64,000 bases of DNA from positions 1,664,001-1,728,000 of the forward strand of contig OY761556.1 of NCBI GenBank assembly GCA_963664705.1, given 5' to 3'. The stretch comes from Acidobacteriota bacterium. GTDB taxonomy: Bacteria; Acidobacteriota; UBA6911. Below, one piece after another: positions 1-64,000 of the stretch; positions within the stretch are counted from its first letter, which is position 1, and each line of letters opens with the position of its first letter. Both the position numbers and the translations under genes were made by a program. The notes beneath the pieces are model-generated. The model made no database searches and was not told the DNA's origin. It saw nothing but the letters and a program-made list of their open reading frames with translations.

Positions 1-465
1 ATGGCATCGGATTCGTTGAAAAGAGAGCCGGACACACTGGCTCAACCATTGTTGGCCCGCTTGCAGAAATCGCCGGACGACCCTGTTTTGCTGGCGGAAA
101 TAGGCAAGATCTATTATCAAGCCCGACAGTTCCACACTGCGGCGGAATATTATAAGAACTCTGTGAGGGTGAAGCCGGATACGGGGACGCTGGTAAAGCT
201 TGGAGGCGCCCATCATTTTGATGGCGATGACGATGCGGCCCTCGGTGCCTGGAATCGCGCGCTGCAACTCGATCCCACTAACGCCGATGCACTGTTTAAT
301 ATCGGTTTTGTTCAATGGCAGGAGCGGGGCAACCGGAAAGAAGCGATTGCCGCCTGGCAGAAGTTGCTTAGGACAAATCCGAACCATCCGAAACGGGCTC
401 AAGTGGAGGAGCTTCTCACGCAGGCAAAGCGACACGCGGAAATTCCTGCAAGTGGGAGCGACTAG
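1..465 (+). CDS. TPR-repeat protein (CcmH/NrfG-like TPR region), possibly 5'-partial
   Basis: Three TPR-like units (LAEIGKIYYQ..., LVKLGGAHHF..., ALFNIGFVQW...EAIAAWQKLL..P); lies directly upstream of a multiheme cytochrome gene. Confidence 0.75.
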   Translation: MASDSLKREPDTLAQPLLARLQKSPDDPVLLAEIGKIYYQARQFHTAAEYYKNSVRVKPDTGTLVKLGGAHHFDGDDDAALGAWNRALQLDPTNADALFNIGFVQWQERGNRKEAIAAWQKLLRTNPNHPKRAQVEELLTQAKRHAEIPASGSD

Positions 466-559
466 CGCGCGCAAGTGCCCTGTATAGGCTTTGCGGTCGA
501 GAGTACAATTTGGTAAAGCGGAATTTGTTTGCGCGGCCGCCCGCGGAGGAGGGAGCACT

Positions 560-1918
560 ATGCGATCATTGATAAGGGTCGGATCGATCCTGTGCATTAC
601 AGTTGGGCTGGAAATGCTGATGATGGGCAACGCCGCAGATCGCAAGCCGAGCAAGCCCAAGACTGTCCCCCAGCAGTTCTGGCAGACCTCCACCTGCAGA
701 GGATGCCACGATGAAATCGTCGAACAACACCTGGCGTCCTCCCATGAGATGTCTTTCACTAATCCCGCATTCCAGGCTCAATATAGAAAGGACCTGCTGC
801 CCAAAGCCGGGACAGATCCGCAACTGAATGCGGATGCGCGCGAATGTATTGCCTGCCATGAACCGATCGCCTATGCCACAAATGGCCCAAAGTCGGTGTC
901 ACTCCTGGAAATCGACCCGAAAATGAATGGAGTGACATGCGATGTCTGTCACACCATGACCGGATTCCGCGATGGCAAGGCGCAAAACGGCAACTATATC
1001 CTGGAGCCGGGCGACAGAAAGTTTGGTCCCTTTAAGGGACCGGGAGATTGGCACCATATTTATTCAGAACTCCAGACCAAAAGCGAAATTTGCGCCGTCT
1101 GCCATGAAGCGGTCAACCGGTACGGGCTCAGGATCAAATCTACTTTTGCGGAATGGCAGGAGAGCACCTTTGCCCAACAAGGGGTGCAATGCCAAGATTG
1201 CCATATGAACGTTGACGGATTCCTTACGGCAGGAAAACCCCGGTTCGCTTCCGGCAAAGCGGCAGCCATGACTCTTGGAAGCGCTCCGCAGCGGGACCGG
1301 CTGTATACGCACCAGTTTCCCGGTGCTCATTCCAAGACGCAAATCGAGGGCGCTATCACTCTGGATATTGAAGCGGATGCCCGCAACAGCCAACCGGATC
1401 ATGCGCTTGCTCTGAGCGTCACGGTCGATAACTCGCGCACGGGACACAGCATGCCATCCGGCAGCGCGGATCTCCGGTTGCTGTGGATGGAGGTGGTGGT
1501 ACGGATCGGGAACGACCCTGGAAAGCCTGCCGTCATCATAGATCCCGAGGGACAGGACGAATCGAAGGCGTACTCTCTCGCAGGGCGCGGGAAGTTTGAT
1601 TCCATGCTTCTGGGATCGGAGGTTCCGAAGGGAAGCCGCATCTATCGCGCCATTTTCACTGATGGTACCGGGCAAGCTACGCTCGATTCATACACGGCCG
1701 TGGCCAAGCTGTTCGATAACCGGTTGAAAGCTGCGGAGAAGCGTAAGGAATCCTACCGATTTGCCGTGCCGGAAGGAGCAAAGGGGGATATTACGGTCAA
1801 AGCAACGCTGAAGTATCTGCCCTATTCCAGCATATTCACTCGGCGATTTGGGTTGCCTCTCCCTGAGGCAGTCATCGTCGCGCAGCGGGAGATTCATTTG
1901 GCTGCACAGGACCGCTGA
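560..1918 (+). CDS. Exported pentaheme c-type cytochrome (c554/c552-4-like heme domain plus C-terminal beta-rich domain)
   Basis: 5 CXXCH motifs (CRGCH, CIACH, CDVCH, CAVCH, CQDCH); hydrophobic N-terminus; GGAGGAGGGAG RBS before ATG 560. Confidence 0.85.
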   Translation: MRSLIRVGSILCITVGLEMLMMGNAADRKPSKPKTVPQQFWQTSTCRGCHDEIVEQHLASSHEMSFTNPAFQAQYRKDLLPKAGTDPQLNADARECIACHEPIAYATNGPKSVSLLEIDPKMNGVTCDVCHTMTGFRDGKAQNGNYILEPGDRKFGPFKGPGDWHHIYSELQTKSEICAVCHEAVNRYGLRIKSTFAEWQESTFAQQGVQCQDCHMNVDGFLTAGKPRFASGKAAAMTLGSAPQRDRLYTHQFPGAHSKTQIEGAITLDIEADARNSQPDHALALSVTVDNSRTGHSMPSGSADLRLLWMEVVVRIGNDPGKPAVIIDPEGQDESKAYSLAGRGKFDSMLLGSEVPKGSRIYRAIFTDGTGQATLDSYTAVAKLFDNRLKAAEKRKESYRFAVPEGAKGDITVKATLKYLPYSSIFTRRFGLPLPEAVIVAQREIHLAAQDR

Positions 1919-1952
1919 CGGGGCGCCTCGCTGGATGCACCGGCGTTCCGGC

Positions 1953-2088
1953 TAATGCCACATACGATTTGTCGAGAGTGAAGCCCATGGGAGTGCGGTG
2001 GCTTGCTACCGCACTCGGCGTTTATAATTTTCAAAGGCGGCGGCAAGCTGCCGCGCTCCATGGCGCCCATTCGGGGGCGCCTTTTTTA
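1953..2088 (+). repeat. REPIN/MITE-like dispersed repeat, copy A
   Basis: Colinear with 36503-36634 and 45787-45925 (tttgtcgag.g.gaag...ggagtgcggtggcttgc...tttt.aaa.g.ggc.gc..gct.ccgc.ctc.a.g...cc.attcggg); internal palindromes. Confidence 0.8.
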
Positions 2089-2312
2089 TCCCATCGCCCG
2101 GCAGCAAAATGAGCCAAAAAAATCTTTGTGGTCTTCGAGGTCTTCGAGGTTAATGGGGTTACCAATTCGCTCAAGTCAGGTTCGAAGACGCCGGCGCTCC
2201 CAGTGAGCCCCGGCATCATTCCGCATCGAGCCGAAGAGCTTCTTTACCTAACCCGCAAAATTCACTAAAGCAGGACTTGGTTGTTCAAAACCAGGTCGGC
2301 AGTTCGCTTCAC

Positions 2313-3707
2313 TTACATGTCGTGACACTTTTGGCAGGTCGCCTCTTTATTGTTGGTCAGCAATTTGGGCCCCGTCGAAGTCGAATGAGAGGCATGACAG
2401 GTGATGCAATTTAGCTCTGCCTTATCCGCCGTTGCAGCCACCCAAACGGGGTGTCTCGAGGTCGGATGCCCCAGTCTCTCATTGATAAGATTCAGTACCA
2501 CCAGTTTTTCAAATGACTTTGGGGGGACGCTGACTTTGCCGTCGAAGAGAGGATAGGGCTCACTGCTTCGAAACATCCTGGCGCCGTTCGAACCGTGGCA
2601 GGCAAGACAAAGATCCGTCACAGGTGCATATAGCTCCGTGGGGTTGTCCGAAGCGTGCGCATCGTGGCAGAAGGCGCACGATTGATTAACAGGCTCATGA
2701 ACATACTTGCCTGTGAGTTCAAATCGGGACAGCTTTGCAAAGGTCTTGGGAGGGAGGCTTACAAGACCGTTGAACAGAGGAAATGGTTGGCTGCTCTGAA
2801 CGATCTTCTCGGCGTTGGGACCATGGCAATTCATACAGATATCCCGCAACGAGACCCGCAGTTCCTTGGGAAAATCCGAGGCATGTGCATCGTGACAGAT
2901 AAGGCAGGATTTTTTTGCAGGCTCGTGTACATATTTTGAAGACAGTTTCAGATATTCCATCTTTGAGGATTCATTGTCCGTCGAAGGCTTGCCGGCTTTT
3001 GTCGTCTGCTTGGGCTGTTCAACGTGACAACCCAGGCAAAGATCCTGGGCAGGTTTTTTCAGGTGATATTCCTGGTTGGCGGCATGAGGGTCGTGACATT
3101 CCATGCAGGAGTGATCGCTCTGCGATAAAAGCTTATGCCGGCTTCCAGCGCCCGCCATTTTTGCCTTGAATTGGGTATGGCATTCATAGCAGAGCGAGTC
3201 CACCGTTGCCGCCGTCAGTCCAACCTTTCCGTTTACCGAGGCCGGGTGGCAGGCTGCGCATAAGCGCGCGGCGTAAGGACCATGCGAGTATTGGAGCAAC
3301 AGCTTTGGTTTGTCGGAAGAATGAGGATCGTGGCAGCCGGTACACCTCGATTTTCCAAGCGGCTGATTGTCATGGGCGGGAGAAAGATTTTTGCCCGCAG
3401 AATGGCATTCCATACAGAGTTCGGGCTCTTTTGCTTTCAGATAAAACTCGGGCGGCTCTTTCAGATTGGCCGGAGTAAGGCGGTTGCAGTCCAGGTGGCA
3501 GGCAACACAACCGCTTTTTTCGATTGCCGGCTCTCTGTATTTTTTCAGAGGCTCGATACTTTTAGGATCCTGGTATTTGGAGCAGCCATCCTTGATCGCG
3601 GCGTCCTGCAGAGAGCCTGCGTGTGCGGATTCAAAACAAGCCAGGATGATCAGGATACGTGCGGATTGCCTGACTAAACTCCAAGATCTGTGGACATCCA
3701 TTTTCAT
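2313..3707 (-). CDS. Exported 13-heme cytochrome c (doubled-CXXCH / cytochrome c3-like repeat type)
   Basis: 13 CXXCH motifs in the CXXCH-DPH...LCXXCH pattern; signal peptide ending SAHA. Confidence 0.9.
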   Translation of the reverse strand: MKMDVHRSWSLVRQSARILIILACFESAHAGSLQDAAIKDGCSKYQDPKSIEPLKKYREPAIEKSGCVACHLDCNRLTPANLKEPPEFYLKAKEPELCMECHSAGKNLSPAHDNQPLGKSRCTGCHDPHSSDKPKLLLQYSHGPYAARLCAACHPASVNGKVGLTAATVDSLCYECHTQFKAKMAGAGSRHKLLSQSDHSCMECHDPHAANQEYHLKKPAQDLCLGCHVEQPKQTTKAGKPSTDNESSKMEYLKLSSKYVHEPAKKSCLICHDAHASDFPKELRVSLRDICMNCHGPNAEKIVQSSQPFPLFNGLVSLPPKTFAKLSRFELTGKYVHEPVNQSCAFCHDAHASDNPTELYAPVTDLCLACHGSNGARMFRSSEPYPLFDGKVSVPPKSFEKLVVLNLINERLGHPTSRHPVWVAATADKAELNCITCHASHSTSTGPKLLTNNKEATCQKCHDM

Positions 3708-3773
3708 AATTTACATCCGCATATTTGACGGAATTGAGTTTGAGCCCTGCGTACAGACGGCATGCACGGCCTT

Positions 3774-5078
3774 TTACTGTTTTCCCGTTTTTGCTGATTG
3801 GCGGTCGTATTTCTGAACCGCATGGCAACCCGGTGCACAACTGCCTCCGGTATCGCTCTTCTCGAATTTTATCGGTAGCTTCCATGTTCCAAACGGTACC
3901 GTGGTTCCAATAAGCTGAGGAGTTGCACTGGCGTGAACCTCATGACACGAACGGCAAGTTCTGCCATGAGACGTTCGGTTGACATGAACAAAATGAAGAT
4001 TGCGGTCGCCGTCACGGAACTGGGTTGCGCTTGTCGTATGCTCTTCCGTTGCCAGAGGCGTCTCGTGACAGCGGAAGCAAAGATCATAATTTGAAATGAA
4101 GAACGGTGCGTAAAAGTTCTGTGTGTATTGATCGGTCAGCAGTCGAAAGTAGGGCGAGCCATGCGGGTTGTGGCAAGCCGAACAATTCCTGTTTTGAATC
4201 GGACCGTGCTGGTTCGGGTTTGCCGCCAGCAGTTGTTTCATATCCGCGAATTCCTGGGTTTCCGTTTTCACCGGCTTGTCGTGGCACTTAAGGCAGATAT
4301 TGAGTCCGTCGGCAAGCAACAGGTTGTTTTCCTGCGCTGCATGTGGATCGTGGCAGTTCATGCAGGCTGCATCTTCCTTGACCGGCGAATGCTTTACCAC
4401 CGCCGTCTGCTGATCGCGGAGTGTCTTTTCGTGACATTTTCCGCAAAGCCCGGGGAATGGTGCGGTCAGCATATATCGCTGATCGGACATGTGAGGAGAA
4501 TGACAATCCAGGCAGTCGGTGGAGGCTGCTTTATGCTTGAATCTCGCATTGGTGAACCGCGCCCCCATGTCTTTATGACATTCCATGCACATTTGCTGGC
4601 CGGCAACCCGAAGCATCCCCGGATTGTTGCCGCCGTGGGGATCGTGGCAGGTAATGCAAGCTCCGGCAGCAAATGGTCCATGAACATAGCTGCCTTTGAA
4701 CTGGTCCTTTTTATGACACTTGAAACAAAGCGGTTCCTTTGCTTCCACAAGGCGGGAAGGTCCTCCGTCCGGCGGGACCTGGTGACAGAAATCGCAAAGG
4801 TCCTCTTTTGCCAGCAGGCAATTTACTTTGGATGACACTACGCGCTGATGGCACTGCGTGCAGCCCTTTCCCCCCAACGGATCGTGTGGCTTGGTCGCCG
4901 GAATCGGTTTCGCAGGAGGCTTCTGCTCCTGGGCAGGAAGCGAACCGGACGATCCCAGCAGTCCAAGCAAAAAAACAGAAAGTACCAACGAGCCTGCCAT
5001 CCAGAGGTTGATATGCCGGGCGCGGCAGGAACCACGATTCGACTTCGGCTTGAATCTTAATAACGAGAAATTTTGCAT
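3774..5078 (-). CDS. Exported multiheme cytochrome c (12 CXXCH plus 1 CX3CH)
   Basis: Counted 12 CXXCH and terminal CAPGCH; N-terminal hydrophobic segment. Confidence 0.9.
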   Translation of the reverse strand: MQNFSLLRFKPKSNRGSCRARHINLWMAGSLVLSVFLLGLLGSSGSLPAQEQKPPAKPIPATKPHDPLGGKGCTQCHQRVVSSKVNCLLAKEDLCDFCHQVPPDGGPSRLVEAKEPLCFKCHKKDQFKGSYVHGPFAAGACITCHDPHGGNNPGMLRVAGQQMCMECHKDMGARFTNARFKHKAASTDCLDCHSPHMSDQRYMLTAPFPGLCGKCHEKTLRDQQTAVVKHSPVKEDAACMNCHDPHAAQENNLLLADGLNICLKCHDKPVKTETQEFADMKQLLAANPNQHGPIQNRNCSACHNPHGSPYFRLLTDQYTQNFYAPFFISNYDLCFRCHETPLATEEHTTSATQFRDGDRNLHFVHVNRTSHGRTCRSCHEVHASATPQLIGTTVPFGTWKLPIKFEKSDTGGSCAPGCHAVQKYDRQSAKTGKQ

Positions 5079-5165
5079 AGCAAAAATGACTGGATCAAAT
5101 ACTGCTCATATCATGACTAAATCACACAAAAACCTGGCCGATTTGTCCCGGGCTCAACGAAATTT

Positions 5166-6548
5166 CTATTGAGCATTGAGTTTCACCGGGTTGACACGGT
5201 CATAGGAATATTCACCATGGCATTCCGCAAGGCAGCTTCCTCCGGTCTTGGTTTTATTAAATCGGAACGAAGCCGTCCAGTTTCCAAACTGCCCTTTATC
5301 GAGAATAAGGTTGGGCTGGTTTCCGGCATGCGCTCCGTGGCAAGCCCGGCATGTCTGGCCACTTTTTTCCTTATTTACATGAAGGTAATGCAGATTGAGC
5401 CGACCGTTGCGAAAATCCGTATCTCTGTTTGTGTAATGCTCCCCCGCGATCCTCTCGGTATGGCATGAAAAGCACACGGCATATCTGGCCGGGTCGTAGG
5501 GCAGAGAAGTATCGGTCGGATAATCCGCAAACAGCAGGTTCGCATATTTTGAACCGTGAGGGATGTGGCATGAGTTACAGCTTTTGTCCGCCACCGGCCG
5601 ATGCTTGTATTTTGCCGCATCAATCTGAGCCTGGAATTTGTCATGGCATGTAACACAAAGTTCGTTCGCCGGTTTGCTGAGCAGGCGGCCATTTTTGTTG
5701 TCATGCGCTTTGTGACACTCGACGCAGGCCATTCCCTTGGTCATTGCTTCGTGCTTGAACTGGCTGGATTCCAGATTTTCTTTTATCTCTTTATGACATC
5801 CATCCAGACACAGTTCGCGCGGGGATCGGGTCAGCAACCCGGGAATACTGGAATCATGGGAGCGGTGGCACTTGGAACAATCCTCGCCGGTCAGGTGCAG
5901 CTTCTGCTCCCTGCCTCCCACAATGACAGGGCGCATTTTTTCGTGACACTGCTGGAGGCAAAGCTTGCTTCCCGTCGCGTCGAGCAGATTCTTGGCCTTG
6001 TTGCCATGGGGCCGATGGCAGGCCAGGCAATCGCCGCGGGCAGCCGGTTTATGGACATATTTTTTTGTAATCACCGGCTTTTTGTTATGGCACTCATTGC
6101 ATAGCAAGGATGCGGGCGTCTTGCGGACCTGGTACTTTTCTTCAGAGCCGTGGGGATCGTGGCACCCAAGGCACTTACCTTTTGCAACCGGGTCGTGCAG
6201 CATGTATCCCTTGGTATCCACACGCTTGTGGCATTGCAGACAGAGATTTGCTTCAGTTGCCACGATCTTGAATTTGTGGTCTGTACCCGGGAGCGGCAGA
6301 TGGCAAACGGTACATTGTCCAATCTGCAGCGGTCCATGAAGATATTTGTGCTTTATTACTGCGGGATGGCATTCTGCCGAGACACAGCTTTTAGTGGGAT
6401 CGGAGTGCTTTTGTTCTTTGGCGTGGGTCATGCCGGGCGCACAAAAGCCTCCAACCAGCAGGAAAAGCAGAACTCTAATGGCGCACAGCATTCTGCCGGG
6501 TGCAAGCCGTCCACCGTTTTCGCGAAATCCCCTATGCTTTTCCAACAC
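5166..6548 (-). CDS. Exported multiheme cytochrome c (11 CXXCH, 3 CX3CH, 1 CX4CH)
   Basis: CXXCH repeats plus CVSAECH, CLQQCH, CLDGCH, CLAECH; GTG start after GAGGA; C-terminus paralogous to 3774-5078. Confidence 0.9.
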   Translation of the reverse strand: MLEKHRGFRENGGRLAPGRMLCAIRVLLFLLVGGFCAPGMTHAKEQKHSDPTKSCVSAECHPAVIKHKYLHGPLQIGQCTVCHLPLPGTDHKFKIVATEANLCLQCHKRVDTKGYMLHDPVAKGKCLGCHDPHGSEEKYQVRKTPASLLCNECHNKKPVITKKYVHKPAARGDCLACHRPHGNKAKNLLDATGSKLCLQQCHEKMRPVIVGGREQKLHLTGEDCSKCHRSHDSSIPGLLTRSPRELCLDGCHKEIKENLESSQFKHEAMTKGMACVECHKAHDNKNGRLLSKPANELCVTCHDKFQAQIDAAKYKHRPVADKSCNSCHIPHGSKYANLLFADYPTDTSLPYDPARYAVCFSCHTERIAGEHYTNRDTDFRNGRLNLHYLHVNKEKSGQTCRACHGAHAGNQPNLILDKGQFGNWTASFRFNKTKTGGSCLAECHGEYSYDRVNPVKLNAQ

Positions 6549-6560
6549 GAAAGCCGTTCC

Positions 6561-8012
6561 TCACTGTTCTTTATGAACCATGAAATCAAACAAGGGCGGT
6601 TTCTCTTCCTTGAGCGCCAGTATAGTGTGGCACAGCCGACAATCGGCACGGACCGCCTTTCCCGCACCATTGATGTGATTGTTGCCATGACATCGCAGGC
6701 ATCCCGGATTGGCTGTAGTGTGTCCGATGTGATTGGGATAGGTTCCCCAGCTGATGTTCATTCGGGGCCAGACATTCCGGCTGTAGATTTCCTGGACTCG
6801 ATCTGCCGCCCGACTCAGCAGCGCACGATCGGGATTTTCTTCCGGATGGCCGAGGTACCAATCCAGCAGAGCTGCGCGCGCTGCCTTGTCTTGGATTGCC
6901 GCATCGTCAAACTTCCTCGCCAGCACCTCTCCAGAAGCCTTCCTCAAATACGGGACCCGCTGTAATGCGGGATCCTGATTGAACATGTCATCCAATTCGC
7001 CTTCGGCCGTACGGTAGATGTGGGTGGGTCGATTATGACAATCGACGCATTCCATTGTCCTTTTGGGAGCCGCCGCGATTTGTTCGTTTGAAAGCCGAAG
7101 CCCGGTAAAACGGTATTCTACCGGCGGGGAAGAGCCTTTCTCAAGCCTTACCCAAGGGATATCCCTGCGATCTCCTTTTTCCGATATGAAAGTCACGCGG
7201 TTCCCCTGGCTAACGTGCCAGTGAATTCCACCGGCCCTTCCTCCCTCGGCGCCCGGACCTCCCACTTTAAGCAGCAGGGCCGTGTATCGTTTTGTGTTAT
7301 TGCGATCAGTGTCGTAGTGGGCAATGATCTTGAGCTTATCCCCGGCAAACTTTTCCGGCCAGTGGCACTGTTCGCAGGTTTCCCGTGAAGGCCGCAGATG
7401 TTCAATCGGCGTCGGAATCGGCCGGCTATAGGTCCCGAAAGTCACGGCATAGACCTGGCGCAGTCCGGATATTTTGGAGCGCACGAACCAGGATGCACCG
7501 GGACCAATGTGGCAGTCGACGCAAACAACACGTGCGTGCGGTGACCGCGTATATAGAACATATTCCGGTTCCATTACTTTGTGGCAGAGCAGCCCGCAGA
7601 AGCTGGCAGAATCCATGTATTCAAAACCAGCGATGACAATAATCAATGTCAGTACGACGTTCGCAATACTGAAAAGGATAAATGCAATGATCCGGTTGCG
7701 AACATCCTCTTCACCGGAGAGACGTCGCAGGATCTCGGCAATGGATTTTTCCCGGAGGCTCGGGTCCTCAATGCACTGTTTTTTGAACGCGAGGTAAACA
7801 CCGATCGGAATGAGAGCCAGGCCACCAAAAAAGAAGGAGGGCACAAGTATCAGGAAGAGAATTCCGGCGTAGGCACTGTCCGTGCGCGCAAAAATGGTGG
7901 CACCGGTATAGATGACGGCTGATATGGTCCCGAAGGTGACCATATAGCCCCCCAATTTGGCAAGGGGATGGCAAGTAATGACCCCAACAAGCAGCCGGTA
8001 CAAACGCCACAT
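6561..8012 (-). CDS. NapC/NirT-family membrane-anchored multiheme cytochrome (putative quinol dehydrogenase) with extra TM helices and C-terminal heme domain
   Basis: About 3 N-terminal TM segments; FCGLLCHKVMEPEY...SPHARVVCVDCHIGPG...SKISGLRQV typical of NapC/NirT; 5 CXXCH plus 1 CX3CH; AAGGAGA RBS. Confidence 0.85.
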   Translation of the reverse strand: MWRLYRLLVGVITCHPLAKLGGYMVTFGTISAVIYTGATIFARTDSAYAGILFLILVPSFFFGGLALIPIGVYLAFKKQCIEDPSLREKSIAEILRRLSGEEDVRNRIIAFILFSIANVVLTLIIVIAGFEYMDSASFCGLLCHKVMEPEYVLYTRSPHARVVCVDCHIGPGASWFVRSKISGLRQVYAVTFGTYSRPIPTPIEHLRPSRETCEQCHWPEKFAGDKLKIIAHYDTDRNNTKRYTALLLKVGGPGAEGGRAGGIHWHVSQGNRVTFISEKGDRRDIPWVRLEKGSSPPVEYRFTGLRLSNEQIAAAPKRTMECVDCHNRPTHIYRTAEGELDDMFNQDPALQRVPYLRKASGEVLARKFDDAAIQDKAARAALLDWYLGHPEENPDRALLSRAADRVQEIYSRNVWPRMNISWGTYPNHIGHTTANPGCLRCHGNNHINGAGKAVRADCRLCHTILALKEEKPPLFDFMVHKEQ

Positions 8013-8197
8013 GCGGTTCTCCTTTAGTAAATCAACTCATGCCTGCACGCCGCTTGAGTGTCGGCGTCACTCGATTCAAGGCCTCGCTGTCCGATCGGAG
8101 CGACGGAATGAATGCACTGCATTTCTTTTTTTTCTTAACGACCCGAAAAATCAAATATTCCAACCGGCATTGCGCGCCTGGGGAGACATAGCTCCCA

Positions 8198-10348
8198 TTA
8201 TTCGCGGGGCGCAACACTGGCAGGAGGGCGTTGAGAGCGCTGCCATTGTTTCCAACGCTCCCGGTCCGACCCAAAATCTTCCCGTGTGATCCGCTTCAGC
8301 GCCCACACAGCTTCAATGCGAACGGTCTCGCGTCTGTCTTCCAGGGCGGCGATGAGCAAGCCGACCGGACCCGGAGAAGCCATTTTCCCAAGAACCCGTA
8401 CGGCAGACAGCCGAACATCCTCGTCCGGGTCTTCCAAGGCTGCGCCAAGAACGGACACGATGCGCGCGTCGTCGATAGACCCCAAGGCACGAATGACCAT
8501 CTGGCGTATCAATGGATCTTTATCCTTGAGGGCAGCGGCAAGGGGTTCCACAAGTCTGGAATCCCTGAACTGAGTGGCTGCCTCGATTAAGCCGATCCGG
8601 ACGCGTGGCACCGGGTTCTTCAGCGCCGCCCCCAGTAGATTCACAGTCTGTGGATCCTTGCTGTTTTTCAGCGCCTGGAGCGCGCTGTTACGGGCCCGGG
8701 CATTGTCATCGTTCAGTGCGGCAATCAGCGAAGGCAGAACCTGCGGACCTCCGATTTGTCCCAAGGCAAGGATGACGGCTTCACGGACGTCGGGGTCCGG
8801 ATCCTTCTGAAGAGCGATTAGGGGTTCGATCGCACGAAGATCCTGAATCTGCCCCAGTGTTTGAATCACTACTCTGCGTGTGACGGGATTGTTTTCTTTC
8901 AAAATCAGGAGGAGCCGGTCCACCGCTCGCCGGTCTCGGACTTGGCCCAAAGACTGAATGATCCCGTCGCGTCGGCGCCCGGTACTATCCTTCAATGCGG
9001 CAAGCAGGAGGTCGATAATGCGGGGATCATCTAAAGTTCCCAACGCCACAATCGCACCGCTGCGTGTCTGCGGATTCTCGTCATCCAAAACGGTGATGAG
9101 CGCTTCCGCAAGTCGGCGGTCTTTGACGGGAGGCAATGCTTGCACAACCGACTTTTTGGGTCCGGCATCGCCATTTTTCAAAACAGCGACCAGGGACTCC
9201 ACGGCCGGTTCACCCATTCTCGCCAGGGTTTCAGCGGCCTCGGCGGCTGGTGAAACGGTTATGATCTGGCGCGGAATGCCACTATCCACATAAATCTGTT
9301 TGTCGATCCTTGGATCGTAAAGAGCTTCCAGGAGCGCTAATACCGCTCCCTGCGCGGATGATCCTGATTTCCTGAGCATAACAGCGGCGTCGGCTTTTGC
9401 ACTTGCGTCGCTGTTCCTGAGCTTTTTGATCTGCGCCCGCACCACTGCCGGTGCCGCGTTCTCCCATTCCGTCAAGTGTTTTTTCAGTTGTGGAGAGCTT
9501 CTGAATAAAGATTCATCTCCGAGGGGTTTGATTTCCCTGGAGTCCTTGACTTCAAGCATCCTGGCGCCCAGTTTTCGAGCATCCACATTCTGGTTTGCAG
9601 AATCGGAGCTGTGAGCGTCGCGAATGTGTGCCAGGGCGATGGTGGCATGGCTGCGGACCTGGCTGTTTTGATCTTTCAGCAGGCTGCCAAGCGGATCGAC
9701 AGCGCGCGGATCTTGAATATTTCCCAAAGCTTCGGCCGCATTGGAGCGGACATCGTCATTCGGGCTTTTTAATGCGGAGATAAGAGGGGCAACGGCTGCC
9801 GAGCCCAGTTTCGCCAATGCCGTAGCCGCAATTTTCTGAAGCAGCGGATTGGTGTCTTGCAATGCAGCCATGAGGGGATCGACGGCGCGCGGATCCTTGA
9901 ATTCGCCGAGGGCCTCCGCGGCTCCATAGCTGACAAGCGAATCTTTGATTCTGAGAGCGGCAATCAGCGAGTCTATGGCACGGGGATCCCGAATATCCTT
10001 CAGCGCTATTGCCGCGCGGAAGCTTACGGTGGGATCTTCATCCTTCACTGCCGTGATGAGGGAGTCGACGGCGCGCGGATCCTTGATCCGGCCAAGAACG
10101 ACTGCCGCCTCCCGGCGAGCATTCACATTCCGGCTCTTCAATGCACTAACCAAAGGATCGACCGCTGCGGAACCCGCTTTCAGCAGGGAATCGGCGGCCT
10201 CTGCGCGCACAGCTCGATCCTCGTCCTTTAACCCATCCAGCAGGGTGGTGATTGGAATGTCCTGACTGTGACCAATGCATAAGCATCCCTGTGCAAATGC
10301 ATACAGAAACAGCATGCCCAAAACCCGGATTTGAATTTGCGCTTTCAT
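8198..10348 (-). CDS. Exported HEAT (PBS-lyase/EZ-HEAT) repeat protein
   Basis: Many ~31-aa repeats (LI.AL.D.D..VR..AA.ALG.I.DPRAV.P); N-terminal signal-like segment. Confidence 0.85.
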   Translation of the reverse strand: MKAQIQIRVLGMLFLYAFAQGCLCIGHSQDIPITTLLDGLKDEDRAVRAEAADSLLKAGSAAVDPLVSALKSRNVNARREAAVVLGRIKDPRAVDSLITAVKDEDPTVSFRAAIALKDIRDPRAIDSLIAALRIKDSLVSYGAAEALGEFKDPRAVDPLMAALQDTNPLLQKIAATALAKLGSAAVAPLISALKSPNDDVRSNAAEALGNIQDPRAVDPLGSLLKDQNSQVRSHATIALAHIRDAHSSDSANQNVDARKLGARMLEVKDSREIKPLGDESLFRSSPQLKKHLTEWENAAPAVVRAQIKKLRNSDASAKADAAVMLRKSGSSAQGAVLALLEALYDPRIDKQIYVDSGIPRQIITVSPAAEAAETLARMGEPAVESLVAVLKNGDAGPKKSVVQALPPVKDRRLAEALITVLDDENPQTRSGAIVALGTLDDPRIIDLLLAALKDSTGRRRDGIIQSLGQVRDRRAVDRLLLILKENNPVTRRVVIQTLGQIQDLRAIEPLIALQKDPDPDVREAVILALGQIGGPQVLPSLIAALNDDNARARNSALQALKNSKDPQTVNLLGAALKNPVPRVRIGLIEAATQFRDSRLVEPLAAALKDKDPLIRQMVIRALGSIDDARIVSVLGAALEDPDEDVRLSAVRVLGKMASPGPVGLLIAALEDRRETVRIEAVWALKRITREDFGSDRERWKQWQRSQRPPASVAPRE

Positions 10349-10389
10349 TTTTCTCTACAATACATGAACATAGCCCGCTCAGCCAGCGA

Positions 10390-10422
10390 TTTGTGCAACA
10401 TTGTGGCACAATCCCCACAATC
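10390..10422. promoter_or_regulatory. Putative operator in the divergent promoter region
   Basis: 10-bp periodic ttgtg/cacaa elements: ttgtgcaaca-ttgtggcaca-atccccacaa; includes palindrome attgtg-g-cacaat. Confidence 0.3.
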
Positions 10423-10629
10423 GGTCTCACATGTCCTGCCATGCATTTTATCAGACGACCGGAGAAATGGTATGGTTCCGATGTAGGGGCAGGAAAGCGA
10501 GATCAGCGGTTTGTCGCCCGGGAGTGCCGGAGGCCCGGCGGGGGCACCCAAACTCTCCTTCTCATAAAGAGCTTCTTCGTATATTGTTAAGAAAAATCGT
10601 GTGAGTCGCTCCGCAAAACAAAAAAGGTT

Positions 10630-11658
10630 ATGAGAGATCGGCTAACGGAAGACAATGAGAATCCCCCTCGGCGATTCTCTTACGGTTCAGGATGGGCTTT
10701 GAGCCTGAAGGTCTTGCTTGCCTTCGTCCTGGCTTGTGGCGTCATCGCCGGGTTTTATAACTTTATTAAGTCAACATATATCGACCGACGGATTTCACGG
10801 TTTGTTCCGCATACATGGGTAAATCTTGAAGAGCGGGATAAGGCTGCGCCGGAAGTGACCGATCCTGTGGAGAGCGCGGTATTCAGAGTTGCGATCGCTC
10901 CCATGGTTTCGCCTGAAAAGTCGCACGAAATGTACCAGGGCCTTATCGACTACGTTGCAGAGAAACTGGGGCGAAAGCCTGTGTCACTTTACAGGCCGAC
11001 ATATTCGGAAACCAACGACCTTGTCCGCTATCAAAGGTGCGATATTGCAGTTGTCTGTACCTATCCCTTTATCCGGGGTGAGCGCGAATTCGGGATGCAG
11101 GCGCTGGTGGTACCCCAAATAAAGGGGGAGACCACGTACCAGTCTTTTATCATTGTGCCTCAATCCAGCCCGGCCAGGTCGCTGTCGGATCTTCGGGGGA
11201 TGCGATTTGCCGCCGCGGACATCGTTTCGACAACAGGTTGGCTATTTCCCGCCATGAGCATCATGAGCGCGGGGGAAAATCCAAATCACTATTTCGGGAA
11301 TCTGGTGCTTACCGGCAGTCATGACAAGTCGATTCAAGCGGTCCTGGATGGATTTGTTGACGGCGCCGCCGTTCATGGAATCGTCTATGATCAAATGCTT
11401 GCCGATAATCCTTCAATTCCGAAGAAGATAAAGATAATCAGCAAATCCCCTCCTTTTGGCATCCCTCCGGTTGTGGCACACCCGGGGATGGATCCAAATC
11501 TCAAGAAGGCAGTCGTTTCGATACTTCTGGATATGCACAATAATGAGCGTGGCAGAAAGATATTGAATACGCTTCAGATAGAAAGATTCGTTGTCCCCGA
11601 AAGGGGGCTCTTTGGCGACCTCCGGCAGGCAATCGGAAAGCTGGAAGGATGGAAGTGA
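10630..11658 (+). CDS. PhnD-fold oxyanion-binding sensor protein (AioX/ArxX/ArrT-like), membrane anchored
   Basis: RPTY...DIAVVCTYPF...TYQSFIIV...STTGW...SHDKSIQAVLDG..DGAAVHG...SPPFGIPP; N-terminal TM; coupled to downstream kinase. Confidence 0.8.
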   Translation: MRDRLTEDNENPPRRFSYGSGWALSLKVLLAFVLACGVIAGFYNFIKSTYIDRRISRFVPHTWVNLEERDKAAPEVTDPVESAVFRVAIAPMVSPEKSHEMYQGLIDYVAEKLGRKPVSLYRPTYSETNDLVRYQRCDIAVVCTYPFIRGEREFGMQALVVPQIKGETTYQSFIIVPQSSPARSLSDLRGMRFAAADIVSTTGWLFPAMSIMSAGENPNHYFGNLVLTGSHDKSIQAVLDGFVDGAAVHGIVYDQMLADNPSIPKKIKIISKSPPFGIPPVVAHPGMDPNLKKAVVSILLDMHNNERGRKILNTLQIERFVVPERGLFGDLRQAIGKLEGWK

Positions 11659-13130
11659 TGCTGCGGAGGTTTTTAAAGGCATTCTCCTGGCGAGTTCTTT
11701 CGATTCCCATTTTCTATAAAATTGTGGGAATTGGTCTGCTGACGGCTGTTCTGTTCGGAGCGGTAACGCTTCTGCAAACGCGCGCTAGCACCTCCCAGAT
11801 TTTATATCAACTGCTCGAGCAAAGGGCCATTTCCATTGGCCGATCGCTTACCGATGCCATAGAGCGTCCAGCCAGTACCGGCGATTTTTTCGCGGTTAGG
11901 CAGCATTTGAACCAGGCAAAGAAAACCTCGCCTGAAATTCGATACATCATAGTTCGCGATCGGGATGGAAAGGTGGTCGCCTCCACCTTTGAAAAGAGCG
12001 TTCCCGCAGATCTCTCCAGGATAGGCAACAAGACCTGTCCTCCGGAGTGCACGGCGCAGACGCTTGCGAGCACGGAAGGGCTTATCATGGATGTCCGATT
12101 TCCGGTGGTTGGAGGCTATGCCGGAACCATCCAGTTGGGCGTACTCGACAGAATGATTAACCGTGAATTGGGCATCCTGACCAAGATGGTGGTCTGGGGC
12201 CTGATTCTATGCGCCGCCGTCGGCCTTTGCCTGGCTTTGTGGCTCACCGGAATCCTGACCCATCCTATTCGGCACCTTGTTGATTCGGCCAATCGAATCA
12301 GGGAAGGGGCATTTGAGACAAGGGCGCAAGTATATGCCAGTGACGAGATTGGCCACCTCGCCGTTGCTTTCAACCAGATGGCTGAAGCCCTGATGCTTTA
12401 CCGACAGGAGGTGGAAGCAAAAGAGAAGGCACGTCTTTCGCTGATTGAGAGAATCGTGCAGGTTCAAGAGGATGAGAGAAAGAGCATTTCCCGGGAGTTG
12501 CATGATCATTTGGGGCAATCGCTTCTCGCGCTGCTTCTCCAGGTGCAGGCCGGATGCCAGTGCCGTTCCGATGCATGCCAGCATGCCAATCAACCGGGTT
12601 CGCTATGCTGGAATGCCGAGAAGACGATACGGCAGATCATCGAAGATGTACACCGGTTGGCGTGGGGAATGCGCCCCTCGATCCTGGATGATTATGGACT
12701 TGATTCCGCGCTCGCCCGCCACATCGAGGAAGTCGGCAAAACCGCCGGGTTCGAGATCGATTATCAATGCACCTCTCCGGAGGGTTTGGACCGCCTGCCA
12801 AGCCGCATTGAGGTGCCGCTGTTCCGTATTGCGCAGGAAGCCATCACGAATATGATCCGGCATGCAAAAGCGGCTCATGCAAGCGTGATAGTCCTGCGGC
12901 AGCTCAACGACATTACCATGATTGTCGAAGATGACGGGCAGGGCTTTGATATGGCCGTGGTTAAGGAAAAAGGGGACGGATGCCTTGGGCTTGTGGGGAT
13001 GGAAGAACGGGTAAACCTGTTGGGCGGCAGTTTTGTTGTGGAGTCCATTCCCGGGGAAGGCACAACCATCCGGGTACGAATACCCTTAAGCGAGGAGCAC
13101 GATGCCCATAAGAGTCTTCATAGCCGATGA
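11658..13130 (+). CDS. Membrane sensor histidine kinase (HAMP, HisKA_3, HATPase; NarX-like)
   Basis: 2 TM; HAMP (DEIGHLAVAFNQM); ERKSISRELHDHLGQ; QEAITNMIRHA; EDDGQGF; GLVGMEERV; start overlaps upstream TGA. Confidence 0.92.
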   Translation: MLRRFLKAFSWRVLSIPIFYKIVGIGLLTAVLFGAVTLLQTRASTSQILYQLLEQRAISIGRSLTDAIERPASTGDFFAVRQHLNQAKKTSPEIRYIIVRDRDGKVVASTFEKSVPADLSRIGNKTCPPECTAQTLASTEGLIMDVRFPVVGGYAGTIQLGVLDRMINRELGILTKMVVWGLILCAAVGLCLALWLTGILTHPIRHLVDSANRIREGAFETRAQVYASDEIGHLAVAFNQMAEALMLYRQEVEAKEKARLSLIERIVQVQEDERKSISRELHDHLGQSLLALLLQVQAGCQCRSDACQHANQPGSLCWNAEKTIRQIIEDVHRLAWGMRPSILDDYGLDSALARHIEEVGKTAGFEIDYQCTSPEGLDRLPSRIEVPLFRIAQEAITNMIRHAKAAHASVIVLRQLNDITMIVEDDGQGFDMAVVKEKGDGCLGLVGMEERVNLLGGSFVVESIPGEGTTIRVRIPLSEEHDAHKSLHSR

Positions 13131-13755
13131 TCATGCGGTATTCCGAAGCGGCCTGCGTGCCTTGCTGGAAAAGGAATCGGACATTGAAGTGGTCGGCGAA
13201 ACCGGGAACGGGTTTGATACGATCCGGGCCGTAGTCGAAGCGAATCTGGACGTCCTGCTTCTGGATGTAACGATGCCGGGCCTTCCCGGACCGAAGGTCG
13301 CCAAGGCCGTCCTGAAGGAAAAACCCCAGTTGGCCATCGTTGTCTTGACCATGCATGAAGATGAATATTATTTACAGGAGCTTTTCCGGCTCGGAGTGCG
13401 TGCCTATGTGCTGAAAAAATCAACGGGTACTGATGTGGTGCAGGCAATCCGGGCAGCGCGAAAAGGCGAACAGTACATCGATCCCGCACTTACCGGACTT
13501 GTTATATCCTCGTACGTTGGGAGGCAACCAAAGAAGCTGAAAACAGACCGCCTGGATCTTATGACGCCCCGGGAACTTGAAGTCATGACTCTTCTGGCCT
13601 ACGGGCACACGAATGCCGAAATTGCAGATAAATTGTGTATCTCCGAACGCACGGTGGAGAGCCATCGCAACAATATCATGTCAAAGCTGGAGTTTAAGAG
13701 CCGGGCCGAATTGGTCCGCTTTGCCATTGAAAACGATATGCTGAAGCTGAGCTGA
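13102..13755 (+). CDS. NarL/LuxR-family response regulator
   Basis: IADDH, LLDVTMP, VLTMH, AYVLK receiver motifs; LuxR HTH (MTPRELEV...TNAEIADKLCISERTVESHR). Confidence 0.95.
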   Translation: MPIRVFIADDHAVFRSGLRALLEKESDIEVVGETGNGFDTIRAVVEANLDVLLLDVTMPGLPGPKVAKAVLKEKPQLAIVVLTMHEDEYYLQELFRLGVRAYVLKKSTGTDVVQAIRAARKGEQYIDPALTGLVISSYVGRQPKKLKTDRLDLMTPRELEVMTLLAYGHTNAEIADKLCISERTVESHRNNIMSKLEFKSRAELVRFAIENDMLKLS

Positions 13756-13771
13756 CTGGCTATGCCCGGGC

Positions 13772-13814
13772 TGTTGAATTCGTGGCGGGCTGAATCGCCG
13801 CCACGAATTCAACA
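13772..13814. terminator. Perfect 17-bp hairpin between convergent genes (bidirectional terminator or REP-like)
   Basis: tgttgaattcgtggcgg / ccgccacgaattcaaca. Confidence 0.7.
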
Positions 13815-13820
13815 AAAGCA

Positions 13821-14879
13821 CTAAGGCTTCAGTTTTTTGATCGCCTTCGCCACCTTCTTCCAGCGCTCTTTTTCAACCCAGCTTGCGCTATGGGCGCTTT
13901 TCAGTTCGATATAGGATGCTTCCTTGCGAATCTTGAAGTAATTCGCCAGCCGATGTGCTTCAAGGTTTCCCTGCAGGATTGCCGCCTGGACCTGACAGCC
14001 AGGCTCATTCTCATGCCGGCAGTCCCGGAACCGGCAGCCTTCCGCAAGCGACGTGATATCTTCGAAGGCAGTATCAATCCCCGAATCCACCGATAAAACC
14101 TGCAGTTCGCGCATTCCCGGCGTATCCATGATCAGGCCGCCGGATGGAAGTAGAAAAAGCTGCCGGGCGGAAGTGGTGTGGACGCCGCGTCCAGTATGCG
14201 CGTCTGTCTCTTGAATTCGCTGGTCGGAACGTCCCAGCAGTTGGTTTACAATGGATGATTTGCCGACTCCGGAAGATCCCAGGAATGCAACAGTCTGGCC
14301 CGGGCCGAGATAATTCAGGATATCATCGATACCAAATCCGGCGGTTGCACTGACTGCCAGCACGGGTATCCCGGGAGCCAGGGATCTTACCTTTCTGATG
14401 CTGGCATGAACATCAAGGCATACATCAGCCTTATTCAGGACTATGACCGGGCTTGCGCCGCTTTCGCCGGCTATGACGAGATAACGTTCAATTCGACGTG
14501 GGTTGAAATCGGAGTCAAGTCCGCTTACCAGGCATACGGTGTCCACATTTGCCGCGATTACCTGTTGGTCCATCCCGGTTCCAGCCTGCTTTCTCGAAAA
14601 GGCAGTGAGTCGAGGCAGCAGATGCCGGATAATTGTTCGATCGCTGTTTTCAGGCCGATCGGCAAGCACCCAATCCCCACATGCGGGAAGATCGCCGGAA
14701 CTTTGGCCGGCATATCGCAGAGCTCCGCTGATTTCCGCCCACACCTCCCCGTCCTCAGACAGAAGTCGATACATTCCTCGGCCCTGGAAGGACACTCGTG
14801 CCGGAATAATAGTGTCATTTTGATGTCTGGTATGGTGATTCTCGAAAAAAGAGTTCCAACCAAAATCCTCTAGATTCAA
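13821..14879 (-). CDS. rsgA: Ribosome small subunit-dependent GTPase A
   Basis: Circularly permuted GTPase: NKAD, GSSGVGKS, GVHTT, DTPGMRE, Zn site CRFRDCRHENEPGC; probable TTG start at 14879 (alternative ATG 14912). Confidence 0.92.
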   Translation of the reverse strand: MNLEDFGWNSFFENHHTRHQNDTIIPARVSFQGRGMYRLLSEDGEVWAEISGALRYAGQSSGDLPACGDWVLADRPENSDRTIIRHLLPRLTAFSRKQAGTGMDQQVIAANVDTVCLVSGLDSDFNPRRIERYLVIAGESGASPVIVLNKADVCLDVHASIRKVRSLAPGIPVLAVSATAGFGIDDILNYLGPGQTVAFLGSSGVGKSSIVNQLLGRSDQRIQETDAHTGRGVHTTSARQLFLLPSGGLIMDTPGMRELQVLSVDSGIDTAFEDITSLAEGCRFRDCRHENEPGCQVQAAILQGNLEAHRLANYFKIRKEASYIELKSAHSASWVEKERWKKVAKAIKKLKP

Positions 14880-15119
14880 TGGAATATCCTCTATGAAACA
14901 GGCAGGCTGCATGAACCCAGGCTAATCCTGAGCAAAAAAGGCAGTGAATGAGAGAAGGCAGTCTGCGCTGATAGACGAGCGGGAGTGCACACAAATACCT
15001 GAAAAAGTTCCAGGTCATGCACTGGTTCAACGCACTGAATCTAGAAGACAATCATAAGCTAACCGCTGGCATGCTAGCACTATCCTGTTCCGTTCACAAG
15101 CGGGATTAGGCAGGATGTT

Positions 15120-18100
15120 TTACCTCGACAGGGTGTTGGATCGCAGGGCCACGACGTGGCTGTTATTTTCCGGTCTTCGATCAATCATCTTGTGAAACGG
15201 ATCCAGGGCCACAATTCCCGGTTTGCTCAAGGTGCGAATGGTTAATGTCTGTTTGCCGCTGTGAAGCAGATGCTTCGAGATGGAGAGCGGCGCAACTCCC
15301 TCAAGCGGCTCATCGGTTTCTGGAAACAATGCCACATCGAACCATGTGTCGAGCGATTCCTCGGTTTCTTTGCCATGGGCATCTGCTTCGAACTGCCTGG
15401 CCGTGATCTCGATAGTGGTTTCAAATCCGTCGCTGATTTTTCGTGCTTCAGCAGCATCCGCCTGAAGATCATAAAGCACGATTCTCTCGAATAAATCCGT
15501 GATTAGCTGTTGATACTCGGGGCCAGCCTCATCGCGGAGAGCATTGACAACATCCCTTGACGTTGGGGGTGGCGATGTCCGGAAGGAGTAATCCTGCAAA
15601 AAACGACGCAGGGCATGATGGAGCTTTTCCTTGCCGAGTATATCTTGCAGCGCATACATGACCAACGGACCCTTGCCTCTGAGATAGGCATGATTTTCGG
15701 TGTACATGGCGGGTACTTCGGCTTCGTCCTCTGCTTTCCTGCCATTGAGGTAGCCATTATGTAAACCACGCGCAATCTGATTGGCATAGATCGGCGAGTA
15801 ATATTCCTTAAACAACATCAGCCTGCAATATTCTGCCATGCTTTCAGTCAGCATCCATCGGCCCTGGATTTGAGCTCCTGAGATCCGGTCAGCCCACCAC
15901 ATGTGTGCAAGTTCGTGCATGACGCCCGAATCCGCATTTTGTACGGCTCGCAGGTTGGTGACGAAACCGATGGCTTCAGAATAGGGAATAATGCCCGGCT
16001 GGAATTGCGCTGCCGTGCGATAGCGCGCATACTCCAGGATGCGCAGGTAGGAGTACTGATAGGGCGCAAATTCCCGGGAATAATACTCCAATGCGCGTTT
16101 GGCTGTCTCCATCATAGCGGGGATGTTGAATGGGTGTTTGGGGTCGTAATAGATTTCCAGTAATACGTCCTTCCATTTGTCGCGTGCAATACGGTAACGC
16201 GCCGAGCAGAACGAGAGGTTTGGAAGAATCGGCTGCTCAGCCCTGTAGTGAAAATAATGCCGCCCTCCCTGATACCATTCGCGCAGCAAGGCTCCCGGAG
16301 CCACTGCAATCTGATCGCCGCTGGTGCTGAGAACAATCTGGAATGCGCTACGGCTGTCGATTCCCATGGCCAAACTATCCGAGTGGGCCGGATCTCCCAG
16401 TCGTGGCACGCGAGGCGTCGGGGGCAAGCCGTATTTGCGACGCTGCGCATTGTCGGTCATCTTGCGAAAATTGTCATAGCCTGGGATCGGCATTGCGCGA
16501 AAGCCGCTTACGTATGTGCCATTGGCCACAATTTCATTGTCGGGATTGGCCGTAAATCCGTCGTTCCTTCGGGATACATTCCAAGTAAGCTTAATGGAGC
16601 TACCAGGTGGTAATGCAGTGTTGAGCCTGTAGAGATAGAATCCCTGGGCTTTGTCGGATCGCACCATGGATGCATCCGCTAGCTGGATCTGATTTACTCG
16701 CAGCCCCGGGTCGATAGACAAAACAAACTCATTGATGGGCGTTTTCTTGTGATTTCCCAGCATTGCACTGCCTCGCGATTCGAGCCGACGCTCTTCTGGG
16801 AAGATATCGATGGCCATATCGATGCTGTCAAAGGACGGTGCGGGTAAGTTTTCATAGCGACCGTATTCCTTTTCATAATCGGCTCGATACCGCAGTTGCT
16901 GATTAGGGGTCTTGTACTCATTGAGGATGTCGGTGTTGTAAAAGATCCAGCCACCAAGGGCAATGAAGGCGGCTGCTGCGAAACCCGCAAGGAGGCAAAC
17001 ACCGGACCGTACTCGGGATTTTGCATCATGCAGCCTTTCACGAATTGTGGAATAGCTGCTGCATGGGTAGAGCAGGTGTCCGGCAACCACGCAAAGGACA
17101 CAGAAGGCTCCCAAGTAACCGATCCGCATGAAAGCGGGCTTGGCGAAATGGCCAAAGCCATTCATATCGGAATAGATGACGGGGATGGTGAAGTTGCACA
17201 GAATGTGGTCGAAGCCGAGTGGCGCCAGGCTCAACAGCGCGATATAGGTGCACAGTGTCAGAAGCATCCCCACCCATCTGTTTGCTGAGATGGCCTGAAT
17301 AACGACAGCCAGAGTGCAGAGCATGCAGAAGTAAATGCCGCTATAAATAAATGCGGATTGAAAGTATAAACCAAGTTCAAAGTGGGTATAGCCTGCCGAG
17401 GCCTGCAGAACCACTAACGTTAGTACCGCCGTAAGCATCAGCGCATGGACAACAATACACGTAGCTCCGATTTTGGAAAGGAGCATTAGCCAATCTGGGC
17501 AAGGCGACGCGCTGACAATTTCGAAAACTCCGGAGGTACGCTCGCGATGGATCAATTCTGCGGAATACCAAAGGCCGACAAGCAGGATGAACTGAATTGA
17601 CTCACCCAGGAAGGGGAGCATAAGGCTGGTCAGCGGATACAGCGGATAGTCTATAAAAAAGTGCTGAACATTGCCTCGAAATTCACTGATCAGCATCGCG
17701 ATCTGGAGGACCAGAATGATGTAAATGAGTGGGTTCTTGAACACGCAAGATAAATCCATTTTCGTCTGTGAGATGAATTTCCGGAATGGACCTTGCGCAG
17801 AGAATCCGGATATTGGAATGATCGGTTGAATTGCAGGCACATGAACTCGATGCGGTGTGGCAGATCCATGCGTTCGTCGCTTGAAATAAAGTGGGACCCC
17901 ATCTTTCAGGGCCAGATTGAACCGCAGCGTTGTCAGCAACAGGATGAGCATTGCCGCGATCAGCCAGAGAAGGCGATTCTGGGGCAGCAGTCCAATCGGA
18001 AGACTTGCGTTGAGTTCGGTGGGTGTCCAGAATCGCGTCTCCGCTGCAACGGTAAGTCTGGCCACCGGATCAGCCAGGGAAGCCCATGTCCCGGTTTCGA

Positions 18101-18695
18101 GCCTTGCATAACCATTCAGGAAGAGATCGGCCACGAAAAAGGCCATGGCTGCGCCATAGGTTACGGCAAAAGAACGGGTCAACGCGGCAACGCTGAAAAA
18201 TATGGCGCATAAAACGGCTGTATTAGGCAGGAGGATGACAAAAAAAATGTAGGCCCAGGGAAGCGGAGAAAAGGGAATGATGCGAGCCTGATCCAGCCAG
18301 GGCATAAAGGTGCCGATCATAGTGCCCAGAAGTCCCGCGAGACTGATAAGTATCGACAAAAATAGAGCTCCGAAAAATCTTCCCAGCACAAAACTCTTGG
18401 GTGGGATCGGTGCGGCATAGACAAGTGGAGCGGTTGCATGTTCGAAATCGCGCGTGATGGCTGTGGTGACAAACGCCAGGATGGGCAGCATGCCAAATAT
18501 AAAAAGCAGCAGTTCAGTCTGCAGCAGGACATAAATGCCATTGAGAGCCAGCTGGTTGCCGAAGTCAAGGTTGATGCCCGTGCCGGTAATCGACAGAAAG
18601 TGAATGAGCGCAAATATCAGCAGTGCGCCGAGGAAGAATGGAGAGCGGAGCTGGTAACCAATCTCGAACCGCGTGATTTCCAGAATTGTGCGCAT
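15120..18695 (-). CDS. ABC-2-type permease (two TM blocks) fused to an M1-family zinc aminopeptidase domain
   Basis: Multiple N-terminal TM helices; C-terminal HELAHMWW...LTESMAEY and YLRGKG..VMYAL. Confidence 0.88.
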   Translation of the reverse strand: MRTILEITRFEIGYQLRSPFFLGALLIFALIHFLSITGTGINLDFGNQLALNGIYVLLQTELLLFIFGMLPILAFVTTAITRDFEHATAPLVYAAPIPPKSFVLGRFFGALFLSILISLAGLLGTMIGTFMPWLDQARIIPFSPLPWAYIFFVILLPNTAVLCAIFFSVAALTRSFAVTYGAAMAFFVADLFLNGYARLETGTWASLADPVARLTVAAETRFWTPTELNASLPIGLLPQNRLLWLIAAMLILLLTTLRFNLALKDGVPLYFKRRTHGSATPHRVHVPAIQPIIPISGFSAQGPFRKFISQTKMDLSCVFKNPLIYIILVLQIAMLISEFRGNVQHFFIDYPLYPLTSLMLPFLGESIQFILLVGLWYSAELIHRERTSGVFEIVSASPCPDWLMLLSKIGATCIVVHALMLTAVLTLVVLQASAGYTHFELGLYFQSAFIYSGIYFCMLCTLAVVIQAISANRWVGMLLTLCTYIALLSLAPLGFDHILCNFTIPVIYSDMNGFGHFAKPAFMRIGYLGAFCVLCVVAGHLLYPCSSYSTIRERLHDAKSRVRSGVCLLAGFAAAAFIALGGWIFYNTDILNEYKTPNQQLRYRADYEKEYGRYENLPAPSFDSIDMAIDIFPEERRLESRGSAMLGNHKKTPINEFVLSIDPGLRVNQIQLADASMVRSDKAQGFYLYRLNTALPPGSSIKLTWNVSRRNDGFTANPDNEIVANGTYVSGFRAMPIPGYDNFRKMTDNAQRRKYGLPPTPRVPRLGDPAHSDSLAMGIDSRSAFQIVLSTSGDQIAVAPGALLREWYQGGRHYFHYRAEQPILPNLSFCSARYRIARDKWKDVLLEIYYDPKHPFNIPAMMETAKRALEYYSREFAPYQYSYLRILEYARYRTAAQFQPGIIPYSEAIGFVTNLRAVQNADSGVMHELAHMWWADRISGAQIQGRWMLTESMAEYCRLMLFKEYYSPIYANQIARGLHNGYLNGRKAEDEAEVPAMYTENHAYLRGKGPLVMYALQDILGKEKLHHALRRFLQDYSFRTSPPPTSRDVVNALRDEAGPEYQQLITDLFERIVLYDLQADAAEARKISDGFETTIEITARQFEADAHGKETEESLDTWFDVALFPETDEPLEGVAPLSISKHLLHSGKQTLTIRTLSKPGIVALDPFHKMIDRRPENNSHVVALRSNTLSR

Positions 18696-18700
18696 TCGTT

Positions 18701-19582
18701 CTACTCCAGATTGTCCTTCAGATTGTGTGCAATCAAGGTGTCGAAGTAGACATCTTCCAGTTCTGGCTCGGCAGGTTGCATTCCCGCGGGATGCATGTCG
18801 GAGATTACTCGAATTTCAATGAAGCCGGCTTTGAGACGTGTGGATAGAACTGTGTGGCGGGTTCGAATCGCGGCAACTTCTTCGCGGTTGATCGTCTGCG
18901 TCCACAATCTGCCGCGCATTTCGCGAATCATTTGCACTGGCTCGCCTACTTTCAGAATACGTCCCCGTCCCATGATAGCGACAAGCGAGCAGAGTTCTTC
19001 GACGTCGTCGACAATATGAGTCGAGAGAATCACCACCCTCTCTTGGCCAACCTCTGACAGTACATTCAGGAAACGTCGCCGCTCTGCCGGATCCAGCCCT
19101 GCGGTCGGTTCATCGACAATCAGAAGCGCAGGGTTGCCCAATAAGGCCTGGGCAATTCCATAACGCTGCTTCATCCCTCCCGAAAACTTGTCAATGCTCT
19201 TGTTTCGGGCATCCCAAAGATTGGTTTTGATTAGCAGGTCTTCTACAGTTTGACGCTGCTGATCGCCATGAATGCCTTTCAAAGCCGCAAAGTGATTGAG
19301 CATTGTAAGTGCAGAAGTGCGTGGATAGGCGCCGAACTCCTGTGGCAGGTAACCAAGCTGGCGGCGCAGGGCGAGCTTGTCCTGCATAACATCGATTCCA
19401 TTGAATCGGATGGAACCGCAGTCGGGTTGCTGCAGTGTGGCGAGCGTTCGGATCAGCGTTGATTTGCCTGCGCCGTTTGGGCCAAGCAGTCCGAACATCC
19501 CTCTTGGTATATCAAGGTGAACATCCTGAAGCGCATGCACTCCGCCTGGATAGGTTTTTGATATTCCGATCAGATTCAGCAT
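18701..19582 (-). CDS. ABC transporter ATP-binding protein
   Basis: Walker A GPNGAGKST; signature FSGGMKQR; Walker B IVDEP; STH. Confidence 0.95.
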   Translation of the reverse strand: MLNLIGISKTYPGGVHALQDVHLDIPRGMFGLLGPNGAGKSTLIRTLATLQQPDCGSIRFNGIDVMQDKLALRRQLGYLPQEFGAYPRTSALTMLNHFAALKGIHGDQQRQTVEDLLIKTNLWDARNKSIDKFSGGMKQRYGIAQALLGNPALLIVDEPTAGLDPAERRRFLNVLSEVGQERVVILSTHIVDDVEELCSLVAIMGRGRILKVGEPVQMIREMRGRLWTQTINREEVAAIRTRHTVLSTRLKAGFIEIRVISDMHPAGMQPAEPELEDVYFDTLIAHNLKDNLE

Positions 19583-19909
19583 ATTTCACCATTACGGATA
19601 ATCGGTTTCAGTGCACCATTGCCAAAAAAGGAATGCATGAGGTTGATGGCCCGAGAAGAGGATCCGAATCAACTGCAAATGATCGGAAACCACGCGCAAC
19701 ATAGGCCAAATCTATAAGACGTGGGAGGCCTCAAAATATTACAGCTTCAGGTAAGTAATATTTAAGCCATACCTGTGATATATAGAAACGCACCGGAATA
19801 TATTTTCCGAAAGACTCACACGGATATCCGATGACAGCTGGATGGCGGACTTCACCGCGCATCTTGGGCGCGTTGCCAAACCAATTATTGAGATGAAACG
19901 AGGGATGGT

Positions 19910-21613
19910 ATGCGTAAATGGACTATTGCGCTTTTCATAGGGAGCCTTATTGTCCTGGCAAGTTTCAATCCTTGCCTGGCTCAATCGGGCAGGAAGGTTG
20001 CGGAGCCTCGGTTCAGGGTGCTCAACCCATGGGCGGAGGTGGACCCGATCGCACAGCGTGGAATCTCTCCAAGGCTGGATACGCTGGCGGGTAAGAAGAT
20101 AGGGCTCTTTTCCAACTTCAAGCGGGCGGCCCGACCCATTGTCGTGGAAGTTGAAAAGAGATTGAAGGCAATGTACCCGGACAGCGAAATCAGTTTCTTT
20201 GAGTCCCGTGGCGCCAATGTTGTGGAAACCGAAACAAAGAACCGCGAGCAGTTCAGCGCATGGGCAAAGCGTGTTGATGCCGTTGTCCTGGCGGTTGGCG
20301 ATTGAGGGTCCTGCACAAAGTTCCTCGTATATAACGGAATTGCTATCGAGGACTTTGGCCGGCCGGTTGTGCTACTGGCCAACAGGGGTTTTGTTACGGA
20401 TGCTCATTCAGCGGCATCGAGCCGAGGAATGGGCGGAATCCGCGTTCTGGGTACATCCATCCCATGCGAAACAAATGTAAAATCCGAAATTGAAGCAGGT
20501 GTTGCCGCCGCCATGCCTCGCATCGTCGAAGGATTGACCAGCGCGCTGACATCCGAAGAGAAATTTCCCAAACAGCAGATTGCCGTATCCCCGCGCATTG
20601 CATTTGTCGGAAGCTACGCGGAAGTGAACCGTTTCTTCTATAAAAATGGCTGGACCGATGGCCTTGCTATTGCGCCGCCGACGGAAACGGCCGTTGCAGA
20701 GATGATGACGGGGACGGATTTGCCACCAGGCCACATCGTAGGGAAGCTGATACCAAGGTTAGGAAAGGTCACGATTGAAAAAATTGCTATCAATGCGGTA
20801 ATGGCCGGCGCGCTTCCCACGCATATGCCGGTACTGATAGCGGCGGTGCAGGCGATGATGGATCAGCGGTCAAGGTTTGATACATTCGAAGTAAGTACTG
20901 GATCCTGGGCACCGTTCTTTGTCATCAATGGACCGATTCGGAATGATATCCATGTCAACTGTAGTTCCGGTGCACTAAGCCCCGGCAACATCGCAAATGC
21001 ATCCATTGGACGCGCCTTGGGTCTGATCGCAAAGAATATCGGCGGCGCGCGAAAAGGCGTGGAAGACATGGGTGTTTTTGGAAACCCGGGAAAATACAGT
21101 CTGGTTCTTGGAGAGTACGAGGAGGAAAGTCCGTGGGATCCGCTCCATGTCGATGGTGGTTTTAAAAAGGAAGATAGCACGTTGACATTTTTCCTGCCCA
21201 ATACGTATATCCAGACCATCCCGCGCGATACCAATGCCAAGGGTTTCGTCGAGACATATGCAAGTCTGAATCCTGGCAGCATGTCCTGCCTGCTGATCGT
21301 TCCATCTCATGCCAAAGTGCTGGCAAGCGAAGGTTGGACAAAAAAGAAAATCAAAGAATATATCCTGGAAAATTCGGCGCCGCCCTTTCCGACGGTTCAG
21401 GGCGGGCAGGGAACTCCAATCCAGCCGACCAAACTCAGCGCGGATGATCTTATGATTGTGGTGGCCGGCGGACCCGGCGCCTGGATCGGATTGTTGCGTA
21501 GTGCCGGTGGCTGGGAAAATAGTTTTGTCACAAAGAAGATACAGCTTCCGCGTGACTGGGACAAATTGGTATCCAAGTACAAAAATATTGTTCCTAACTA
21601 CGTAGGTTACTGA
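19910..21613 (+). CDS. Putative selenoprotein, UGSC family (thioredoxin-like UxxC) fused to its usual partner domain; signal peptide; Sec at TGA 20303-20305
   Basis: ORFs 19910-20305 and 20369-21613 are in frame with no stop except GAT-TGA-GGG-TCC-TGC (D-U-G-S-C); readthrough gives 567 aa; hairpin follows the TGA. Confidence 0.85.
20316..20357 (+). promoter_or_regulatory. Candidate bacterial SECIS element
   Basis: caaag-t-tcctcg...cgagga-ctttg stem starting 11 nt after the TGA; G-containing apical region (acgga) about 30 nt from the TGA. Confidence 0.65.
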
Positions 21614-21872
21614 CTATTTGCCTTTATTCCCTTTTGGGGGGCGAACCCAATTGCGGTGAAATTTGATTTTTTTCGGGGTCCGACCTCAGGGTTCTGTGAT
21701 AGCATCGGCGCAAGTACAAAGGCAAAAACATAAAACATCTTATCCGGGCGGCCGGGAATTGCTCGATAGGAGATGGCTTTAAAACCTGGCCATTATTCTT
21801 CCCGCCAGCCTAGATTGCGCTTTAACTGTATTAGATCGTTCGCGAACGTAAACAGAAGGAGGCGAGATCCAA

Positions 21873-22364
21873 ATGGCCGAAACCAAGTATGGGAAGTACA
21901 TTATCAAGGAACCTATGGAAAAGGGGCGGATGGCGCCATCGATCCATATATGTGCTGAGGATGGATGCCTTGGTGCACCTTTTTCCGGGTTTCCGGTTGA
22001 AGTTCAGTTGCTTACGATTACCGAACCGCTCTCATTTCCGCATCCCCCGCATATGCACGATGCCGATGAGCTCTTTTTCATCTTTGGGAGTAATCCCAAG
22101 AACTACTACGATTTCGATGCTGAGATCGAGATTTATTTCGGCGAGGAGAGAGAAAAGCATATCGTAAACTCCACCTCCATTGTCTACGTTCCCAAAGGCG
22201 TGTTGCACAGCCCGATTGCCATTACCAAGGTGAACAAGCCCTTCCAGTGGATGCATGTTCTCTTTACCCCCAAATATGACATGGCAAAGGGTGATGTAAC
22301 GCAGCATCCCTCTCATCCTCGTGAGAAATATACGATTGAGGAAATTAAGAATCTAAAGGGTTGA
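21873..22364 (+). CDS. Cupin-fold protein
   Basis: Cupin metal motifs PHMHDADELF and VYVPKGVLHSP; AAGGAGG RBS. Confidence 0.75.
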   Translation: MAETKYGKYIIKEPMEKGRMAPSIHICAEDGCLGAPFSGFPVEVQLLTITEPLSFPHPPHMHDADELFFIFGSNPKNYYDFDAEIEIYFGEEREKHIVNSTSIVYVPKGVLHSPIAITKVNKPFQWMHVLFTPKYDMAKGDVTQHPSHPREKYTIEEIKNLKG

Positions 22365-22402
22365 TGGACTTCGGAACCGGAGAAGACTGAACCCAGATCT
22401 CA

Positions 22403-22446
22403 CGCGCGAGGGCTCAAATCCAGACTCGATTTTTGGGCCTTCGCGT
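22403..22446 (+). terminator. Possible terminator hairpin
   Basis: cgcgagggctcaaa...tttgggccttcgcg after the cupin stop. Confidence 0.4.
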
Positions 22447-22543
22447 TGATTTGCCCGCCCTGTTTTATCTTGACAAAGACCCGCCCGGATAGCGTTATAT
22501 CTGACGCAAGAAGCAAACAACCAATCAATTGGGAGTCATTGGA

Positions 22544-23518
22544 ATGAAAGTCAAAATTTTACTTATGCTTACTGCGGTCATCGGAATGATCGCCTTATCT
22601 GGAACGGCTGCCCCGGCCCAATGCGATCGTCAATGTTTGGAAAAGATGATGAAAGATTACGTTGCGGCCATGGTGAAGCACGATCCTTCATCGCTTCCAT
22701 TTGCAGGCAATGTAAGGTTTACCGAGAATTCAGAAAAGACCATCGACGTACTGCCTATCGGGAAAGGGCTCTGGCAAACCGCTTCGTCAGGTCCGGACAG
22801 TTTTCAGATTTATGCCGCCGATCCGGTGGAACATGCAGCCGCCTGTCTTGCCATGATGAAAGAAAACGGCAAGGATATTTATTTCGGAGCCCGGATCAAA
22901 CTGAGTGAGGACGGCAAAATCACGGAAGTGGAACACATTGTTGTCCGGAATCAGCAATCGATGCCCACGCTTGTGAAGCCGCGCCCTGGCCTTTTGGAAG
23001 ATGTCTCCCCGGCCGAGCGGATGAAGCATTGGGATCTCGTTGGGATCGGGCTTTCCTATTATGATGCGCTGACCGGGGAAGACGGCACGCTGGCTCCATT
23101 CGCAAAAGGCTGTGAACGGCATGAAAACGGAATGATCACCGCTGGTGGCGCACCCGCTCCGAAAGATCAGACAATCCCTGGAGTCAAGCTCGATCCCGCA
23201 ATGGCGAAGATGCCGAGAGACTGCACGGGACAACTCAGCACCGGAACGTTCGCGTACATTACGGAAGTCAAGCCTCGACGCCTTGTCCTGGCCGATGTAC
23301 AGAAGGGAATCGCGGTCGGCTTTTCAATGTTCTATCACACCGGGGAATTGAAAACGATGAAGATCAAGGGAGTCCCCGGAGTTACCGAAATTCCGTCTTT
23401 TGATCAGCGATTTAATCTGCCCGCCATCCATTTCTTTAAGATCAGAAAGGGTCAGATTTATGAGATCGAGGCAGTTGGAACCATGATGCCTTATGGTATT
23501 TCGTCCAATTGGGAATAG
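22544..23518 (+). CDS. Exported conserved hypothetical protein (tandem NTF2-like domains likely)
   Basis: Signal peptide; CDRQCL..MKDYVAAMVKHDPSSLP...RFTEN; second half C.RHENG...HFFKIRKGQIYEIEAV. Confidence 0.7.
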   Translation: MKVKILLMLTAVIGMIALSGTAAPAQCDRQCLEKMMKDYVAAMVKHDPSSLPFAGNVRFTENSEKTIDVLPIGKGLWQTASSGPDSFQIYAADPVEHAAACLAMMKENGKDIYFGARIKLSEDGKITEVEHIVVRNQQSMPTLVKPRPGLLEDVSPAERMKHWDLVGIGLSYYDALTGEDGTLAPFAKGCERHENGMITAGGAPAPKDQTIPGVKLDPAMAKMPRDCTGQLSTGTFAYITEVKPRRLVLADVQKGIAVGFSMFYHTGELKTMKIKGVPGVTEIPSFDQRFNLPAIHFFKIRKGQIYEIEAVGTMMPYGISSNWE

Positions 23519-23544
23519 AACGGTTTTGAGCGTCTGGATTTCAA

Positions 23545-23579
23545 AACGCCACGGATTGGGATTCCCGGTCCGTGGCGTT
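23545..23579. terminator. Bidirectional terminator hairpin
   Basis: aacgccacggattggga / cccggtccgtggcgtt between convergent genes. Confidence 0.65.
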
Positions 23580-23593
23580 GCTGTTTTCGAAGC

Positions 23594-26500
23594 CTACGGA
23601 GTTTTTATGGAATACAGGCTGGAGGCGGTTAGAATGAAAAGAGTCTTCCGATCGCGCCCTCCAAATATGATCTGCAGCGGGCGTTCCGGTATGCGAACAG
23701 TTCCGATCAGTTTTCCCGCAGGATCGTATACAAATAGTTGGCCTGCTGCCAGCCAGACATTGCCATGTATGTCCTGGGAAAGGCTTTCTCCGCCCTGTTC
23801 TGCGAAAATCTCCAGACTGGAAAGTGTTCCATCAGGATTGACGGTGCCACGATAGGTTCTTTGTTCGGATTCATTCATTACGTAAAAGGGGCGCCCTGGA
23901 ACCGCCTCTACAAACCCAAACGTCTGAAGCGAGTGTTCCCATTTGTAGCCGAGATAAGACGGTCCCTGCACAAACACGTCGTCAACCGGAATGAAGGTTT
24001 TTCGGTCGGGCGAAACGTATTGGAAAGGAGTCCGTGTCGTCACCAATTTTCGGAACATGTCTTCAAGCGAGAGATACAGATAAGTGTTCGTGTCGAGCGT
24101 ATTGGTAAAATCCCCATTGACCCAAAAACTGGCAGGCAGAAGCGCGGTCATGCCCGGTCGTTCTGTTGCCGGTTCTCGTGTCAAAGGCGTGATCGCTTCC
24201 TCAGGGCCGTCCGGATGGAATGAGTAGACGGCCATGCCGGGCCCGCCGGACGACACAACCATCAGGTTGCCGCTCTTGTCGAAGGCCAGGTTTACGGGGC
24301 TTAGAGGATTATCCCGGACGACCGACAGTTGCCTGGTTTCGGGCGTCCAGCGATAAATTCGATGCCACCGGGTATCCACAAAATAGAGGCGTCCAACGGC
24401 ATCCACTGCTGCACCGGAAATGTTGAAGAAGCCGGAGGCCAGTTTCTCAGCCGCGACGCCGGCAAGCCCTTTCACGGCCGGCCACGTCAAGGTCGTTTTG
24501 CTCTCATTGCCGTTTACATCCAGGAATGCAAACTCCCGATCCCTGACCTCGAGGTTCCGCACAGGATCAAAGATGCAGGTGCTATAGGAAAATTTGCTGG
24601 ACCGGACATACTGCCTGCATTCGCCTGTTTCCGGACAGTAGGCCATGGAGCTGTTGCTGTCGACGTGGATATTGCGGAACCGGATATTGCTTGAGCCCTC
24701 AATAAGGATGGAGTAGGGAAAAGGGCGCAGACTTCTGACAACGCGGTAGCCATGGAAATTTGCAATCGTGATGTTTTTTGATGCCCTGATTTCGAGCGAT
24801 GAGGCCGCCTCGCTTTCCCACCGCTCTCCTTCCGTCTGCAGCGCATAAATTTCCCAATTTTCCACATGATCCAGTTTTGCCTCAGTCCTCACGTGATGCT
24901 CGCTCGAGATTTGATAAATTCGTCCCGGCGTGGATGTGTCAGAAATATAGAGGCCCGTGTGGGCAAAGGTGCTTGGTGTCCAGAGGTTGGCAAAGGTTCC
25001 GCCACCGCCGTGGGTAATCCAGAGACTCGGATATTGACTGTCCCACATGCGCCGCGGATCCGGATCTCCGGTCAGGTTGGTATTATAGGGGTTCTCGCGT
25101 TTGCCATTGGGGCCGTTTGTTCCGTGCCCTCCGAGGAACCGTACGTCGTCCATGGCCGACTCTTTCCCGGCCATCCACATGGCTCCAACCGCGCGGCTGT
25201 TGATGCCTCCGGTATAAAGCCCAATGCCTGTGACGATGTTCTTGCCATCGCGAGGTGCCAGCAATAGCGGTTTCGGCGATCCGACTCCCTGGAACCCCGG
25301 CGTAGAATCCAGCAAATCAATCTGCGTTTGATCCGGATGCAGGCCAATGAGGACGGTATCGGGCTTCAGTTCAATCGTGTCTTTGACCACATAATTTCCC
25401 ATTGGGAAGTAGAGGATCCGGTGCTCAGAGATGGCTTTTTTCAGTGCCGCGGTATCGTCGGACACGCCGTCCCCCTGCAGTCCCAGGGATCGCACATTGG
25501 TCCACAATTCACAGGGCGGCAGCCTGGGCATTCGGCCGAGAGAATCGGGCGGCAATAGTTTCGTCTGTGGCTGTGCACTGTAAACCGTTTCGATCTTTCC
25601 CATGGCGCCCATTTTCGAGAGCCTGAGACCATGCGACAGCATTTGAACGGAGTAGGAAGCGGCCGGGCCGTTCATCTGCCGGCCGCTCTCACGAAATCGT
25701 GCAAATACCGGGACAGCCCGACAATCGGCGTCTTCGATATTAATCTGTGTCAGGCGACTGTTTTCATTACTGATAACAATGGCTGCGCCGCTGAGGCTTT
25801 CAAAGCGGGAATCCTTTACCCACAACTGGTCGGAGTAATTGCGATCGATCACGATGGCATCGGGAAGATTTCGGAATTCACAATGGAGGACGGTGAGTTG
25901 AGCCTCGTTTTCGCGAATTGCTGCTTCCCTCTGCCCGTCAAATGTCGAGTCGATGAGGACGTAGGGCCATGCAGGCGAAGGTTTACGGGTCAATATTCCA
26001 TAGCGTCCGCCATGGAAGTGCAGGTCCTGCCCGAAATTTCCAATGTCATTGAGGGCTGCAAGGCCGGAGCCAATGTGAAAATCCATGTGGGCGAGATAGC
26101 CGTGCTGTGCAACATGGAAGCGCACGGCGACGGCGGCTGCATTGCCTTCCCCGATCTCGAAATCGATGTTGCTCATCGCAGAATAAAAGGTGCCCGAGTT
26201 CGCATCCGAGACGTTCGGTTTTGGCGGGTAGATACCGGGTGGAGGCGGCGGCAGGCGAAAGCTGCCTCCCTCACGCGTGCGTGCGCCCGCGAAAAAAAAC
26301 ATCGTTGCCATTCCCTGCTGAAACCCTGGTGTATGGCTCTGGAGAAGGAAAATGGGTCGTTTATTGCCGTAGCCGATTACCCGGATCCCAGGCCAGACAA
26401 AGATGGTTCGGGTAATCCGGTATTGCCCTTGCGGGACAAAGAGAATCCCCTCACCCATTGTTTCCTGTACGCGGTCTATTGCGTCCTGAATCCCCTGGCT

Positions 26501-26671
26501 GTCATCGTTTTGGCCATCGCCACGAACGGAAAAGCGCTCAGAAGTGAGGTATATAGCTTTGGGGTCGTCCAGGCGCATCGGATAAAAAGATCCGCCGCTC
26601 AGCGGGAGTGCAAGAGCAGTCAGAAAAGTGCCAAGGGTTGCGAGTTTCGATAGTATTTGCAATGTCATCAT
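23594..26671 (-). CDS. Exported tandem pectate-lyase-3 (GH28/GH55-like) beta-helix protein with C-terminal SMP-30/gluconolactonase propeller
   Basis: Two GDG..DD(S/T) motifs each followed by LF/YF.P.G.Y; C-terminal propeller repeats (GRLYFVD, LAFDKSGNL, YDPAGKLIG..RIPERP..IFGG). Confidence 0.75.
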   Translation of the reverse strand: MMTLQILSKLATLGTFLTALALPLSGGSFYPMRLDDPKAIYLTSERFSVRGDGQNDDSQGIQDAIDRVQETMGEGILFVPQGQYRITRTIFVWPGIRVIGYGNKRPIFLLQSHTPGFQQGMATMFFFAGARTREGGSFRLPPPPPGIYPPKPNVSDANSGTFYSAMSNIDFEIGEGNAAAVAVRFHVAQHGYLAHMDFHIGSGLAALNDIGNFGQDLHFHGGRYGILTRKPSPAWPYVLIDSTFDGQREAAIRENEAQLTVLHCEFRNLPDAIVIDRNYSDQLWVKDSRFESLSGAAIVISNENSRLTQINIEDADCRAVPVFARFRESGRQMNGPAASYSVQMLSHGLRLSKMGAMGKIETVYSAQPQTKLLPPDSLGRMPRLPPCELWTNVRSLGLQGDGVSDDTAALKKAISEHRILYFPMGNYVVKDTIELKPDTVLIGLHPDQTQIDLLDSTPGFQGVGSPKPLLLAPRDGKNIVTGIGLYTGGINSRAVGAMWMAGKESAMDDVRFLGGHGTNGPNGKRENPYNTNLTGDPDPRRMWDSQYPSLWITHGGGGTFANLWTPSTFAHTGLYISDTSTPGRIYQISSEHHVRTEAKLDHVENWEIYALQTEGERWESEAASSLEIRASKNITIANFHGYRVVRSLRPFPYSILIEGSSNIRFRNIHVDSNSSMAYCPETGECRQYVRSSKFSYSTCIFDPVRNLEVRDREFAFLDVNGNESKTTLTWPAVKGLAGVAAEKLASGFFNISGAAVDAVGRLYFVDTRWHRIYRWTPETRQLSVVRDNPLSPVNLAFDKSGNLMVVSSGGPGMAVYSFHPDGPEEAITPLTREPATERPGMTALLPASFWVNGDFTNTLDTNTYLYLSLEDMFRKLVTTRTPFQYVSPDRKTFIPVDDVFVQGPSYLGYKWEHSLQTFGFVEAVPGRPFYVMNESEQRTYRGTVNPDGTLSSLEIFAEQGGESLSQDIHGNVWLAAGQLFVYDPAGKLIGTVRIPERPLQIIFGGRDRKTLFILTASSLYSIKTP

Positions 26672-26961
26672 TCACTCGGTCAAAAGTATTTCAGATTTGC
26701 CATGCTCTGACGATTCAGGGCCAGCTCCAGCGTACCTCATCCGGCTTTTTTCCGAAACTGGGATCACCCTAACCTGCGTTCTTTAATGGCAAGGGCCTGC
26801 CGCAGACATCAGGAAAAGTTGTTGCGCTTGACCGGATGGGTTATCCTTCTGCGTACGATTTTAAGTTTGTCGTACGATGGAAGCAAATACTGCTCTTTGG
26901 GGCTCGCTCCGAAATGAACACTCCTTTTGGCGAACCCGAGGCAAAACCGAAGGAGATCATT

Positions 26962-27456
26962 TTGGAAAAAGTAGAGAACGGGCATTACGTATCTGTGGAA
27001 TACACCGGCAAATTGGGAAATGGCGAGGTGTTTGATTCGAGCGAAGGCCGTATGCCGCTGGAAGTGCATATCGGAGCCGGTGAGATGATTAAGGGATTCG
27101 AGGCCCAGCTTCTGGGAATGGCAATTAATGAGAAAAAGGTGTTTACCATTGCACCAGAGGATGCCTACGGCGAAAAGAAACCAAACTTAACGCAGCATGT
27201 GCCCAGAGCTTCGGTTCCGCCAAGTCTGGATCCACAGCTCGGTATGGTCATTGGGCTCATGACTCCGCAGGGCGACCGCATTCCCGCAAAGATCGTTAAT
27301 ATGGATAACGAACAGATAACCCTGGATTTGAATCATCCCTTGGCGGGAGAGTCGCTGACGTTTGAAATCGAAGTAGTGGGAATTAGCGACGCGCCCACTC
27401 AGGAGTGCTCGGATTGTTCCTCCTGTGGATGCTCCGGCAGCTGCGGAGAGGAATAA
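26962..27456 (+). CDS. slyD: FKBP-type peptidyl-prolyl isomerase, SlyD-like, with Cys-rich tail
   Basis: VEYTGKL.NGEVFDSS, PEDAYG, LDLNHPLAGESLTFEIEVV; tail CSDCSSCGCSGSC; TTG start after AAGGAG. Confidence 0.85.
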   Translation: MEKVENGHYVSVEYTGKLGNGEVFDSSEGRMPLEVHIGAGEMIKGFEAQLLGMAINEKKVFTIAPEDAYGEKKPNLTQHVPRASVPPSLDPQLGMVIGLMTPQGDRIPAKIVNMDNEQITLDLNHPLAGESLTFEIEVVGISDAPTQECSDCSSCGCSGSCGEE

Positions 27457-27663
27457 AATCGGGGCAGTTCCTCCGGTTCACAGATCCGTCCATCCCCATT
27501 CAAAATAGTGAAAATCGGGATTCAATCCCGATTTTCACTATTCTTGCCGGCCGCAGATTTTATCGACAATGACCGCATGTCAGGTCTTTCCGCCATGGGG
27601 CTTTTATCGTCGAGAGTCCTTGCTGCCCGGGCCAGCGAGCCGTTGACCAAGAAAGAATGGCGG

Positions 27664-28155
27664 CTAAAACATGCCGTTGGTATTGGCGCCCTTCTCCGGA
27701 ATGTCCTGAATTGCATCCCAGTGCTCCACAACCTTGCCGCTCTCATCAAACCGGAAACAATCAAAGATAGCGCGCCCGCGCGTGTTTGGAATGCGTACGG
27801 AATGCACATGAATAATCACATAGTTCCCGTCGGCAAAAACGCGCTTTACTTCGCTGTGCGCCTGGGGGAAGTCCTTTTTCAACATGGCAAGAAACGCCTT
27901 GAAGCCCTCTTTGCCATCGCCTACCAGCGGATTATGTTGTTTATAGCCGGCGCCGAGGTACTTGGATGCGGCTTCGTAATCCTTTTTGTTGATGGCGAAA
28001 TCATAGAATTCCAGAGCGGCTTTTTTGTTGCGTTCCATGACATCTCTTGAAGCAGGAGCAGGCGTGAAAGGTGTGTTGGTAGCCTGAGGGACTGCCTGCA
28101 GAATTCCCAGAATAGCCGGAATTAACAGGATCGAAATCAAAGCATATTTCCACAT
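27664..28155 (-). CDS. SnoaL-like / NTF2-family exported protein
   Basis: YKQHNP.V.DGKEGF...KRVFADGNYVIIH...FDCFRFDE.GKVVEHWD; signal peptide. Confidence 0.85.
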   Translation of the reverse strand: MWKYALISILLIPAILGILQAVPQATNTPFTPAPASRDVMERNKKAALEFYDFAINKKDYEAASKYLGAGYKQHNPLVGDGKEGFKAFLAMLKKDFPQAHSEVKRVFADGNYVIIHVHSVRIPNTRGRAIFDCFRFDESGKVVEHWDAIQDIPEKGANTNGMF

Positions 28156-28265
28156 ATTCGACCTCTCGATATTGGGTTGATGAGGAAATCGGCCGGAATA
28201 AAATCCTGGCCGGGCAGATCCGCGGGGCTGTACGGAGCGCCGCGGGGTAGATCTACAACTGGAGC

Positions 28266-28907
28266 CTAGGCCGACTCTGCGGCCTTTTGCACCATCTGAG
28301 TTGTCTGAATGAGACGCTTCAGAGTTTTTTTGAGGCTGCGCATGCCTTCCGTATCTTCGATAATTCCCTCGGCCCCTTTGTCCTTTGACCAGAAAGTCGC
28401 GCCCAGGTTGGCGCCGAATGGGCCGCCGCCTACAGGAATCATCTCGTTAATGACATAGAAGTTTTGGATAGTCTGAATCGCCAGTTCCTGCCCGCCAATT
28501 CTGTCTCCGCCATCCGCAATGCCCATCCCGACTTTGTTTCGAAGCTGCCTGGCGCCCTTGGCCGCGATGGCCCGACAGCGATCCATGATCACCTTCGTCT
28601 GAGCGCTGATGGCTCCCTGGTAAACGGGAGTCCCGATAATCCAGGCATCAGCCCAGAGCATTCTCTCGTACAACTCCCCCGATATATCGTCTTTGTGGAC
28701 GCAGCCCTCCCTTGTCCTTATGCAGAAATCGCAGTGGATGCAAAAATTCAGAGTTTTGCCTTTTACGGAAAAGTAGTACGTGTCGGCGGAGCATTCCTCT
28801 TTGGCGATCCGAAGGGCTTCCTGGATGAGGAAATCTGTGGCCATCCTCCTCGGACTTCCGGATATCCCTAGAATTCGGATTGGCCTGGCTGTTGTTTCGG
28901 GAGTCAT
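28266..28907 (-). CDS. Iron-sulfur flavoprotein (Isf-type multimeric flavodoxin)
   Basis: ISGSPR; CIHCDFC.....GC cluster motif; GTPVYQG; GGDRIGGQE. Confidence 0.88.
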   Translation of the reverse strand: MTPETTARPIRILGISGSPRRMATDFLIQEALRIAKEECSADTYYFSVKGKTLNFCIHCDFCIRTREGCVHKDDISGELYERMLWADAWIIGTPVYQGAISAQTKVIMDRCRAIAAKGARQLRNKVGMGIADGGDRIGGQELAIQTIQNFYVINEMIPVGGGPFGANLGATFWSKDKGAEGIIEDTEGMRSLKKTLKRLIQTTQMVQKAAESA

Positions 28908-29177
28908 AGCTCAGTTTTGAATTCTATGAATCTCCCTCGTTAAAAGCAAGGGCAACAGATGCGTGGGCTGGCGATCAGGATCATGGAGTCATGGATTTAT
29001 TGCGCGTTCGGCATGGCAGATAAACGCAGGATTCACGGCAAGCACCCGTGCTCGAGAGGGCGTCGTCCGAGGCTTGTACCAGGGAAATAATAAAGGTACA
29101 ATCAATTTCAATAACCATATAAGTGTTGAAGGCTTTAGTTATGCCTGAACACAATCACAACTGTCTCGGGAGAAAAC

Positions 29178-30254
29178 ATGATTAAAAAGCTTGTCGTGTT
29201 GGCGGTGTTTTGCCTGGCTATTACCCCCACGAGCCTGGCGTTGGCAACTCAATCGGAGCAGTCTTCCTCATCGTCGATGCAATCGTCTTCTCCGCCGAAG
29301 ATCCTTTGGATCTATCGGGAGGAGGTAAAGCCCGGGAGGGGGGCGTTGCATGAAAAAGTGGAGGGTGGCTATGCGCGCCTTTGGGAGAGGGCAGGGCTGC
29401 AGCCATATTTGGGATTTGACGCCCTTTCAGGCGACAATGAGTCGGTATTCATCTCCGGGTATGACTCGTTCGGTTCGCTGGAGCAGGATCAGAAAGTATT
29501 CAACGAAATCTCAAACGGGCCGCTGAAAAACGAATATAAGGAATTGGCGGGGCAGGAATCGGGGTTGGTGGATCGGATGAGGTCCTCCATTGCCGTTCTG
29601 CAGCCTGAACTCAGTTATCTGAGCGAGCGCTTTCATGGGCAACTGGCCAAATCCCGCTACATTCAGGTGGAGACCTTTAAGGTGCGCCTTGGCAAGGATG
29701 GTGGCTTTGCAGACGCAGCCAAGCTGTATCAGGAAGCATATCGAAAACTGAATATTGAGGATCCCTGGCTTGTATACCGAGTGACTTCGGGCAATGACGC
29801 CGGTACCTATTTGGTATTTGCTGCGATGAATTCGATGGCTGACATGGATGCTTTAGCCGGCAGAGAAATGCAGATTCATGAAGCGATGGGCGAGAAGATG
29901 AAGGGCATGATGGAAAATGCCGGCGATGTGTTTACATCCATGCAGACAAATCTATACCGGATCAACCCGATAACCAGTCACCCGCCCAAGGAGTTTGCCG
30001 CGGCAGACCCTGCCTTCTGGAACCAGCCAAAATCATCGATTGGGGCTCTTGCGAGAACTGATTTTCCTACGGACAGAGAATCGATACGCCGTCTTCAGGA
30101 AACGCTCAATTCGCTCGGATATCCCTGCGGATCTGCCGATGGCGTGGCGGGCTTTCAAACGAAATCCGCCTTGCGGCGTTTCCAGAAAGCGAACGGTCTG
30201 ATGGTGACCGGCGACATGGATGCTGAAACGTCGCATAAGTTGGGTATTCAGTAG
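29178..30254 (+). CDS. Exported protein with C-terminal peptidoglycan-binding domain
   Basis: Signal peptide; IRRLQETLNSLGYP.GSADGVAG.QTKSALRRFQKANGL.VTGDMD.ET (PG_binding_1). Confidence 0.8.
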   Translation: MIKKLVVLAVFCLAITPTSLALATQSEQSSSSSMQSSSPPKILWIYREEVKPGRGALHEKVEGGYARLWERAGLQPYLGFDALSGDNESVFISGYDSFGSLEQDQKVFNEISNGPLKNEYKELAGQESGLVDRMRSSIAVLQPELSYLSERFHGQLAKSRYIQVETFKVRLGKDGGFADAAKLYQEAYRKLNIEDPWLVYRVTSGNDAGTYLVFAAMNSMADMDALAGREMQIHEAMGEKMKGMMENAGDVFTSMQTNLYRINPITSHPPKEFAAADPAFWNQPKSSIGALARTDFPTDRESIRRLQETLNSLGYPCGSADGVAGFQTKSALRRFQKANGLMVTGDMDAETSHKLGIQ

Positions 30255-30286
30255 TAATTCTCCCCCCTACGGCTCTTCGCTGATTG

Positions 30287-31219
30287 TTACGCTTGAAAAG
30301 CCGCGCGTAAAGCAGCCGCTGCCTGGGACACCGCTTGCTTTCCCTGATCAATAAGGCCGCCCATGGCAAAGAAACCATGGATCATGCCGGCATAGCGTGT
30401 GAGCTGTACTGGAACCCCTGCCTGCTTCAGTCGTTCTGCATAGGCTTCGCCTTCGTCGCGAAGTGGATCAAATTCAGCGGTGATGACGAGTGCCGGCGGC
30501 AAGCCCAGAAAACTATGTGCATGCAGCGGCGATGCCATCGGATTGCCTGGATCGATATTATTTCCTATGTAATGAGTCCAGAACCAGCGCATAGCGTCTT
30601 TAGTAAGGAAATAGCCCTCGGCGTTTTGGCTGTAGGAAAGTGAGTTGCATGCGGCATCGGTGACCGGATAGATAAGCAGCTGATATTTCAGCGCCGGTCG
30701 ACCGCGATCGCGAGCGAGCTGGGCGATTACAGCTGCCAGGTTTCCGCCGGCACTGTCTCCGCCAACCGCAATGCGAGCGGCATCGCCGCCGAAACTGGAT
30801 GCATTTTCCCAAGCCCATAGAACAGCGGCATAGGAATCGTCAACGGCGGCGGGGAATGGATGCTCCGGTGCCAGTCGGTAATCAACCGAAATGACAATAC
30901 AATGGGCCGCATTGCAGAGTGTCCGGCAGAGCCCATCAGAGCTTGCGATGTCGCCGATTACCCAGCCGCCGCCATGGAAGTATACGAACACCGGAAGCGG
31001 CGCATCCCCTCCAGGCGAATAGAGACGAACGGGTATTGCGCCTGCCGGACCCGTCAGTTCGAGATCTTCGATATTTGCAACCGATTCCGGGCTTCCATGC
31101 ATAGCCGCCATGTCAACCGACTGGCTGCGTGCTTCGCTGACAGACAATTCATGTAGTGCCGGACCGCCGAGCGCGGCCATCTGATCAAGAACGGCACGGG
31201 CTTGAGGATCGAGAGCCAT
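30287..31219 (-). CDS. Hormone-sensitive-lipase-family esterase (alpha/beta hydrolase)
   Basis: HGGGW, YRLAPEHPFPA, GDSAGG, DPLRDEG, HGF; GGAGGT RBS. Confidence 0.93.
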   Translation of the reverse strand: MALDPQARAVLDQMAALGGPALHELSVSEARSQSVDMAAMHGSPESVANIEDLELTGPAGAIPVRLYSPGGDAPLPVFVYFHGGGWVIGDIASSDGLCRTLCNAAHCIVISVDYRLAPEHPFPAAVDDSYAAVLWAWENASSFGGDAARIAVGGDSAGGNLAAVIAQLARDRGRPALKYQLLIYPVTDAACNSLSYSQNAEGYFLTKDAMRWFWTHYIGNNIDPGNPMASPLHAHSFLGLPPALVITAEFDPLRDEGEAYAERLKQAGVPVQLTRYAGMIHGFFAMGGLIDQGKQAVSQAAAALRAAFQA

Positions 31220-31321
31220 GTGAACCTCCCAGTACTTCGTGGATTTGATCGTTTGGAGGATGACAGGCTCTTGCGCCCGGTGCAACAGGGAAACCATCGA
31301 TCTGAAAAAGGGATTTGGGTA

Positions 31322-32056
31322 TTACCACATGCCTCGAAACAGGCGATAGGGGGTTGCTTTCATATAGCGCCTGTAATCGTCGCCGCGTGCGGCAAGCATT
31401 TGACCCTCTTCTACCGGGATAAAGGCAATAAACGTTGTGCCAATCAAGAATGTCCAGAACAACTGGCCCGCATGGGGGTGCAGAATAAGCCCGCATAGCC
31501 CTGCGAGAATGGCCGATCGATACATGGGATGTCGCACTTGGGCATACGGTCCTTCCGTAAGCAGACGAGTCTCCGCTCCATGGGAATAGGCGCTCACTGA
31601 GCCCGGTACGCCCAGCAGTCCATCGATTGCTTCGAAGGATATTCCCTGGAAAAACATGAGCACACAAAAAATGAACCCGACTATTCCTGCAAAGCGAACC
31701 GGCTCGGGAATCGCCAAAGCGGGTCCGGGAACAGGCTGGTGCAGCCAACACAAGGCAAGCCATGTGACCACTGTTACCGTGATATAAAAACGCCGCTCGC
31801 GTGGTGTGCTGTAGGGCTGTCCCCACACTGCCCGCTTGAACCATGAGCGTGTCATGAGCAAATGAGGTCCAATGAAAGCCGCATAGAGTCCTAGGTTGAA
31901 CCCGTAGCCGCCGGAGGCATCGGACGCGTTATATCGAAAACCGTAGAGCATGATTCCAAACAGGGAGAACAGGCCAAAATAGGAGAAGGCTTTGTATGCC
32001 TGACGATAAATGGAGCTCTCGTGTTTTGATTTTACGGCAACATTATAGGTATTCAT
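31322..32056 (-). CDS. Isoprenylcysteine-carboxyl-methyltransferase-like membrane protein (MddA-like)
   Basis: Several TM helices; GPYAQVRHPMY and EE...GDDYRRYMKATPY; start uncertain (32056 or 32104). Confidence 0.8.
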   Translation of the reverse strand: MNTYNVAVKSKHESSIYRQAYKAFSYFGLFSLFGIMLYGFRYNASDASGGYGFNLGLYAAFIGPHLLMTRSWFKRAVWGQPYSTPRERRFYITVTVVTWLALCWLHQPVPGPALAIPEPVRFAGIVGFIFCVLMFFQGISFEAIDGLLGVPGSVSAYSHGAETRLLTEGPYAQVRHPMYRSAILAGLCGLILHPHAGQLFWTFLIGTTFIAFIPVEEGQMLAARGDDYRRYMKATPYRLFRGMW

Positions 32057-32152
32057 TACTCGACTCTTTGGCAGGATCGCAGGATAAATTTCATTCCGCA
32101 ACAACTTGATGTTCCACTACGCCTGCCAGACATGCGGTTCGCTCCGCAGGGA

Positions 32153-32341
32153 CTATAGGGCTTCGGCTGAACAAAGCATCGAGGCATCATAGGCGGAGCG
32201 TTTGCATTCGGGGCAAAAATATCTGCTTTCCTTCGACCGCTTTTTCAGAAGATCGAGATCGGATTGGTCATGGCTTCTGCTCAAAGAACAGATCTTTGAA
32301 TGGTCTTCATCATAAAAGTCGTAAATATCTTCATCTTCCAT
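32153..32341 (-). CDS. Small Cys/His protein (putative metal-binding)
   Basis: 62 aa; H..IC...CPEC.R.A.....LC; AAGGAGA RBS. Confidence 0.6.
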   Translation of the reverse strand: MEDEDIYDFYDEDHSKICSLSRSHDQSDLDLLKKRSKESRYFCPECKRSAYDASMLCSAEAL

Positions 32342-32813
32342 GATGTTTCTCCTTCAGACTTCAATAAATAAGATATAGAACCATCCGACAAACTTGTCAA
32401 TGATTTATGAAAAGCATATTCATAAAAGGCCGTACAATTGAGACGAAAAGAGTTGTGTTTCTGTCATTAACATTGGAACACGCCTCGCAGGATTGCAAAA
32501 ATCTTCTGAATACGCCCAATAGATATTGGATCGTTGGGTTCTGTCAGCGGCCAATTAGGCGCTTTTTGTGGGTTCTAAGGGCGAACCGGAGACTCTTCAT
32601 TCCTATAACTATTGTGTATATAGGTCTTCCTTCGGTCCGTCCCGGAAGCTATTGATATGGGCCGGCACTTGCAGTATGTTTTATGAAACCAGCGAAGAAT
32701 TCCGGATCATTTCAAGTACGGCAAAACTCCAGCACTTCTGCTCCGCAATAGGTGTGGATTCCCAGTTAACGATGCGATCAATAAATGTTTCGTTGCTTTT
32801 ATGGGAGGCGACT

Positions 32814-33089
32814 ATGCGAATAACTGCCGGCTTCAAAAGCCACAAAAAAAATTCAAGAAAGGAACTGGACAGCATCGGAAGGGATTCTGAGTATTCGAAT
32901 CCGGTTTCCACTGAAGTGTCCGAGGAGGAACGACGCCATTTGATCGCCGAAAGCGCGTATTTCCGTGCGGAGCGGCGCAGTTTTGTTCCTGGATATGAAT
33001 TGGAGGATTGGCTGGCTGCCGAGATTGAGATCGAAAAGCGGCTGGACGAGCTTCATTTGCCGAGTAGGCCTGATCATGCTCCCCAATGA
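32814..33089 (+). CDS. DUF2934-domain protein
   Basis: ERRHLIAESAYFRAERR...ELEDWLAAE; GGAGG RBS. Confidence 0.8.
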   Translation: MRITAGFKSHKKNSRKELDSIGRDSEYSNPVSTEVSEEERRHLIAESAYFRAERRSFVPGYELEDWLAAEIEIEKRLDELHLPSRPDHAPQ

Positions 33090-33160
33090 TTCGGAGTTTG
33101 CTGTGATTTTTTTTACTAATTGATTGCGATGAGAGTGATTTCAGGCAAGGAGACCAGGCG

Positions 33161-34207
33161 ATGTCGGACCGAAAATTCAGCCTCGCCAATTATCTGGATC
33201 GTCAGGTTGATCCTGCTATCGATGCAGGATCAAACCCCATTGCCCTGCTTTTGGCAGGTGGGGATGGAGTACGTCTTCGGGAACTGACGAGACGGATTGC
33301 CGGGGCGCCTATACCGAAGCAATACTGTCGCCTCTTAAATGGGGCATCCCTGTTGGAAGCCTCGATTTCCAGGGCCCTTCTTCTATTTCCGCCGGATCGC
33401 ATCCATGTAATTTTGAACCATGATCATCTTGATTTGGCTCGGGACCAGGTCAAAGCGCTTCCCGTTTCCAATTTATTAGTGCAGCCGATGAATAGAGACA
33501 CCGGCCCCGGAATTACCTATGCCTTGCTGCACTTGGCTCGATCCTGCAATGATGCTACGGTTGCGGTTTTTCCGACCGATCACTATATCGATAATGGCAG
33601 GGCATTTGTTGCCCACGTGATGCGGGCGATGGTTTCCGTTCAGCTCCACCCGGAAAAGATCTTGATCCTGGGAGTTGCTCCGGACAGACCAGACACGGGG
33701 TATGGTTACATCATGCCTTCCAGATCACTGACGCCATCGGGTACGAGCTATCATGTTGAGTCCTTCATGGAAAAACCCAGCCTTGCGGAAGCGCAGGAAA
33801 TCATCTCGCGTGGAGGCATGTGGAATACATTCGTCATGGTCTTCAGGCTTTCCCGAATGCTGGAATTGCTGCATGCGTTGGTACCTGAGGATGTTGTGAT
33901 GCTATGCAGGATGCTTGAGAAGCCATCCGGGGCCGTCGATGGGTATCACGAAATTCGCCCCTGGAATTTTTCCACCCAGATACTTGCCCGCATTCCCCAG
34001 CACCTGATTGTCCTTAAAGTTACCAACGTATCGTGGAGTGATTGGGGAACACCCGAATCGATCGAACGGACATATGAGGAGCTGAATCTGGCGCCTTTCT
34101 GGGAAATGGCGAAGGCCGATGGAAGTCGAGGTCAAAACAGGGAATTGGCCAGTGATCTTCCGAATGCCGGTGAGCGACAAATCTATGCGGTTCCTCCATC
34201 TCGCTGA
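33161..34207 (+). CDS. Mannose-1-phosphate guanylyltransferase-like sugar-phosphate nucleotidyltransferase
   Basis: LLAGGDGVRL, PKQY, QPMNRDTGPG, FPTDH, TGYGYI, FMEKP, WSDWGT. Confidence 0.85.
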   Translation: MSDRKFSLANYLDRQVDPAIDAGSNPIALLLAGGDGVRLRELTRRIAGAPIPKQYCRLLNGASLLEASISRALLLFPPDRIHVILNHDHLDLARDQVKALPVSNLLVQPMNRDTGPGITYALLHLARSCNDATVAVFPTDHYIDNGRAFVAHVMRAMVSVQLHPEKILILGVAPDRPDTGYGYIMPSRSLTPSGTSYHVESFMEKPSLAEAQEIISRGGMWNTFVMVFRLSRMLELLHALVPEDVVMLCRMLEKPSGAVDGYHEIRPWNFSTQILARIPQHLIVLKVTNVSWSDWGTPESIERTYEELNLAPFWEMAKADGSRGQNRELASDLPNAGERQIYAVPPSR

Positions 34208-34420
34208 GAGGGAGGAAACAGAATAGGAATGGACCGGAAAGCTTTCCGTGAGCATCGTCTTTCATCAGTCGAAAGGGTATGGGATAGCAATGTCGGCCGC
34301 ACTCCTGGTGCTCGCTGCAAATATTTCCCTTGCCTGCCTGAGCTGTTTCTAAAACAATGGCTAATCAGCCAGCGATTCAGGAACAGCTTTCATCAGCGAT
34401 GACACCAAAATAGGTGTGTT

Positions 34421-36487
34421 ATGGCGAATGATATTTCCCTGGAGAGCCCAAAAACTGTTCAGGAAAAAGAGCAACCCGCAGAATCTTCCGCGTCAACAGG
34501 AAGCCCGACGGATATCGCTCAGGCGCAGGGTCAGCTCCTGCAGCGTTTCTACACGATGCTTGCCAGTCTCTATTCGGGCGTTTTGCTGATGACGGAAGAG
34601 GGTAGGGTTGAGTTTGTGAACCAAGCTTTCTGCGATTCCTATGGGCTTGATGAATTGCCGGGAGACTTGATCGGCATGAGTTCCGACGCCTTGATGCAAA
34701 AAATCAAGCACGCCTATCAGGTGCCTGAAGAGGCGGAAAAGCGCATCCGCGAGATCCGTCAGGAGGGAAAGCCGGTCCGCCATGAGGAATTTGCCATGCG
34801 AAACGGGCGCACGGCGATTCGCGATTCTATTCCTCTGAATATTGACGGCAAACCGTGCGGACGGCTTTGGCTGCATACGGATATAACCGAGCGCGTGGCC
34901 ACGGAGCAGGCGCTGCGGCAAAGCGAATTGCGCTATCGTTTGTTTGTAGAAGCCTCCTCCCAGGTGGTTTGGACCACAAATGCCCGAGGTGAAGTCAATT
35001 TGGAGATCCCGGCGTGGCAAGCATATACGGGACAGACGGCCGAGCAGGCGCGCAGATTTGGATGGATGGATGCGATCCATCCCGATGATCAGTCGCGCGT
35101 GGCCGCTGCCTGGGAGAAAGCATTTCGCTCGTGCGGAATTTTTGAAGTGGAATATCGCATGCGGCTGAGTGATGGTTCCTGGCGGGACATCCTCGCGCGT
35201 GGCGTTCCGGTCCATACGCCCGAGGGTCGTGTTCTGGAATATGTGGGTACGTGTATCGACATAACGGAGCAACGGCGGGCCGCGGAAGAACTGAAGCGAT
35301 TGAATTCCGATCTGCTGCGCATGGTGGATGAGCGGACGGCCGAGGTGACGGTGCTTGCCAATAACCTGCGCGAGCTAGCTTCCGAACTGACGCGCACCGA
35401 ACAGCGGGAACGGCAGAGAATTGCCAAGGTGCTGCACGACCATATTCAGCAGTTGCTGGTGGCTGCCAAGCTACAGACAAATGCGCTGATCAACCGGCAG
35501 CAGAGCGAACGACTAAAAACTTCGGTACGGCTCATCAGTGATCTGCTCGACCAGACTATTTCGGCTTCCCGCGAACTGACCGCGGATCTGATTCCCCCGG
35601 TTTTGTATGACGCGGGTTTTGGCGCCGCGCTGCAATGGCTTACTCGCAACTTTCTGGAGAAACACAATCTACAGATTGAAGTTCTGTTTAATCCATCGGG
35701 AGAGCCGCGAAGCGAAGATGTGCGCATATTCATGTTCGACGCGGTTCGGGAAGTACTGTTCAATGTAGTGAAACATTCTGGTGTGAACACGGCTCACGTC
35801 GAGTGCTACCGCGGGGAGGATGATCGTGTGCATGTCGTCGTGTGGGATAAAGGAAAGGGATTTGATTTCCTTTCCCCGCAATCCGGTGAGCGTTCCCGTG
35901 GATTCGGGCTTTTCAGTATTCAGCAACGGTTGACTCATATGGGTGGACGAATGGATATTGAATCTGCTCCCGGGGGCGGAACGCAGATTACTCTTATCGG
36001 ACCGCTTGCCGCGGATTTTCAACCGGCGGTGCCTTTAGCGGAATTCCCGGTTCCTTCTGTCAGCACCATGACAAAAGGGGCAAGCGATGGTCGAATTCGA
36101 GTGATTCTGGCGGATGATCATCACCTCATCCGTCAGGGACTTGCGGGGCTATTGCGGGCGGAGGCTGACATTGACGTCATTGGAGAAGCAGAGAATGGCG
36201 CGCAGGCCATCACCATGACACGGTCTCTTCAGCCGGATATCGTTGTCATGGATGTCAGCATGCCTGTGATGAACGGAATTGACGCTACAACGGAAATTCA
36301 CCGCGACATGCCCGCTGTTAAGGTGATAGGGCTTTCGATGCATGAAGATGGAGAGCTATCATCCGCGATGCGGCAGGCGGGCGCAATTGCTTATGTGACG
36401 AAAGGTGGATCTTCGGAATCGCTTGTGGAAGCGATCAGAATGGCTGCATACACTGGGAACACCGGCGCTTCGTCGGCAGGGGAGTAG
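34421..36487 (+). CDS. Cytoplasmic hybrid sensor kinase (PAS-PAS-HisKA_3-HATPase-REC)
   Basis: Two PAS/PAC domains; ERQRIAKVLHDHIQQ; FNVVKHSG; DKGKGF; C-terminal receiver (LADDH, VMDVSMP, YVTK). Confidence 0.92.
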   Translation: MANDISLESPKTVQEKEQPAESSASTGSPTDIAQAQGQLLQRFYTMLASLYSGVLLMTEEGRVEFVNQAFCDSYGLDELPGDLIGMSSDALMQKIKHAYQVPEEAEKRIREIRQEGKPVRHEEFAMRNGRTAIRDSIPLNIDGKPCGRLWLHTDITERVATEQALRQSELRYRLFVEASSQVVWTTNARGEVNLEIPAWQAYTGQTAEQARRFGWMDAIHPDDQSRVAAAWEKAFRSCGIFEVEYRMRLSDGSWRDILARGVPVHTPEGRVLEYVGTCIDITEQRRAAEELKRLNSDLLRMVDERTAEVTVLANNLRELASELTRTEQRERQRIAKVLHDHIQQLLVAAKLQTNALINRQQSERLKTSVRLISDLLDQTISASRELTADLIPPVLYDAGFGAALQWLTRNFLEKHNLQIEVLFNPSGEPRSEDVRIFMFDAVREVLFNVVKHSGVNTAHVECYRGEDDRVHVVVWDKGKGFDFLSPQSGERSRGFGLFSIQQRLTHMGGRMDIESAPGGGTQITLIGPLAADFQPAVPLAEFPVPSVSTMTKGASDGRIRVILADDHHLIRQGLAGLLRAEADIDVIGEAENGAQAITMTRSLQPDIVVMDVSMPVMNGIDATTEIHRDMPAVKVIGLSMHEDGELSSAMRQAGAIAYVTKGGSSESLVEAIRMAAYTGNTGASSAGE

Positions 36488-36502
36488 CCGCTTTCACGAC
36501 GC

Positions 36503-36634
36503 CAATGCCGCATATTATTTGTCGAGGGCGAAGTCCATCGGAGTGAGGTGGCTTGCCACTGTCTTCGACTTTTATGGTTTTCAAAGGTGGCAGCAAGCTG
36601 CCCCATTCCACGGTTCCTATTCGGGCGCCTTTTT
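36503..36634 (+). repeat. REPIN/MITE-like dispersed repeat, copy B
   Basis: Colinear with copies at 1953 and 45787; flanked by imperfect inverted ends ccgctttcacgacgcc / ggcggcgtgagcgg. Confidence 0.8.
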
Positions 36635-36825
36635 GCAAATAATACCAGCATTAGCGGGACGGCGGCGTGAGCGGCATGTAGGCGACCACGTTTTTGCGGG
36701 CAATACGCCGTCCGGTCTTAGTCTCGAATCTGAAATCCGGAATCTTAAATTCTGCAAAAATGCGGCATTTGGCTGTACAATCGCTCCATCATCCGTGCCC
36801 AACTACCAAATCACGAGGCGACACC

Positions 36826-39111
36826 ATGGCAGATATCGAAGGCAGCAACGGACAAAGGACCGAATTCAAAGCTGTCGGCCGAGCGAACGTACCCGGCCGG
36901 CTGTCCTATACCATTGCAACTGGCGGGGCCAAATTTGGCACCGATGTGGTAGTGCCAAACATGCTCCATGCGAAATTCCTGCGAAGCCCTCATGGCCGCG
37001 CGAAAATTAAAAGCCTGGATATCAGCAAGGCGAAAACGCTGGACGGCGTTGTAGATATTGTAACGTGGGATGACCCGGACATACGTTCAATCAATGAAGC
37101 GCTGGCACGTGCCGAAATCAAACCGATGGCAGGAATCCGGGGACAACTCATCCCTAACGAGGCGGAGACTGAGGATGAGGAGATCGGCGTGGTTGTGGTT
37201 GCGGTTACGCCGGAAATCTGCGATGAGGCGCTGAAGCGGATACAGGTGGAGTGGGACATATTGCCAAGCATAGTGGATGCACTGGATGGCCTGAAGCCTG
37301 GTGCTCCAATCATACGTCACGATCCAAAGAAACTGGCATCCAGTTATTCGCAAGGAGATGTCGAGGCGGGATTTAAGCAGGCGGATCAGATAATTGAATT
37401 CGACTGGTGGCATTCACGCACCGCATCGCATATTCCGAATCCGAACGGAAGTGTCTCGTGGTGGGCACAGGACCCTTGGGGAGTGCAGGGCGCAACGCTG
37501 TTTATTGAGGGGATCTCACCCACATGGGGTGCATTTCAGCTCCGTCCCATGTATGACATCACTTTTGACAAGCTTCATCGCGGAACGCTTTTCCAAGGTG
37601 GAAAATATTGTGACTGGATCATTCGACGTTCCCAACTGATTACGCCATTGCTGGCTCGTCGCACCGGGAGGCCGGTGCGTTGCGTGAACCAGAGGCAAAA
37701 TGACTATTACCCTGCGAATCCTCAACGATATTCCCATGCAAAAATCGGGTTCAGGAAGGACGGGCTCATAACCGCTGTCGAGGAACGCACGGTAGGAGAC
37801 CAGGGCGCGCCGGATGAGGAATCTTCCTTCATGGGTGGATTTGAGGCGAGGTTCAGCCCGTTTAATACAACTCGTTGCGTGAACCAAAAGAGCCAGTTTC
37901 AAGGCGTGTTTACCAATTCCGGTCGTAATACCCTTAGTCAAACGTCTCCTTTTAACTGGGATGCTATGACCATTGCCGAGCAGATGATTGCGGAAAAACT
38001 CGGGATGGACGTTCTGGATGTCGCGCTGGCGAACGTTCACGGTCCCGATTCCCAGACGGATCCGGGTGTTCCTCCCGGCCTCGTGATGTGTATTGAAAAG
38101 GGCAGAAAAGCCATGAATTGGAAATGGCATCCGGCAGGTGCGAGGAGGCTTCCGGATGGAAAGATGCATGGATTGAGCTTCCGGTATGCCCTGTCTCCAC
38201 GGCACGCCTTTCAGCCATATACGGCGACGGTGACAATCCAAGGGGATAACAAAGTCTATATCCCTCTCAAGGGACCTTGGGCCGGCTACTATGGATCGGA
38301 TGCATGCGCGCTTGTTGTAGCGGAAGAGCTTGGTGCAAAAGTTGAGGATGTAATCCTTCTCTTTGATGAAAAGGCCATCTTTACTCCGGTCGGAGGCGGT
38401 AGCGACGGCACAACCGCGTCAGCCTGGGTTATTAAGGAAGCTGCGGTTGCCTGCAAGAAGCAACTACTTCAGCTGGCCGCCCTTAAGTTCAATGCCAAAC
38501 CGGAAGATCTCGATACAAAAGATACGACGGTTTATCTCAAATCCAATCCTGCCAAATCGCTTTCGTTCGGATCAATCATAGGCAGTGAGGGTTTCGGGGA
38601 TCATGATTTAGACATTGCGGCGACCTACTTTGGCCGGCCTCCGGCGACTACATGGAATCAGGGCGGAAAGGTCCTCGACGTAATGAATACCAGTTTTTGC
38701 GAGGTTGCAGTCGATATCGAAACCGGTGGCATTGATGTGACAAAATTTGTTGTTGTCTGTGATCCCGGCAAGGTTCTGAGAATGACTTCGTTTGAAGGAC
38801 AGTTGCATCAGGCGATGTTCTTCAGCCAGGGCGGCGGATTGTCGGAGGAGTTTATTTACGATAAGGCTACCGGAGTTAAGCTCAGCACCAATATGTTTGA
38901 ATATAAGAAGCCCACGATTGTCGATTTTGGGCCCATTGAAACACATGCAGTTGAAACCCGATCGGGGAATGCCTGCTACGGCGCATCCGGAATCAGCCAT
39001 TGCATGGCCGCCCCATTGCTGCCTGTATGCGCGGTAGCCAATGCCATCGGGAAGTGGATCGAACCACCCGTCACGCCCGATAAGGTGCTGAGGGCTTTGG
39101 GTAAGTGTTAG
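36826..39111 (+). CDS. Xanthine-dehydrogenase/CoxL-family molybdopterin-binding subunit (divergent)
   Basis: TGGAKFGTD, MLHAKFLRSPHGRAKIKSLD, GDVEAGF, TGRPVR, EVAVDIETG, D.GKV...FEGQ. Confidence 0.9.
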   Translation: MADIEGSNGQRTEFKAVGRANVPGRLSYTIATGGAKFGTDVVVPNMLHAKFLRSPHGRAKIKSLDISKAKTLDGVVDIVTWDDPDIRSINEALARAEIKPMAGIRGQLIPNEAETEDEEIGVVVVAVTPEICDEALKRIQVEWDILPSIVDALDGLKPGAPIIRHDPKKLASSYSQGDVEAGFKQADQIIEFDWWHSRTASHIPNPNGSVSWWAQDPWGVQGATLFIEGISPTWGAFQLRPMYDITFDKLHRGTLFQGGKYCDWIIRRSQLITPLLARRTGRPVRCVNQRQNDYYPANPQRYSHAKIGFRKDGLITAVEERTVGDQGAPDEESSFMGGFEARFSPFNTTRCVNQKSQFQGVFTNSGRNTLSQTSPFNWDAMTIAEQMIAEKLGMDVLDVALANVHGPDSQTDPGVPPGLVMCIEKGRKAMNWKWHPAGARRLPDGKMHGLSFRYALSPRHAFQPYTATVTIQGDNKVYIPLKGPWAGYYGSDACALVVAEELGAKVEDVILLFDEKAIFTPVGGGSDGTTASAWVIKEAAVACKKQLLQLAALKFNAKPEDLDTKDTTVYLKSNPAKSLSFGSIIGSEGFGDHDLDIAATYFGRPPATTWNQGGKVLDVMNTSFCEVAVDIETGGIDVTKFVVVCDPGKVLRMTSFEGQLHQAMFFSQGGGLSEEFIYDKATGVKLSTNMFEYKKPTIVDFGPIETHAVETRSGNACYGASGISHCMAAPLLPVCAVANAIGKWIEPPVTPDKVLRALGKC

Positions 39112-39222
39112 TGCGCGCTATTACCGGACAGAAAATGGGCCGGTTTGTTGCTGAAAAAATTCGAAGAATCCAGGCTTGTAAAATGTGCGTATTTGCAGAC
39201 GCAAATTCCCCAAAGGATCTCT

Positions 39223-40500
39223 ATGTCTCGAAATCGCCTGTTTTTCGGCTGGTGGGTATTGTTTGGGATTTTTGTCATGTATACCGCGCTGTGCGGTATA
39301 CAGATTTACACGCTGCCGCTGTTCTATCCTGCACTGATGAAGGAATTTCGCTGGTCCACGGAAAACGTAACACGGGCTGCAACCATTTTTTTTCTGACCG
39401 GAGCGATTCTTACTCCGTTTGTCAGTTCGTTCTTTGACCGATTTTCCGCAAGACTGTTTATGATAGCCGGCGGAATAGCTACGGTGATCGGACTGTTTTG
39501 CTACAGTGCGCTCTCCTCTCTCACCCATATGGCACTTGTTTATATGGTCTTCTCCTTCTCGCAGGTCAGTTGCGGACAGGTGCCCACGATGCTGGTGGTA
39601 ACCCGCTGGTTTAAGCGCTATCGAGGCATCGCGGTCGGAATAACGCTGATGGGGCCGGATCTGGGAGGTGCCATATTTCCGCTTGTGGTCAAGACCTCTT
39701 TGGCCAACGGCGAATGGCGTCATGCGTTGACATTGTTGATGGCAATCGCGGGAGTCATGATACTGCTCCCTCTGGTTTTCCTGGTCCGCAGCCGGCCGGA
39801 GGATAAAGGGCTTCAGCAAGACGGCTCGGCAGCCCAGAACGAAGATCGGAAAAATTCGGGAGAGGCAACACAATCAAGCGGGATTACCTTGAGCCAGGCC
39901 CTGCGAATGCCTGCCTTTTATATATTGGCCTTTGCGACCGGCTCGCTCTGGTTTTGTATGAATGGTATTGTTCAGCACCAGACGATTTTCATGAATGCAG
40001 AGTTGGGAATTTCGATGGATACGCTTCCCCTGATCGTCAGCACGCTTTTCTGGTTTGCCATTATCGGCAAACTCCTGATCGGCTACCTGAGCGACCACTT
40101 TGACAAGATCACGATCATGTTTGTGGTTGTCGCCGCCTTGATTGCGGGCCTGGCAATTCTGCGCCTGTCCAGTGCATCCAATCTTGCCGGACTGTATTGT
40201 TATGCCGCAGTTTTCGGCATCGGCTATAGCGGCACGTTTACGATGATACAGCTGGTGATTGCCGAATTTTTCTCCGGCCAATCCTATGGGAAAATTCTTG
40301 GTATATTGACCATGGTGGATGTTGGAGCGGGAGGGCTTGCCATCACCGTCATTGCTCAGCTTCAAGGGATATACCATAGCTATCTGCCTGTGCTCGAGGG
40401 CCTGATTGTCCTGACTTGTTTGGTGGCAATTTTTGTCCTTTTCCTGCGGAGGATGCGCCGCGATGTTCGGCTCGCCAACCCATTGTCGGCTGAAACCTAG
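39223..40500 (+). CDS. MFS transporter (OFA/MCT-like)
   Basis: About 12 TM; FFGWW; RWFKRYRGIAVG; GYLSDHF; AEFFSGQSYGKILG. Confidence 0.9.
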   Translation: MSRNRLFFGWWVLFGIFVMYTALCGIQIYTLPLFYPALMKEFRWSTENVTRAATIFFLTGAILTPFVSSFFDRFSARLFMIAGGIATVIGLFCYSALSSLTHMALVYMVFSFSQVSCGQVPTMLVVTRWFKRYRGIAVGITLMGPDLGGAIFPLVVKTSLANGEWRHALTLLMAIAGVMILLPLVFLVRSRPEDKGLQQDGSAAQNEDRKNSGEATQSSGITLSQALRMPAFYILAFATGSLWFCMNGIVQHQTIFMNAELGISMDTLPLIVSTLFWFAIIGKLLIGYLSDHFDKITIMFVVVAALIAGLAILRLSSASNLAGLYCYAAVFGIGYSGTFTMIQLVIAEFFSGQSYGKILGILTMVDVGAGGLAITVIAQLQGIYHSYLPVLEGLIVLTCLVAIFVLFLRRMRRDVRLANPLSAET

Positions 40501-40560
40501 TTCCGGGCGCGAATCTGTTCAAATCCGGTGAAAGAGTGCAAAATGGATTTCGGAGGCTCT

Positions 40561-41100
40561 ATGAAAATCAGGAGGCCAGGAAGTCTGATTGCGTTGTTGC
40601 TGTTGGCTGGATCCGTTTGTATCGGATGGGCAGGAGAGCGCAGCTCTGCAATTACCGGAACACCCGAATGGGAAAAAATTAAGTCATTGGTTGGAGAGTG
40701 GGATGCATATGTAATGGAAGGCGGCAAAAAGATGGAGGGGCATGTTTCGGTGCGTATGACCGGCGATGGATCTGCTGTCATGCACTGGATGGATGCCGGC
40801 ACTCCCCATGAAATGGTCACCATGTTTCACATGGATAAAGCGGAGCTGCTGGGGACGCACTATTGTGCCGCTCACAACCAGCCGCGATTCCATGCAATCG
40901 CTTCGAAAGACCCTTCGAAGGTCGTATTTGAATTCAAGGACGGCACAAACATCCGGCCAGGGGATGGATTCATGCGGCAACTGACAATTGCATTCGTTGA
41001 TGCGGACCACCACAACGAAACCTGGGGCTATGACAGCAATGGTAAAGTTCAGTCAGCCACCTTCTTTATGACGCGATCCAGGAAGCCTGCGCCAAAATAG
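40561..41100 (+). CDS. Exported hypothetical beta-barrel protein
   Basis: Signal peptide; KSLVGEW, EMVTMFH, THYCAAHNQPR; GGAGG RBS. Confidence 0.7.
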   Translation: MKIRRPGSLIALLLLAGSVCIGWAGERSSAITGTPEWEKIKSLVGEWDAYVMEGGKKMEGHVSVRMTGDGSAVMHWMDAGTPHEMVTMFHMDKAELLGTHYCAAHNQPRFHAIASKDPSKVVFEFKDGTNIRPGDGFMRQLTIAFVDADHHNETWGYDSNGKVQSATFFMTRSRKPAPK

Positions 41101-41131
41101 AGGCCTGCGCGTGCAAGAACAGCCTGGTTTC

Positions 41132-41641
41132 TTAATGGTCTCGGATAACCAGATCGCCAAGGGGACGTCGCGTTTTTGTGCCCAGGGCATCCGATGGATA
41201 GCCAAGTGGCGTAAAGCCAAAGGCCATCCAGTCGGGAGGGGGCTTCAGTACTTCGCGTGCCGCAGCGGGATCGAATGCAGCAATCCAGCATGTGGCCAAC
41301 CCTTCGTCCGCCGCCGACAGAACGATATGCGTCATCGCGATAGCCGCATCCACCTCCGCTGCATTCCAGTTGTCCGCTTTTCGAACCCAGCCTTCCGGGG
41401 GGACGGTGTACAGGGCCAGAATCAGGGGAGCTTGCGTAAACCAGTGTCGGCCATAAATGCGGCTTAACTCCGGTTCTCGACCCTGGGTCGAGATAACCTC
41501 AATGCGGAAAGGCTGCCGGTTCGCGGCCGTAGGAGCCAACCGAGCCGATTCGAGGATTCGGGCAAGCTTTTCTTCTTCGACCGGCCTGGATGAATATGCA
41601 CGGGCACTATACCTTTTCCTGATCAGATCCTGGAAGTCCAT
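41132..41641 (-). CDS. Nitroreductase family protein
   Basis: RYSARAY, APTAANRQP, DAAIAMTHIVL.A..EGLATCWI, LGYP. Confidence 0.93.
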   Translation of the reverse strand: MDFQDLIRKRYSARAYSSRPVEEEKLARILESARLAPTAANRQPFRIEVISTQGREPELSRIYGRHWFTQAPLILALYTVPPEGWVRKADNWNAAEVDAAIAMTHIVLSAADEGLATCWIAAFDPAAAREVLKPPPDWMAFGFTPLGYPSDALGTKTRRPLGDLVIRDH

Positions 41642-41840
41642 ATCAAGCCTTTCTTGCGGCCGCCATCAGATTTACATCAAAACCACCGTGAGCATGATTA
41701 TATAGGCGTTCACAATAGGATGGATTCATATTATCGCAGGACCTTGTGGCATTTCTGGCAAAAAGAGCTGTACATCCGGCACGAATTCCGCGAATTATAG
41801 ACTTTTCAGCGCTGTAATGCCTGCGAAGGGAGGTTGTCTT

Positions 41841-43673
41841 TTGTTCAGCATAATCATGCCGGTCTGGAATCGATCAGAGATTGTGCCGAATGCTATCCGC
41901 AGCGTTATCGCTCAAACGTTTGACGATTACGAACTGATTATTGTGGATGACGGTTCGGAAGACAATCTGCTGGAAAGAGTAAGACCTTTTCTTTCGGAGA
42001 AGATTCGTTTTTTTGCCCAGTCTCACAATGGAGTCTCTGCCGCGCGGAATCTTGGTATTCAGCAATCAACCCATCCATGGATCGCCTATCTCGATTCGGA
42101 TAACATCTGGCGCCCGAATTTTTTGGAGCGGATGGCCGACACCATTGCCGAAGCAAACACGGCTGTTCATGCGGCTTATTGTCAATGTCGCGTTTTTAAC
42201 AAGAACAAGCCCAATGAAGCGGCTATCGGTGGCAAGCCATTCAACTATACCGAACTTCTGGAAGAGAGTTATATTGACCTCAATACATTCGTTCATACGC
42301 GGGAAATCCTTGATTTCTGCGGAGCGCATGACGAATCGTTGAAGCGATTGACCGATTGGGACCTTATCCTGAGAATTGCTGAGAAAGTGCCACTGATTTA
42401 TGTTCCGGAGGTGCTGGTCGATTATTACCTGTTTTTCTGCGACAATTCGATTTCAAAAAGGGAAAACTTCAAGCTTTTCAACAAAAAAGTGCTGGAGAGG
42501 CATTGGATGAAGAATCGAACGGTCCGATTTGTTCATGATACCGTCGAGTATACCTGGAGAAATGTTTCAGATGCAAAGCGGTTGAACTGGGTGCGGATGA
42601 ACCAGCGTGAGCTGAATACAAGGGATTTTACGGCCTGGGGATATCCTTATGTCCTGCAGGTGGAGCCCACAACAGCCTGTAACCTGGCGTGTCCTCTCTG
42701 CCCCTGCGGCACCGGAGAACTGAATCGACCGACGAGACATATGAAATTGGGAGAATTCAGGGCACTCATTGATGATATGGAGACCTACCTGCTTTTTCTA
42801 ATCCTATGGGATTGGGGCGAGCCGCTTACGAATCCGGATCTGCCTGCAATGATCCGATATGCATCCGAGCGGAACATCCAGACGGTAACCAGCACAAACG
42901 GGCATTTTTTCCAGGATGTTTCCTATATGGAGGAGCTTCTGACATCCGGTCTCTCGAACCTGATCGTTGCCATTGACTCGCTCTCTGCCGAGAGCTACCA
43001 GGTCTACCGGAAAAACGGTGAACTGGATGGCGTCATATCCGGTTTGGAAAGGCTTGTTGCAACGAAGCGCCGTCTGAAATCCAAGACGCAACTGAATATG
43101 CGCATGGTGGTAATGAAGCAGAATGAACAGGACGTGGAAAAGCTGCGGCGCTTTGCGCGGGATATCGGGATGGACTGTTTTACGCTGAAAACGTTGAATC
43201 CCATTTGTGGCACGGCGAGCATGGATGAAGAACTGGTTCCTCAAAGTGTCCGGTATCGCCGCTTTGAATATGAAAAAGGCACTATGAACCGGGTTCGTGA
43301 TGACAAGCCCTGTACCCGTGTCTGGCGCATGTCCAACATCTTCTCCAATGGCGACGTGGTTCCCTGCTGTTATGATTTTACAGCGGAGATGAAGGTGGGC
43401 AATATTTTTGAACGCCCATTCACGGAGATCTGGAACGGTGCAGGATATCGGGAACTGCGGAGGAAGATATACGAGGAGGCTGGGGATATCCGGCAGTGCC
43501 GGAATTGTGTTCAGAATTTCAAGGAATCCACAGGCATGTTTGTCGGGAAAACGCAGTTCAAAGCCAGAGTGTCGGATCAGCCCTTCGATACTTTGCGGGA
43601 TTTTGTCCTGACTCCGCCGGTCCGCCGAAAGCTGGTAAGGATACGAAAGATGCTGACGGGTTCAACAGGTTAG
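41841..43673 (+). CDS. GT2 glycosyltransferase fused to a radical SAM/SPASM domain
   Basis: SIIMPVWNR, VDDGSED, YLDSD, DWDL; CNLACPLC; WGEP; C...NGDVVPCC...CRNC; TTG start after GGAGG (alternative ATG 41817). Confidence 0.9.
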   Translation: MFSIIMPVWNRSEIVPNAIRSVIAQTFDDYELIIVDDGSEDNLLERVRPFLSEKIRFFAQSHNGVSAARNLGIQQSTHPWIAYLDSDNIWRPNFLERMADTIAEANTAVHAAYCQCRVFNKNKPNEAAIGGKPFNYTELLEESYIDLNTFVHTREILDFCGAHDESLKRLTDWDLILRIAEKVPLIYVPEVLVDYYLFFCDNSISKRENFKLFNKKVLERHWMKNRTVRFVHDTVEYTWRNVSDAKRLNWVRMNQRELNTRDFTAWGYPYVLQVEPTTACNLACPLCPCGTGELNRPTRHMKLGEFRALIDDMETYLLFLILWDWGEPLTNPDLPAMIRYASERNIQTVTSTNGHFFQDVSYMEELLTSGLSNLIVAIDSLSAESYQVYRKNGELDGVISGLERLVATKRRLKSKTQLNMRMVVMKQNEQDVEKLRRFARDIGMDCFTLKTLNPICGTASMDEELVPQSVRYRRFEYEKGTMNRVRDDKPCTRVWRMSNIFSNGDVVPCCYDFTAEMKVGNIFERPFTEIWNGAGYRELRRKIYEEAGDIRQCRNCVQNFKESTGMFVGKTQFKARVSDQPFDTLRDFVLTPPVRRKLVRIRKMLTGSTG

Positions 43674-43787
43674 AAAATGGGATTTGGGAATAGCCCACCT
43701 GATGTTGTCGAGAGCGGGGCCGCCTTTGATTTGCTGAGCGAGGGATGCTCTCTCTCAAATTGAGATATTTTTTGCTGGAGTTTTTGC

Positions 43788-44318
43788 ATGTATAGAAGCA
43801 GTGTTCTGCCATTTCGCGGAATTCATCCGCAGATTCACGAAACAGTATTTCTTGCCGATGGTTCCCGTGTGATTGGCGATGTTCAAATCGGTGCCGATTC
43901 GAGCGTATGGTTCAATGCGGTTGTGAGAGGCGATGTCTGTCCTATCCGAATCGGCACTCGAACTAATGTGCAGGATAATGTCACGCTGCACGTGACCCAC
44001 GATACCGGTCCGCTGAATATCGGCAGCAGCGTCACGATCGGTCATGGTGCCATGGTCCATGCCTGCACCGTGCAGGACAATGTATTGATTGGGATGGGCG
44101 CTATTCTCCTTGATCATTGCGTTGTCGAATCTTTCGCAGTCGTAGCCGCCGGATCTCTCGTGGCGCAGGGGTTTCGAGTGCCGTCCGGGATGCTCGTTGC
44201 AGGTGTTCCGGCGAGAGTGATCCGTCCGATCTCGGAAAAGGAACGTGCCACCATCATGGAATCACCGGGAAATTACCTTCGGTATGCCTCCTATTATCGG
44301 GAGGGCGGGCAGAGCTGA
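43788..44318 (+). CDS. Gamma carbonic anhydrase-family protein (YrdA/CaiE-like)
   Basis: Hexapeptide repeats; VWFNAVVRGD, NVQDNVTLH, TIGHGAMVHAC. Confidence 0.92.
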   Translation: MYRSSVLPFRGIHPQIHETVFLADGSRVIGDVQIGADSSVWFNAVVRGDVCPIRIGTRTNVQDNVTLHVTHDTGPLNIGSSVTIGHGAMVHACTVQDNVLIGMGAILLDHCVVESFAVVAAGSLVAQGFRVPSGMLVAGVPARVIRPISEKERATIMESPGNYLRYASYYREGGQS

Positions 44319-44401
44319 GAAGAATGAAGTAGCGTTGTGCTGATCGGATATCACTCCAAACGGAATGCAAACCTTATAAGGAAGGGGCGGATCCATATCC
44401 A

Positions 44402-45706
44402 ATGAAACGAATAGTTTTGTTGCTGCCGATTGTCTTCGCAATTTTCGGCTTTTGTGTGGAAGAGAACCAGAGTGGCTGTATCAGCGACATTCGCGATGCT
44501 CGTGGAACAATGAAGCCATGGAAAAAAGGCGCGTGGGAATCCGGCAAGTACCGGAATGTTTTCCTGGAAGCAGGGTACAGCCGGGATGCAATCGATGCCA
44601 AGCTTAGGAAGGCATACTACGATGTGTTCGAAGGGCCGGAGCGGGTATATTTCGAGGTGGGCGATTCCATGGCGTATGTTTCAGATCTGAAAAACCATGA
44701 TGCCCGCACCGAAGGGCTCTCCTACGGCATGATGGTGGCGGTGCAGCTAAACAAAAAGGATGTTTTTGATCGGCTGTGGCGATGGACCAAAAAGTATATG
44801 CAGCATCAGAATGGCGCCCGCGAAGCCTATTTTGCCTGGAGCGTTAATCCCCAAACGGGAAAACATAATGCGGAAGGTTCGGCATCGGACGGTGAACTGT
44901 ATTTCATTACCGATCTGCTTTTTGCATCCAATCGATGGGGGAATGACACTGGAATCAACTATTATGCCGAGGCTCGTCGAATTTTGGATGCAATGTGGAG
45001 CAAGGACGGGACTGAGGGAATGACGAACCTGATCAACACTGAACACAAACTGATAACGTTTGTTCCGGATAAATCCGGATATGACTGGACGGATCCTTCT
45101 TATCATCTGCCGGCGTTTTTCGAGGTATGGGCGGACTATGCCCGGGACGGCAAGGAGCAATTCTACCGGGAATGCGCAGCCGCATCGCGTGCTTTTCTAC
45201 ACCGCGCCTGTGATCCAGTGACAGGATTGAATGCCGATGCCACGGAATTCGACGGGACTCCGCGAAAGCGGGGATGGTTTCCAAATGCCTTTCGGTTCGA
45301 TTCGTGGCGCGTGCCGATGAACATTGCCATGGATTATTCGTGGTTTGCCAAAGACAGGGATTGGCAGCAGGATTACGGGCGGCGTTTTCAGGGATTCCTG
45401 TTCTGCAAAGGCATCGATACATTTGATGATCAATATAATGTCGATGGCAGCGTGCCCGAGTCAGTGCTCCCGGCTGGTGGATACAAGAAACTCCGGCACT
45501 CATTGGGGTTGGTTGCTACTTCGGCGGCTGCTTCCATAATGGGTACCCAGGCAAAGAGCTGGAAATTTGTGGATGCGGTATGGAGCGCAAGACTCGAACC
45601 CTACGCGGACGGCTATTTTGATCCCTATTATGATGGATTTCTATATTTATTCAGCCTTATGCATCTTAGCGGCAATTACCGCATTATAAAGCCCGGAATG
45701 CAATAG
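44402..45706 (+). CDS. Glycoside hydrolase family 8 (xylanase / Rex-like), exported
   Basis: DARTEGLSYGMM, SASDGELY, TDPSYH, FRFDSWR, YYDG. Confidence 0.9.
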   Translation: MKRIVLLLPIVFAIFGFCVEENQSGCISDIRDARGTMKPWKKGAWESGKYRNVFLEAGYSRDAIDAKLRKAYYDVFEGPERVYFEVGDSMAYVSDLKNHDARTEGLSYGMMVAVQLNKKDVFDRLWRWTKKYMQHQNGAREAYFAWSVNPQTGKHNAEGSASDGELYFITDLLFASNRWGNDTGINYYAEARRILDAMWSKDGTEGMTNLINTEHKLITFVPDKSGYDWTDPSYHLPAFFEVWADYARDGKEQFYRECAAASRAFLHRACDPVTGLNADATEFDGTPRKRGWFPNAFRFDSWRVPMNIAMDYSWFAKDRDWQQDYGRRFQGFLFCKGIDTFDDQYNVDGSVPESVLPAGGYKKLRHSLGLVATSAAASIMGTQAKSWKFVDAVWSARLEPYADGYFDPYYDGFLYLFSLMHLSGNYRIIKPGMQ

Positions 45707-45786
45707 TGTAGGCAAACAAACCATCGCCAGATGCGCGTCAGTTCAGGGCTATAAAAATCCGCTTTTGCGCGCCTCGCCGTCCTGCC

Positions 45787-45925
45787 TAATAATGCATGCT
45801 CTTTGTCGAGGGCGAAGACCTTCGGAGATCGGTGGCTTGCCAGCGCCTTCGGCTTTGATGGTTTTTAAACGTGGCCGCTTGCTACCGCACTCAACGATCC
45901 CCATTCGGGCAATGCTTCCTGCAAA
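45787..45925 (+). repeat. REPIN/MITE-like dispersed repeat, copy C
   Basis: Colinear with copies at 1953 and 36503. Confidence 0.75.
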
Positions 45926-46098
45926 TAGTATGGGCAATCGGCGAGACGTCGGCGCTCTCAGCGGGCTCGTGCTTCATTCACCTCTGCCAAAATTATTTGA
46001 TAACTGAATTAATCCACAATGCTACTTGTGGCCGATAAGGCTAGTAATTGGATCTTGCATAATAATGCAGCGAAAAATGGATGCAGGGAGGAGAAAAC

Positions 46099-46299
46099 AT
46101 GGGACAGCTTTACGACGCAAAGCTGAAGATCGAGTCCGCCATCAAGGGCAAAAATCTTGATGTCACCAAGACTCTGGGCTCGATCGGGCTGAAGGCAGGA
46201 ATGGTGCTGGCTTTTATCACGGCAACGTCACCGGACGATGCACAAAAAACCGCTAAACTCAAAATGGCCGCCAAAGAAGTTCTTGGCGTGGACCTGTAG
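46099..46299 (+). CDS. Small conserved-looking hypothetical protein (66 aa)
   Basis: Strong RBS GGAGGAG; helical amphipathic sequence; 9 nt upstream of the dCache-HAMP gene. Confidence 0.7.
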   Translation: MGQLYDAKLKIESAIKGKNLDVTKTLGSIGLKAGMVLAFITATSPDDAQKTAKLKMAAKEVLGVDL

Positions 46300-46308
46300 G
46301 GAGGAGCT

Positions 46309-47481
46309 ATGTCGATCAAGTCAAAAGTGATTGTGGTTATTTCGCTATGCCTCCTGGCAGGCGCAATTGTTCTGGTGATGTTCATCGACAGGTCCTACCG
46401 GGAAAATGTCGACTTGATATCGCAGCAGTCGCTATCGTCCGCTCAGAAGAGCTTCGAAAGCGTAAAAGAGAACGACGCCAAGATGCTTAAGGCCGTCGTA
46501 ACGACAGTATCGGATAACAATGAGATCCGAAGTATTTACATGGCAGGACAAAGAGAGAAGATGATTGAAAGGTTGAACCCCCTTTACAAAGAGCTTCGGG
46601 CCTCCTGCAACATCACCCAGTGGCTGGTAGAGGAACCCGAGCCTTCAAAAAAGGTTTTCCTGAGAATGCAAATGCCGGAACAATTCGGTGATGTTCGAAA
46701 GGTTGGGATATATGAGAAGGCACTAAAGGCCAAAAAGGCTGTGACCGGATTTGACCTGGCAAAATATGGTTTTGCACTGCGGGTTGTTGCGCCCTATTAC
46801 GATAATAAAAATACTATTATCGGCTACATGGAACTGGGGGAGCGGGTCAATCGATTCATGGGTGTTTTGAAAGCTCAAACCGGCGATAACTATGCTCTCG
46901 TGGTAAAGAAGCAATATATGGATAAGGAAACATATATTGCCGGTCAGAAGAATGCCGGTGAAATAAACCACTGGGATGATCAGAAGGATACGTTGGTTCT
47001 CGACAAAACAAGTGAAGACCCCATTCTGCTTCAGTATGACGGGGACATTACGAAGATACCGGAGTCGGGTCTGATTCTGGGGCAGGTTGTTCGGGAAGGC
47101 AATGCCTATGTGCGTGGCGTATTCCCTCTGAAGGATGCGGTGGATCGAGTCATCGGCGCTGTTTTTGTACTCAGAGACATTACGCAGATTTACAATGGCA
47201 TGAGAACTGTCAAAACATCGTCCATCATTGCCATTGTGGTGCTGGTTCTGCTGCTGTCCTTCGTGATGATTCTGTCACTCAACAAACTGGTTTTTTCGCG
47301 GCTGGCCAAGACCATGGATGTGGCAACCAGTGTGGTCGGAGGCGATTTTGATCAGCAGATTGTGCCGGCATCCAACGACGAAGTGGGGAAACTGGAAGAA
47401 CTGCTGGAGCAGTTCCGCACGGTGTTTGTCAACACCATCAAGGACATGCAGGCTGAGAATCAGAGGATTGCCAAAGGCTGA
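46309..47481 (+). CDS. Membrane sensor: TM, dCache-like domain, TM, HAMP, with no output domain
   Basis: Two TM flanking a Cache-like domain (KVFLRM..PEQFGD, LRVVAP, IGYMELG); HAMP DEVGKLEELLEQFR then stop. Confidence 0.8.
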   Translation: MSIKSKVIVVISLCLLAGAIVLVMFIDRSYRENVDLISQQSLSSAQKSFESVKENDAKMLKAVVTTVSDNNEIRSIYMAGQREKMIERLNPLYKELRASCNITQWLVEEPEPSKKVFLRMQMPEQFGDVRKVGIYEKALKAKKAVTGFDLAKYGFALRVVAPYYDNKNTIIGYMELGERVNRFMGVLKAQTGDNYALVVKKQYMDKETYIAGQKNAGEINHWDDQKDTLVLDKTSEDPILLQYDGDITKIPESGLILGQVVREGNAYVRGVFPLKDAVDRVIGAVFVLRDITQIYNGMRTVKTSSIIAIVVLVLLLSFVMILSLNKLVFSRLAKTMDVATSVVGGDFDQQIVPASNDEVGKLEELLEQFRTVFVNTIKDMQAENQRIAKG

Positions 47482-47502
47482 GTTTGAGGTTTGTATGTGA
47501 AC

Positions 47503-47545
47503 AAGGAGGTCCAGCCCTGTGCCGCAGGGCTTGACCTCCTTTTCT
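47503..47545. terminator. Intrinsic terminator between convergent genes
   Basis: aaggaggtc.agccctg / cagggct.gacctcctt followed by a T tract. Confidence 0.75.
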
Positions 47546-47550
47546 TATTG

Positions 47551-50481
47551 CTACTTTATGATGGAGAAAGGGGCATTACTAGCATCAGAGTACAGGCTGC
47601 TGGATGTGCTTGTGATGCGTACGGTGTAGTCATTTCCCGGAATATCCACTGCAGAGGGCTTCCACGAATAGGAGCCGGAGCCTGAGCGGCCAGTGGAAGT
47701 TTTGGATGCAATGGTTCTCACGACTATTCCCGCCTTGAGCAATTCTATCTTCACATACGCTCCCGGATTGCCGGTGAAGCTCCAGCTAATCGTCGCAGCT
47801 GTCCTTTGTTTCAACACTTCTCCTCCATTGGGCTTAACGACCGTGATATTGGCCGAGCTGAAAGCAATCATTGCATTTCTGGATGCGGTCATGGAATTCA
47901 CGGTGCAGGTAGCCTTGGCAGTTGTGCCCCCCGTAGCATCACATCCGGATGACCAGGAAGCGATTACGCCGGCAGTAGCTGTGGCGGTGAGTATGGTGGC
48001 CGTGCCATAAGGATAGGATGTGGACGCGACACTCACGGCAGGAAAAGAGAAATTGATTTTGCCGTCGGCGGATGAAATAGCCCCCGAGCCATTTCCCGAA
48101 GCCGTTACGGTCAGCGTGGTTTGACTGAGATTGAAGGAGGCGATGGCCTGCTTATCTGCATCCATGGTGATGGTACAGGTTTGCCCGGTCACGGAAGAGC
48201 ATCCAGTCCAGCCGCCAAATATCGACCCCGTCGCGGCGGTAGCTGTGATCACAGCCATGGTGCCTTGCTGCATAAGCCCGCTGCAGGATGTTACGTTGCA
48301 GACTACGCCTGGAGTTGTACTGGTCAGGGTACCGCTGCCTGGCCCACTTGTAATGGCGCTCAGTGAACGGGCATTTGTCTGCCCCTGGGGTATTACAAAG
48401 AGCGAAATGGAATTTGCCGCGAAAGTTGCAGTGAAGCCGCCTGCCGAGACAATTTGATCATCAAGCGGTTCAATCGCACCCGTCAATGCCGGACTATAGC
48501 GGAAAACCCGGGCGGGTCCGGATGGCGTGACGCCCGAGAGACTGACCGCGCTTGTAAGCGCACCGGAAGTTTTGTTGATGACAATGACAGTGAGGGCACC
48601 ATCGCTGGTCCGTTCCGCCGCATAGGTGGACAGGAGGCTTTGGTCGGCGCTGGCAGCCTGGACTGAAATATCGCCGAAGGTATTTCTTAAACCATCATAA
48701 TTACGATACATCCGGAACGCAAACGCGCCGGGCTGTCCGGAATCAGGCGGCCCCCAAAGAGTCGCCAGATCAAGTCCTTCTCGACCGAAGATGCCAAGGA
48801 TATCTGCCTGGGCGATGGCTCCATTGATATGATCGAGCGCGCCCCAGTTATATTCAGTAATCGCCAGTTTGGTGCCGGGATAATTTTGGTTGACCCATGT
48901 TTTCATGCGCGGAATTAATTGCACGGCAACGCCGCCCTGCTGCGTGTCTGATATCCAACTCTCATCCATATAGGACGGATCCCAGAGGGATCGAATGGAG
49001 CGGAGTCGGAGCGCCTGTGTTGTCGAATTTCCGGCAGAGGACAGAGCCACACCGCTGGCCTGGGGATAGTGGTGAAGATCCAGATAATCCAGGATGCGAG
49101 TGCCATGCTGTGTTTCATAAGCCTTCATCTGCTGCAGGTACCAGGGAACAAAGGGCGTGCTTCCGTGACTTGTATAATCCGTGCCGACTCCGCATCCATC
49201 CTTGGCTGAATAAAAGTAGGCACACCAGCCCCATAGAACCGGACCGAGGGTCTTCGCCGAGGAATCGGCGGATTTGATGGCTGCGGCATAGCTGAATGTA
49301 CGCGTCTGCATTTCATCATAGGTAGTCGGCTGTGGATGTACATCCCGATGCGTGCTGTTCCAGAGCATTGGCTCATTATCAAGATTATAGTAGGCAACGC
49401 CTCCTGCGGAGGCTTTTCCGTATCTCCCGACCAGGTGATTAACCCATGCTGTCGCAAAATCGGCTGTAATTGCAGTGCTGGTATCCGTTGCGGCATTGCC
49501 CGTGATATCGCTGCCGCTGGATCGCACGCCATTCCCGCAGTCGGGATCCCAGGAGTCTGTGGATTGCTGTGACCCATAGAGCGAGACCTTAAAGCCGCAA
49601 TCGTAGGGATGGTTTTCCAGTCTCCTTTTGGGTGTCCATCCGATGAGAGGTATGGTCATGATGGTCTTTGTAGCGGTTCTTCGGTCCTGTTCAACAAACC
49701 GATCTGCGGAGGAACCGTTCGGCAGGGAAGTCACGCCGGAATTCTGGGCCGGGATATTTTCGAAGTACCAGTCGCTCCCAACATTATATACATCGATTTG
49801 CCAGTTATAGCGTGTCGTCGAATTGCCCCCCCACCGGCGAACCGGCAATTGCAGGTCCGAGGCAAGATCTTCGTCCGCGTAATTCATCCCATAGATATCG
49901 TCACTGATCGTATGCCGCTGATTTCCTGCATTGATCGTTAATGTCGGCCCGGAACTGGGCGGAGGCTGTGGGCCTGTCGCCGCGACGAGGCCTATATCAT
50001 CAAGGTAGAAGGCGGGTTGCGCTGCGCCTGTGGTGTCTTGCCAGTAGATATCGCTCAATGATGAGGGGCTTCCCAATTCAACCAGCGGAATATCGATCTT
50101 TACCCATGTGTTCGCTTGAGCCCGGAATGAATACGAACTACTGTCATTGCCGTCAATCACCAGCCGCATATACTGATTGCCGCTCCCGCCGTGAATCCAG
50201 AAAGAGATGCGCTCATATGCGGAAAGATTTATGGCATTGGAAGCATGAAGATACAGTCCGGCCCAGGCTGCGGTGAAAGTCACCCCCATGGAAAGGCTGC
50301 CCGAATGTGCAGGGGATGCAACTGAAGGGTTCACCGTCGTATTCCAGGACCAGTTTTGCCAGTCGGGACCGATGTTATCGGTATATATGGGCATGTCCGA
50401 TGCCGCATATATGGTCCCTTGTATTAGCAACAGCAATATCATTGTAATAAGCATCCTGATCCTGACACTGTGCAGTTTCAT
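47551..50481 (-). CDS. Modular GH44 endoglucanase/xyloglucanase (N-terminal CBM-like, C-terminal Ig-like repeats)
   Basis: RRWGGNSTTRYNW, LDNEPMLWNSTHRDVHP, DLHHYPQ, LAITEYNWG, GIFGREG; C-terminal B-repeat-like and PNGGE..W domains; signal peptide. Confidence 0.9.
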   Translation of the reverse strand: MKLHSVRIRMLITMILLLLIQGTIYAASDMPIYTDNIGPDWQNWSWNTTVNPSVASPAHSGSLSMGVTFTAAWAGLYLHASNAINLSAYERISFWIHGGSGNQYMRLVIDGNDSSSYSFRAQANTWVKIDIPLVELGSPSSLSDIYWQDTTGAAQPAFYLDDIGLVAATGPQPPPSSGPTLTINAGNQRHTISDDIYGMNYADEDLASDLQLPVRRWGGNSTTRYNWQIDVYNVGSDWYFENIPAQNSGVTSLPNGSSADRFVEQDRRTATKTIMTIPLIGWTPKRRLENHPYDCGFKVSLYGSQQSTDSWDPDCGNGVRSSGSDITGNAATDTSTAITADFATAWVNHLVGRYGKASAGGVAYYNLDNEPMLWNSTHRDVHPQPTTYDEMQTRTFSYAAAIKSADSSAKTLGPVLWGWCAYFYSAKDGCGVGTDYTSHGSTPFVPWYLQQMKAYETQHGTRILDYLDLHHYPQASGVALSSAGNSTTQALRLRSIRSLWDPSYMDESWISDTQQGGVAVQLIPRMKTWVNQNYPGTKLAITEYNWGALDHINGAIAQADILGIFGREGLDLATLWGPPDSGQPGAFAFRMYRNYDGLRNTFGDISVQAASADQSLLSTYAAERTSDGALTVIVINKTSGALTSAVSLSGVTPSGPARVFRYSPALTGAIEPLDDQIVSAGGFTATFAANSISLFVIPQGQTNARSLSAITSGPGSGTLTSTTPGVVCNVTSCSGLMQQGTMAVITATAATGSIFGGWTGCSSVTGQTCTITMDADKQAIASFNLSQTTLTVTASGNGSGAISSADGKINFSFPAVSVASTSYPYGTATILTATATAGVIASWSSGCDATGGTTAKATCTVNSMTASRNAMIAFSSANITVVKPNGGEVLKQRTAATISWSFTGNPGAYVKIELLKAGIVVRTIASKTSTGRSGSGSYSWKPSAVDIPGNDYTVRITSTSSSLYSDASNAPFSIIK

Positions 50482-51114
50482 ATGGACCCCCCTGGTTGCT
50501 GTGATGTGTGCGCCATGGAAACAATAATCCTACATTCTTAGTGGATGTCGATATGACGACCGTCACATTTTCGTCCATTCGGACCGGCGTATTCGTGCAA
50601 GAACCATCCTGGTTATCAAATTTCTTTGTCTTCAACTGAGAGTGTTGTAATGCGATGGCGATGATGGACGATGAGAATGCTGTATAAACTCCTAAAAATG
50701 TAGTGGGAGTGGGGACCTGCCGGTATCGTGGTTGCGCAATCGGCGTAACAGAAACGCGATACGGAGGGACAGGGGAAGCGTATTCGCCCAAAACGAGGAT
50801 AAAATACGTGCTGCAGCATCCAAGCGCATATTTCAAAGCTAAGGCATTCCACCAACTGAACATCCCCGTTAAAGGCTCAGAATCATGAGGATATTCGCAG
50901 CGGGAGTATCCCTGATTATCGTGTTTGTTTACTGAGTAAATGCCTGGGGGCAGCGATGCTGGATTCAGTTATCCAGCCGTTTGCACCCTGTCAGCAAAGC
51001 TCCACGCAATGATAAATGATCGGTGAGAATTTGGGCCGTTCGAAGTTTCCTGTGATGCGGGATGTCATGGTCTAGGCTATCGGCGTGCGAAGGCTTTGGT
51101 GGTGAGACAGTTAA

Positions 51115-52587
51115 ATGGAACAGACAAAAGCAGATCTACCGGAATCGCTGCATAGGCATTTGAAAGCATGTCGAACGCTTCCGAGCATTCCAGCGGTCGC
51201 CGTTCGGATTCTTGAGCTTTCCCGCAAAGAGGAAACCTCGGTACAGGAGGTTGCTCAGGCAATTAGCCGGGATCCGGCGCTGGTAGCGAAGCTGCTCCGC
51301 GTCTCCAATTCAGCCTTCTATAGCGTTCGCCACGAGATTACCACAGTGAATCGAGCGGTTGCTGTTCTTGGAATCAATACTGCACTCAGCCTTGCGTTGA
51401 GCTTCTCGCTGGCAAAGAACATGGGCAAGAAAGGTTATAAGAATTTTAACCCGGTTGCCTACTGGAAGCGTTCGGCCATAGCAGCGGCCGCCGGCAGGGC
51501 GTTGGCGCAACTTGTCCATGGCAGTGTGAGAGAGGAGCTGTTCCTATCTGGCCTGCTGCAGGATGTGGGCATGCTGGCTCTAAACGAGGCCATCCCTGAT
51601 GGTTATGATCTTTTGATTGCGGCTGCCGGCGGGGACCATCAGAAGCTGGTGGAATTGGAGCGTGAAAAGCTTGGTACTGATCACGCAATGGTTGGGGCGT
51701 GGTTGCTCGAGCATTGGAATCTTCCGGGAAAATACTCGGCTGCCGTTCGGGCCAGCCACGATTCCCAGGCCATATCGGATGATGAAAATGCCGGATTCTG
51801 CCGGGCAACAGCAGTGGCGGCAGGGATTGCTGAAGTCTGGGTTGACCCGGCAAGAGCTACCAATTTCGCATGGAACCTGGCAACCGGCCTGTTAGGGATG
51901 TCTCAGGAGAACTTCAGGAATTTGCTGGGTTGTGTTGCCTCTGCGATTCCGGAAGTCACGGTTGAGCTGGAAGTCAATATCGGCAATGAGGAAATGCTGG
52001 CTCATCTGCTGGAACAGGCACATGAAGCGTTGGTTGTTCTTACCATGGAGGCTCAACAGCAGGTACAGCAGATAAGAGATCTGTCCCGGCGCGACCGGCT
52101 AACGGCAGTTTATAACCGTAGCTATCTTGACGAGGAACTGCCCCGGCAGTTTGAGGCAGCGTCATTGTCGGGCAAGCCGCTAAGCGTTCTGTTCATTGAT
52201 ATAGATTATTTCAAAAAGGTCAATGACACGCACGGCCACGAGGCGGGAGATACAGTATTGGTATCCACGGCAGGCACCATAAGCACTGTAGTGAGAAGGT
52301 CGGATGTCATTGCCCGGTATGGAGGCGAAGAATTCATATGCCTCATGCCGGACACGGATGCCTGTCAGGCGCTAACAGTTGGCGAAATGATTCGAAATAG
52401 CATCGAAGCGCAAACGGTTGGAGATGACCCAGTGCTTCAAGTAACGGTATCAATCGGAGGCGCTACTCATTCCGATTCCTGTCGGCTGGACGATGCCAGG
52501 CAGTTGTTGGGAGAAGCCGACCGATGCCTGTATATTGCCAAGGCTCAAGGCCGCAACCGCATGATAATGAGGGAGCAGCCGATTTAG
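51115..52587 (+). CDS. HDOD-GGDEF diguanylate cyclase
   Basis: LPSIP, DPALVAKLLRVSNSAFY, GLLQDVG; DIDYFKKVNDTHGH.AGD; RRSD I-site; RYGGEEF. Confidence 0.93.
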   Translation: MEQTKADLPESLHRHLKACRTLPSIPAVAVRILELSRKEETSVQEVAQAISRDPALVAKLLRVSNSAFYSVRHEITTVNRAVAVLGINTALSLALSFSLAKNMGKKGYKNFNPVAYWKRSAIAAAAGRALAQLVHGSVREELFLSGLLQDVGMLALNEAIPDGYDLLIAAAGGDHQKLVELEREKLGTDHAMVGAWLLEHWNLPGKYSAAVRASHDSQAISDDENAGFCRATAVAAGIAEVWVDPARATNFAWNLATGLLGMSQENFRNLLGCVASAIPEVTVELEVNIGNEEMLAHLLEQAHEALVVLTMEAQQQVQQIRDLSRRDRLTAVYNRSYLDEELPRQFEAASLSGKPLSVLFIDIDYFKKVNDTHGHEAGDTVLVSTAGTISTVVRRSDVIARYGGEEFICLMPDTDACQALTVGEMIRNSIEAQTVGDDPVLQVTVSIGGATHSDSCRLDDARQLLGEADRCLYIAKAQGRNRMIMREQPI

Positions 52588-52790
52588 GCAAATCAGGACA
52601 AGAAAATAGTTTGGCTGCGTTCCCCTGGAACTGCTTTATGCAATAGGATATCAAAGTTACCGGAAGAGGCCACATGCACGGAGGACCGCGGGAGACCGCA
52701 GACACAATTGGCAATGTGGCCCTTTCGAGATCTGTGACAAACCCCGAGTTCCAGAAACTCTACAATGACATCCGAAGCACGCCCCTGGGG

Positions 52791-53156
52791 TCAGCTGACT
52801 CTTCTGTCCATTCCGCCTTCATTCAGACTTGCTATTGCCGCCTGCTCGTCATTAAATGACTTGAAAACGGTCAGCAGTTGGGTAATCACCAAAGGATCGG
52901 AAATCTTCTTGGTTACATTTAAGAGTCGGATCTGTCCGCCGCCATTGGTAACCGCATTGTAGGTGTTGACCAGTTCGCCAATACCGGAACTGTCGATGAA
53001 CTTGATATGAGCCAGGTTGAGCACAATCTTGTTTGCGCCGCCATGCAAAACGTCATGGAGGGTATTGCGAAGGGACAGCATCCCGTCATCCAACGTGATC
53101 TTGCCGCTGCAATCCAAAATGTGGACATCTCCGATGCTGCGCGTGGAAATCTTCAT
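52791..53156 (-). CDS. STAS-domain anti-sigma-factor antagonist
   Basis: IVLNLAHIKFIDSSGIGELV; AAGGGGG RBS. Confidence 0.9.
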   Translation of the reverse strand: MKISTRSIGDVHILDCSGKITLDDGMLSLRNTLHDVLHGGANKIVLNLAHIKFIDSSGIGELVNTYNAVTNGGGQIRLLNVTKKISDPLVITQLLTVFKSFNDEQAAIASLNEGGMDRRVS

Positions 53157-53787
53157 ATCGAACCCCCTTTTGGTTCCGCAAAAAAGGCCTGTCGGGATAC
53201 AGTGACGATGTTGCCCTCTTGCTTCAACATTGGGTGCCTCAATACTTTTCCGGCATCAGGGAGTTTCTGCAGGGATTGGGACATATTCCGACCGTTTTAT
53301 TGACTTCTCCCTTTATCCCCAATTCAGGCACATGAAACGCTAGTCTCTCGACCTCCGGTGAATCGAGTCCCGATAACCGGAAAATTTCGAGAAAGAAACA
53401 GCTCTCCTTTGCACAGGAAAAGCACCGATCCGTCGATGCGCTTTGTCGGGCTGGAGGCTTCCGTAAGACAACTCGTGCAAGAAACGAGTAGAGTGTGGGG
53501 GTTTGGAACCATACTGTCCAACCGTCTTGACGATCATGGGGATCTTTCCCCTCCGCGTCGACAGCCGGCGCACAATCCTGAAGGTTTTGATACCTTAAAA
53601 TCATCTTAGCCGAACTGAATGCAATTTTACAGAAAAGAATACTGAGATAAAGAGATCAGCTATTTGTCCAACTGCGACCAAAAATACCTTGCCCTCTAAT
53701 GCATTCGGAATTATTGCCGAAAAGAATTGATGAATGCTGGACTTGGTTTGAGAGTCTTGTCGAACAATAATTAGGGATTGTAAGACG

Positions 53788-53840
53788 AAGACGCAAGCGA
53801 AAGGAATCTGACTGGTTCTTTTCGCTTGCGTCTTTTTGTT
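53788..53840 (+). terminator. Strong hairpin with U tract in the long intergenic region
   Basis: aagacgcaagcgaaaggaa / ttcttttcgcttgcgtctt followed by tttgttttt. Confidence 0.5.
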
Positions 53841-53972
53841 TTTACCGCCTTGAAAAGGGATGGTCAGGACCACTGGGAAGTTGGAAAACAGTCGTCGGGC
53901 TTGCCCGGTAAACACAATCCCTGATGACTGAATAGCTGCTTAATCGCACTTTTGATGTCGTCGGAGAAACCT

Positions 53973-54353
53973 ATGATGTCAGACAATTACGGTTGCCCTC
54001 ATTTGTTTGCTGAAGGAATCAACACTGCCAAGTTTGCCGAGATGGTTTCCCAGGCTATCTTGAAAACTCTGCAAGGCATGCATGCTGACTTTCCGCAGGG
54101 AGCTATCGACCAGTGGAAAAACATGAGCCGGATAGAAAAGCTGGCATTTGTCGGTGCAAGCCTGGAATGTTTTTATTGGATCTATATTGCCAGAAATAAG
54201 GAACTGTTTCCATTTTGGGAAACCGCTTCCATCAGTCAGAAAGTGGAAAGAGCCGCGGGTTTTTGTCTGTTTATCCTGGGAACCGAATTTGAAGAAAGCA
54301 GCGCAGGCGTTTTTCCCGGTACCAACGTATCGTCCACCGAGTGGATTAACTGA
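53973..54353 (+). CDS. Hypothetical protein
   Basis: 126-aa ORF with GGAGA RBS; no recognised motif. Confidence 0.45.
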   Translation: MMSDNYGCPHLFAEGINTAKFAEMVSQAILKTLQGMHADFPQGAIDQWKNMSRIEKLAFVGASLECFYWIYIARNKELFPFWETASISQKVERAAGFCLFILGTEFEESSAGVFPGTNVSSTEWIN

Positions 54354-54664
54354 GACCGCTGTGTTAGTTGCCGGAAGGGCTTAGCCAAGATTAGTTCAAT
54401 GTGTTGATGGCCATGCCTTTTTGCAGCCATTTCATGGATGAAGATCGAAAAGCATCAATTCTCTTTTTACATTCCTTGCCCCGTGTTTGACCTCAGCCGG
54501 ATATCCTGAATACGGTTCCCGAATCTACTGGAATGATGCCGCCGCGAATGAAATCCGATCAAGCGCGCTTGTGCCGTGTTAGGATAGGAGCCTGGTTTCT
54601 ATGTATTGTTTCAGCTGGGTTTTTGTATCTCATCCGCAGAGTCATGTTGGTTGGAGGGGTGAAG

Positions 54665-55030
54665 ATGTCGAATAGGAAAGATGAAAGCAGTGCCTTCATC
54701 CGTTGCGCCTTTTTTCGCGGCAGCATCAAAGAAGGGCAAGAGGAGAGATTTGCTGAGTTTGTTCGTCGACGACTTGTGCCGCTGTGGACGCGTTTCCCTG
54801 GCGCGGAAGAAGTAAGGGTATTACGTCAGGAGGATTGTGATGCCGGTGCGCCGCGTTTCGAGATGGTTCTGGCAATCCGCTATCCTTCGCGCGCCGCGAT
54901 CGACGCGGCGCTTGCCTCGGATGTGCGACTAAAAAGCCGAGAAGTTACCCAGGAAATGATGTCCATGTTCGAGGGAGATATTTTTCATACCATTTTCAGG
55001 GCAGATGAGTACGGCTTGCCCACCGATTGA
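54665..55030 (+). CDS. EthD-like dimeric alpha/beta-barrel protein
   Basis: LVPLWTRFPGAEEVRV, LAIRYPSRAAIDAALASDVR; GGAGG RBS. Confidence 0.7.
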   Translation: MSNRKDESSAFIRCAFFRGSIKEGQEERFAEFVRRRLVPLWTRFPGAEEVRVLRQEDCDAGAPRFEMVLAIRYPSRAAIDAALASDVRLKSREVTQEMMSMFEGDIFHTIFRADEYGLPTD

Positions 55031-55066
55031 TTCCCTGTGCCTTGAAACAGTCGGGCCGAATCAAAC

Positions 55067-55873
55067 CTACTTCAGCCGATTTTGCAGTTTCTGCTCGATG
55101 TTCTGTTTCGCGTCCTGGAGACCCTCGCTGTTCTTCTGTCCGTTCATGCCAAAATGTCCTACGATCAGTGAGATCCGGCGGTTGGCGGGATCATCGGGAT
55201 TATCCGGCTTGCGGAGTTGCTGATCGGCATAGCCGCGTACCTGCTCCACCTGACCGGCGTGCAATCCCGCTTCCATCATAATCCGACGGGCGTTATTGGC
55301 GCGGTCCACCGAGAGTTCCCAGTTCGTATAGCCGTTGCCGGGATACGGTCTTGCATCCGTGTGACCTTCAATGAAGAGACGGTTGGGTATCTTTCCGATC
55401 TCCTGTCCGAGGACGGAGAGCAGATCTTTGCAATCCTCATTGGGCGTGGGACTGCCGATAGCAAAAAACGTGCCCTTTTCTGTTTCGAGCAACTCAACCT
55501 TAAGGCCGCTCTCAGTGATGGTCATTTCAATCTGCTTGCTGAACTTGGTGAAATTGGGCATCTTTCGGATGGCATTTTCCAACGACTGTTTCAGTTCGTT
55601 CATTGCTTTAGTTCCCGAAAGCAGTCCCTCTCCACCGACACTGGCGCCTAAGACTTTGGATGTTCCCATGCCAACAAATTTGGATGTGCCCATGGGATCC
55701 TTAAAATAGCCTCCGACGGCTTCCTGTACCTGTTTGCTGGTATTCATGAGCCAGAGAACAATAAACAAAGCCATCATGGCGGTGACAAAGTCGGCATAGG
55801 CCACCTTCCACGCGCCTCCGTGATGGCCGCCGTGCCCCCCCTTTTTCTTGATGATAATGCGTGTGTTTGCCAT
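55067..55873 (-). CDS. motB: Flagellar-type stator protein MotB
   Basis: HHGGAWKVAYADFVTAMMALF with conserved Asp; OmpA-like GHTD, NWELS.DRA, NRRISL. Confidence 0.93.
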   Translation of the reverse strand: MANTRIIIKKKGGHGGHHGGAWKVAYADFVTAMMALFIVLWLMNTSKQVQEAVGGYFKDPMGTSKFVGMGTSKVLGASVGGEGLLSGTKAMNELKQSLENAIRKMPNFTKFSKQIEMTITESGLKVELLETEKGTFFAIGSPTPNEDCKDLLSVLGQEIGKIPNRLFIEGHTDARPYPGNGYTNWELSVDRANNARRIMMEAGLHAGQVEQVRGYADQQLRKPDNPDDPANRRISLIVGHFGMNGQKNSEGLQDAKQNIEQKLQNRLK

Positions 55874-55882
55874 AAGGACTCT

Positions 55883-56758
55883 TTAGGCGGTCGCCGCTTG
55901 CGCAGGTGGTGCCTTCTTGACCATCTTCTCCATTTCTCCAAAGCTCGGACGAATGCGATGTGGGATAATCCGGCGTCCGTATTCAAGAGCCAAAATGGGA
56001 GCATTGCCTTTCAGGAAGGCCAGCATGATAGTTCTTAGTACGTTATGATAGGAATGTTCTTCTTCGGCGACTTTGGACATGTATTGCGCCAGAGGGCCGA
56101 CGAATCCATAGCACATCAGAATGCCAAGGAAGGTTCCGACAAGGGCTGCTGCCACCTTGTGCCCGATTTCCTCCGGGGGACCACCCAGTGCTCCCATCGT
56201 GATCACGACTCCTAAAACTGCGGCAACAATGCCGAGTCCGGGCAGGGAATCCGCGGTTGTGGAGAGTGCTGCGATCGGTTTCTCCGCTTCACGGTGTGAA
56301 GTCTCCATATCTCCTTCAATGAGTTGATCGAGATCGAAGGGGTCCACATTGCCGGAAAGGACCATTCGCAACGTATCGCACAGGAAATCGCGTGTATGGT
56401 GGTCGCTTAGAAAATTGGGATACTTTGAAAAAATTTCGCTTTTTTCGGGTTCTTCCGCGTCGGTTTCCAGGGCTATCAGACCTTGTTTTCTGGCCTTGTC
56501 GAGCACCTCGTAGCACATCTTGAGGTTATCGCCGTAAAATTCCTGTGTGTAGGGGGATGGCTTGAATACGCCGGTCAGTCCCTTGGTAATCCCCTTCAGC
56601 ACGTGCACCGGGTTGGCAATAAAAACAGTGCCGGCCGCGGCGCCGCCAATGATTACCAGTTCTGCAGGCTGAATGAGAACGGCAAGGTTGCCACCTTCCA
56701 TCAGATAGCCACCAACTACGGCCCCCAATACTATACAAAGTCCTATAATTACAAACAT
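55883..56758 (-). CDS. motA: Flagellar-type stator protein MotA
   Basis: GGYLMEGG, QPAELVIIGGA, RKQGLIALE, LPGLGIVAAVLG, AALVGTFLG, EYGR. Confidence 0.94.
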   Translation of the reverse strand: MFVIIGLCIVLGAVVGGYLMEGGNLAVLIQPAELVIIGGAAAGTVFIANPVHVLKGITKGLTGVFKPSPYTQEFYGDNLKMCYEVLDKARKQGLIALETDAEEPEKSEIFSKYPNFLSDHHTRDFLCDTLRMVLSGNVDPFDLDQLIEGDMETSHREAEKPIAALSTTADSLPGLGIVAAVLGVVITMGALGGPPEEIGHKVAAALVGTFLGILMCYGFVGPLAQYMSKVAEEEHSYHNVLRTIMLAFLKGNAPILALEYGRRIIPHRIRPSFGEMEKMVKKAPPAQAATA

Positions 56759-56761
56759 ACT

Positions 56762-57637
56762 CTAGTTGTCTCCTGGAAGCGTTTTGGGAGCGCTCCATGC
56801 TGGATCAAGGTCGGATAATAATGCTTCAGGGCTGTCAAATTTTTCTGCCGTGACCATCCGGATCTGTATCTTGGGGACGATGCGATCGCCCCACCAGGTT
56901 ATGGCACAGGTGCTGGTTACAGCTTGCAGTTCTCTTAAAACTTCCTGATTGCAATCACCGATGCATTGCGGAACAAGAAGGATGAAACGCTGCTCGGTCC
57001 ATGTGCCCAGATAGTGGGGCACCCAGAGCGCGCTTGTCAGCGTTTTGGCCACGGTTTGAAGAACCGCCTGTACCATTGCCGGTCCGCGATTGACTCCCAT
57101 TTCGTGGACTCCTTCAATGGTGATCATGAAGGCGGATAGGTGCTCCCGCTCATGAAGCCAGTGCAAGCGAAGCTGCTCTTCTGTATGGTCGGGTGACCCA
57201 ATCTCCGTGTGTGAGCGCGAGGCAAACTCCGGATCATCCCACAGAAGCCCTGCAACAAACGATTCCATCTGAAAGACCTGCCCTACCGCAAATATCTTTC
57301 CTTCTTCATCGCGTACCGGGACTGTCTGGGCGACGACACGAATCCGGTGGCCTTCCTTATGCTGCATGAGCATAGCCGCGCGCCTGGGATTGCCATCATG
57401 CAGAGTCAAAGACATTGGACATGAGCCTGAAGCGCACAATGGCTCACCCTTTATGGAGCAGTGAGATAGTAGCGCTTCGGAGCAACCGCGGCCGATGACA
57501 TCCTGAGCCCGGTAGCCTGTTATCTGCTGCGCGAGCTGATTCCAGAAAATGACGTGCTTATTATGATCGACTACATAAATGCCGAAGGGCATGACATCGG
57601 TCAACTGAAGAAACAAGTCCCCATTGTTAATAGACAT
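56762..57637 (-). CDS. Cys-containing PAS domain fused to a degenerate GGDEF domain
   Basis: PAS (FWNQLAQQITGY, GCSEALLSHC...LCASGSCP, HKEGHRI); GGDEF fold with LGTWTEQRFILL replacing GRWGGEEF. Confidence 0.75.
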   Translation of the reverse strand: MSINNGDLFLQLTDVMPFGIYVVDHNKHVIFWNQLAQQITGYRAQDVIGRGCSEALLSHCSIKGEPLCASGSCPMSLTLHDGNPRRAAMLMQHKEGHRIRVVAQTVPVRDEEGKIFAVGQVFQMESFVAGLLWDDPEFASRSHTEIGSPDHTEEQLRLHWLHEREHLSAFMITIEGVHEMGVNRGPAMVQAVLQTVAKTLTSALWVPHYLGTWTEQRFILLVPQCIGDCNQEVLRELQAVTSTCAITWWGDRIVPKIQIRMVTAEKFDSPEALLSDLDPAWSAPKTLPGDN

Positions 57638-57868
57638 TTTATTCTCCGATACGCTTTTCGGTCATCTAGATCAGAACAATGAACAATTTCAGCAAATTCT
57701 AATTGAAGAATCGCTCTTTACCGTCTCCGGGAGGGGCTTATGCCATGCGGCTGATTTGATCGGCAGGGGCAAATTATGAAAGGGATAGGGTTATGCGCTT
57801 GAGTATTATTCCCCTAAAATCCAGGGTTTAAGGAATCTGTCAAAGTGCGGTAGCGCCGCCTATAGGTT

Positions 57869-60800
57869 CTAGGCGTCTCTTTGTCGAGCTCTTTGCAGAG
57901 CATTCGCAAGTTCCTTCATAGAAAATGGTTTCTGAAGAAAGATGGTGCCGGGGTCCAGCATACCTTGATCGACCATGGCATCGGCGGTCCAGCCCGACAT
58001 GAACACACATTGAAGATGGGGATAGGTAGTCTGGAGTTTTGCGGCAAGGTCGCGACCATTCATCTCGGGCATGACAATATCGGTAATAATTATGTCAATC
58101 TCTCTTGAATGGGCGTCCGCCAGTCGAAGTGCTTCCCCCGGGGTCGGTGCAGCCAGAACCGCATACCCCAGCTTGCGAAGCATCGCCTGGGCCAATTTCA
58201 GCACGGTAGGCTCATCTTCGACAAGCAGGATTGAGTCTTTTTTGTTGGATGCCGGCGCCAGCTCGATTACTTCACTTTCCTCGGGCGCTCCTGTATAGCG
58301 CGGAAGGTACATTTCAAACATCGTGCCATTGCCGGGCTTGCTTTCCACATGAACGAATCCATTGTTTTGTCGGACTATTCCATACACAGTGGCCAAGCCA
58401 AGTCCAGTTCCTTCACCAACCCCTTTTGTGGTGAAAAACGGCTCAAAGATGTTCGCCAGCGTTGCCTCGTCCATGCCTCGGCCGTCATCGCCTACCGATA
58501 TCTGGACATATTCCCCCGGGACGCATCCTTCATGGCCCTTGAAGTTTTCGGTGCAGATTTCAAAATTGGCCGTCTGGATTACGATTTGGCCGATTCCTGA
58601 GATTGCATCCCTGGAGTTGACACACAGGTTGGCAAGTATCTGGTCGATCTGTGATGGATCCATCCGAACAGGCCATAGAGCCGCCCCGGGCTTCCAATCC
58701 AGGCGAATGTTTTCACCAATCAATCGGTGAAGCATCGCGAGGATTCCGGAGATAGCATCGTTTAGATCGAGAATGCGCGGCAATATAATCTGCTTGCGGG
58801 CGAAGGCCAGCAATTGTCGGGTAAGGTCGGCGGATCGACTCGCTGCCTTTTGAATCTCCACCAAATCGCCGTGAACCGAATGGGAAGGGTCTATCTGCTC
58901 AAGCGCCATTTCGGTCCGGCCCAGAATCACTCCCAACATATTGTTGTAATCGTGCGCGACCCCGCCGGCCAATCGTCCGATTGAATCCATTTTCTGGGCT
59001 TGTCGCAGCTGATCCTCGAGGCTTTTGCGTTCCTCTTCCTGACGTTTGCGGTCCGTAATATCGCGAGTTATGCCCGTTATGCCCAGTGGCTTGCCATCTT
59101 CCGACCAGATAAAGCTGGCCGTAACCTCCGCCGGGAAAGTGCCGCCGTCTTTGCGCATTTCCTCGGATTCGTAGACGAGGATTTTGTTGTGGTCGTATGA
59201 AGCCGTGGCGGTTGCCAGTTCAAGCTCTTTTTCCCGGAGAAGGTTGGATTCGGTCGCCTGGCGTGGCGTTACTCCTTTTCTGAAAGAACGCTGCAGGGCT
59301 TCCTCCGGAGTATATCCATGAGTTCGCTCCACGTTAGGACTGATATAGGTAATGCGGCCGGCCAAATCCGTTGCCCAAATTGTATCCGGTATGCATTTGG
59401 TCATCGTGAGGAATTGCTGGTTGGCCTTGAGCAGTGCCTCTTCCGCCATTTTTTGTTCGGTGATATCCTCGGCCATTGTCAGGTGAAATGTGGGGCGCGT
59501 GCCGCGTTCCCACAGCGGGACTATGGTCAGATTTGCCCAAACAGCCGAACCATCGGGACGGACGTAGCGCTTTTGCAGTTGAACCATTTCGGCTTGTCCA
59601 TCTCGCAATAGCCGAATATGTTCCAAATCATTATCGACGTCAGCCGGATGCGTTATCTTCTGGAATGTGGTCTGCAGAAGGCTGTCGCGATGGAATCCGG
59701 TAATTCGGCAATAGGCCGGGTTTACTTGTGCAAACTGCCCGGTCCATGAATCAACTACCGCGATTCCCAGGGGCGCCTGCTCGTAATAGGTGCGAAACCG
59801 TTTCTCGCTTTCCTGCAGCGCTTCCTCTGCCTGCTTGCGGGCGGTTATATCATAAACGATGCCATCCCAACGGATGCCTCCAGCTTCGAGGAGAATGGGA
59901 CGCGATTCTGCATGCAACCAGCGGATCTCGCCAGCTTTGTTTTGCTTGCGACCTTCCCATACAAAAGAGCTCAAGGTTTGACGTGAGCGTTCTATGGTCT
60001 GGGTAAGCACCAACAGATCGTCCGGATGGACGGTTGAGAAAGTGTTCTGTACGTCATTCAAAGCCTCAGCTTCGGACATCTCGAGTATTTCGCACCACCG
60101 CGGGCTTACATAATCAAAGCCGTAGGTGCCGTCCGGAAATGCTCTGAACTTATAAACTCCAATGGGGATCTGGTTAACAAGGTCGGAATATTCCAGAAGG
60201 CTTTGTTGAAGCCTTTCGGTAACAAAGCGCAGGCGGGCCTCGCTGGATCGCTGATCCTCTTCGGCTCGCAACCGGTCCGTGATGTCCCGTATGGCAGCCA
60301 CCTGCAGGAGGCGACCATCAGATTCGAAGTAATCTCCGAAGATCTCGACCGGAAATAGGGTGCCATCCTTTTTGCGGTGCAGGCGTATGGCTACAAATGT
60401 CTCACGCTCCCGGACGGCTTTGAGTGACTTTGCCGGTTCTGCGGAGATATCCGCCAGCTTGAGCTGAAGGAAATCGTCAAGGCTGTAGCCATAAAGATTC
60501 AGCGCGGATGGATTGGCATCGACAAAAAGGCCAGTCTCGATATCAACAAGAAAAATAGCATCGGATGCAGCCACAAACAGGCGCTGGTAGCGCTCCTCGC
60601 ATTCACGGGCTTTCTGCTTTTGCCGGGTTGTCTCCGTATTATCAGTCCAGCTGGAGATCAGCAACGCTTCCCCATCCTGTGTTATCAGTTCTGCCGAGAG
60701 AATGGCCGGAAAAGGCTGTCCGGAGTGTCGTTTCATCGTGAGTGCGCGATTGTAAATCCGACCCTTTTCCCGCATTTCGCTGAGAAAATTGCTTCTGGCC

Positions 60801-61039
60801 TCCGCGGAAGGCCAAAAATTCCAATCAACCATTGCACGGTCGGCTATTTCCTCACGCTTCAGATCGAAAACTCTCAAACAAGCCGCATTCATTTCCAGCA
60901 GCAAACCATCTGAGAATCGCGTAATGGCAATGGCTGCCGGGGCCAGGCTGAAAGCTTGTATCAGCATGCTCGCATTCGTAGCTTGCATGGAACCATCCGT
61001 GTGATTTGACAGCCCATTGGTTTTATGGTTGGGACACAT
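57869..61039 (-). CDS. Cytoplasmic hybrid histidine kinase (5 PAS, HisKA, HATPase, REC; CckA-like)
   Basis: Five PAS/PAC units; LAGGVAHDYNN; NLCVNSRDA; FEPFFTTK; GTGLGL; receiver LLVEDE..TDIVMP..FLQKPF. Confidence 0.93.
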   Translation of the reverse strand: MCPNHKTNGLSNHTDGSMQATNASMLIQAFSLAPAAIAITRFSDGLLLEMNAACLRVFDLKREEIADRAMVDWNFWPSAEARSNFLSEMREKGRIYNRALTMKRHSGQPFPAILSAELITQDGEALLISSWTDNTETTRQKQKARECEERYQRLFVAASDAIFLVDIETGLFVDANPSALNLYGYSLDDFLQLKLADISAEPAKSLKAVRERETFVAIRLHRKKDGTLFPVEIFGDYFESDGRLLQVAAIRDITDRLRAEEDQRSSEARLRFVTERLQQSLLEYSDLVNQIPIGVYKFRAFPDGTYGFDYVSPRWCEILEMSEAEALNDVQNTFSTVHPDDLLVLTQTIERSRQTLSSFVWEGRKQNKAGEIRWLHAESRPILLEAGGIRWDGIVYDITARKQAEEALQESEKRFRTYYEQAPLGIAVVDSWTGQFAQVNPAYCRITGFHRDSLLQTTFQKITHPADVDNDLEHIRLLRDGQAEMVQLQKRYVRPDGSAVWANLTIVPLWERGTRPTFHLTMAEDITEQKMAEEALLKANQQFLTMTKCIPDTIWATDLAGRITYISPNVERTHGYTPEEALQRSFRKGVTPRQATESNLLREKELELATATASYDHNKILVYESEEMRKDGGTFPAEVTASFIWSEDGKPLGITGITRDITDRKRQEEERKSLEDQLRQAQKMDSIGRLAGGVAHDYNNMLGVILGRTEMALEQIDPSHSVHGDLVEIQKAASRSADLTRQLLAFARKQIILPRILDLNDAISGILAMLHRLIGENIRLDWKPGAALWPVRMDPSQIDQILANLCVNSRDAISGIGQIVIQTANFEICTENFKGHEGCVPGEYVQISVGDDGRGMDEATLANIFEPFFTTKGVGEGTGLGLATVYGIVRQNNGFVHVESKPGNGTMFEMYLPRYTGAPEESEVIELAPASNKKDSILLVEDEPTVLKLAQAMLRKLGYAVLAAPTPGEALRLADAHSREIDIIITDIVMPEMNGRDLAAKLQTTYPHLQCVFMSGWTADAMVDQGMLDPGTIFLQKPFSMKELANALQRARQRDA

Positions 61040-61400
61040 ATCAAATATCCTGGAGCAGATATGATAAAACTTTTACGGATCGCAGGTATCATGTGAGCGC
61101 CGACGGACGGCGTTCCCAATGATCAAGCATTCGGCGATGAATGTCGCATAAGAAGAAGGCTAAGAGTCTGCGCGAACGAAAAAAGTATAATACAAAACCA
61201 GCGCAATGGCGTTAGGAATTCCTTATTGGAGATAGCTAACGAAAAGGCGCGTATCCGGAAATGTCATTGTGCGGACGATTTTGTTTAATCGCCCAGGCAA
61301 GGTGGGCTGGCGACAAGAGAACGACAGGCTCTGAATGTGACAATCGCTGATTCCGTCAATTGGGAATAGCTGCGATGTGAAGCCTGTCGTTCTCCCAGGA

Positions 61401-62489
61401 CTAAAGCATCTCCACGACAAGATCGCCGAATCGCTGCGTGGTTAATATGCTGGATGCCGGCGTATCCGGAGCGGCCAGTTCTGCAGTCCGATAACCCTTT
61501 TCAAAAACCCCAAACAGGGCATTCCAGATATCCTCGGACTCCTGGTGTAATCCCAGGCATTTCTCGAAAAGGAATGCCACGCTTCCGATCATGGAGTAAG
61601 GGTTCGCCTTGTTCTGATTGGCGATATCGGGTGCGGATCCGTGGGCTGCCTCCACATAACCTTTCTGGGGACCGATACAGGCAGAGGGCATCAGGCCAAG
61701 GGATCCCAGGACGCCTCCGGCCTGATCCGTTAAAATATCTCCCTGCATATTTTCCAGTAATACAACGCCGTTAAACTGGCGCGGATTCTTTACCAGCTGA
61801 AAGGCTGCATTGTCGACGAGCATGGAGCGATATTCGACATCCGGGTAGGACTTGCCAACGTCTTCAACCACTTCACGCCAAAAACGGGAGGTCGCCAGGA
61901 CATTGGCTTTGTGGATGTTGATCATGGGATCCTTCCTCTTGCGCGCTTCGTCAAATGCGACAATTGCCACGCGTCTCACCTGTTCGTCGGTATACTTGCA
62001 ATCGTCTTCCGCGTACTTCATGCCGGTCTGGATGCCCTCTGTCTTCTCTCCGAAGTAAATGCCTCCGACAAGCTCGCGAATCATCAGTATGTCGAGTCCA
62101 TCGCCGATCAGGCTCTCTTTGATGGGAGAAAACGAGGCAAGTGCCTTGGGCAAGCGCACGGGACGATAGTTTGCGAAGGTATCGTAGCGTTTGCGCAATG
62201 GAAGGATGGCTCCCAGTTCCGGGCGCATATCCTGCGGAATCTGGTTCATTTTTTCAACCGCAAGCCCCACGGGGCCTTTGATGATCGCATCCGCCTGGTC
62301 GCAGATATTTATCGTCTTTTCCGGGAAGGGAGATCCGTCCGTAAAGTAGGCTTCCGCTCCGAAAGGCGCATAGATCAGTTCAAATTCGTGTCCATATTTC
62401 CTCTCGACGGCTTTCAGAACTTTAATGGACTCTCCAACGATCTCAGGACCGATTCCATCGCCTTCCAGAACAGCAATTGTCTTTCGCAT
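61401..62489 (-). CDS. leuB: 3-isopropylmalate dehydrogenase
   Basis: EGDGIGPE, RELVGGIYFG, HKANVL, LVDNAAFQL, ENMQGDILTD, GSLGLMPSA, HGSAPDIA. Confidence 0.88.
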   Translation of the reverse strand: MRKTIAVLEGDGIGPEIVGESIKVLKAVERKYGHEFELIYAPFGAEAYFTDGSPFPEKTINICDQADAIIKGPVGLAVEKMNQIPQDMRPELGAILPLRKRYDTFANYRPVRLPKALASFSPIKESLIGDGLDILMIRELVGGIYFGEKTEGIQTGMKYAEDDCKYTDEQVRRVAIVAFDEARKRKDPMINIHKANVLATSRFWREVVEDVGKSYPDVEYRSMLVDNAAFQLVKNPRQFNGVVLLENMQGDILTDQAGGVLGSLGLMPSACIGPQKGYVEAAHGSAPDIANQNKANPYSMIGSVAFLFEKCLGLHQESEDIWNALFGVFEKGYRTAELAAPDTPASSILTTQRFGDLVVEML

Positions 62490-62693
62490 TTCTTAATCCT
62501 TTGTTCCTGCCATCCAAATTAAAAAATAAACGTTCACCGCAAATAGAGCCTTCTGATGAAGGTGTTTAATAGTCCCAGAAATATTCCTGTTGGACAATAC
62601 CTGTCTAAGAGATTCTTCCGGTTCCTAAATTGGCTGTTGCCGACGCTGAGGGAGGAGGACTAAACAGGAGAGTGAAATACTTCCGCATTTCTG

Positions 62694-62750
62694 TTCCGTG
62701 AAATTCGTGGCAAAAGCAACGGTTTTACTTTTGCCACAAATTTCACGGAA
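62694..62750. terminator. Long hairpin downstream of the UGSC paralog (terminator or REP-like)
   Basis: ttccgtgaaattcgtggcaaaag / cttttgccacaaatttcacggaa. Confidence 0.6.
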
Positions 62751-62783
62751 TCCAAGAAGAAATTCTGGGCTTAGGGCTTGCTG

Positions 62784-64000
62784 CTAATACCCCGCATAAA
62801 CAGGGACGACATCTTTATACTTTGCAACCAGCTTGTCCCAATTGCGCGGTAATTCGATCTTCTTTGTGATAAAGCCGTTTTCAATGCCTCCAACGCTACG
62901 AAGCATTCCCATCCAGGCCCCTGGCCCACCGGCTACGACGATGAGGAGTCCGTCGCTTTCCGCGGGAGGGGGTTGAGAAAGAACATCGGCATTTTCCTTC
63001 CTTGCAGGAAAAGGCGACGTTGCATTCTTTAGTATGAAATCCTTCAACTTGCTTTTAGTCCACCCTTCGGCCGAAAGCACTTTTGCGTGTGAGGGAATGA
63101 TGACGAGGCAAGACATGTTCCACGGTCCCATCGCTGCAAGCGATTGTGCAATTCCAAGAGCGCTTGTTTCCCGCGGAACACTCTGAACGTAGCTATTGGG
63201 AAAGAACAGGGTGACGGTATTGTCTTCCTTTTTAAATCCTCGTTCCACCTGCAGTGGCTCCCAGGGACTTTCCTCTTCACTTTCGCCCAAAACCAGGCTG
63301 TACTTGGATGGATTGCCGATGACGCCCATATCCTCAACACCCTTGCGGGCGCCTCCGATATTTTTGACGATAAGCCCCACGGCCCGTCCGATGGCAGAAT
63401 TAGCGATATTTCCCGGGCTCAAAGCGCCTGAGCTGTAATTGATGTGGATGTCATTCCGTATTGGTCCGTTGATAGCGAAAAATGGCGCCCAGGACCCGGT
63501 GCTGACCTCAAACGTATCGAATCGGGATTTCTGCTCCATCAGTGCCTGCACTGAGGCGATCAGAACCGGCATGTGGGTCGGGAGCGCTCCCGCCATCACG
63601 GCATTGACCGCGATCTTTTCTACCGTGGCGCGGCCCAGTCTCGGAATAATCTTGGTGACCAGGTGATCGGCCGGCAAATCGGTACCGGTCATCATCTCGG
63701 CCACAGCCTTCTCCGTCGGCGGCACGATCGGCAAGCCGTCGGTCCAGCCCTTGCGGTAGAAGAAGCGATTCACATCCTCATAATCCCCTTTGAAGACAAT
63801 TCTGGGAGGCTTGGCTGTGGACAGCTTTGGAGTTTTTTCATTCAAAGTAAGCGGCTTTGTCAGCATTTCAAGAATGCCCGGCATTGCGGCGGCAGTTCCG
63901 GCCTCGATATCAGCGGATACTGTCGATTCGCATGGTACGTTCAGCGGGAGAACCCGGATACCCGGAACGCCTTTGCTGGAAGCGGCGGAGTGTGCATCTG
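62784..64000 (-). CDS. Paralog of the UGSC-family fusion protein (5'-partial, runs off the window)
   Basis: Frame open to the edge (DAHSAASSKGVPGIRV...PCES) and colinear with 20369-21613 (GWTDGL..PPTE.AVAEMMTGTDLP, SRFDTFEVSTGSWAPFF, VVAGGPGAW, V.Y.GY*). Confidence 0.88.
   Translation of the reverse strand, partial: DAHSAASSKGVPGIRVLPLNVPCESTVSADIEAGTAAAMPGILEMLTKPLTLNEKTPKLSTAKPPRIVFKGDYEDVNRFFYRKGWTDGLPIVPPTEKAVAEMMTGTDLPADHLVTKIIPRLGRATVEKIAVNAVMAGALPTHMPVLIASVQALMEQKSRFDTFEVSTGSWAPFFAINGPIRNDIHINYSSGALSPGNIANSAIGRAVGLIVKNIGGARKGVEDMGVIGNPSKYSLVLGESEEESPWEPLQVERGFKKEDNTVTLFFPNSYVQSVPRETSALGIAQSLAAMGPWNMSCLVIIPSHAKVLSAEGWTKSKLKDFILKNATSPFPARKENADVLSQPPPAESDGLLIVVAGGPGAWMGMLRSVGGIENGFITKKIELPRNWDKLVAKYKDVVPVYAGY

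Follow-up and report, generated by a model that had tools for sequence, protein, structure and literature searches.

A multiheme cytochrome locus in an acidobacterium: probable electron-export machinery of a known kind beside an orphaned ArrXSR variant

Gene content and heme inventory

The cytochrome cluster described here is part of a 64,000-nt stretch of contig OY761556.1 (hereafter the window) from an Acidobacteriota genome of UBA6911, labelled G000. Genes for a TPR protein and a pentaheme cytochrome converge with a HEAT/ImcH/cytochrome operon, and genes for a binding protein, a sensor kinase and a response regulator (the triad) diverge from it (Table 1). ORF calls and family profiles confirmed the reading frames, strands and families given in a preliminary description of this DNA. 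A near-identical contig, perhaps the source of this DNA itself, covers positions 1-14200 without a single difference, while a sequencing run (X5) yielded scattered short fragments only. The true start of the TPR gene, with a hydrophobic N-terminus as membrane anchor, probably lies ~175 nt before base 1, the frame being open upstream. The pentaheme protein matches cytochrome c552 (PDB 5ze8, E 3e-6). The cytochrome cA shares 31% identity with a 16-heme protein encoded upstream of the window, and cB has a paralog (about 62%) in the same genome at C1:4913140. Family profiles assigned none of cA, cB and cC to a catalytic family. The consensus scan that marked the hairpin between the convergent operons returned no more terminator-like sites than shuffled sequence.

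Table 1. Positions in the window, strand and basis of assignment of the features of the cytochrome locus.
Feature	Position	Strand	Basis
TPR protein (CcmH/CycH/NrfG-like repeats)	1..465	+	Pfam TPR; PF23914 E 5e-10, under cut-off
Pentaheme c-type cytochrome, heme-free C-terminal domain	491..1918 (start likely 560)	+	5 CxxCH; PF13435
Terminator-like hairpin between convergent operons	2062..2091	+	Consensus scan alone
cA, 13-heme paired-CxxCH cytochrome, predicted periplasmic	2313..3707	-	Motif count, family profiles
cB, 12 CxxCH + 1 CX3CH cytochrome	3774..5078	-	Motif count
cC, 11 CxxCH + 4 CX3-4CH cytochrome, MtrA/DmsE-like repeats	5166..6548	-	Motif count; PDB 6r2q_A E 6e-11
Predicted ImcH-type inner-membrane hexaheme quinol dehydrogenase, NapC/NirT domain	6561..8012	-	CX3CH + 5 CxxCH; PF03264
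HEAT-repeat protein, N-terminal hydrophobic segment, first gene of ImcH operon	8198..10348	-	PF13646 E 1e-98
-10-like hexamer, 8 nt before HEAT start codon	10357..10362	-	Rank 9 genome-wide, triad-promoter matrix
Inverted repeat TTGTG-N11-CACAA, candidate operator	10391..10411	.	Kept in L020, next stretch diverges
Sigma70-like promoter of triad, hexamers 17 nt apart	10559..10587	+	Upstream of binder in 12/23 loci, <=3 mismatches
ArrX-like membrane-anchored oxyanion-binding protein, PF12974	10630..11658	+	Divergent from HEAT gene
sCache-HAMP-HisKA_3 sensor kinase	11649..13130	+	Domain profiles
NarL/FixJ-type response regulator, LuxR/GerE-type	13102..13755	+	PF00072 + PF00196; AAA+ domain absent

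The five cytochromes contain 46 canonical CxxCH motifs (5+13+12+11+5) and six CX3-4CH motifs, 52 in all by motif count. Orthologs share the atypical motifs, and the related genome G004 has canonical CxxCH at two of them, so that a count of 15, 13, 13, 6 and 5 hemes is fair; the earlier estimate of ~52 hemes, including cytochromes with 15, 13 and 13, thus stands on 46 CxxCH and six conserved CX3-4CH motifs.

A predicted ImcH-type membrane cytochrome in a HEAT-led operon

The NapC/NirT-type anchor of the preliminary description was confirmed at the domain level (PF03264 over residues 108-196; NrfH 2j7a, E 4e-7, over 113-219), the similarity spanning the last helix and the first three hemes as in ImcH. 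Its features and motif spacing fit ImcH, the quinol oxidase that serves metal reduction in Geobacter and Geothrix. Like ImcH of Geobacter sulfurreducens (GSU3259) and the homolog from Geothrix fermentans, it combines a length of ~480 aa, N-terminal membrane helices, a NapC/NirT region and a CX3CH motif beside the membrane domain, here CGLLCH at 139 and kept in 9/9 ortholog ORFs covering the site. Five further CxxCH follow, within the 5-9 known from ImcH and with the same spacing as in the Geothrix protein, each shifted by 5-6 residues (heme motifs at 139/164/213/322/438/458 here, at 134/158/207/316/433/453 in G. fermentans). Where ImcH has three N-terminal transmembrane helices, two hydrophobic segments here are strong (45-77 and 106-134) and one is weak (~1.2, near 17-43). 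The weak segment sits where Geothrix ImcH has helix 1. As often reported for ImcH (PMC6295460), the gene adjoins other cytochrome genes. The Geobacter protein differs in having seven hemes instead of six, and the imcH gene of G. sulfurreducens is monocistronic (PMC4251993), whereas here the operon also encodes a HEAT protein as well as three cytochromes with 13-15 hemes.

The HEAT-repeat protein is likely a scaffold. Its gene precedes ImcH, directly or in the same co-oriented block, in six genomes (G002, G007, G014, G017, G028 and G029); in G017 and G029 it is followed by 9-heme, 4Fe-4S, NrfD and 9-heme genes and then by ImcH. A paralogous block with this 9-heme/4Fe-4S/NrfD module occurs in G000 at C1:4906892-4914405. 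Homologs of ImcH were found in 26/51 family genomes and an OmcE-like gene in 7/51.

An OmcE-type operon with a predicted barrel upstream

The TPR and pentaheme genes form the tail of an operon, seven genes of which lie directly upstream of the window, starting at genome position C1:1653814. These encode a 16-heme cytochrome, two beta-propellers (NHL), an OmcE-like tetraheme cytochrome, a PPIase, a barrel protein and an 11-heme cytochrome, and the TPR gene follows the 11-heme gene in G005, G017, G028 and G029 as well. The barrel gene (617 aa, all-beta) stops ~3.2 kb short of base 1. Its AlphaFold model (pLDDT 84.8) is all-beta, its best Foldseek match is MtrB (6r2q_B, E 4e-10, TM 0.50, 10% identity) and its C-terminal Phe is nearly invariant; it is predicted to be the outer-membrane pore of the cytochrome cluster. 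The absence of a porin noted earlier is therefore true only inside the window: the upstream inspection then proposed turned up this barrel, in an operon that reaches the TPR and pentaheme genes, and a porin-less module is rejected.

Two proteins of this operon resemble OmcE. The N-terminus of the 11-heme protein matches the OmcE structures 9yuq and 7tfs (E about 1e-16), and the profile of the 353-aa tetraheme protein matches 9yuq (E 6e-7); in the latter, four extra His (38, 52, 193, 279) are conserved in >=90% of 112 aligned rows. The tetraheme model was poor (pLDDT 58.5) and gave no Foldseek match at E 0.001, with a best VIA Z of 3.0, results that speak neither for nor against an OmcE fold. 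An identical seven-gene order was present at 4/4 barrel loci examined from another family, and the barrel operon and the ImcH block are adjacent in G000, G005, G014, G017, G028 and G029.

This content corresponds to what section 8 of PMC13712944 calls the 'smallest OmcE cluster', made up of OmcE, a large barrel and two each of multiheme cytochromes and beta-propellers; as in Desulfuromonas soudanensis and G. sulfurreducens, these genes, including a tetraheme cytochrome with four extra His, form one operon. The acidobacterial version differs in its longer, weakly similar tetraheme protein (353 aa vs 218-232 aa), in a second and closer OmcE-like domain fused to the 11-heme protein and in the presence of a PPIase gene. 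Acidobacteriota are not among the five phyla named in section 7 of PMC13712944. Within the phylum, EET1 of peat Acidobacteriota, a porin-scaffold-cytochrome system expressed in situ (bioRxiv 10.64898/2026.05.27.727921), likewise combines a porin with multiheme cytochromes in a syntenic cluster; OmcE-like models are mentioned there. EET1 was reported for Terriglobales and UBA7540, and the main text of that preprint does not mention ImcH, NapC or propeller; the upstream operon is likely to be EET1. The resemblance to Shewanella MtrCAB is more partial. MtrB is the best structural match of the barrel and part of cC is similar to MtrA, but propellers, PPIase and an OmcE-like subunit set this operon apart, as do the low similarity of the barrel to MtrB and scores of 115-155 bits for the MtrA-type decaheme family TIGR03508 (cut-off 192).

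Because an OmcE-type operon with a barrel lies upstream and the anchor fits ImcH, we assign the locus to a published kind of extracellular-electron-transfer island, with the genes described here as the inner half of a larger cytochrome cluster. The suggestion of an undescribed respiratory module is thus not supported; that of a heme wire from quinol to periplasm is.

A variant ArrXSR triad and no adjacent molybdoenzyme

The triad shares the architecture of ArrXSR of Chrysiogenes arsenatis, AioXSR and ArxXSR (PMC5908839), with a PF12974 binder, a kinase and a regulator encoded in one operon, here without an ABC transporter. The sensor had been described as AioX/ArrT-like; a relationship to AioXSR and ArrXSR holds, but the binder is closer to ArrX (E 1e-50) than to AioX (E 7e-26). 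Compared with the reference pocket (Tyr88, Cys106, Tyr131, Ser161, Ser163, His192 and Asp210 in AioX numbering), 5/7 residues are identical (Tyr125, Cys143, Tyr170, Ser200 and His231), Thr202 replaces Ser163 and His249 replaces Asp210, which contacts the ligand and is shared by AioX, ArxX and ArrX. With a better match to ArrX and these pocket changes, we dropped an AioX-type arsenite sensor for an ArrX-derived variant. Among 120 homologs, the Asp210 position holds His in 109 and Asp in 4, and the Ser163 position Thr in 119. The pocket Cys or Tyr is lost in some copies (G007, L021, L030-L032), and the pocket of G029 could not be read reliably because this genome, like G017, contains many frameshifts. 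The kinase carries a periplasmic CPPxC motif (130-134), found in 14/14 members of the genus-level clade vs 0/11 outside it, and a Cys-rich insert in its DHp hairpin (303-320). The regulator consists of a receiver and a GerE helix-turn-helix only, as in the non-AAA+, FixJ-like ArrR (PMC5908839) and unlike the sigma54 AAA+ activators AioR and ArxR.

The preliminary description was correct that no molybdoenzyme lies near the cytochromes, and the wider comparison bears out a triad without its usual target. A molybdoenzyme gene adjoins the triad at 0/29 close loci vs 20/36 distant ones (0/7 vs 19/32 for loci with >=6 kb; the tally of neighbours omits L050, L052, L053 and L033, the same record as L057). 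ArrA was found in 0/30 genus genomes, the control genome G451 scoring 1247 bits, and all 12 PF00384 matches of G000 lie away from the locus, none of them ArrA. Elsewhere, G000 encodes a PhsA-like enzyme of 820 aa (Tat-type) and one of DMSO-reductase-II type with 1147 aa.

By these sequence characters, the triad is a new, orphaned ArrXSR variant of a genus-level clade, and we found no description of a sensor with the His pocket and CPPxC in the literature searched. Pocket residues alone do not fix ligand specificity (PMC5908839); with Asp210 replaced by His and no ArrA found in the genus sample, the ligand is probably not the classical one, as first suggested, and the signal probably neither arsenite nor arsenate. 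A possible precedent for the Asp-to-His change, Asp206 of HtxB (PMC6629693), appears to occupy another position (hinge), so it serves here as no more than a general analogy.

Promoters and operator candidates

The sigma70-like promoter of the triad moves with it between gene contexts, and was the only element above shuffled controls in a search for inverted repeats and 8-mers across 22 binder-upstream and 10 island-upstream regions. The -10-like hexamer before the HEAT gene is kept in L020 and also present in G014, which has no triad. The inverted repeat in the same intergenic region falls partly on the decayed remnant of the end of a cytochrome gene; TTGTG-N11-CACAA dyads number six in the genome, equal to other spacings, four of them intergenic, and the sites other than 10391-10411 do not precede cytochrome genes. 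The triad-promoter matrix produced no noteworthy score before the 16-heme, OmcE-like and second HEAT genes or of six distant molybdoenzyme operons, and a sigma70 scan returned fewer sites (3) than shuffled sequence (8.8).

Triad and cytochrome island in related genomes

Among 30 genus genomes, seven have both the triad and a close ImcH, one the triad only, two the close ImcH only and 20 neither, so that 7/8 triad genomes carry a close ImcH. Once kinship is counted, this co-occurrence is not significant (independent pairs: ~2 same, 0 opposite, 2 uninformative; p 0.5; the RpoB tree omits G007, G010 and G015, with an absent or partial match). The conservation of the triad beside the cytochromes holds in part. 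Head-to-head placement with the HEAT gene was seen in G000 and the metagenome locus L020 only; elsewhere at the island edge, the triad is head-to-head with the 16-heme gene in L034 and two or three genes downstream in G017 and G029. A single origin of the island-edge copies was rejected (p-AU 0.02, for a group named after the first tree was seen); by this analysis, no fewer than two lineages acquired or kept the triad next to the island. The island keeps an identical layout in G028 (95% complete) and G014 (99%), where the triad was found neither beside it nor elsewhere in the genome, and in G002, G007, G009 and seven metagenome loci (L023, L024, L025, L037, L038, L041, L052) the triad lies behind an NfnAB-like/ferritin-domain operon, in these three genomes away from any island. 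Since the island exists without the triad, control by the triad is optional at most. Such control, central to the preliminary description, is favoured by the close ImcH in most triad genomes and weakened by the islands of G028 and G014; we give it about even odds.

These distributions suit an alternative to which we give somewhat less than an even chance: the triad would be a mobile passenger that brings a promoter along, regulating elsewhere in trans (the NfnAB-like/ferritin operon or a distant molybdoenzyme) or decaying, and the island an ordinary electron-export system under other control. Its promoter travels with it, the G000 binder groups, with moderate support only, among Nfn-linked copies, some copies have lost pocket residues, and G000 encodes PhsA-like and DMSO-reductase-II-type enzymes that might be targets. 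However, the Nfn locus of G000 is about 4.4 Mb from the triad and the ferritin-domain gene of G000 about 170 kb away, a shared operator was not found upstream of the alternative targets either, and the close ImcH of 7/8 triad genomes and the repeated island adjacency also count against a passenger.

A proposed route for electrons and its control

Gene content, heme counts and a layout conserved in relatives, together with the predicted barrel fold and the ImcH features, point to a likely pathway in which the ImcH-type membrane cytochrome would oxidise quinol, electrons would pass through the three 13-15-heme periplasmic carriers cA, cB and cC, and these would hand them to the predicted barrel and OmcE-type cytochromes of the operon ending inside the window. 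By analogy with ImcH and OmcE of Geobacter, we consider it quite probable that electrons flow outward to insoluble or humic acceptors, possibly via a filament. As to control, the triad is an ArrXSR descendant whose molybdoenzyme target was lost and whose pocket changed; occupancy of the binder, or else how oxidised the cysteines of the kinase are, would lead to phosphorylation of the regulator, which may, with an even chance, activate the weak HEAT-imcH promoter from 10349-10629. The explanation as a whole, an extracellular electron transfer pathway with an ArrXSR descendant acting on it, appears to us somewhat the better bet.

Instead of exporting electrons, the ImcH block might serve periplasmic reduction or storage, feeding soluble acceptors via the NrfD/4Fe-4S/9-heme module or acting as a heme capacitor, independently of the barrel operon. 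The position of that module between HEAT and ImcH in G017 and G029, its paralogous block in G000 and the wider occurrence of ImcH than of OmcE-like genes in the family agree with such a role, but the adjacency of the ImcH and barrel blocks in six genomes, cytochromes cA, cB and cC with no assigned catalytic family, and the published use of ImcH for high-potential extracellular acceptors (PMC4251993) make it unlikely. Least probable is a triad with arsenate or arsenite as its signal even now, which would induce the cytochromes to support arsenic respiration or to free arsenic from iron minerals: ArrX is the best solved relative, with most pocket residues including Cys retained and a similarly non-AAA+ regulator, but the Asp210 contact is replaced by His in nearly all homologs and ArrA was found in none of the 30 genus genomes.

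The locus is best described as electron-export machinery of a known kind beside a new, orphaned ArrXSR variant, and its value lies mostly in the sensor, the machinery being of a described type. Little is known of how cells decide to build such machinery, and a preprint proposes that Acidobacteriota rank as major extracellular respirers in peat (bioRxiv 10.64898/2026.05.27.727921). Here genes for a quinol oxidase of ImcH type and for periplasmic carriers adjoin a barrel operon of OmcE type, next to a sensor that is small and expressible (a binder of 342 aa plus its kinase, with 280 nt of intergenic DNA), so that its ligand and target are testable without culturing. A bolder and distinctly tentative reading is that ArrXSR was repurposed in one Acidobacteriota lineage, losing its reductase, exchanging the pocket Asp for His and gaining redox-type Cys motifs in the kinase, and may now respond to a cue from the environment, either an oxyanion in deprotonated form or the redox state of the periplasm, and switch on an ImcH-to-OmcE nanowire pathway. 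If this repurposing were true, extracellular respiration would have a defined input signal in an anaerobe that is uncultured.

The cytochrome island

All ten genes of the preliminary description were found as described, and its figure of ~52 hemes is borne out by 46 CxxCH motifs in five cytochromes plus six CX3-4CH motifs. These atypical motifs are probably real heme sites, since they are conserved among orthologs and two of them are canonical CxxCH in a relative (G004). The minus-strand block, comprising a HEAT gene, an ImcH-type anchor and the cytochromes cC, cB and cA, has intergenic gaps of 185, 12, 87 and 66 nt, consistent with a single operon. A short repeat, matched by many other contigs, lies between it and the convergent TPR and 5-heme genes.

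ImcH is described as having three helices, one CX3CH and 5-9 CxxCH motifs, with 19 homologs in Acidobacteria and frequent adjacency to cytochrome genes; the Geothrix fermentans protein carries hemes at 134/158/207/316/433/453 (PMC6295460), against 139/164/213/322/438/458 in ours. It is reported as an inner-membrane cytochrome required for Fe(III) citrate reduction in a study whose title links it to high-potential extracellular acceptors (PMC4251993). We detected ImcH homologs in 26 of 51 family genomes, and homologs of at least 65% identity (close ImcH) in nine genus genomes, including the window's own (G000).

The window begins at position 1664001 of its contig (C1), and the preceding 10 kb form one co-oriented operon, which continues with the TPR and 5-heme genes. 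No porin had been noticed at first, but this operon encodes a 617-aa protein modelled, from a 99-row alignment, as an all-beta barrel (pLDDT 84.8), for which Foldseek returned MtrB first (E 4e-10, TM 0.50) and TonB-dependent barrels next. While the barrel fold is predicted, the ImcH and OmcE-cluster assignments come from matching features. The N-terminus of the 11-heme protein matched the OmcE structures 9yuq and 7tfs (E ~1e-16); the putatively OmcE-like tetraheme protein, with four extra conserved histidines, matched 9yuq more weakly (E 2e-5 as a single sequence, 6e-7 as a profile). The barrel gene was detected in 7 of 401 phylum genomes, and the seven-gene order was identical in all four loci examined of the six non-self ones, with no triad within the DNA examined. 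According to PMC13712944, OmcE in its smallest cluster is accompanied by a large barrel, a pair of multiheme cytochromes and a pair of beta-propeller lipoproteins. A porin-scaffold-cytochrome cluster named EET1, reported to be expressed in peat Acidobacteriota (10.64898/2026.05.27.727921), may already cover the present operon.

Features of the barrel operon and other loci (C1 unless stated)
Feature	Coordinates	Remark
16-heme cytochrome	1653814-1655271	first gene of barrel operon
NHL propeller		between 16-heme and tetraheme genes
Tetraheme cytochrome	1656800-1657861	OmcE-like
SurA-like PPIase		between tetraheme and 617-aa genes
617-aa protein	1658928-1660781	no Pfam or NCBIfam match
Second propeller		between 617-aa and 11-heme genes
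11-heme cytochrome	1661851-1663716	last before TPR gene
Short repeat	window 1968-2183	between convergent operons
HEAT upstream region	window 10349-10440	collinear with 3' end of small cytochrome gene (L079:2685-3173)
414-aa ORFs	window 20369-21613; 62784 onward	N-termini very similar, apparently paralogs
Ferritin-domain gene	1845865-1846500	211 aa
NfnAB-like gene	6065412-6067772	796 aa
Multiheme ORF	4817197-4820448	43 CxxCH
Multiheme ORFs	2504952-2509318	28 and 26 CxxCH
Multiheme ORF	4702571-4705669	10 CxxCH
Paralogous block	4906892-4914405	second HEAT, 9-heme, 4Fe-4S, NrfD, 9-heme, 12-heme
Molybdoenzyme locus	4712599-4721825	1147-aa DMSO-reductase-II-type, with Fe-S, 7-heme and cytochrome b-like genes
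5-heme/4-heme pair	4310829-4312819	484 and 173 aa
Hexaheme cytochrome	L079:1591-2424 (G002)	upstream of HEAT; unmatched among window's cytochromes
Second binder triad	L019:199-6241 (G002)	binder distant (33%), Met at Asp site; kinase, sigma54-type activator

Gene content, layout, motifs and distribution are directly observed. The relatives G028 and G014 share the arrangement of G000: barrel operon, 5-heme gene and, convergent with them, the cA-cB-cC-ImcH-HEAT block (the TPR gene being called only in G028). No triad follows HEAT in either, and searches of these genomes (95% and 99% complete) with the binder and the kinase found none; the island is therefore conserved as a unit that can do without the triad. 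G005 shows this convergent layout as well, as far as its contig extends. G017 and G029 carry the ImcH block in the orientation of the barrel operon, with a 9-heme/4Fe-4S/NrfD/9-heme module inside the ImcH operon; G000 has this module in the paralogous block.

A variant sensor

The triad of binder, kinase and NarL/FixJ-type regulator had been likened to arsenite sensors such as AioX, but the closest solved relative of the binder is ArrX (E 1e-50) rather than AioX (E 7e-26). Seven pocket residues are given as common to AioX, ArxX and ArrX (PMC5908839). Among the best 120 of 280 binder homologs, five of them are mostly conserved, Ser163 is replaced by Thr in 119, and Asp210 is His in 109 and Asp in four. 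Asp occupies this site in none of 28 readable close-clade loci versus 32 of 35 readable distant homologs, the residue called in the most distant rows being dependent on pairwise alignment. As initially proposed, the triad stands without its usual molybdoenzyme: none is in view at 29 close-clade loci (0/7 of those of at least 6 kb) versus 20 of 36 distant ones (19/32), where the ten scanned were ArrA-, TtrA- or PhsA-like. ArrA was not detected in the 30 genus genomes searched (control G451, 1247 bits).

The pocket Asp of AioX hydrogen-bonds a phosphate oxygen, with the caution that specificity is not determined by pocket residues (PMC5908839); going by general binding-protein chemistry, an Asp-to-His change would shift the preference towards fully deprotonated anions. 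A periplasmic CPPxC is present in the kinase in all 14 genus-clade sequences covering the site versus 0 of 11 outside the clade, and the DHp tip carries an insert with three Cys in 9 of 12, with partial forms in two near outgroups. The sensor is a new ArrXSR variant, departing from that type in the pocket Asp and the adjacent target, and our searches of the open-access literature found no description of it.

Related binders occur in other settings. In G002, a multiheme cytochrome gene follows the second triad. In five phylum genomes (L138, L140-L143), triads with a sigma54-type activator adjoin a 10-heme cytochrome and a large molybdoenzyme resembling the TtrA-like one of L046. In three archaeal records (L065, L068, L069; two titled Methanoperedens), a large kinase follows an ArrX-like binder and no molybdoenzyme is visible nearby.

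Association between triad and cytochromes

Of the 51 family genomes, eight have the triad, and these eight belong to the genus of G000. Across 30 genus genomes, seven have both triad and close ImcH, one the triad alone, two close ImcH alone and 20 neither (Fisher p 1e-4; p 0.005 among 19 genomes of at least 4 Mb), although a kin-corrected test, with too few pairs, gave p 0.5. Synteny upheld the proposed association in part: the triad lies at the island in G000, L020, L034, G017 and G029 and adjoins a 12-heme gene in G005, but in three genomes and seven metagenome loci it follows an NfnAB-like/ferritin-domain operon and has a promoter of its own, and the two triad-free full islands also speak against a link. 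A single clade of the five island-linked binders, a group picked after the first tree, was rejected (p-AU 0.02), which speaks for the link. The NfnAB-like and ferritin-domain genes, which correspond to the two parts of PRK12775 and lie side by side in relatives, are widely separated in G000.

Also in favour of the link, a -10-like hexamer before HEAT and, ~40-65 nt from the start, a candidate palindrome are conserved in L020. Against a link, comparison of upstream regions yielded no shared operator, and the palindrome sits within a relic of a cytochrome gene end whose heme motif is still readable in G002 and G017. At its 3' end this small gene can still be read in G002 but has decayed in G017, G028, G029 and G000; the codons of its heme motif seem to have changed over time into the hexamer.

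Other redox loci and proposed electron route

G000 is a single 6.9-Mb contig with 34 ORFs containing at least three CxxCH (324 motifs in all). Two of its very large multiheme loci (4817197-4820448 and 2504952-2509318) each adjoin a heme-free ORF of 568-636 aa, a candidate porin, so that further porin-cytochrome conduits may exist. The molybdoenzyme locus may encode a nitrate reductase of the periplasmic type or a nitrite oxidoreductase, the 5-heme/4-heme pair may represent NrfA/NrfH, and genes elsewhere with a WWD motif are of heme-lyase type.

The cytochrome machinery adds a new member to kinds already known. Quinol electrons would enter ImcH, pass to the 13-15-heme periplasmic carriers and reach an acceptor outside the cell through the 16-heme/barrel/OmcE-type system, a route that we consider likely as a whole, with TPR, PPIase and HEAT proteins as putative maturation or scaffold factors. 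There is perhaps an even chance that the phosphorylated regulator activates the HEAT-imcH promoter, and the signal sensed by the triad is probably something other than arsenic.

Follow-up and report, generated by a model that had tools for sequence, protein, structure and literature searches.

Introduction

UGSC selenoproteins are among the most abundant in the Global Ocean Sampling data, with 255 Sec sequences given in the text of Zhang and Gladyshev 2008 (PMC2398784), which assumes a thioredoxin-like fold for them. The same text, together with Fig. S1A, describes Global Ocean Sampling reads in which UGSC is joined to a second domain named 'Unknown_1', so that the fusion examined here, which the first-pass annotation had proposed, was already in print in 2008. 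The entries on the family in two reviews (PMC9312934 and PMC13188914) carry UGSC without a function, and as late as 2026 a review treats it as uncharacterised, in line with the earlier claim; a groundwater MAG study cited in PMC13188914 may bear on UGSC copy numbers. The hidden selenoprotein gene described here is real, and its family is functionally orphan.

Exported bacterial selenoproteins include the Tat-exported formate dehydrogenases, which are unrelated in sequence to the UGSC fusion. To our knowledge, neither these nor SaoB-like proteins form families of dozens of paralogues per genome. The known reductases of the GrdB/PrdB type are cytoplasmic. SaoB, an ABC substrate-binding protein (as presented in parts of bioRxiv 10.1101/2022.07.06.499078), resembles the present protein, whose Sec residue and signal sequence are predicted, in containing Sec, carrying a signal sequence and having been truncated by annotation, and is likewise unrelated in sequence. 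In D-proline reductase, as set out in the mechanistic portion of PMC11229817, the Sec of PrdB attacks a substrate held by PrdA, and the U151C variant is inactive.

Compared with the UGSC family as modelled by PF24696 and NF041046, the protein encoded here is alike in scoring above the Pfam cut-off, in its literal U-G-S-C motif and in the Sec/Cys pairs found among its homologues, but it is 567 aa long rather than about 180-200 aa, has a signal-peptide-like N-terminus and falls below the NF041046 cut-off. It shares domain order and partner family with the 2008 fusion, whose account in the text and Fig. S1A of PMC2398784 does not mention an export signal, a fold, how many copies a genome has or how the protein might work, and the Cys highlighted there in Unknown_1 is Ala301 here. 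With GrdB/GrdF/GrdH and PrdB (PF07355, TIGR01918) it has in common a strand-UxxC-helix-E-x-G-x-P-strand core and the pairing of a Sec domain with a larger partner; it differs from those systems in being a probably exported single chain with a non-GrdE-like partner. While the fusion is published, its relationship to GrdB/PrdB, the unmatched fold of its partner domain, its probable export and its genus-wide expansion were not found in the open-access literature and the few subscription papers covered.

Gene structure and selenocysteine recoding

The gene lies in a window of 64,000 nucleotides, the whole stretch of DNA analysed, within a genome assembled as a single contig of 6.89 Mb (98% complete, 6% contamination); its parts and neighbours are listed in Table 1. 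As first annotated, a 131-aa ORF (19910-20305) ends at GAT-TGA and the same frame continues through GGG TCC TGC, free of stops, into a 414-aa ORF (20369-21613). Reading the TGA as U yields 567 aa with the motif AVGD-U132-GSC135-TK, and the Pfam UGSC model spans the TGA with an E value of 7.6e-30 and 104.7 bits (cut-off 25). The NCBIfam equivalog NF041046 reaches 82.2 bits, under its cut-off of 125; four other fused homologues score 52-79 with this model and a fifth gives no score. The two apparent genes are very likely one gene of 567 codons with an internal TGA encoding selenocysteine. The final TGA is taken as a genuine stop because four close paralogues terminate there with TAG or TAA. Scans for promoters and terminators gave results at chance level.

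Table 1. Features of the UGSC/Unknown_1 locus, in window coordinates
Feature	Position	Strand	Remark
Likely ribosome-binding site, GAGGG, 5 nt 5' of the ATG	19900..19904	+	inferred from sequence
Single gene, UGSC/Unknown_1 fusion, 567 aa	19910..21613	+	readthrough of TGA 20303-20305
Predicted signal peptide, residues 1-24, cleavage between CLA and Q by eye	19910..19981	+	heuristic
UGSC domain PF24696, residues 37-210, predicted flavodoxin-like	20018..20539	+	profile and model
U132-G-S-C135 motif (TGA GGG TCC TGC)	20303..20314	+	end of strand 3 / start of helix
SECIS-like hairpin; core 20316-20357, bulged U, apical loop CGGAA 20335-20339	20313..20359	+	
Partner domain 'Unknown_1', residues about 222-567	20573..21610	+	without a Pfam family
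Cupin-like 163-aa protein, Pfam E 0.07, directly downstream, 16 in-genome paralogues	21873-22364	+	
Apparently secreted 329-aa protein, without Pfam/NCBIfam match	22529-23518	+	
Second paralogue, 3' part, 70% identical over residues 34-567	62784..64000	-	

That the internal TGA is recoded as Sec is almost certain from the comparative evidence, and the recoding originally proposed was borne out by a conserved TGA, Cys-bearing homologues, a hairpin and the finding of selA, selB, selC and selD. All 15 orthologues that cover the site (56-82% identity) have a stop codon there in an otherwise open frame, and this codon is always TGA; a 16th, L083, ends before the site and was left out. The nearest named orthologues come mostly from Acidobacteriota assemblies, one of them labelled UBA6911. 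Homologues with Cys in place of Sec, which had been suggested as a check, exist: among 86 full-length non-TGA homologues the position holds Cys in 29, Ala in 32, Leu in 12, Ser in 9 and other residues in 4, and the Cys-bearing intact proteins include P0196, P0177 and P0229 from the same clade. The Cys135 position is retained in more of these homologues (71/86) than the Sec position, and 14 of the 86 have no Cys at either. The Sec machinery that the recoding calls for is present in the genome, with two each of selA, selB and selD above cut-offs and two tRNA-Sec genes recognised by Rfam.

The hairpin noted at first sight lies exactly at its assigned position, with two further base pairs extending the core at its ends. 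Its folding energy of -15.6 kcal/mol corresponds to a z of -3.16 against dinucleotide shuffles and -2.15 against synonymous-codon shuffles, and its apical loop, which begins 29 nt past the UGA, fits the published bacterial SECIS model in the form applied here, a G-containing apical loop 16-37 nt after the UGA. When synonymous conservation was scored in 508 windows of 7 codons among 17 orthologues and close paralogues, the two arms of the hairpin ranked highest in the gene, at 0.87 where the average is 0.47 (sd 0.095), and the variable position (TTC/TAC) is the bulge. Covariation is weak, with 94% of cells paired, a change on both sides in 1 of 13 pairs, and a paired fraction that 48 of 500 shuffles also reach; the loop Gs vary, codon 143 being GGN in 15 of the 17 orthologues and close paralogues. 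The SECIS signal is also weak across paralogues, where the mean z is -0.68 for 31 Sec copies and -0.24 for 140 control windows (p 0.02), and a loose G-loop rule is passed by 24/31 Sec copies but also by 2/4 non-Sec copies.

That the TGA is instead an ordinary stop, with the locus coding for two proteins, being a pseudogene or containing a sequencing error, is extremely improbable. Such a reading would accord with the behaviour of gene callers, which split the gene, with the best 120 of 4845 database matches, all of them C-terminal pieces of 384-429 aa, and with the separate UGSC and partner gene pairs that occur in other phyla. Against it, the codon is TGA and never TAA or TAG in the 15 orthologues and in 31 paralogues, it falls in the middle of a Pfam domain where it aligns with the Cys of intact P0196 and P0177, and it is accompanied by a conserved hairpin and a complete Sec machinery. 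Since the best 120 of the 4845 matches are all C-terminal fragments, annotation appears to split the UGSC fusion gene systematically, which leaves the expansion described below invisible in annotations.

Expansion of the family

PF24696 is found at 35 places in this genome, 31 of which have one in-frame TGA. Every copy has both domains (35/35, 552-610 aa), no stand-alone partner was found in the genome, and every one of the 31 Sec copies has UxxC. The copies are strongly diverged, 30 of the 34 others being only 24-33% identical to the gene at 19910..21613. The second paralogue listed in Table 1 runs out of the window, with its TGA just beyond the edge. In the four non-Sec copies (L054, L066, L069, L076) the Sec position is taken by Leu, Ser, Asn or Met and never by Cys; three of them are without a signal peptide, and similar variants form conserved clades elsewhere. 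Two copies, L048 and L078 (G000:C1:3995147 and 6758057), are near-identical and 2.8 Mb apart, so that one may be a recent duplicate of the other, or the pair a repeat in the assembly.

Elsewhere in the genus, each of the 18 genomes tested gave between 9 and 45 matches, whereas 12 genomes from other families of the class have 0 or 1. In a sample of 401 genomes from the phylum, 36 outside the genus have at least one to three matches, with at most the best eight candidates scored per genome. Five genomes elsewhere, chosen because relatives had already been found in them, contain 19 (Dehalococcoidales), 24, 33 (Betaproteobacteria), 8 and 7 matches, fused or split. The 35 copies of this genome compare with one UGSC sequence in the Olavius symbiont metagenome as covered in the relevant part of PMC1976440. 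The terms 'seleno' and 'selenium' are absent from the text of a genomic study of the UBA6911 family, to which one 78%-identical orthologue belongs.

A rough in-genome selenoproteome scan, which recovered 15 of 31 known sites at its first setting and 30 of 31 after loosening, returned about 8 further candidates and SelD beside the 31 UGSC genes. Because the scan misses families lacking an in-genome Cys paralogue, about 40 Sec genes is a floor and the three-quarters share of UGSC an upper estimate. A floor of about 40 Sec genes puts this genome among the richest on record (39, 57 and 63), and it arrives there through one family. Other large families in the genome comprise about 21 AOR-like, 24 xanthine-dehydrogenase-like and 38 TonB-type receptor genes.

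Probable export

The 567-aa protein is most probably exported, judging from its N-terminus. The signal-peptide-like start recognised in the first reading is positive by a simple charge-plus-hydrophobicity rule, and after the predicted signal no 19-residue window exceeds a mean hydropathy of 1.55. The rule is passed by 12 of 12 clade orthologues, by none of three Dehalococcoidales relatives and by none of five relatives from other phyla. Signal-like starts are found in 28 of the 31 Sec copies (26 by the rule, one by virtue of a Tat-like motif and one, judged by eye, when an upstream ATG is taken as the start), compared with 1/4 non-Sec copies and 15/158 full-length non-TGA homologues that satisfy the rule; the background, obtained with a cruder choice of start, is 270/1036 similar-sized ORFs. 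Since all clade orthologues pass and the three Dehalococcoidales sisters begin right at the domain, the pattern would fit the gain of a signal peptide, the FastTree tree being midpoint-rooted.

Fold of the Sec domain and its relationship to GrdB/PrdB

An AlphaFold model of the two-domain protein built with 148 sequences (pLDDT 95.2, pTM 0.93) predicts for the Sec domain a flavodoxin-like fold of parallel alpha/beta/alpha type, in which U132 ends strand 3. Its best fold matches are flavodoxin-like and Rossmannoid, no thioredoxin fold occurs among the matches listed for the domain, and the order of its secondary structure is flavodoxin-like. The thioredoxin-like character that had been ascribed to the family is not supported, the profile matching GrdB/PrdB instead. 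A thioredoxin-like thiol-disulfide oxidoreductase or peroxidase acting on periplasmic proteins would place UxxC at the N-terminus of a helix, where the model puts it. Such a role is nevertheless quite improbable given the predicted flavodoxin-like fold, and general disulfide exchange needs neither an obligatory partner of 345 residues nor 35 diverged copies.

The profile comparison was carried out as a pairwise HH-align score over 68 columns rather than as a database search, with a GrdB/PrdB template of 16 readable UxxC regions out of 30 PF07355 loci from the phylum, of which L123 exceeds the TIGR01918 selenoprotein-B cut-off. The UGSC profile aligns with the GrdB/PrdB-like Sec regions at 96.4% (E 1e-9), with the U, the Cys at +3 and an invariant E147-x-x-G-x-P in register. 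The score stays at 93.9% with all Cys masked and drops to 0.3% for the reversed profile; the best of 125 unrelated in-genome families reaches 53.5%, Asp/Glu racemase 3.9% and HGD-D 9.6%. By this profile evidence, the UGSC Sec domain is homologous to the catalytic region of GrdB/PrdB and contains its UxxC core. One HGD-D family gene, L176 (G001:C28:22250-23293), has one TGA in frame midway through the domain and is a possible selenoprotein or a broken gene.

The other components of the known reductases were sought in the genome. PF07355 was not found in it at an E value of 1, and the same model matched 101 of the 401 phylum genomes. GrdE/PrdA (PF09338) was likewise not found in this genome, with positive controls scoring, nor was GrdA (PF04723) in three genomes of the genus (this one, G014 and G006), where two positive controls scored. 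With no GrdE/PrdA family member in the genome and a partner domain that is not GrdE-like, there is no evident pyruvoyl-type activation, and since GrdA was not found while its controls scored, release of the product by the motif's own Cys is favoured.

Partner domain

The partner domain carries the conserved motifs WTDGLP, PPT, AINAVMAG, STxS, NGP, ANxxIGRA and ExE..PW, together with the near-invariant polar residues T258, N363, N376 and E402 (93-99%). The Unknown_1 segment printed in Fig. S1A of PMC2398784, AVNGVMAGC...NGP, corresponds by eye to residues about 293-350, and the semi-conserved Cys of the domain is Ala in this protein (A301). Modelled alone, the domain is predicted confidently (pLDDT 94.2) and has no clear solved relative. 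A fold search of the PDB gave no clear match (best Z 6.0, rmsd 3.3, 84 of 346 residues aligned), and the best Foldseek hit, class I fumarate hydratase at E 0.02 with an rmsd of 15, was counted as no match. Sequence searches of the PDB returned 0 hits with the single protein and, with the profile, a designed protein at E 0.008 as the best; a search of the ESM Atlas returned unnamed clusters only. A missing PDB match is no proof of a new fold. As candidate identities for the domain, GrdE/PrdA-like, the GrdB N-terminal part, racemase and HGD-D all scored at or below 2.3% and were rejected, the comparison with GrdE (3 sequences) giving 0.23%. Five homologues, P0239, P0240, P0243, P0284 and P0340 (1226-1254 aa and about 713-717 aa), have two matched stretches each, which suggests tandem fusions and doubled partner domains.

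Genomic context

The neighbours of the gene at 19910..21613, an ABC ATPase, a cupin-like protein and a secreted protein of uncharacterised type, name no pathway; the 329-aa secreted protein has about 26 in-genome paralogues, five of them near UGSC copies. Across the 35 copies, a TonB-type receptor lies within 4 kb of 11 (2.4 expected), an aldehyde:ferredoxin oxidoreductase (AOR) is near 6 (1.1 expected) and a secreted 188-aa family of uncharacterised type is near 7 (0.4 expected), these enrichments being for 11 families picked after inspection, with clustered paralogues that are not independent. Outside this genome, a neighbour scan (76 ORFs, selected from 183 clusters) covered 30 loci, where TctC-type receptors occur at 7, Mo-hydroxylases at 4 and CoA-transferase III at 3; the genes around the homologues at those loci serve uptake and catabolism. 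Taking this genome and the others together, esterases, amidohydrolases and dehydratases often lie close by. A thioredoxin-reductase-like gene stands directly 3' of the fusion in two phyla (L091 at 312 bits and L108 at 307, with a cut-off of 343), and this genome has one DsbD.

One family of about 150-190 aa, secreted in most of its members (L109:2034-2597, L110:3476-4039 and six more), is without a Pfam/NCBIfam match, and 7 of its 8 copies lie no more than 4 kb from a UGSC fusion, two starting 11-14 nt past its stop. It is possible that this family is an accessory subunit of the fusion. The 188-aa secreted protein, which neighbours 7 of the UGSC paralogues, was considered as a redox partner and rejected, as its mature part is without a conserved Cys.

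Some of this context could also be expected if Sec132 and Cys135 were metal or iron-sulfur ligands, or if the protein were not an enzyme and served in the periplasm for binding or as a carrier. The TonB-type receptors, tungsten AORs and Mo-hydroxylases among the neighbours, the better retention of Cys135 than of the Sec position in non-TGA homologues (71/86) and the second-ranked fold match of the N-domain, chain 8s7v_H of a methyl-coenzyme M reductase activation complex (Z 10.5, rmsd 4.6, 139 aligned), all point in that direction. We nonetheless regard it as improbable, as the Z of 8s7v_H is tied with that of many unrelated alpha/beta folds, HGD-D reaches only 9.6%, and further Cys ligands are lacking, the semi-conserved Cys of the partner domain being A301 here.

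Proposed mechanism

On the strength of sequence and of the analogy with PrdB, the reading we favour, at a little under even odds, is that of a Sec-dependent enzyme resembling PrdB, which would act in the periplasm and cleave organic compounds reductively once they have been imported; its predicted role would be that of a single-chain version of component B of proline/glycine reductase. Of the uncharacterised periplasmic Sec redox enzyme envisaged at the outset, the Sec residue, the single chain and the probable export are supported, and the thioredoxin-like nature and the novelty of the fusion are not. Homology with GrdB/PrdB favours the same logic, here carried out within one chain. SelB acting on the hairpin would insert Sec132, and the signal peptide would take the chain out of the cytoplasm. 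The partner domain could then bind and position a small organic substrate, doing the job of PrdA/GrdE though not GrdE-homologous, so that the selenolate might attack the substrate and break a carbon-heteroatom bond. Cys135 would free the product via a selenenylsulfide, and a DsbD-fed periplasmic thioredoxin-like carrier could re-reduce the site, a task that thioredoxin reductase would perform in the cytoplasmic relatives. Each of the 35 copies, most of which share 24-33% identity with the present protein, might serve a different substrate.

The residues found at the Sec position temper this proposal. Variants of the AxxC, LxxC and SxxT types are common and form whole clades in the FastTree tree, and the 14 homologues without either motif Cys cannot use a Sec/Cys mechanism. 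The many homologues without Sec or Cys at the Sec position weaken a purely redox model and, together with those that have lost both Cys, keep alive the non-redox reading as well as the metal-ligand and binding one. In the non-redox case, Sec would attack covalently as a nucleophile with no net redox change, bringing about hydrolysis, group transfer, isomerisation or the transfer of sulfur or selenium, or the main site of catalysis would lie in the partner domain and be tuned by UxxC. The variant clades agree with this, as do the near-invariant T258, N363, N376 and E402 of the partner domain and the frequent esterase, amidohydrolase and dehydratase neighbours, and an exported enzyme of this kind would require no electron supply. 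We consider it somewhat unlikely, since all 31 Sec copies retain UxxC, the closest relatives of the domain to have been characterised are reductases, and thioredoxin-reductase-like genes are adjacent in two phyla.

Taking the reductive-cleavage proposal further, we tentatively suggest that UGSC/Unknown_1 could be an undescribed class of Sec catabolic enzymes, combining a GrdB/PrdB core with a substrate-binding domain of new fold and no pyruvoyl subunit, which one acidobacterial genus would have made periplasmic and multiplied into dozens of substrate-specific versions, making up about three quarters of a selenoproteome of at least 40 genes. If true, this would provide a function for an orphan selenoprotein that ranks among the most abundant of its kind in aquatic metagenomes, and would imply a selenium-dependent extracytoplasmic breakdown of organic matter. 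The single-chain, probably soluble form offers a complete enzyme to express and assay, with PrdB giving a concrete mechanistic model.

Second Sec cassette and tRNA calls

Two sets of Sec genes and two shapes of hairpin occur in this genome. The second cassette, L114 (G000:C1:3072596-3078309), consists of selB, selA, a selD fused to a CMD domain, and selC, and adjoins corrinoid/URO-D-type methyltransferase genes, a LysR regulator and an ArsM-like TGA gene. The idea that two SelBs serve two SECIS types was rejected, because only one selB is present in each of five relatives whose UGSC matches number 11-45; the single selB of these five relatives makes the second cassette look recently gained. 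A candidate third tRNA-Sec was likewise rejected, the 72-nt 'SeC' call by ARAGORN being no Rfam tRNA-Sec and having a mismatched acceptor stem. The call marks a degenerate tRNA-like element, L121, at G000:C1:1625651-1625722 on the minus strand, flanked by ORFs that by eye resemble rtcA and rtcR.
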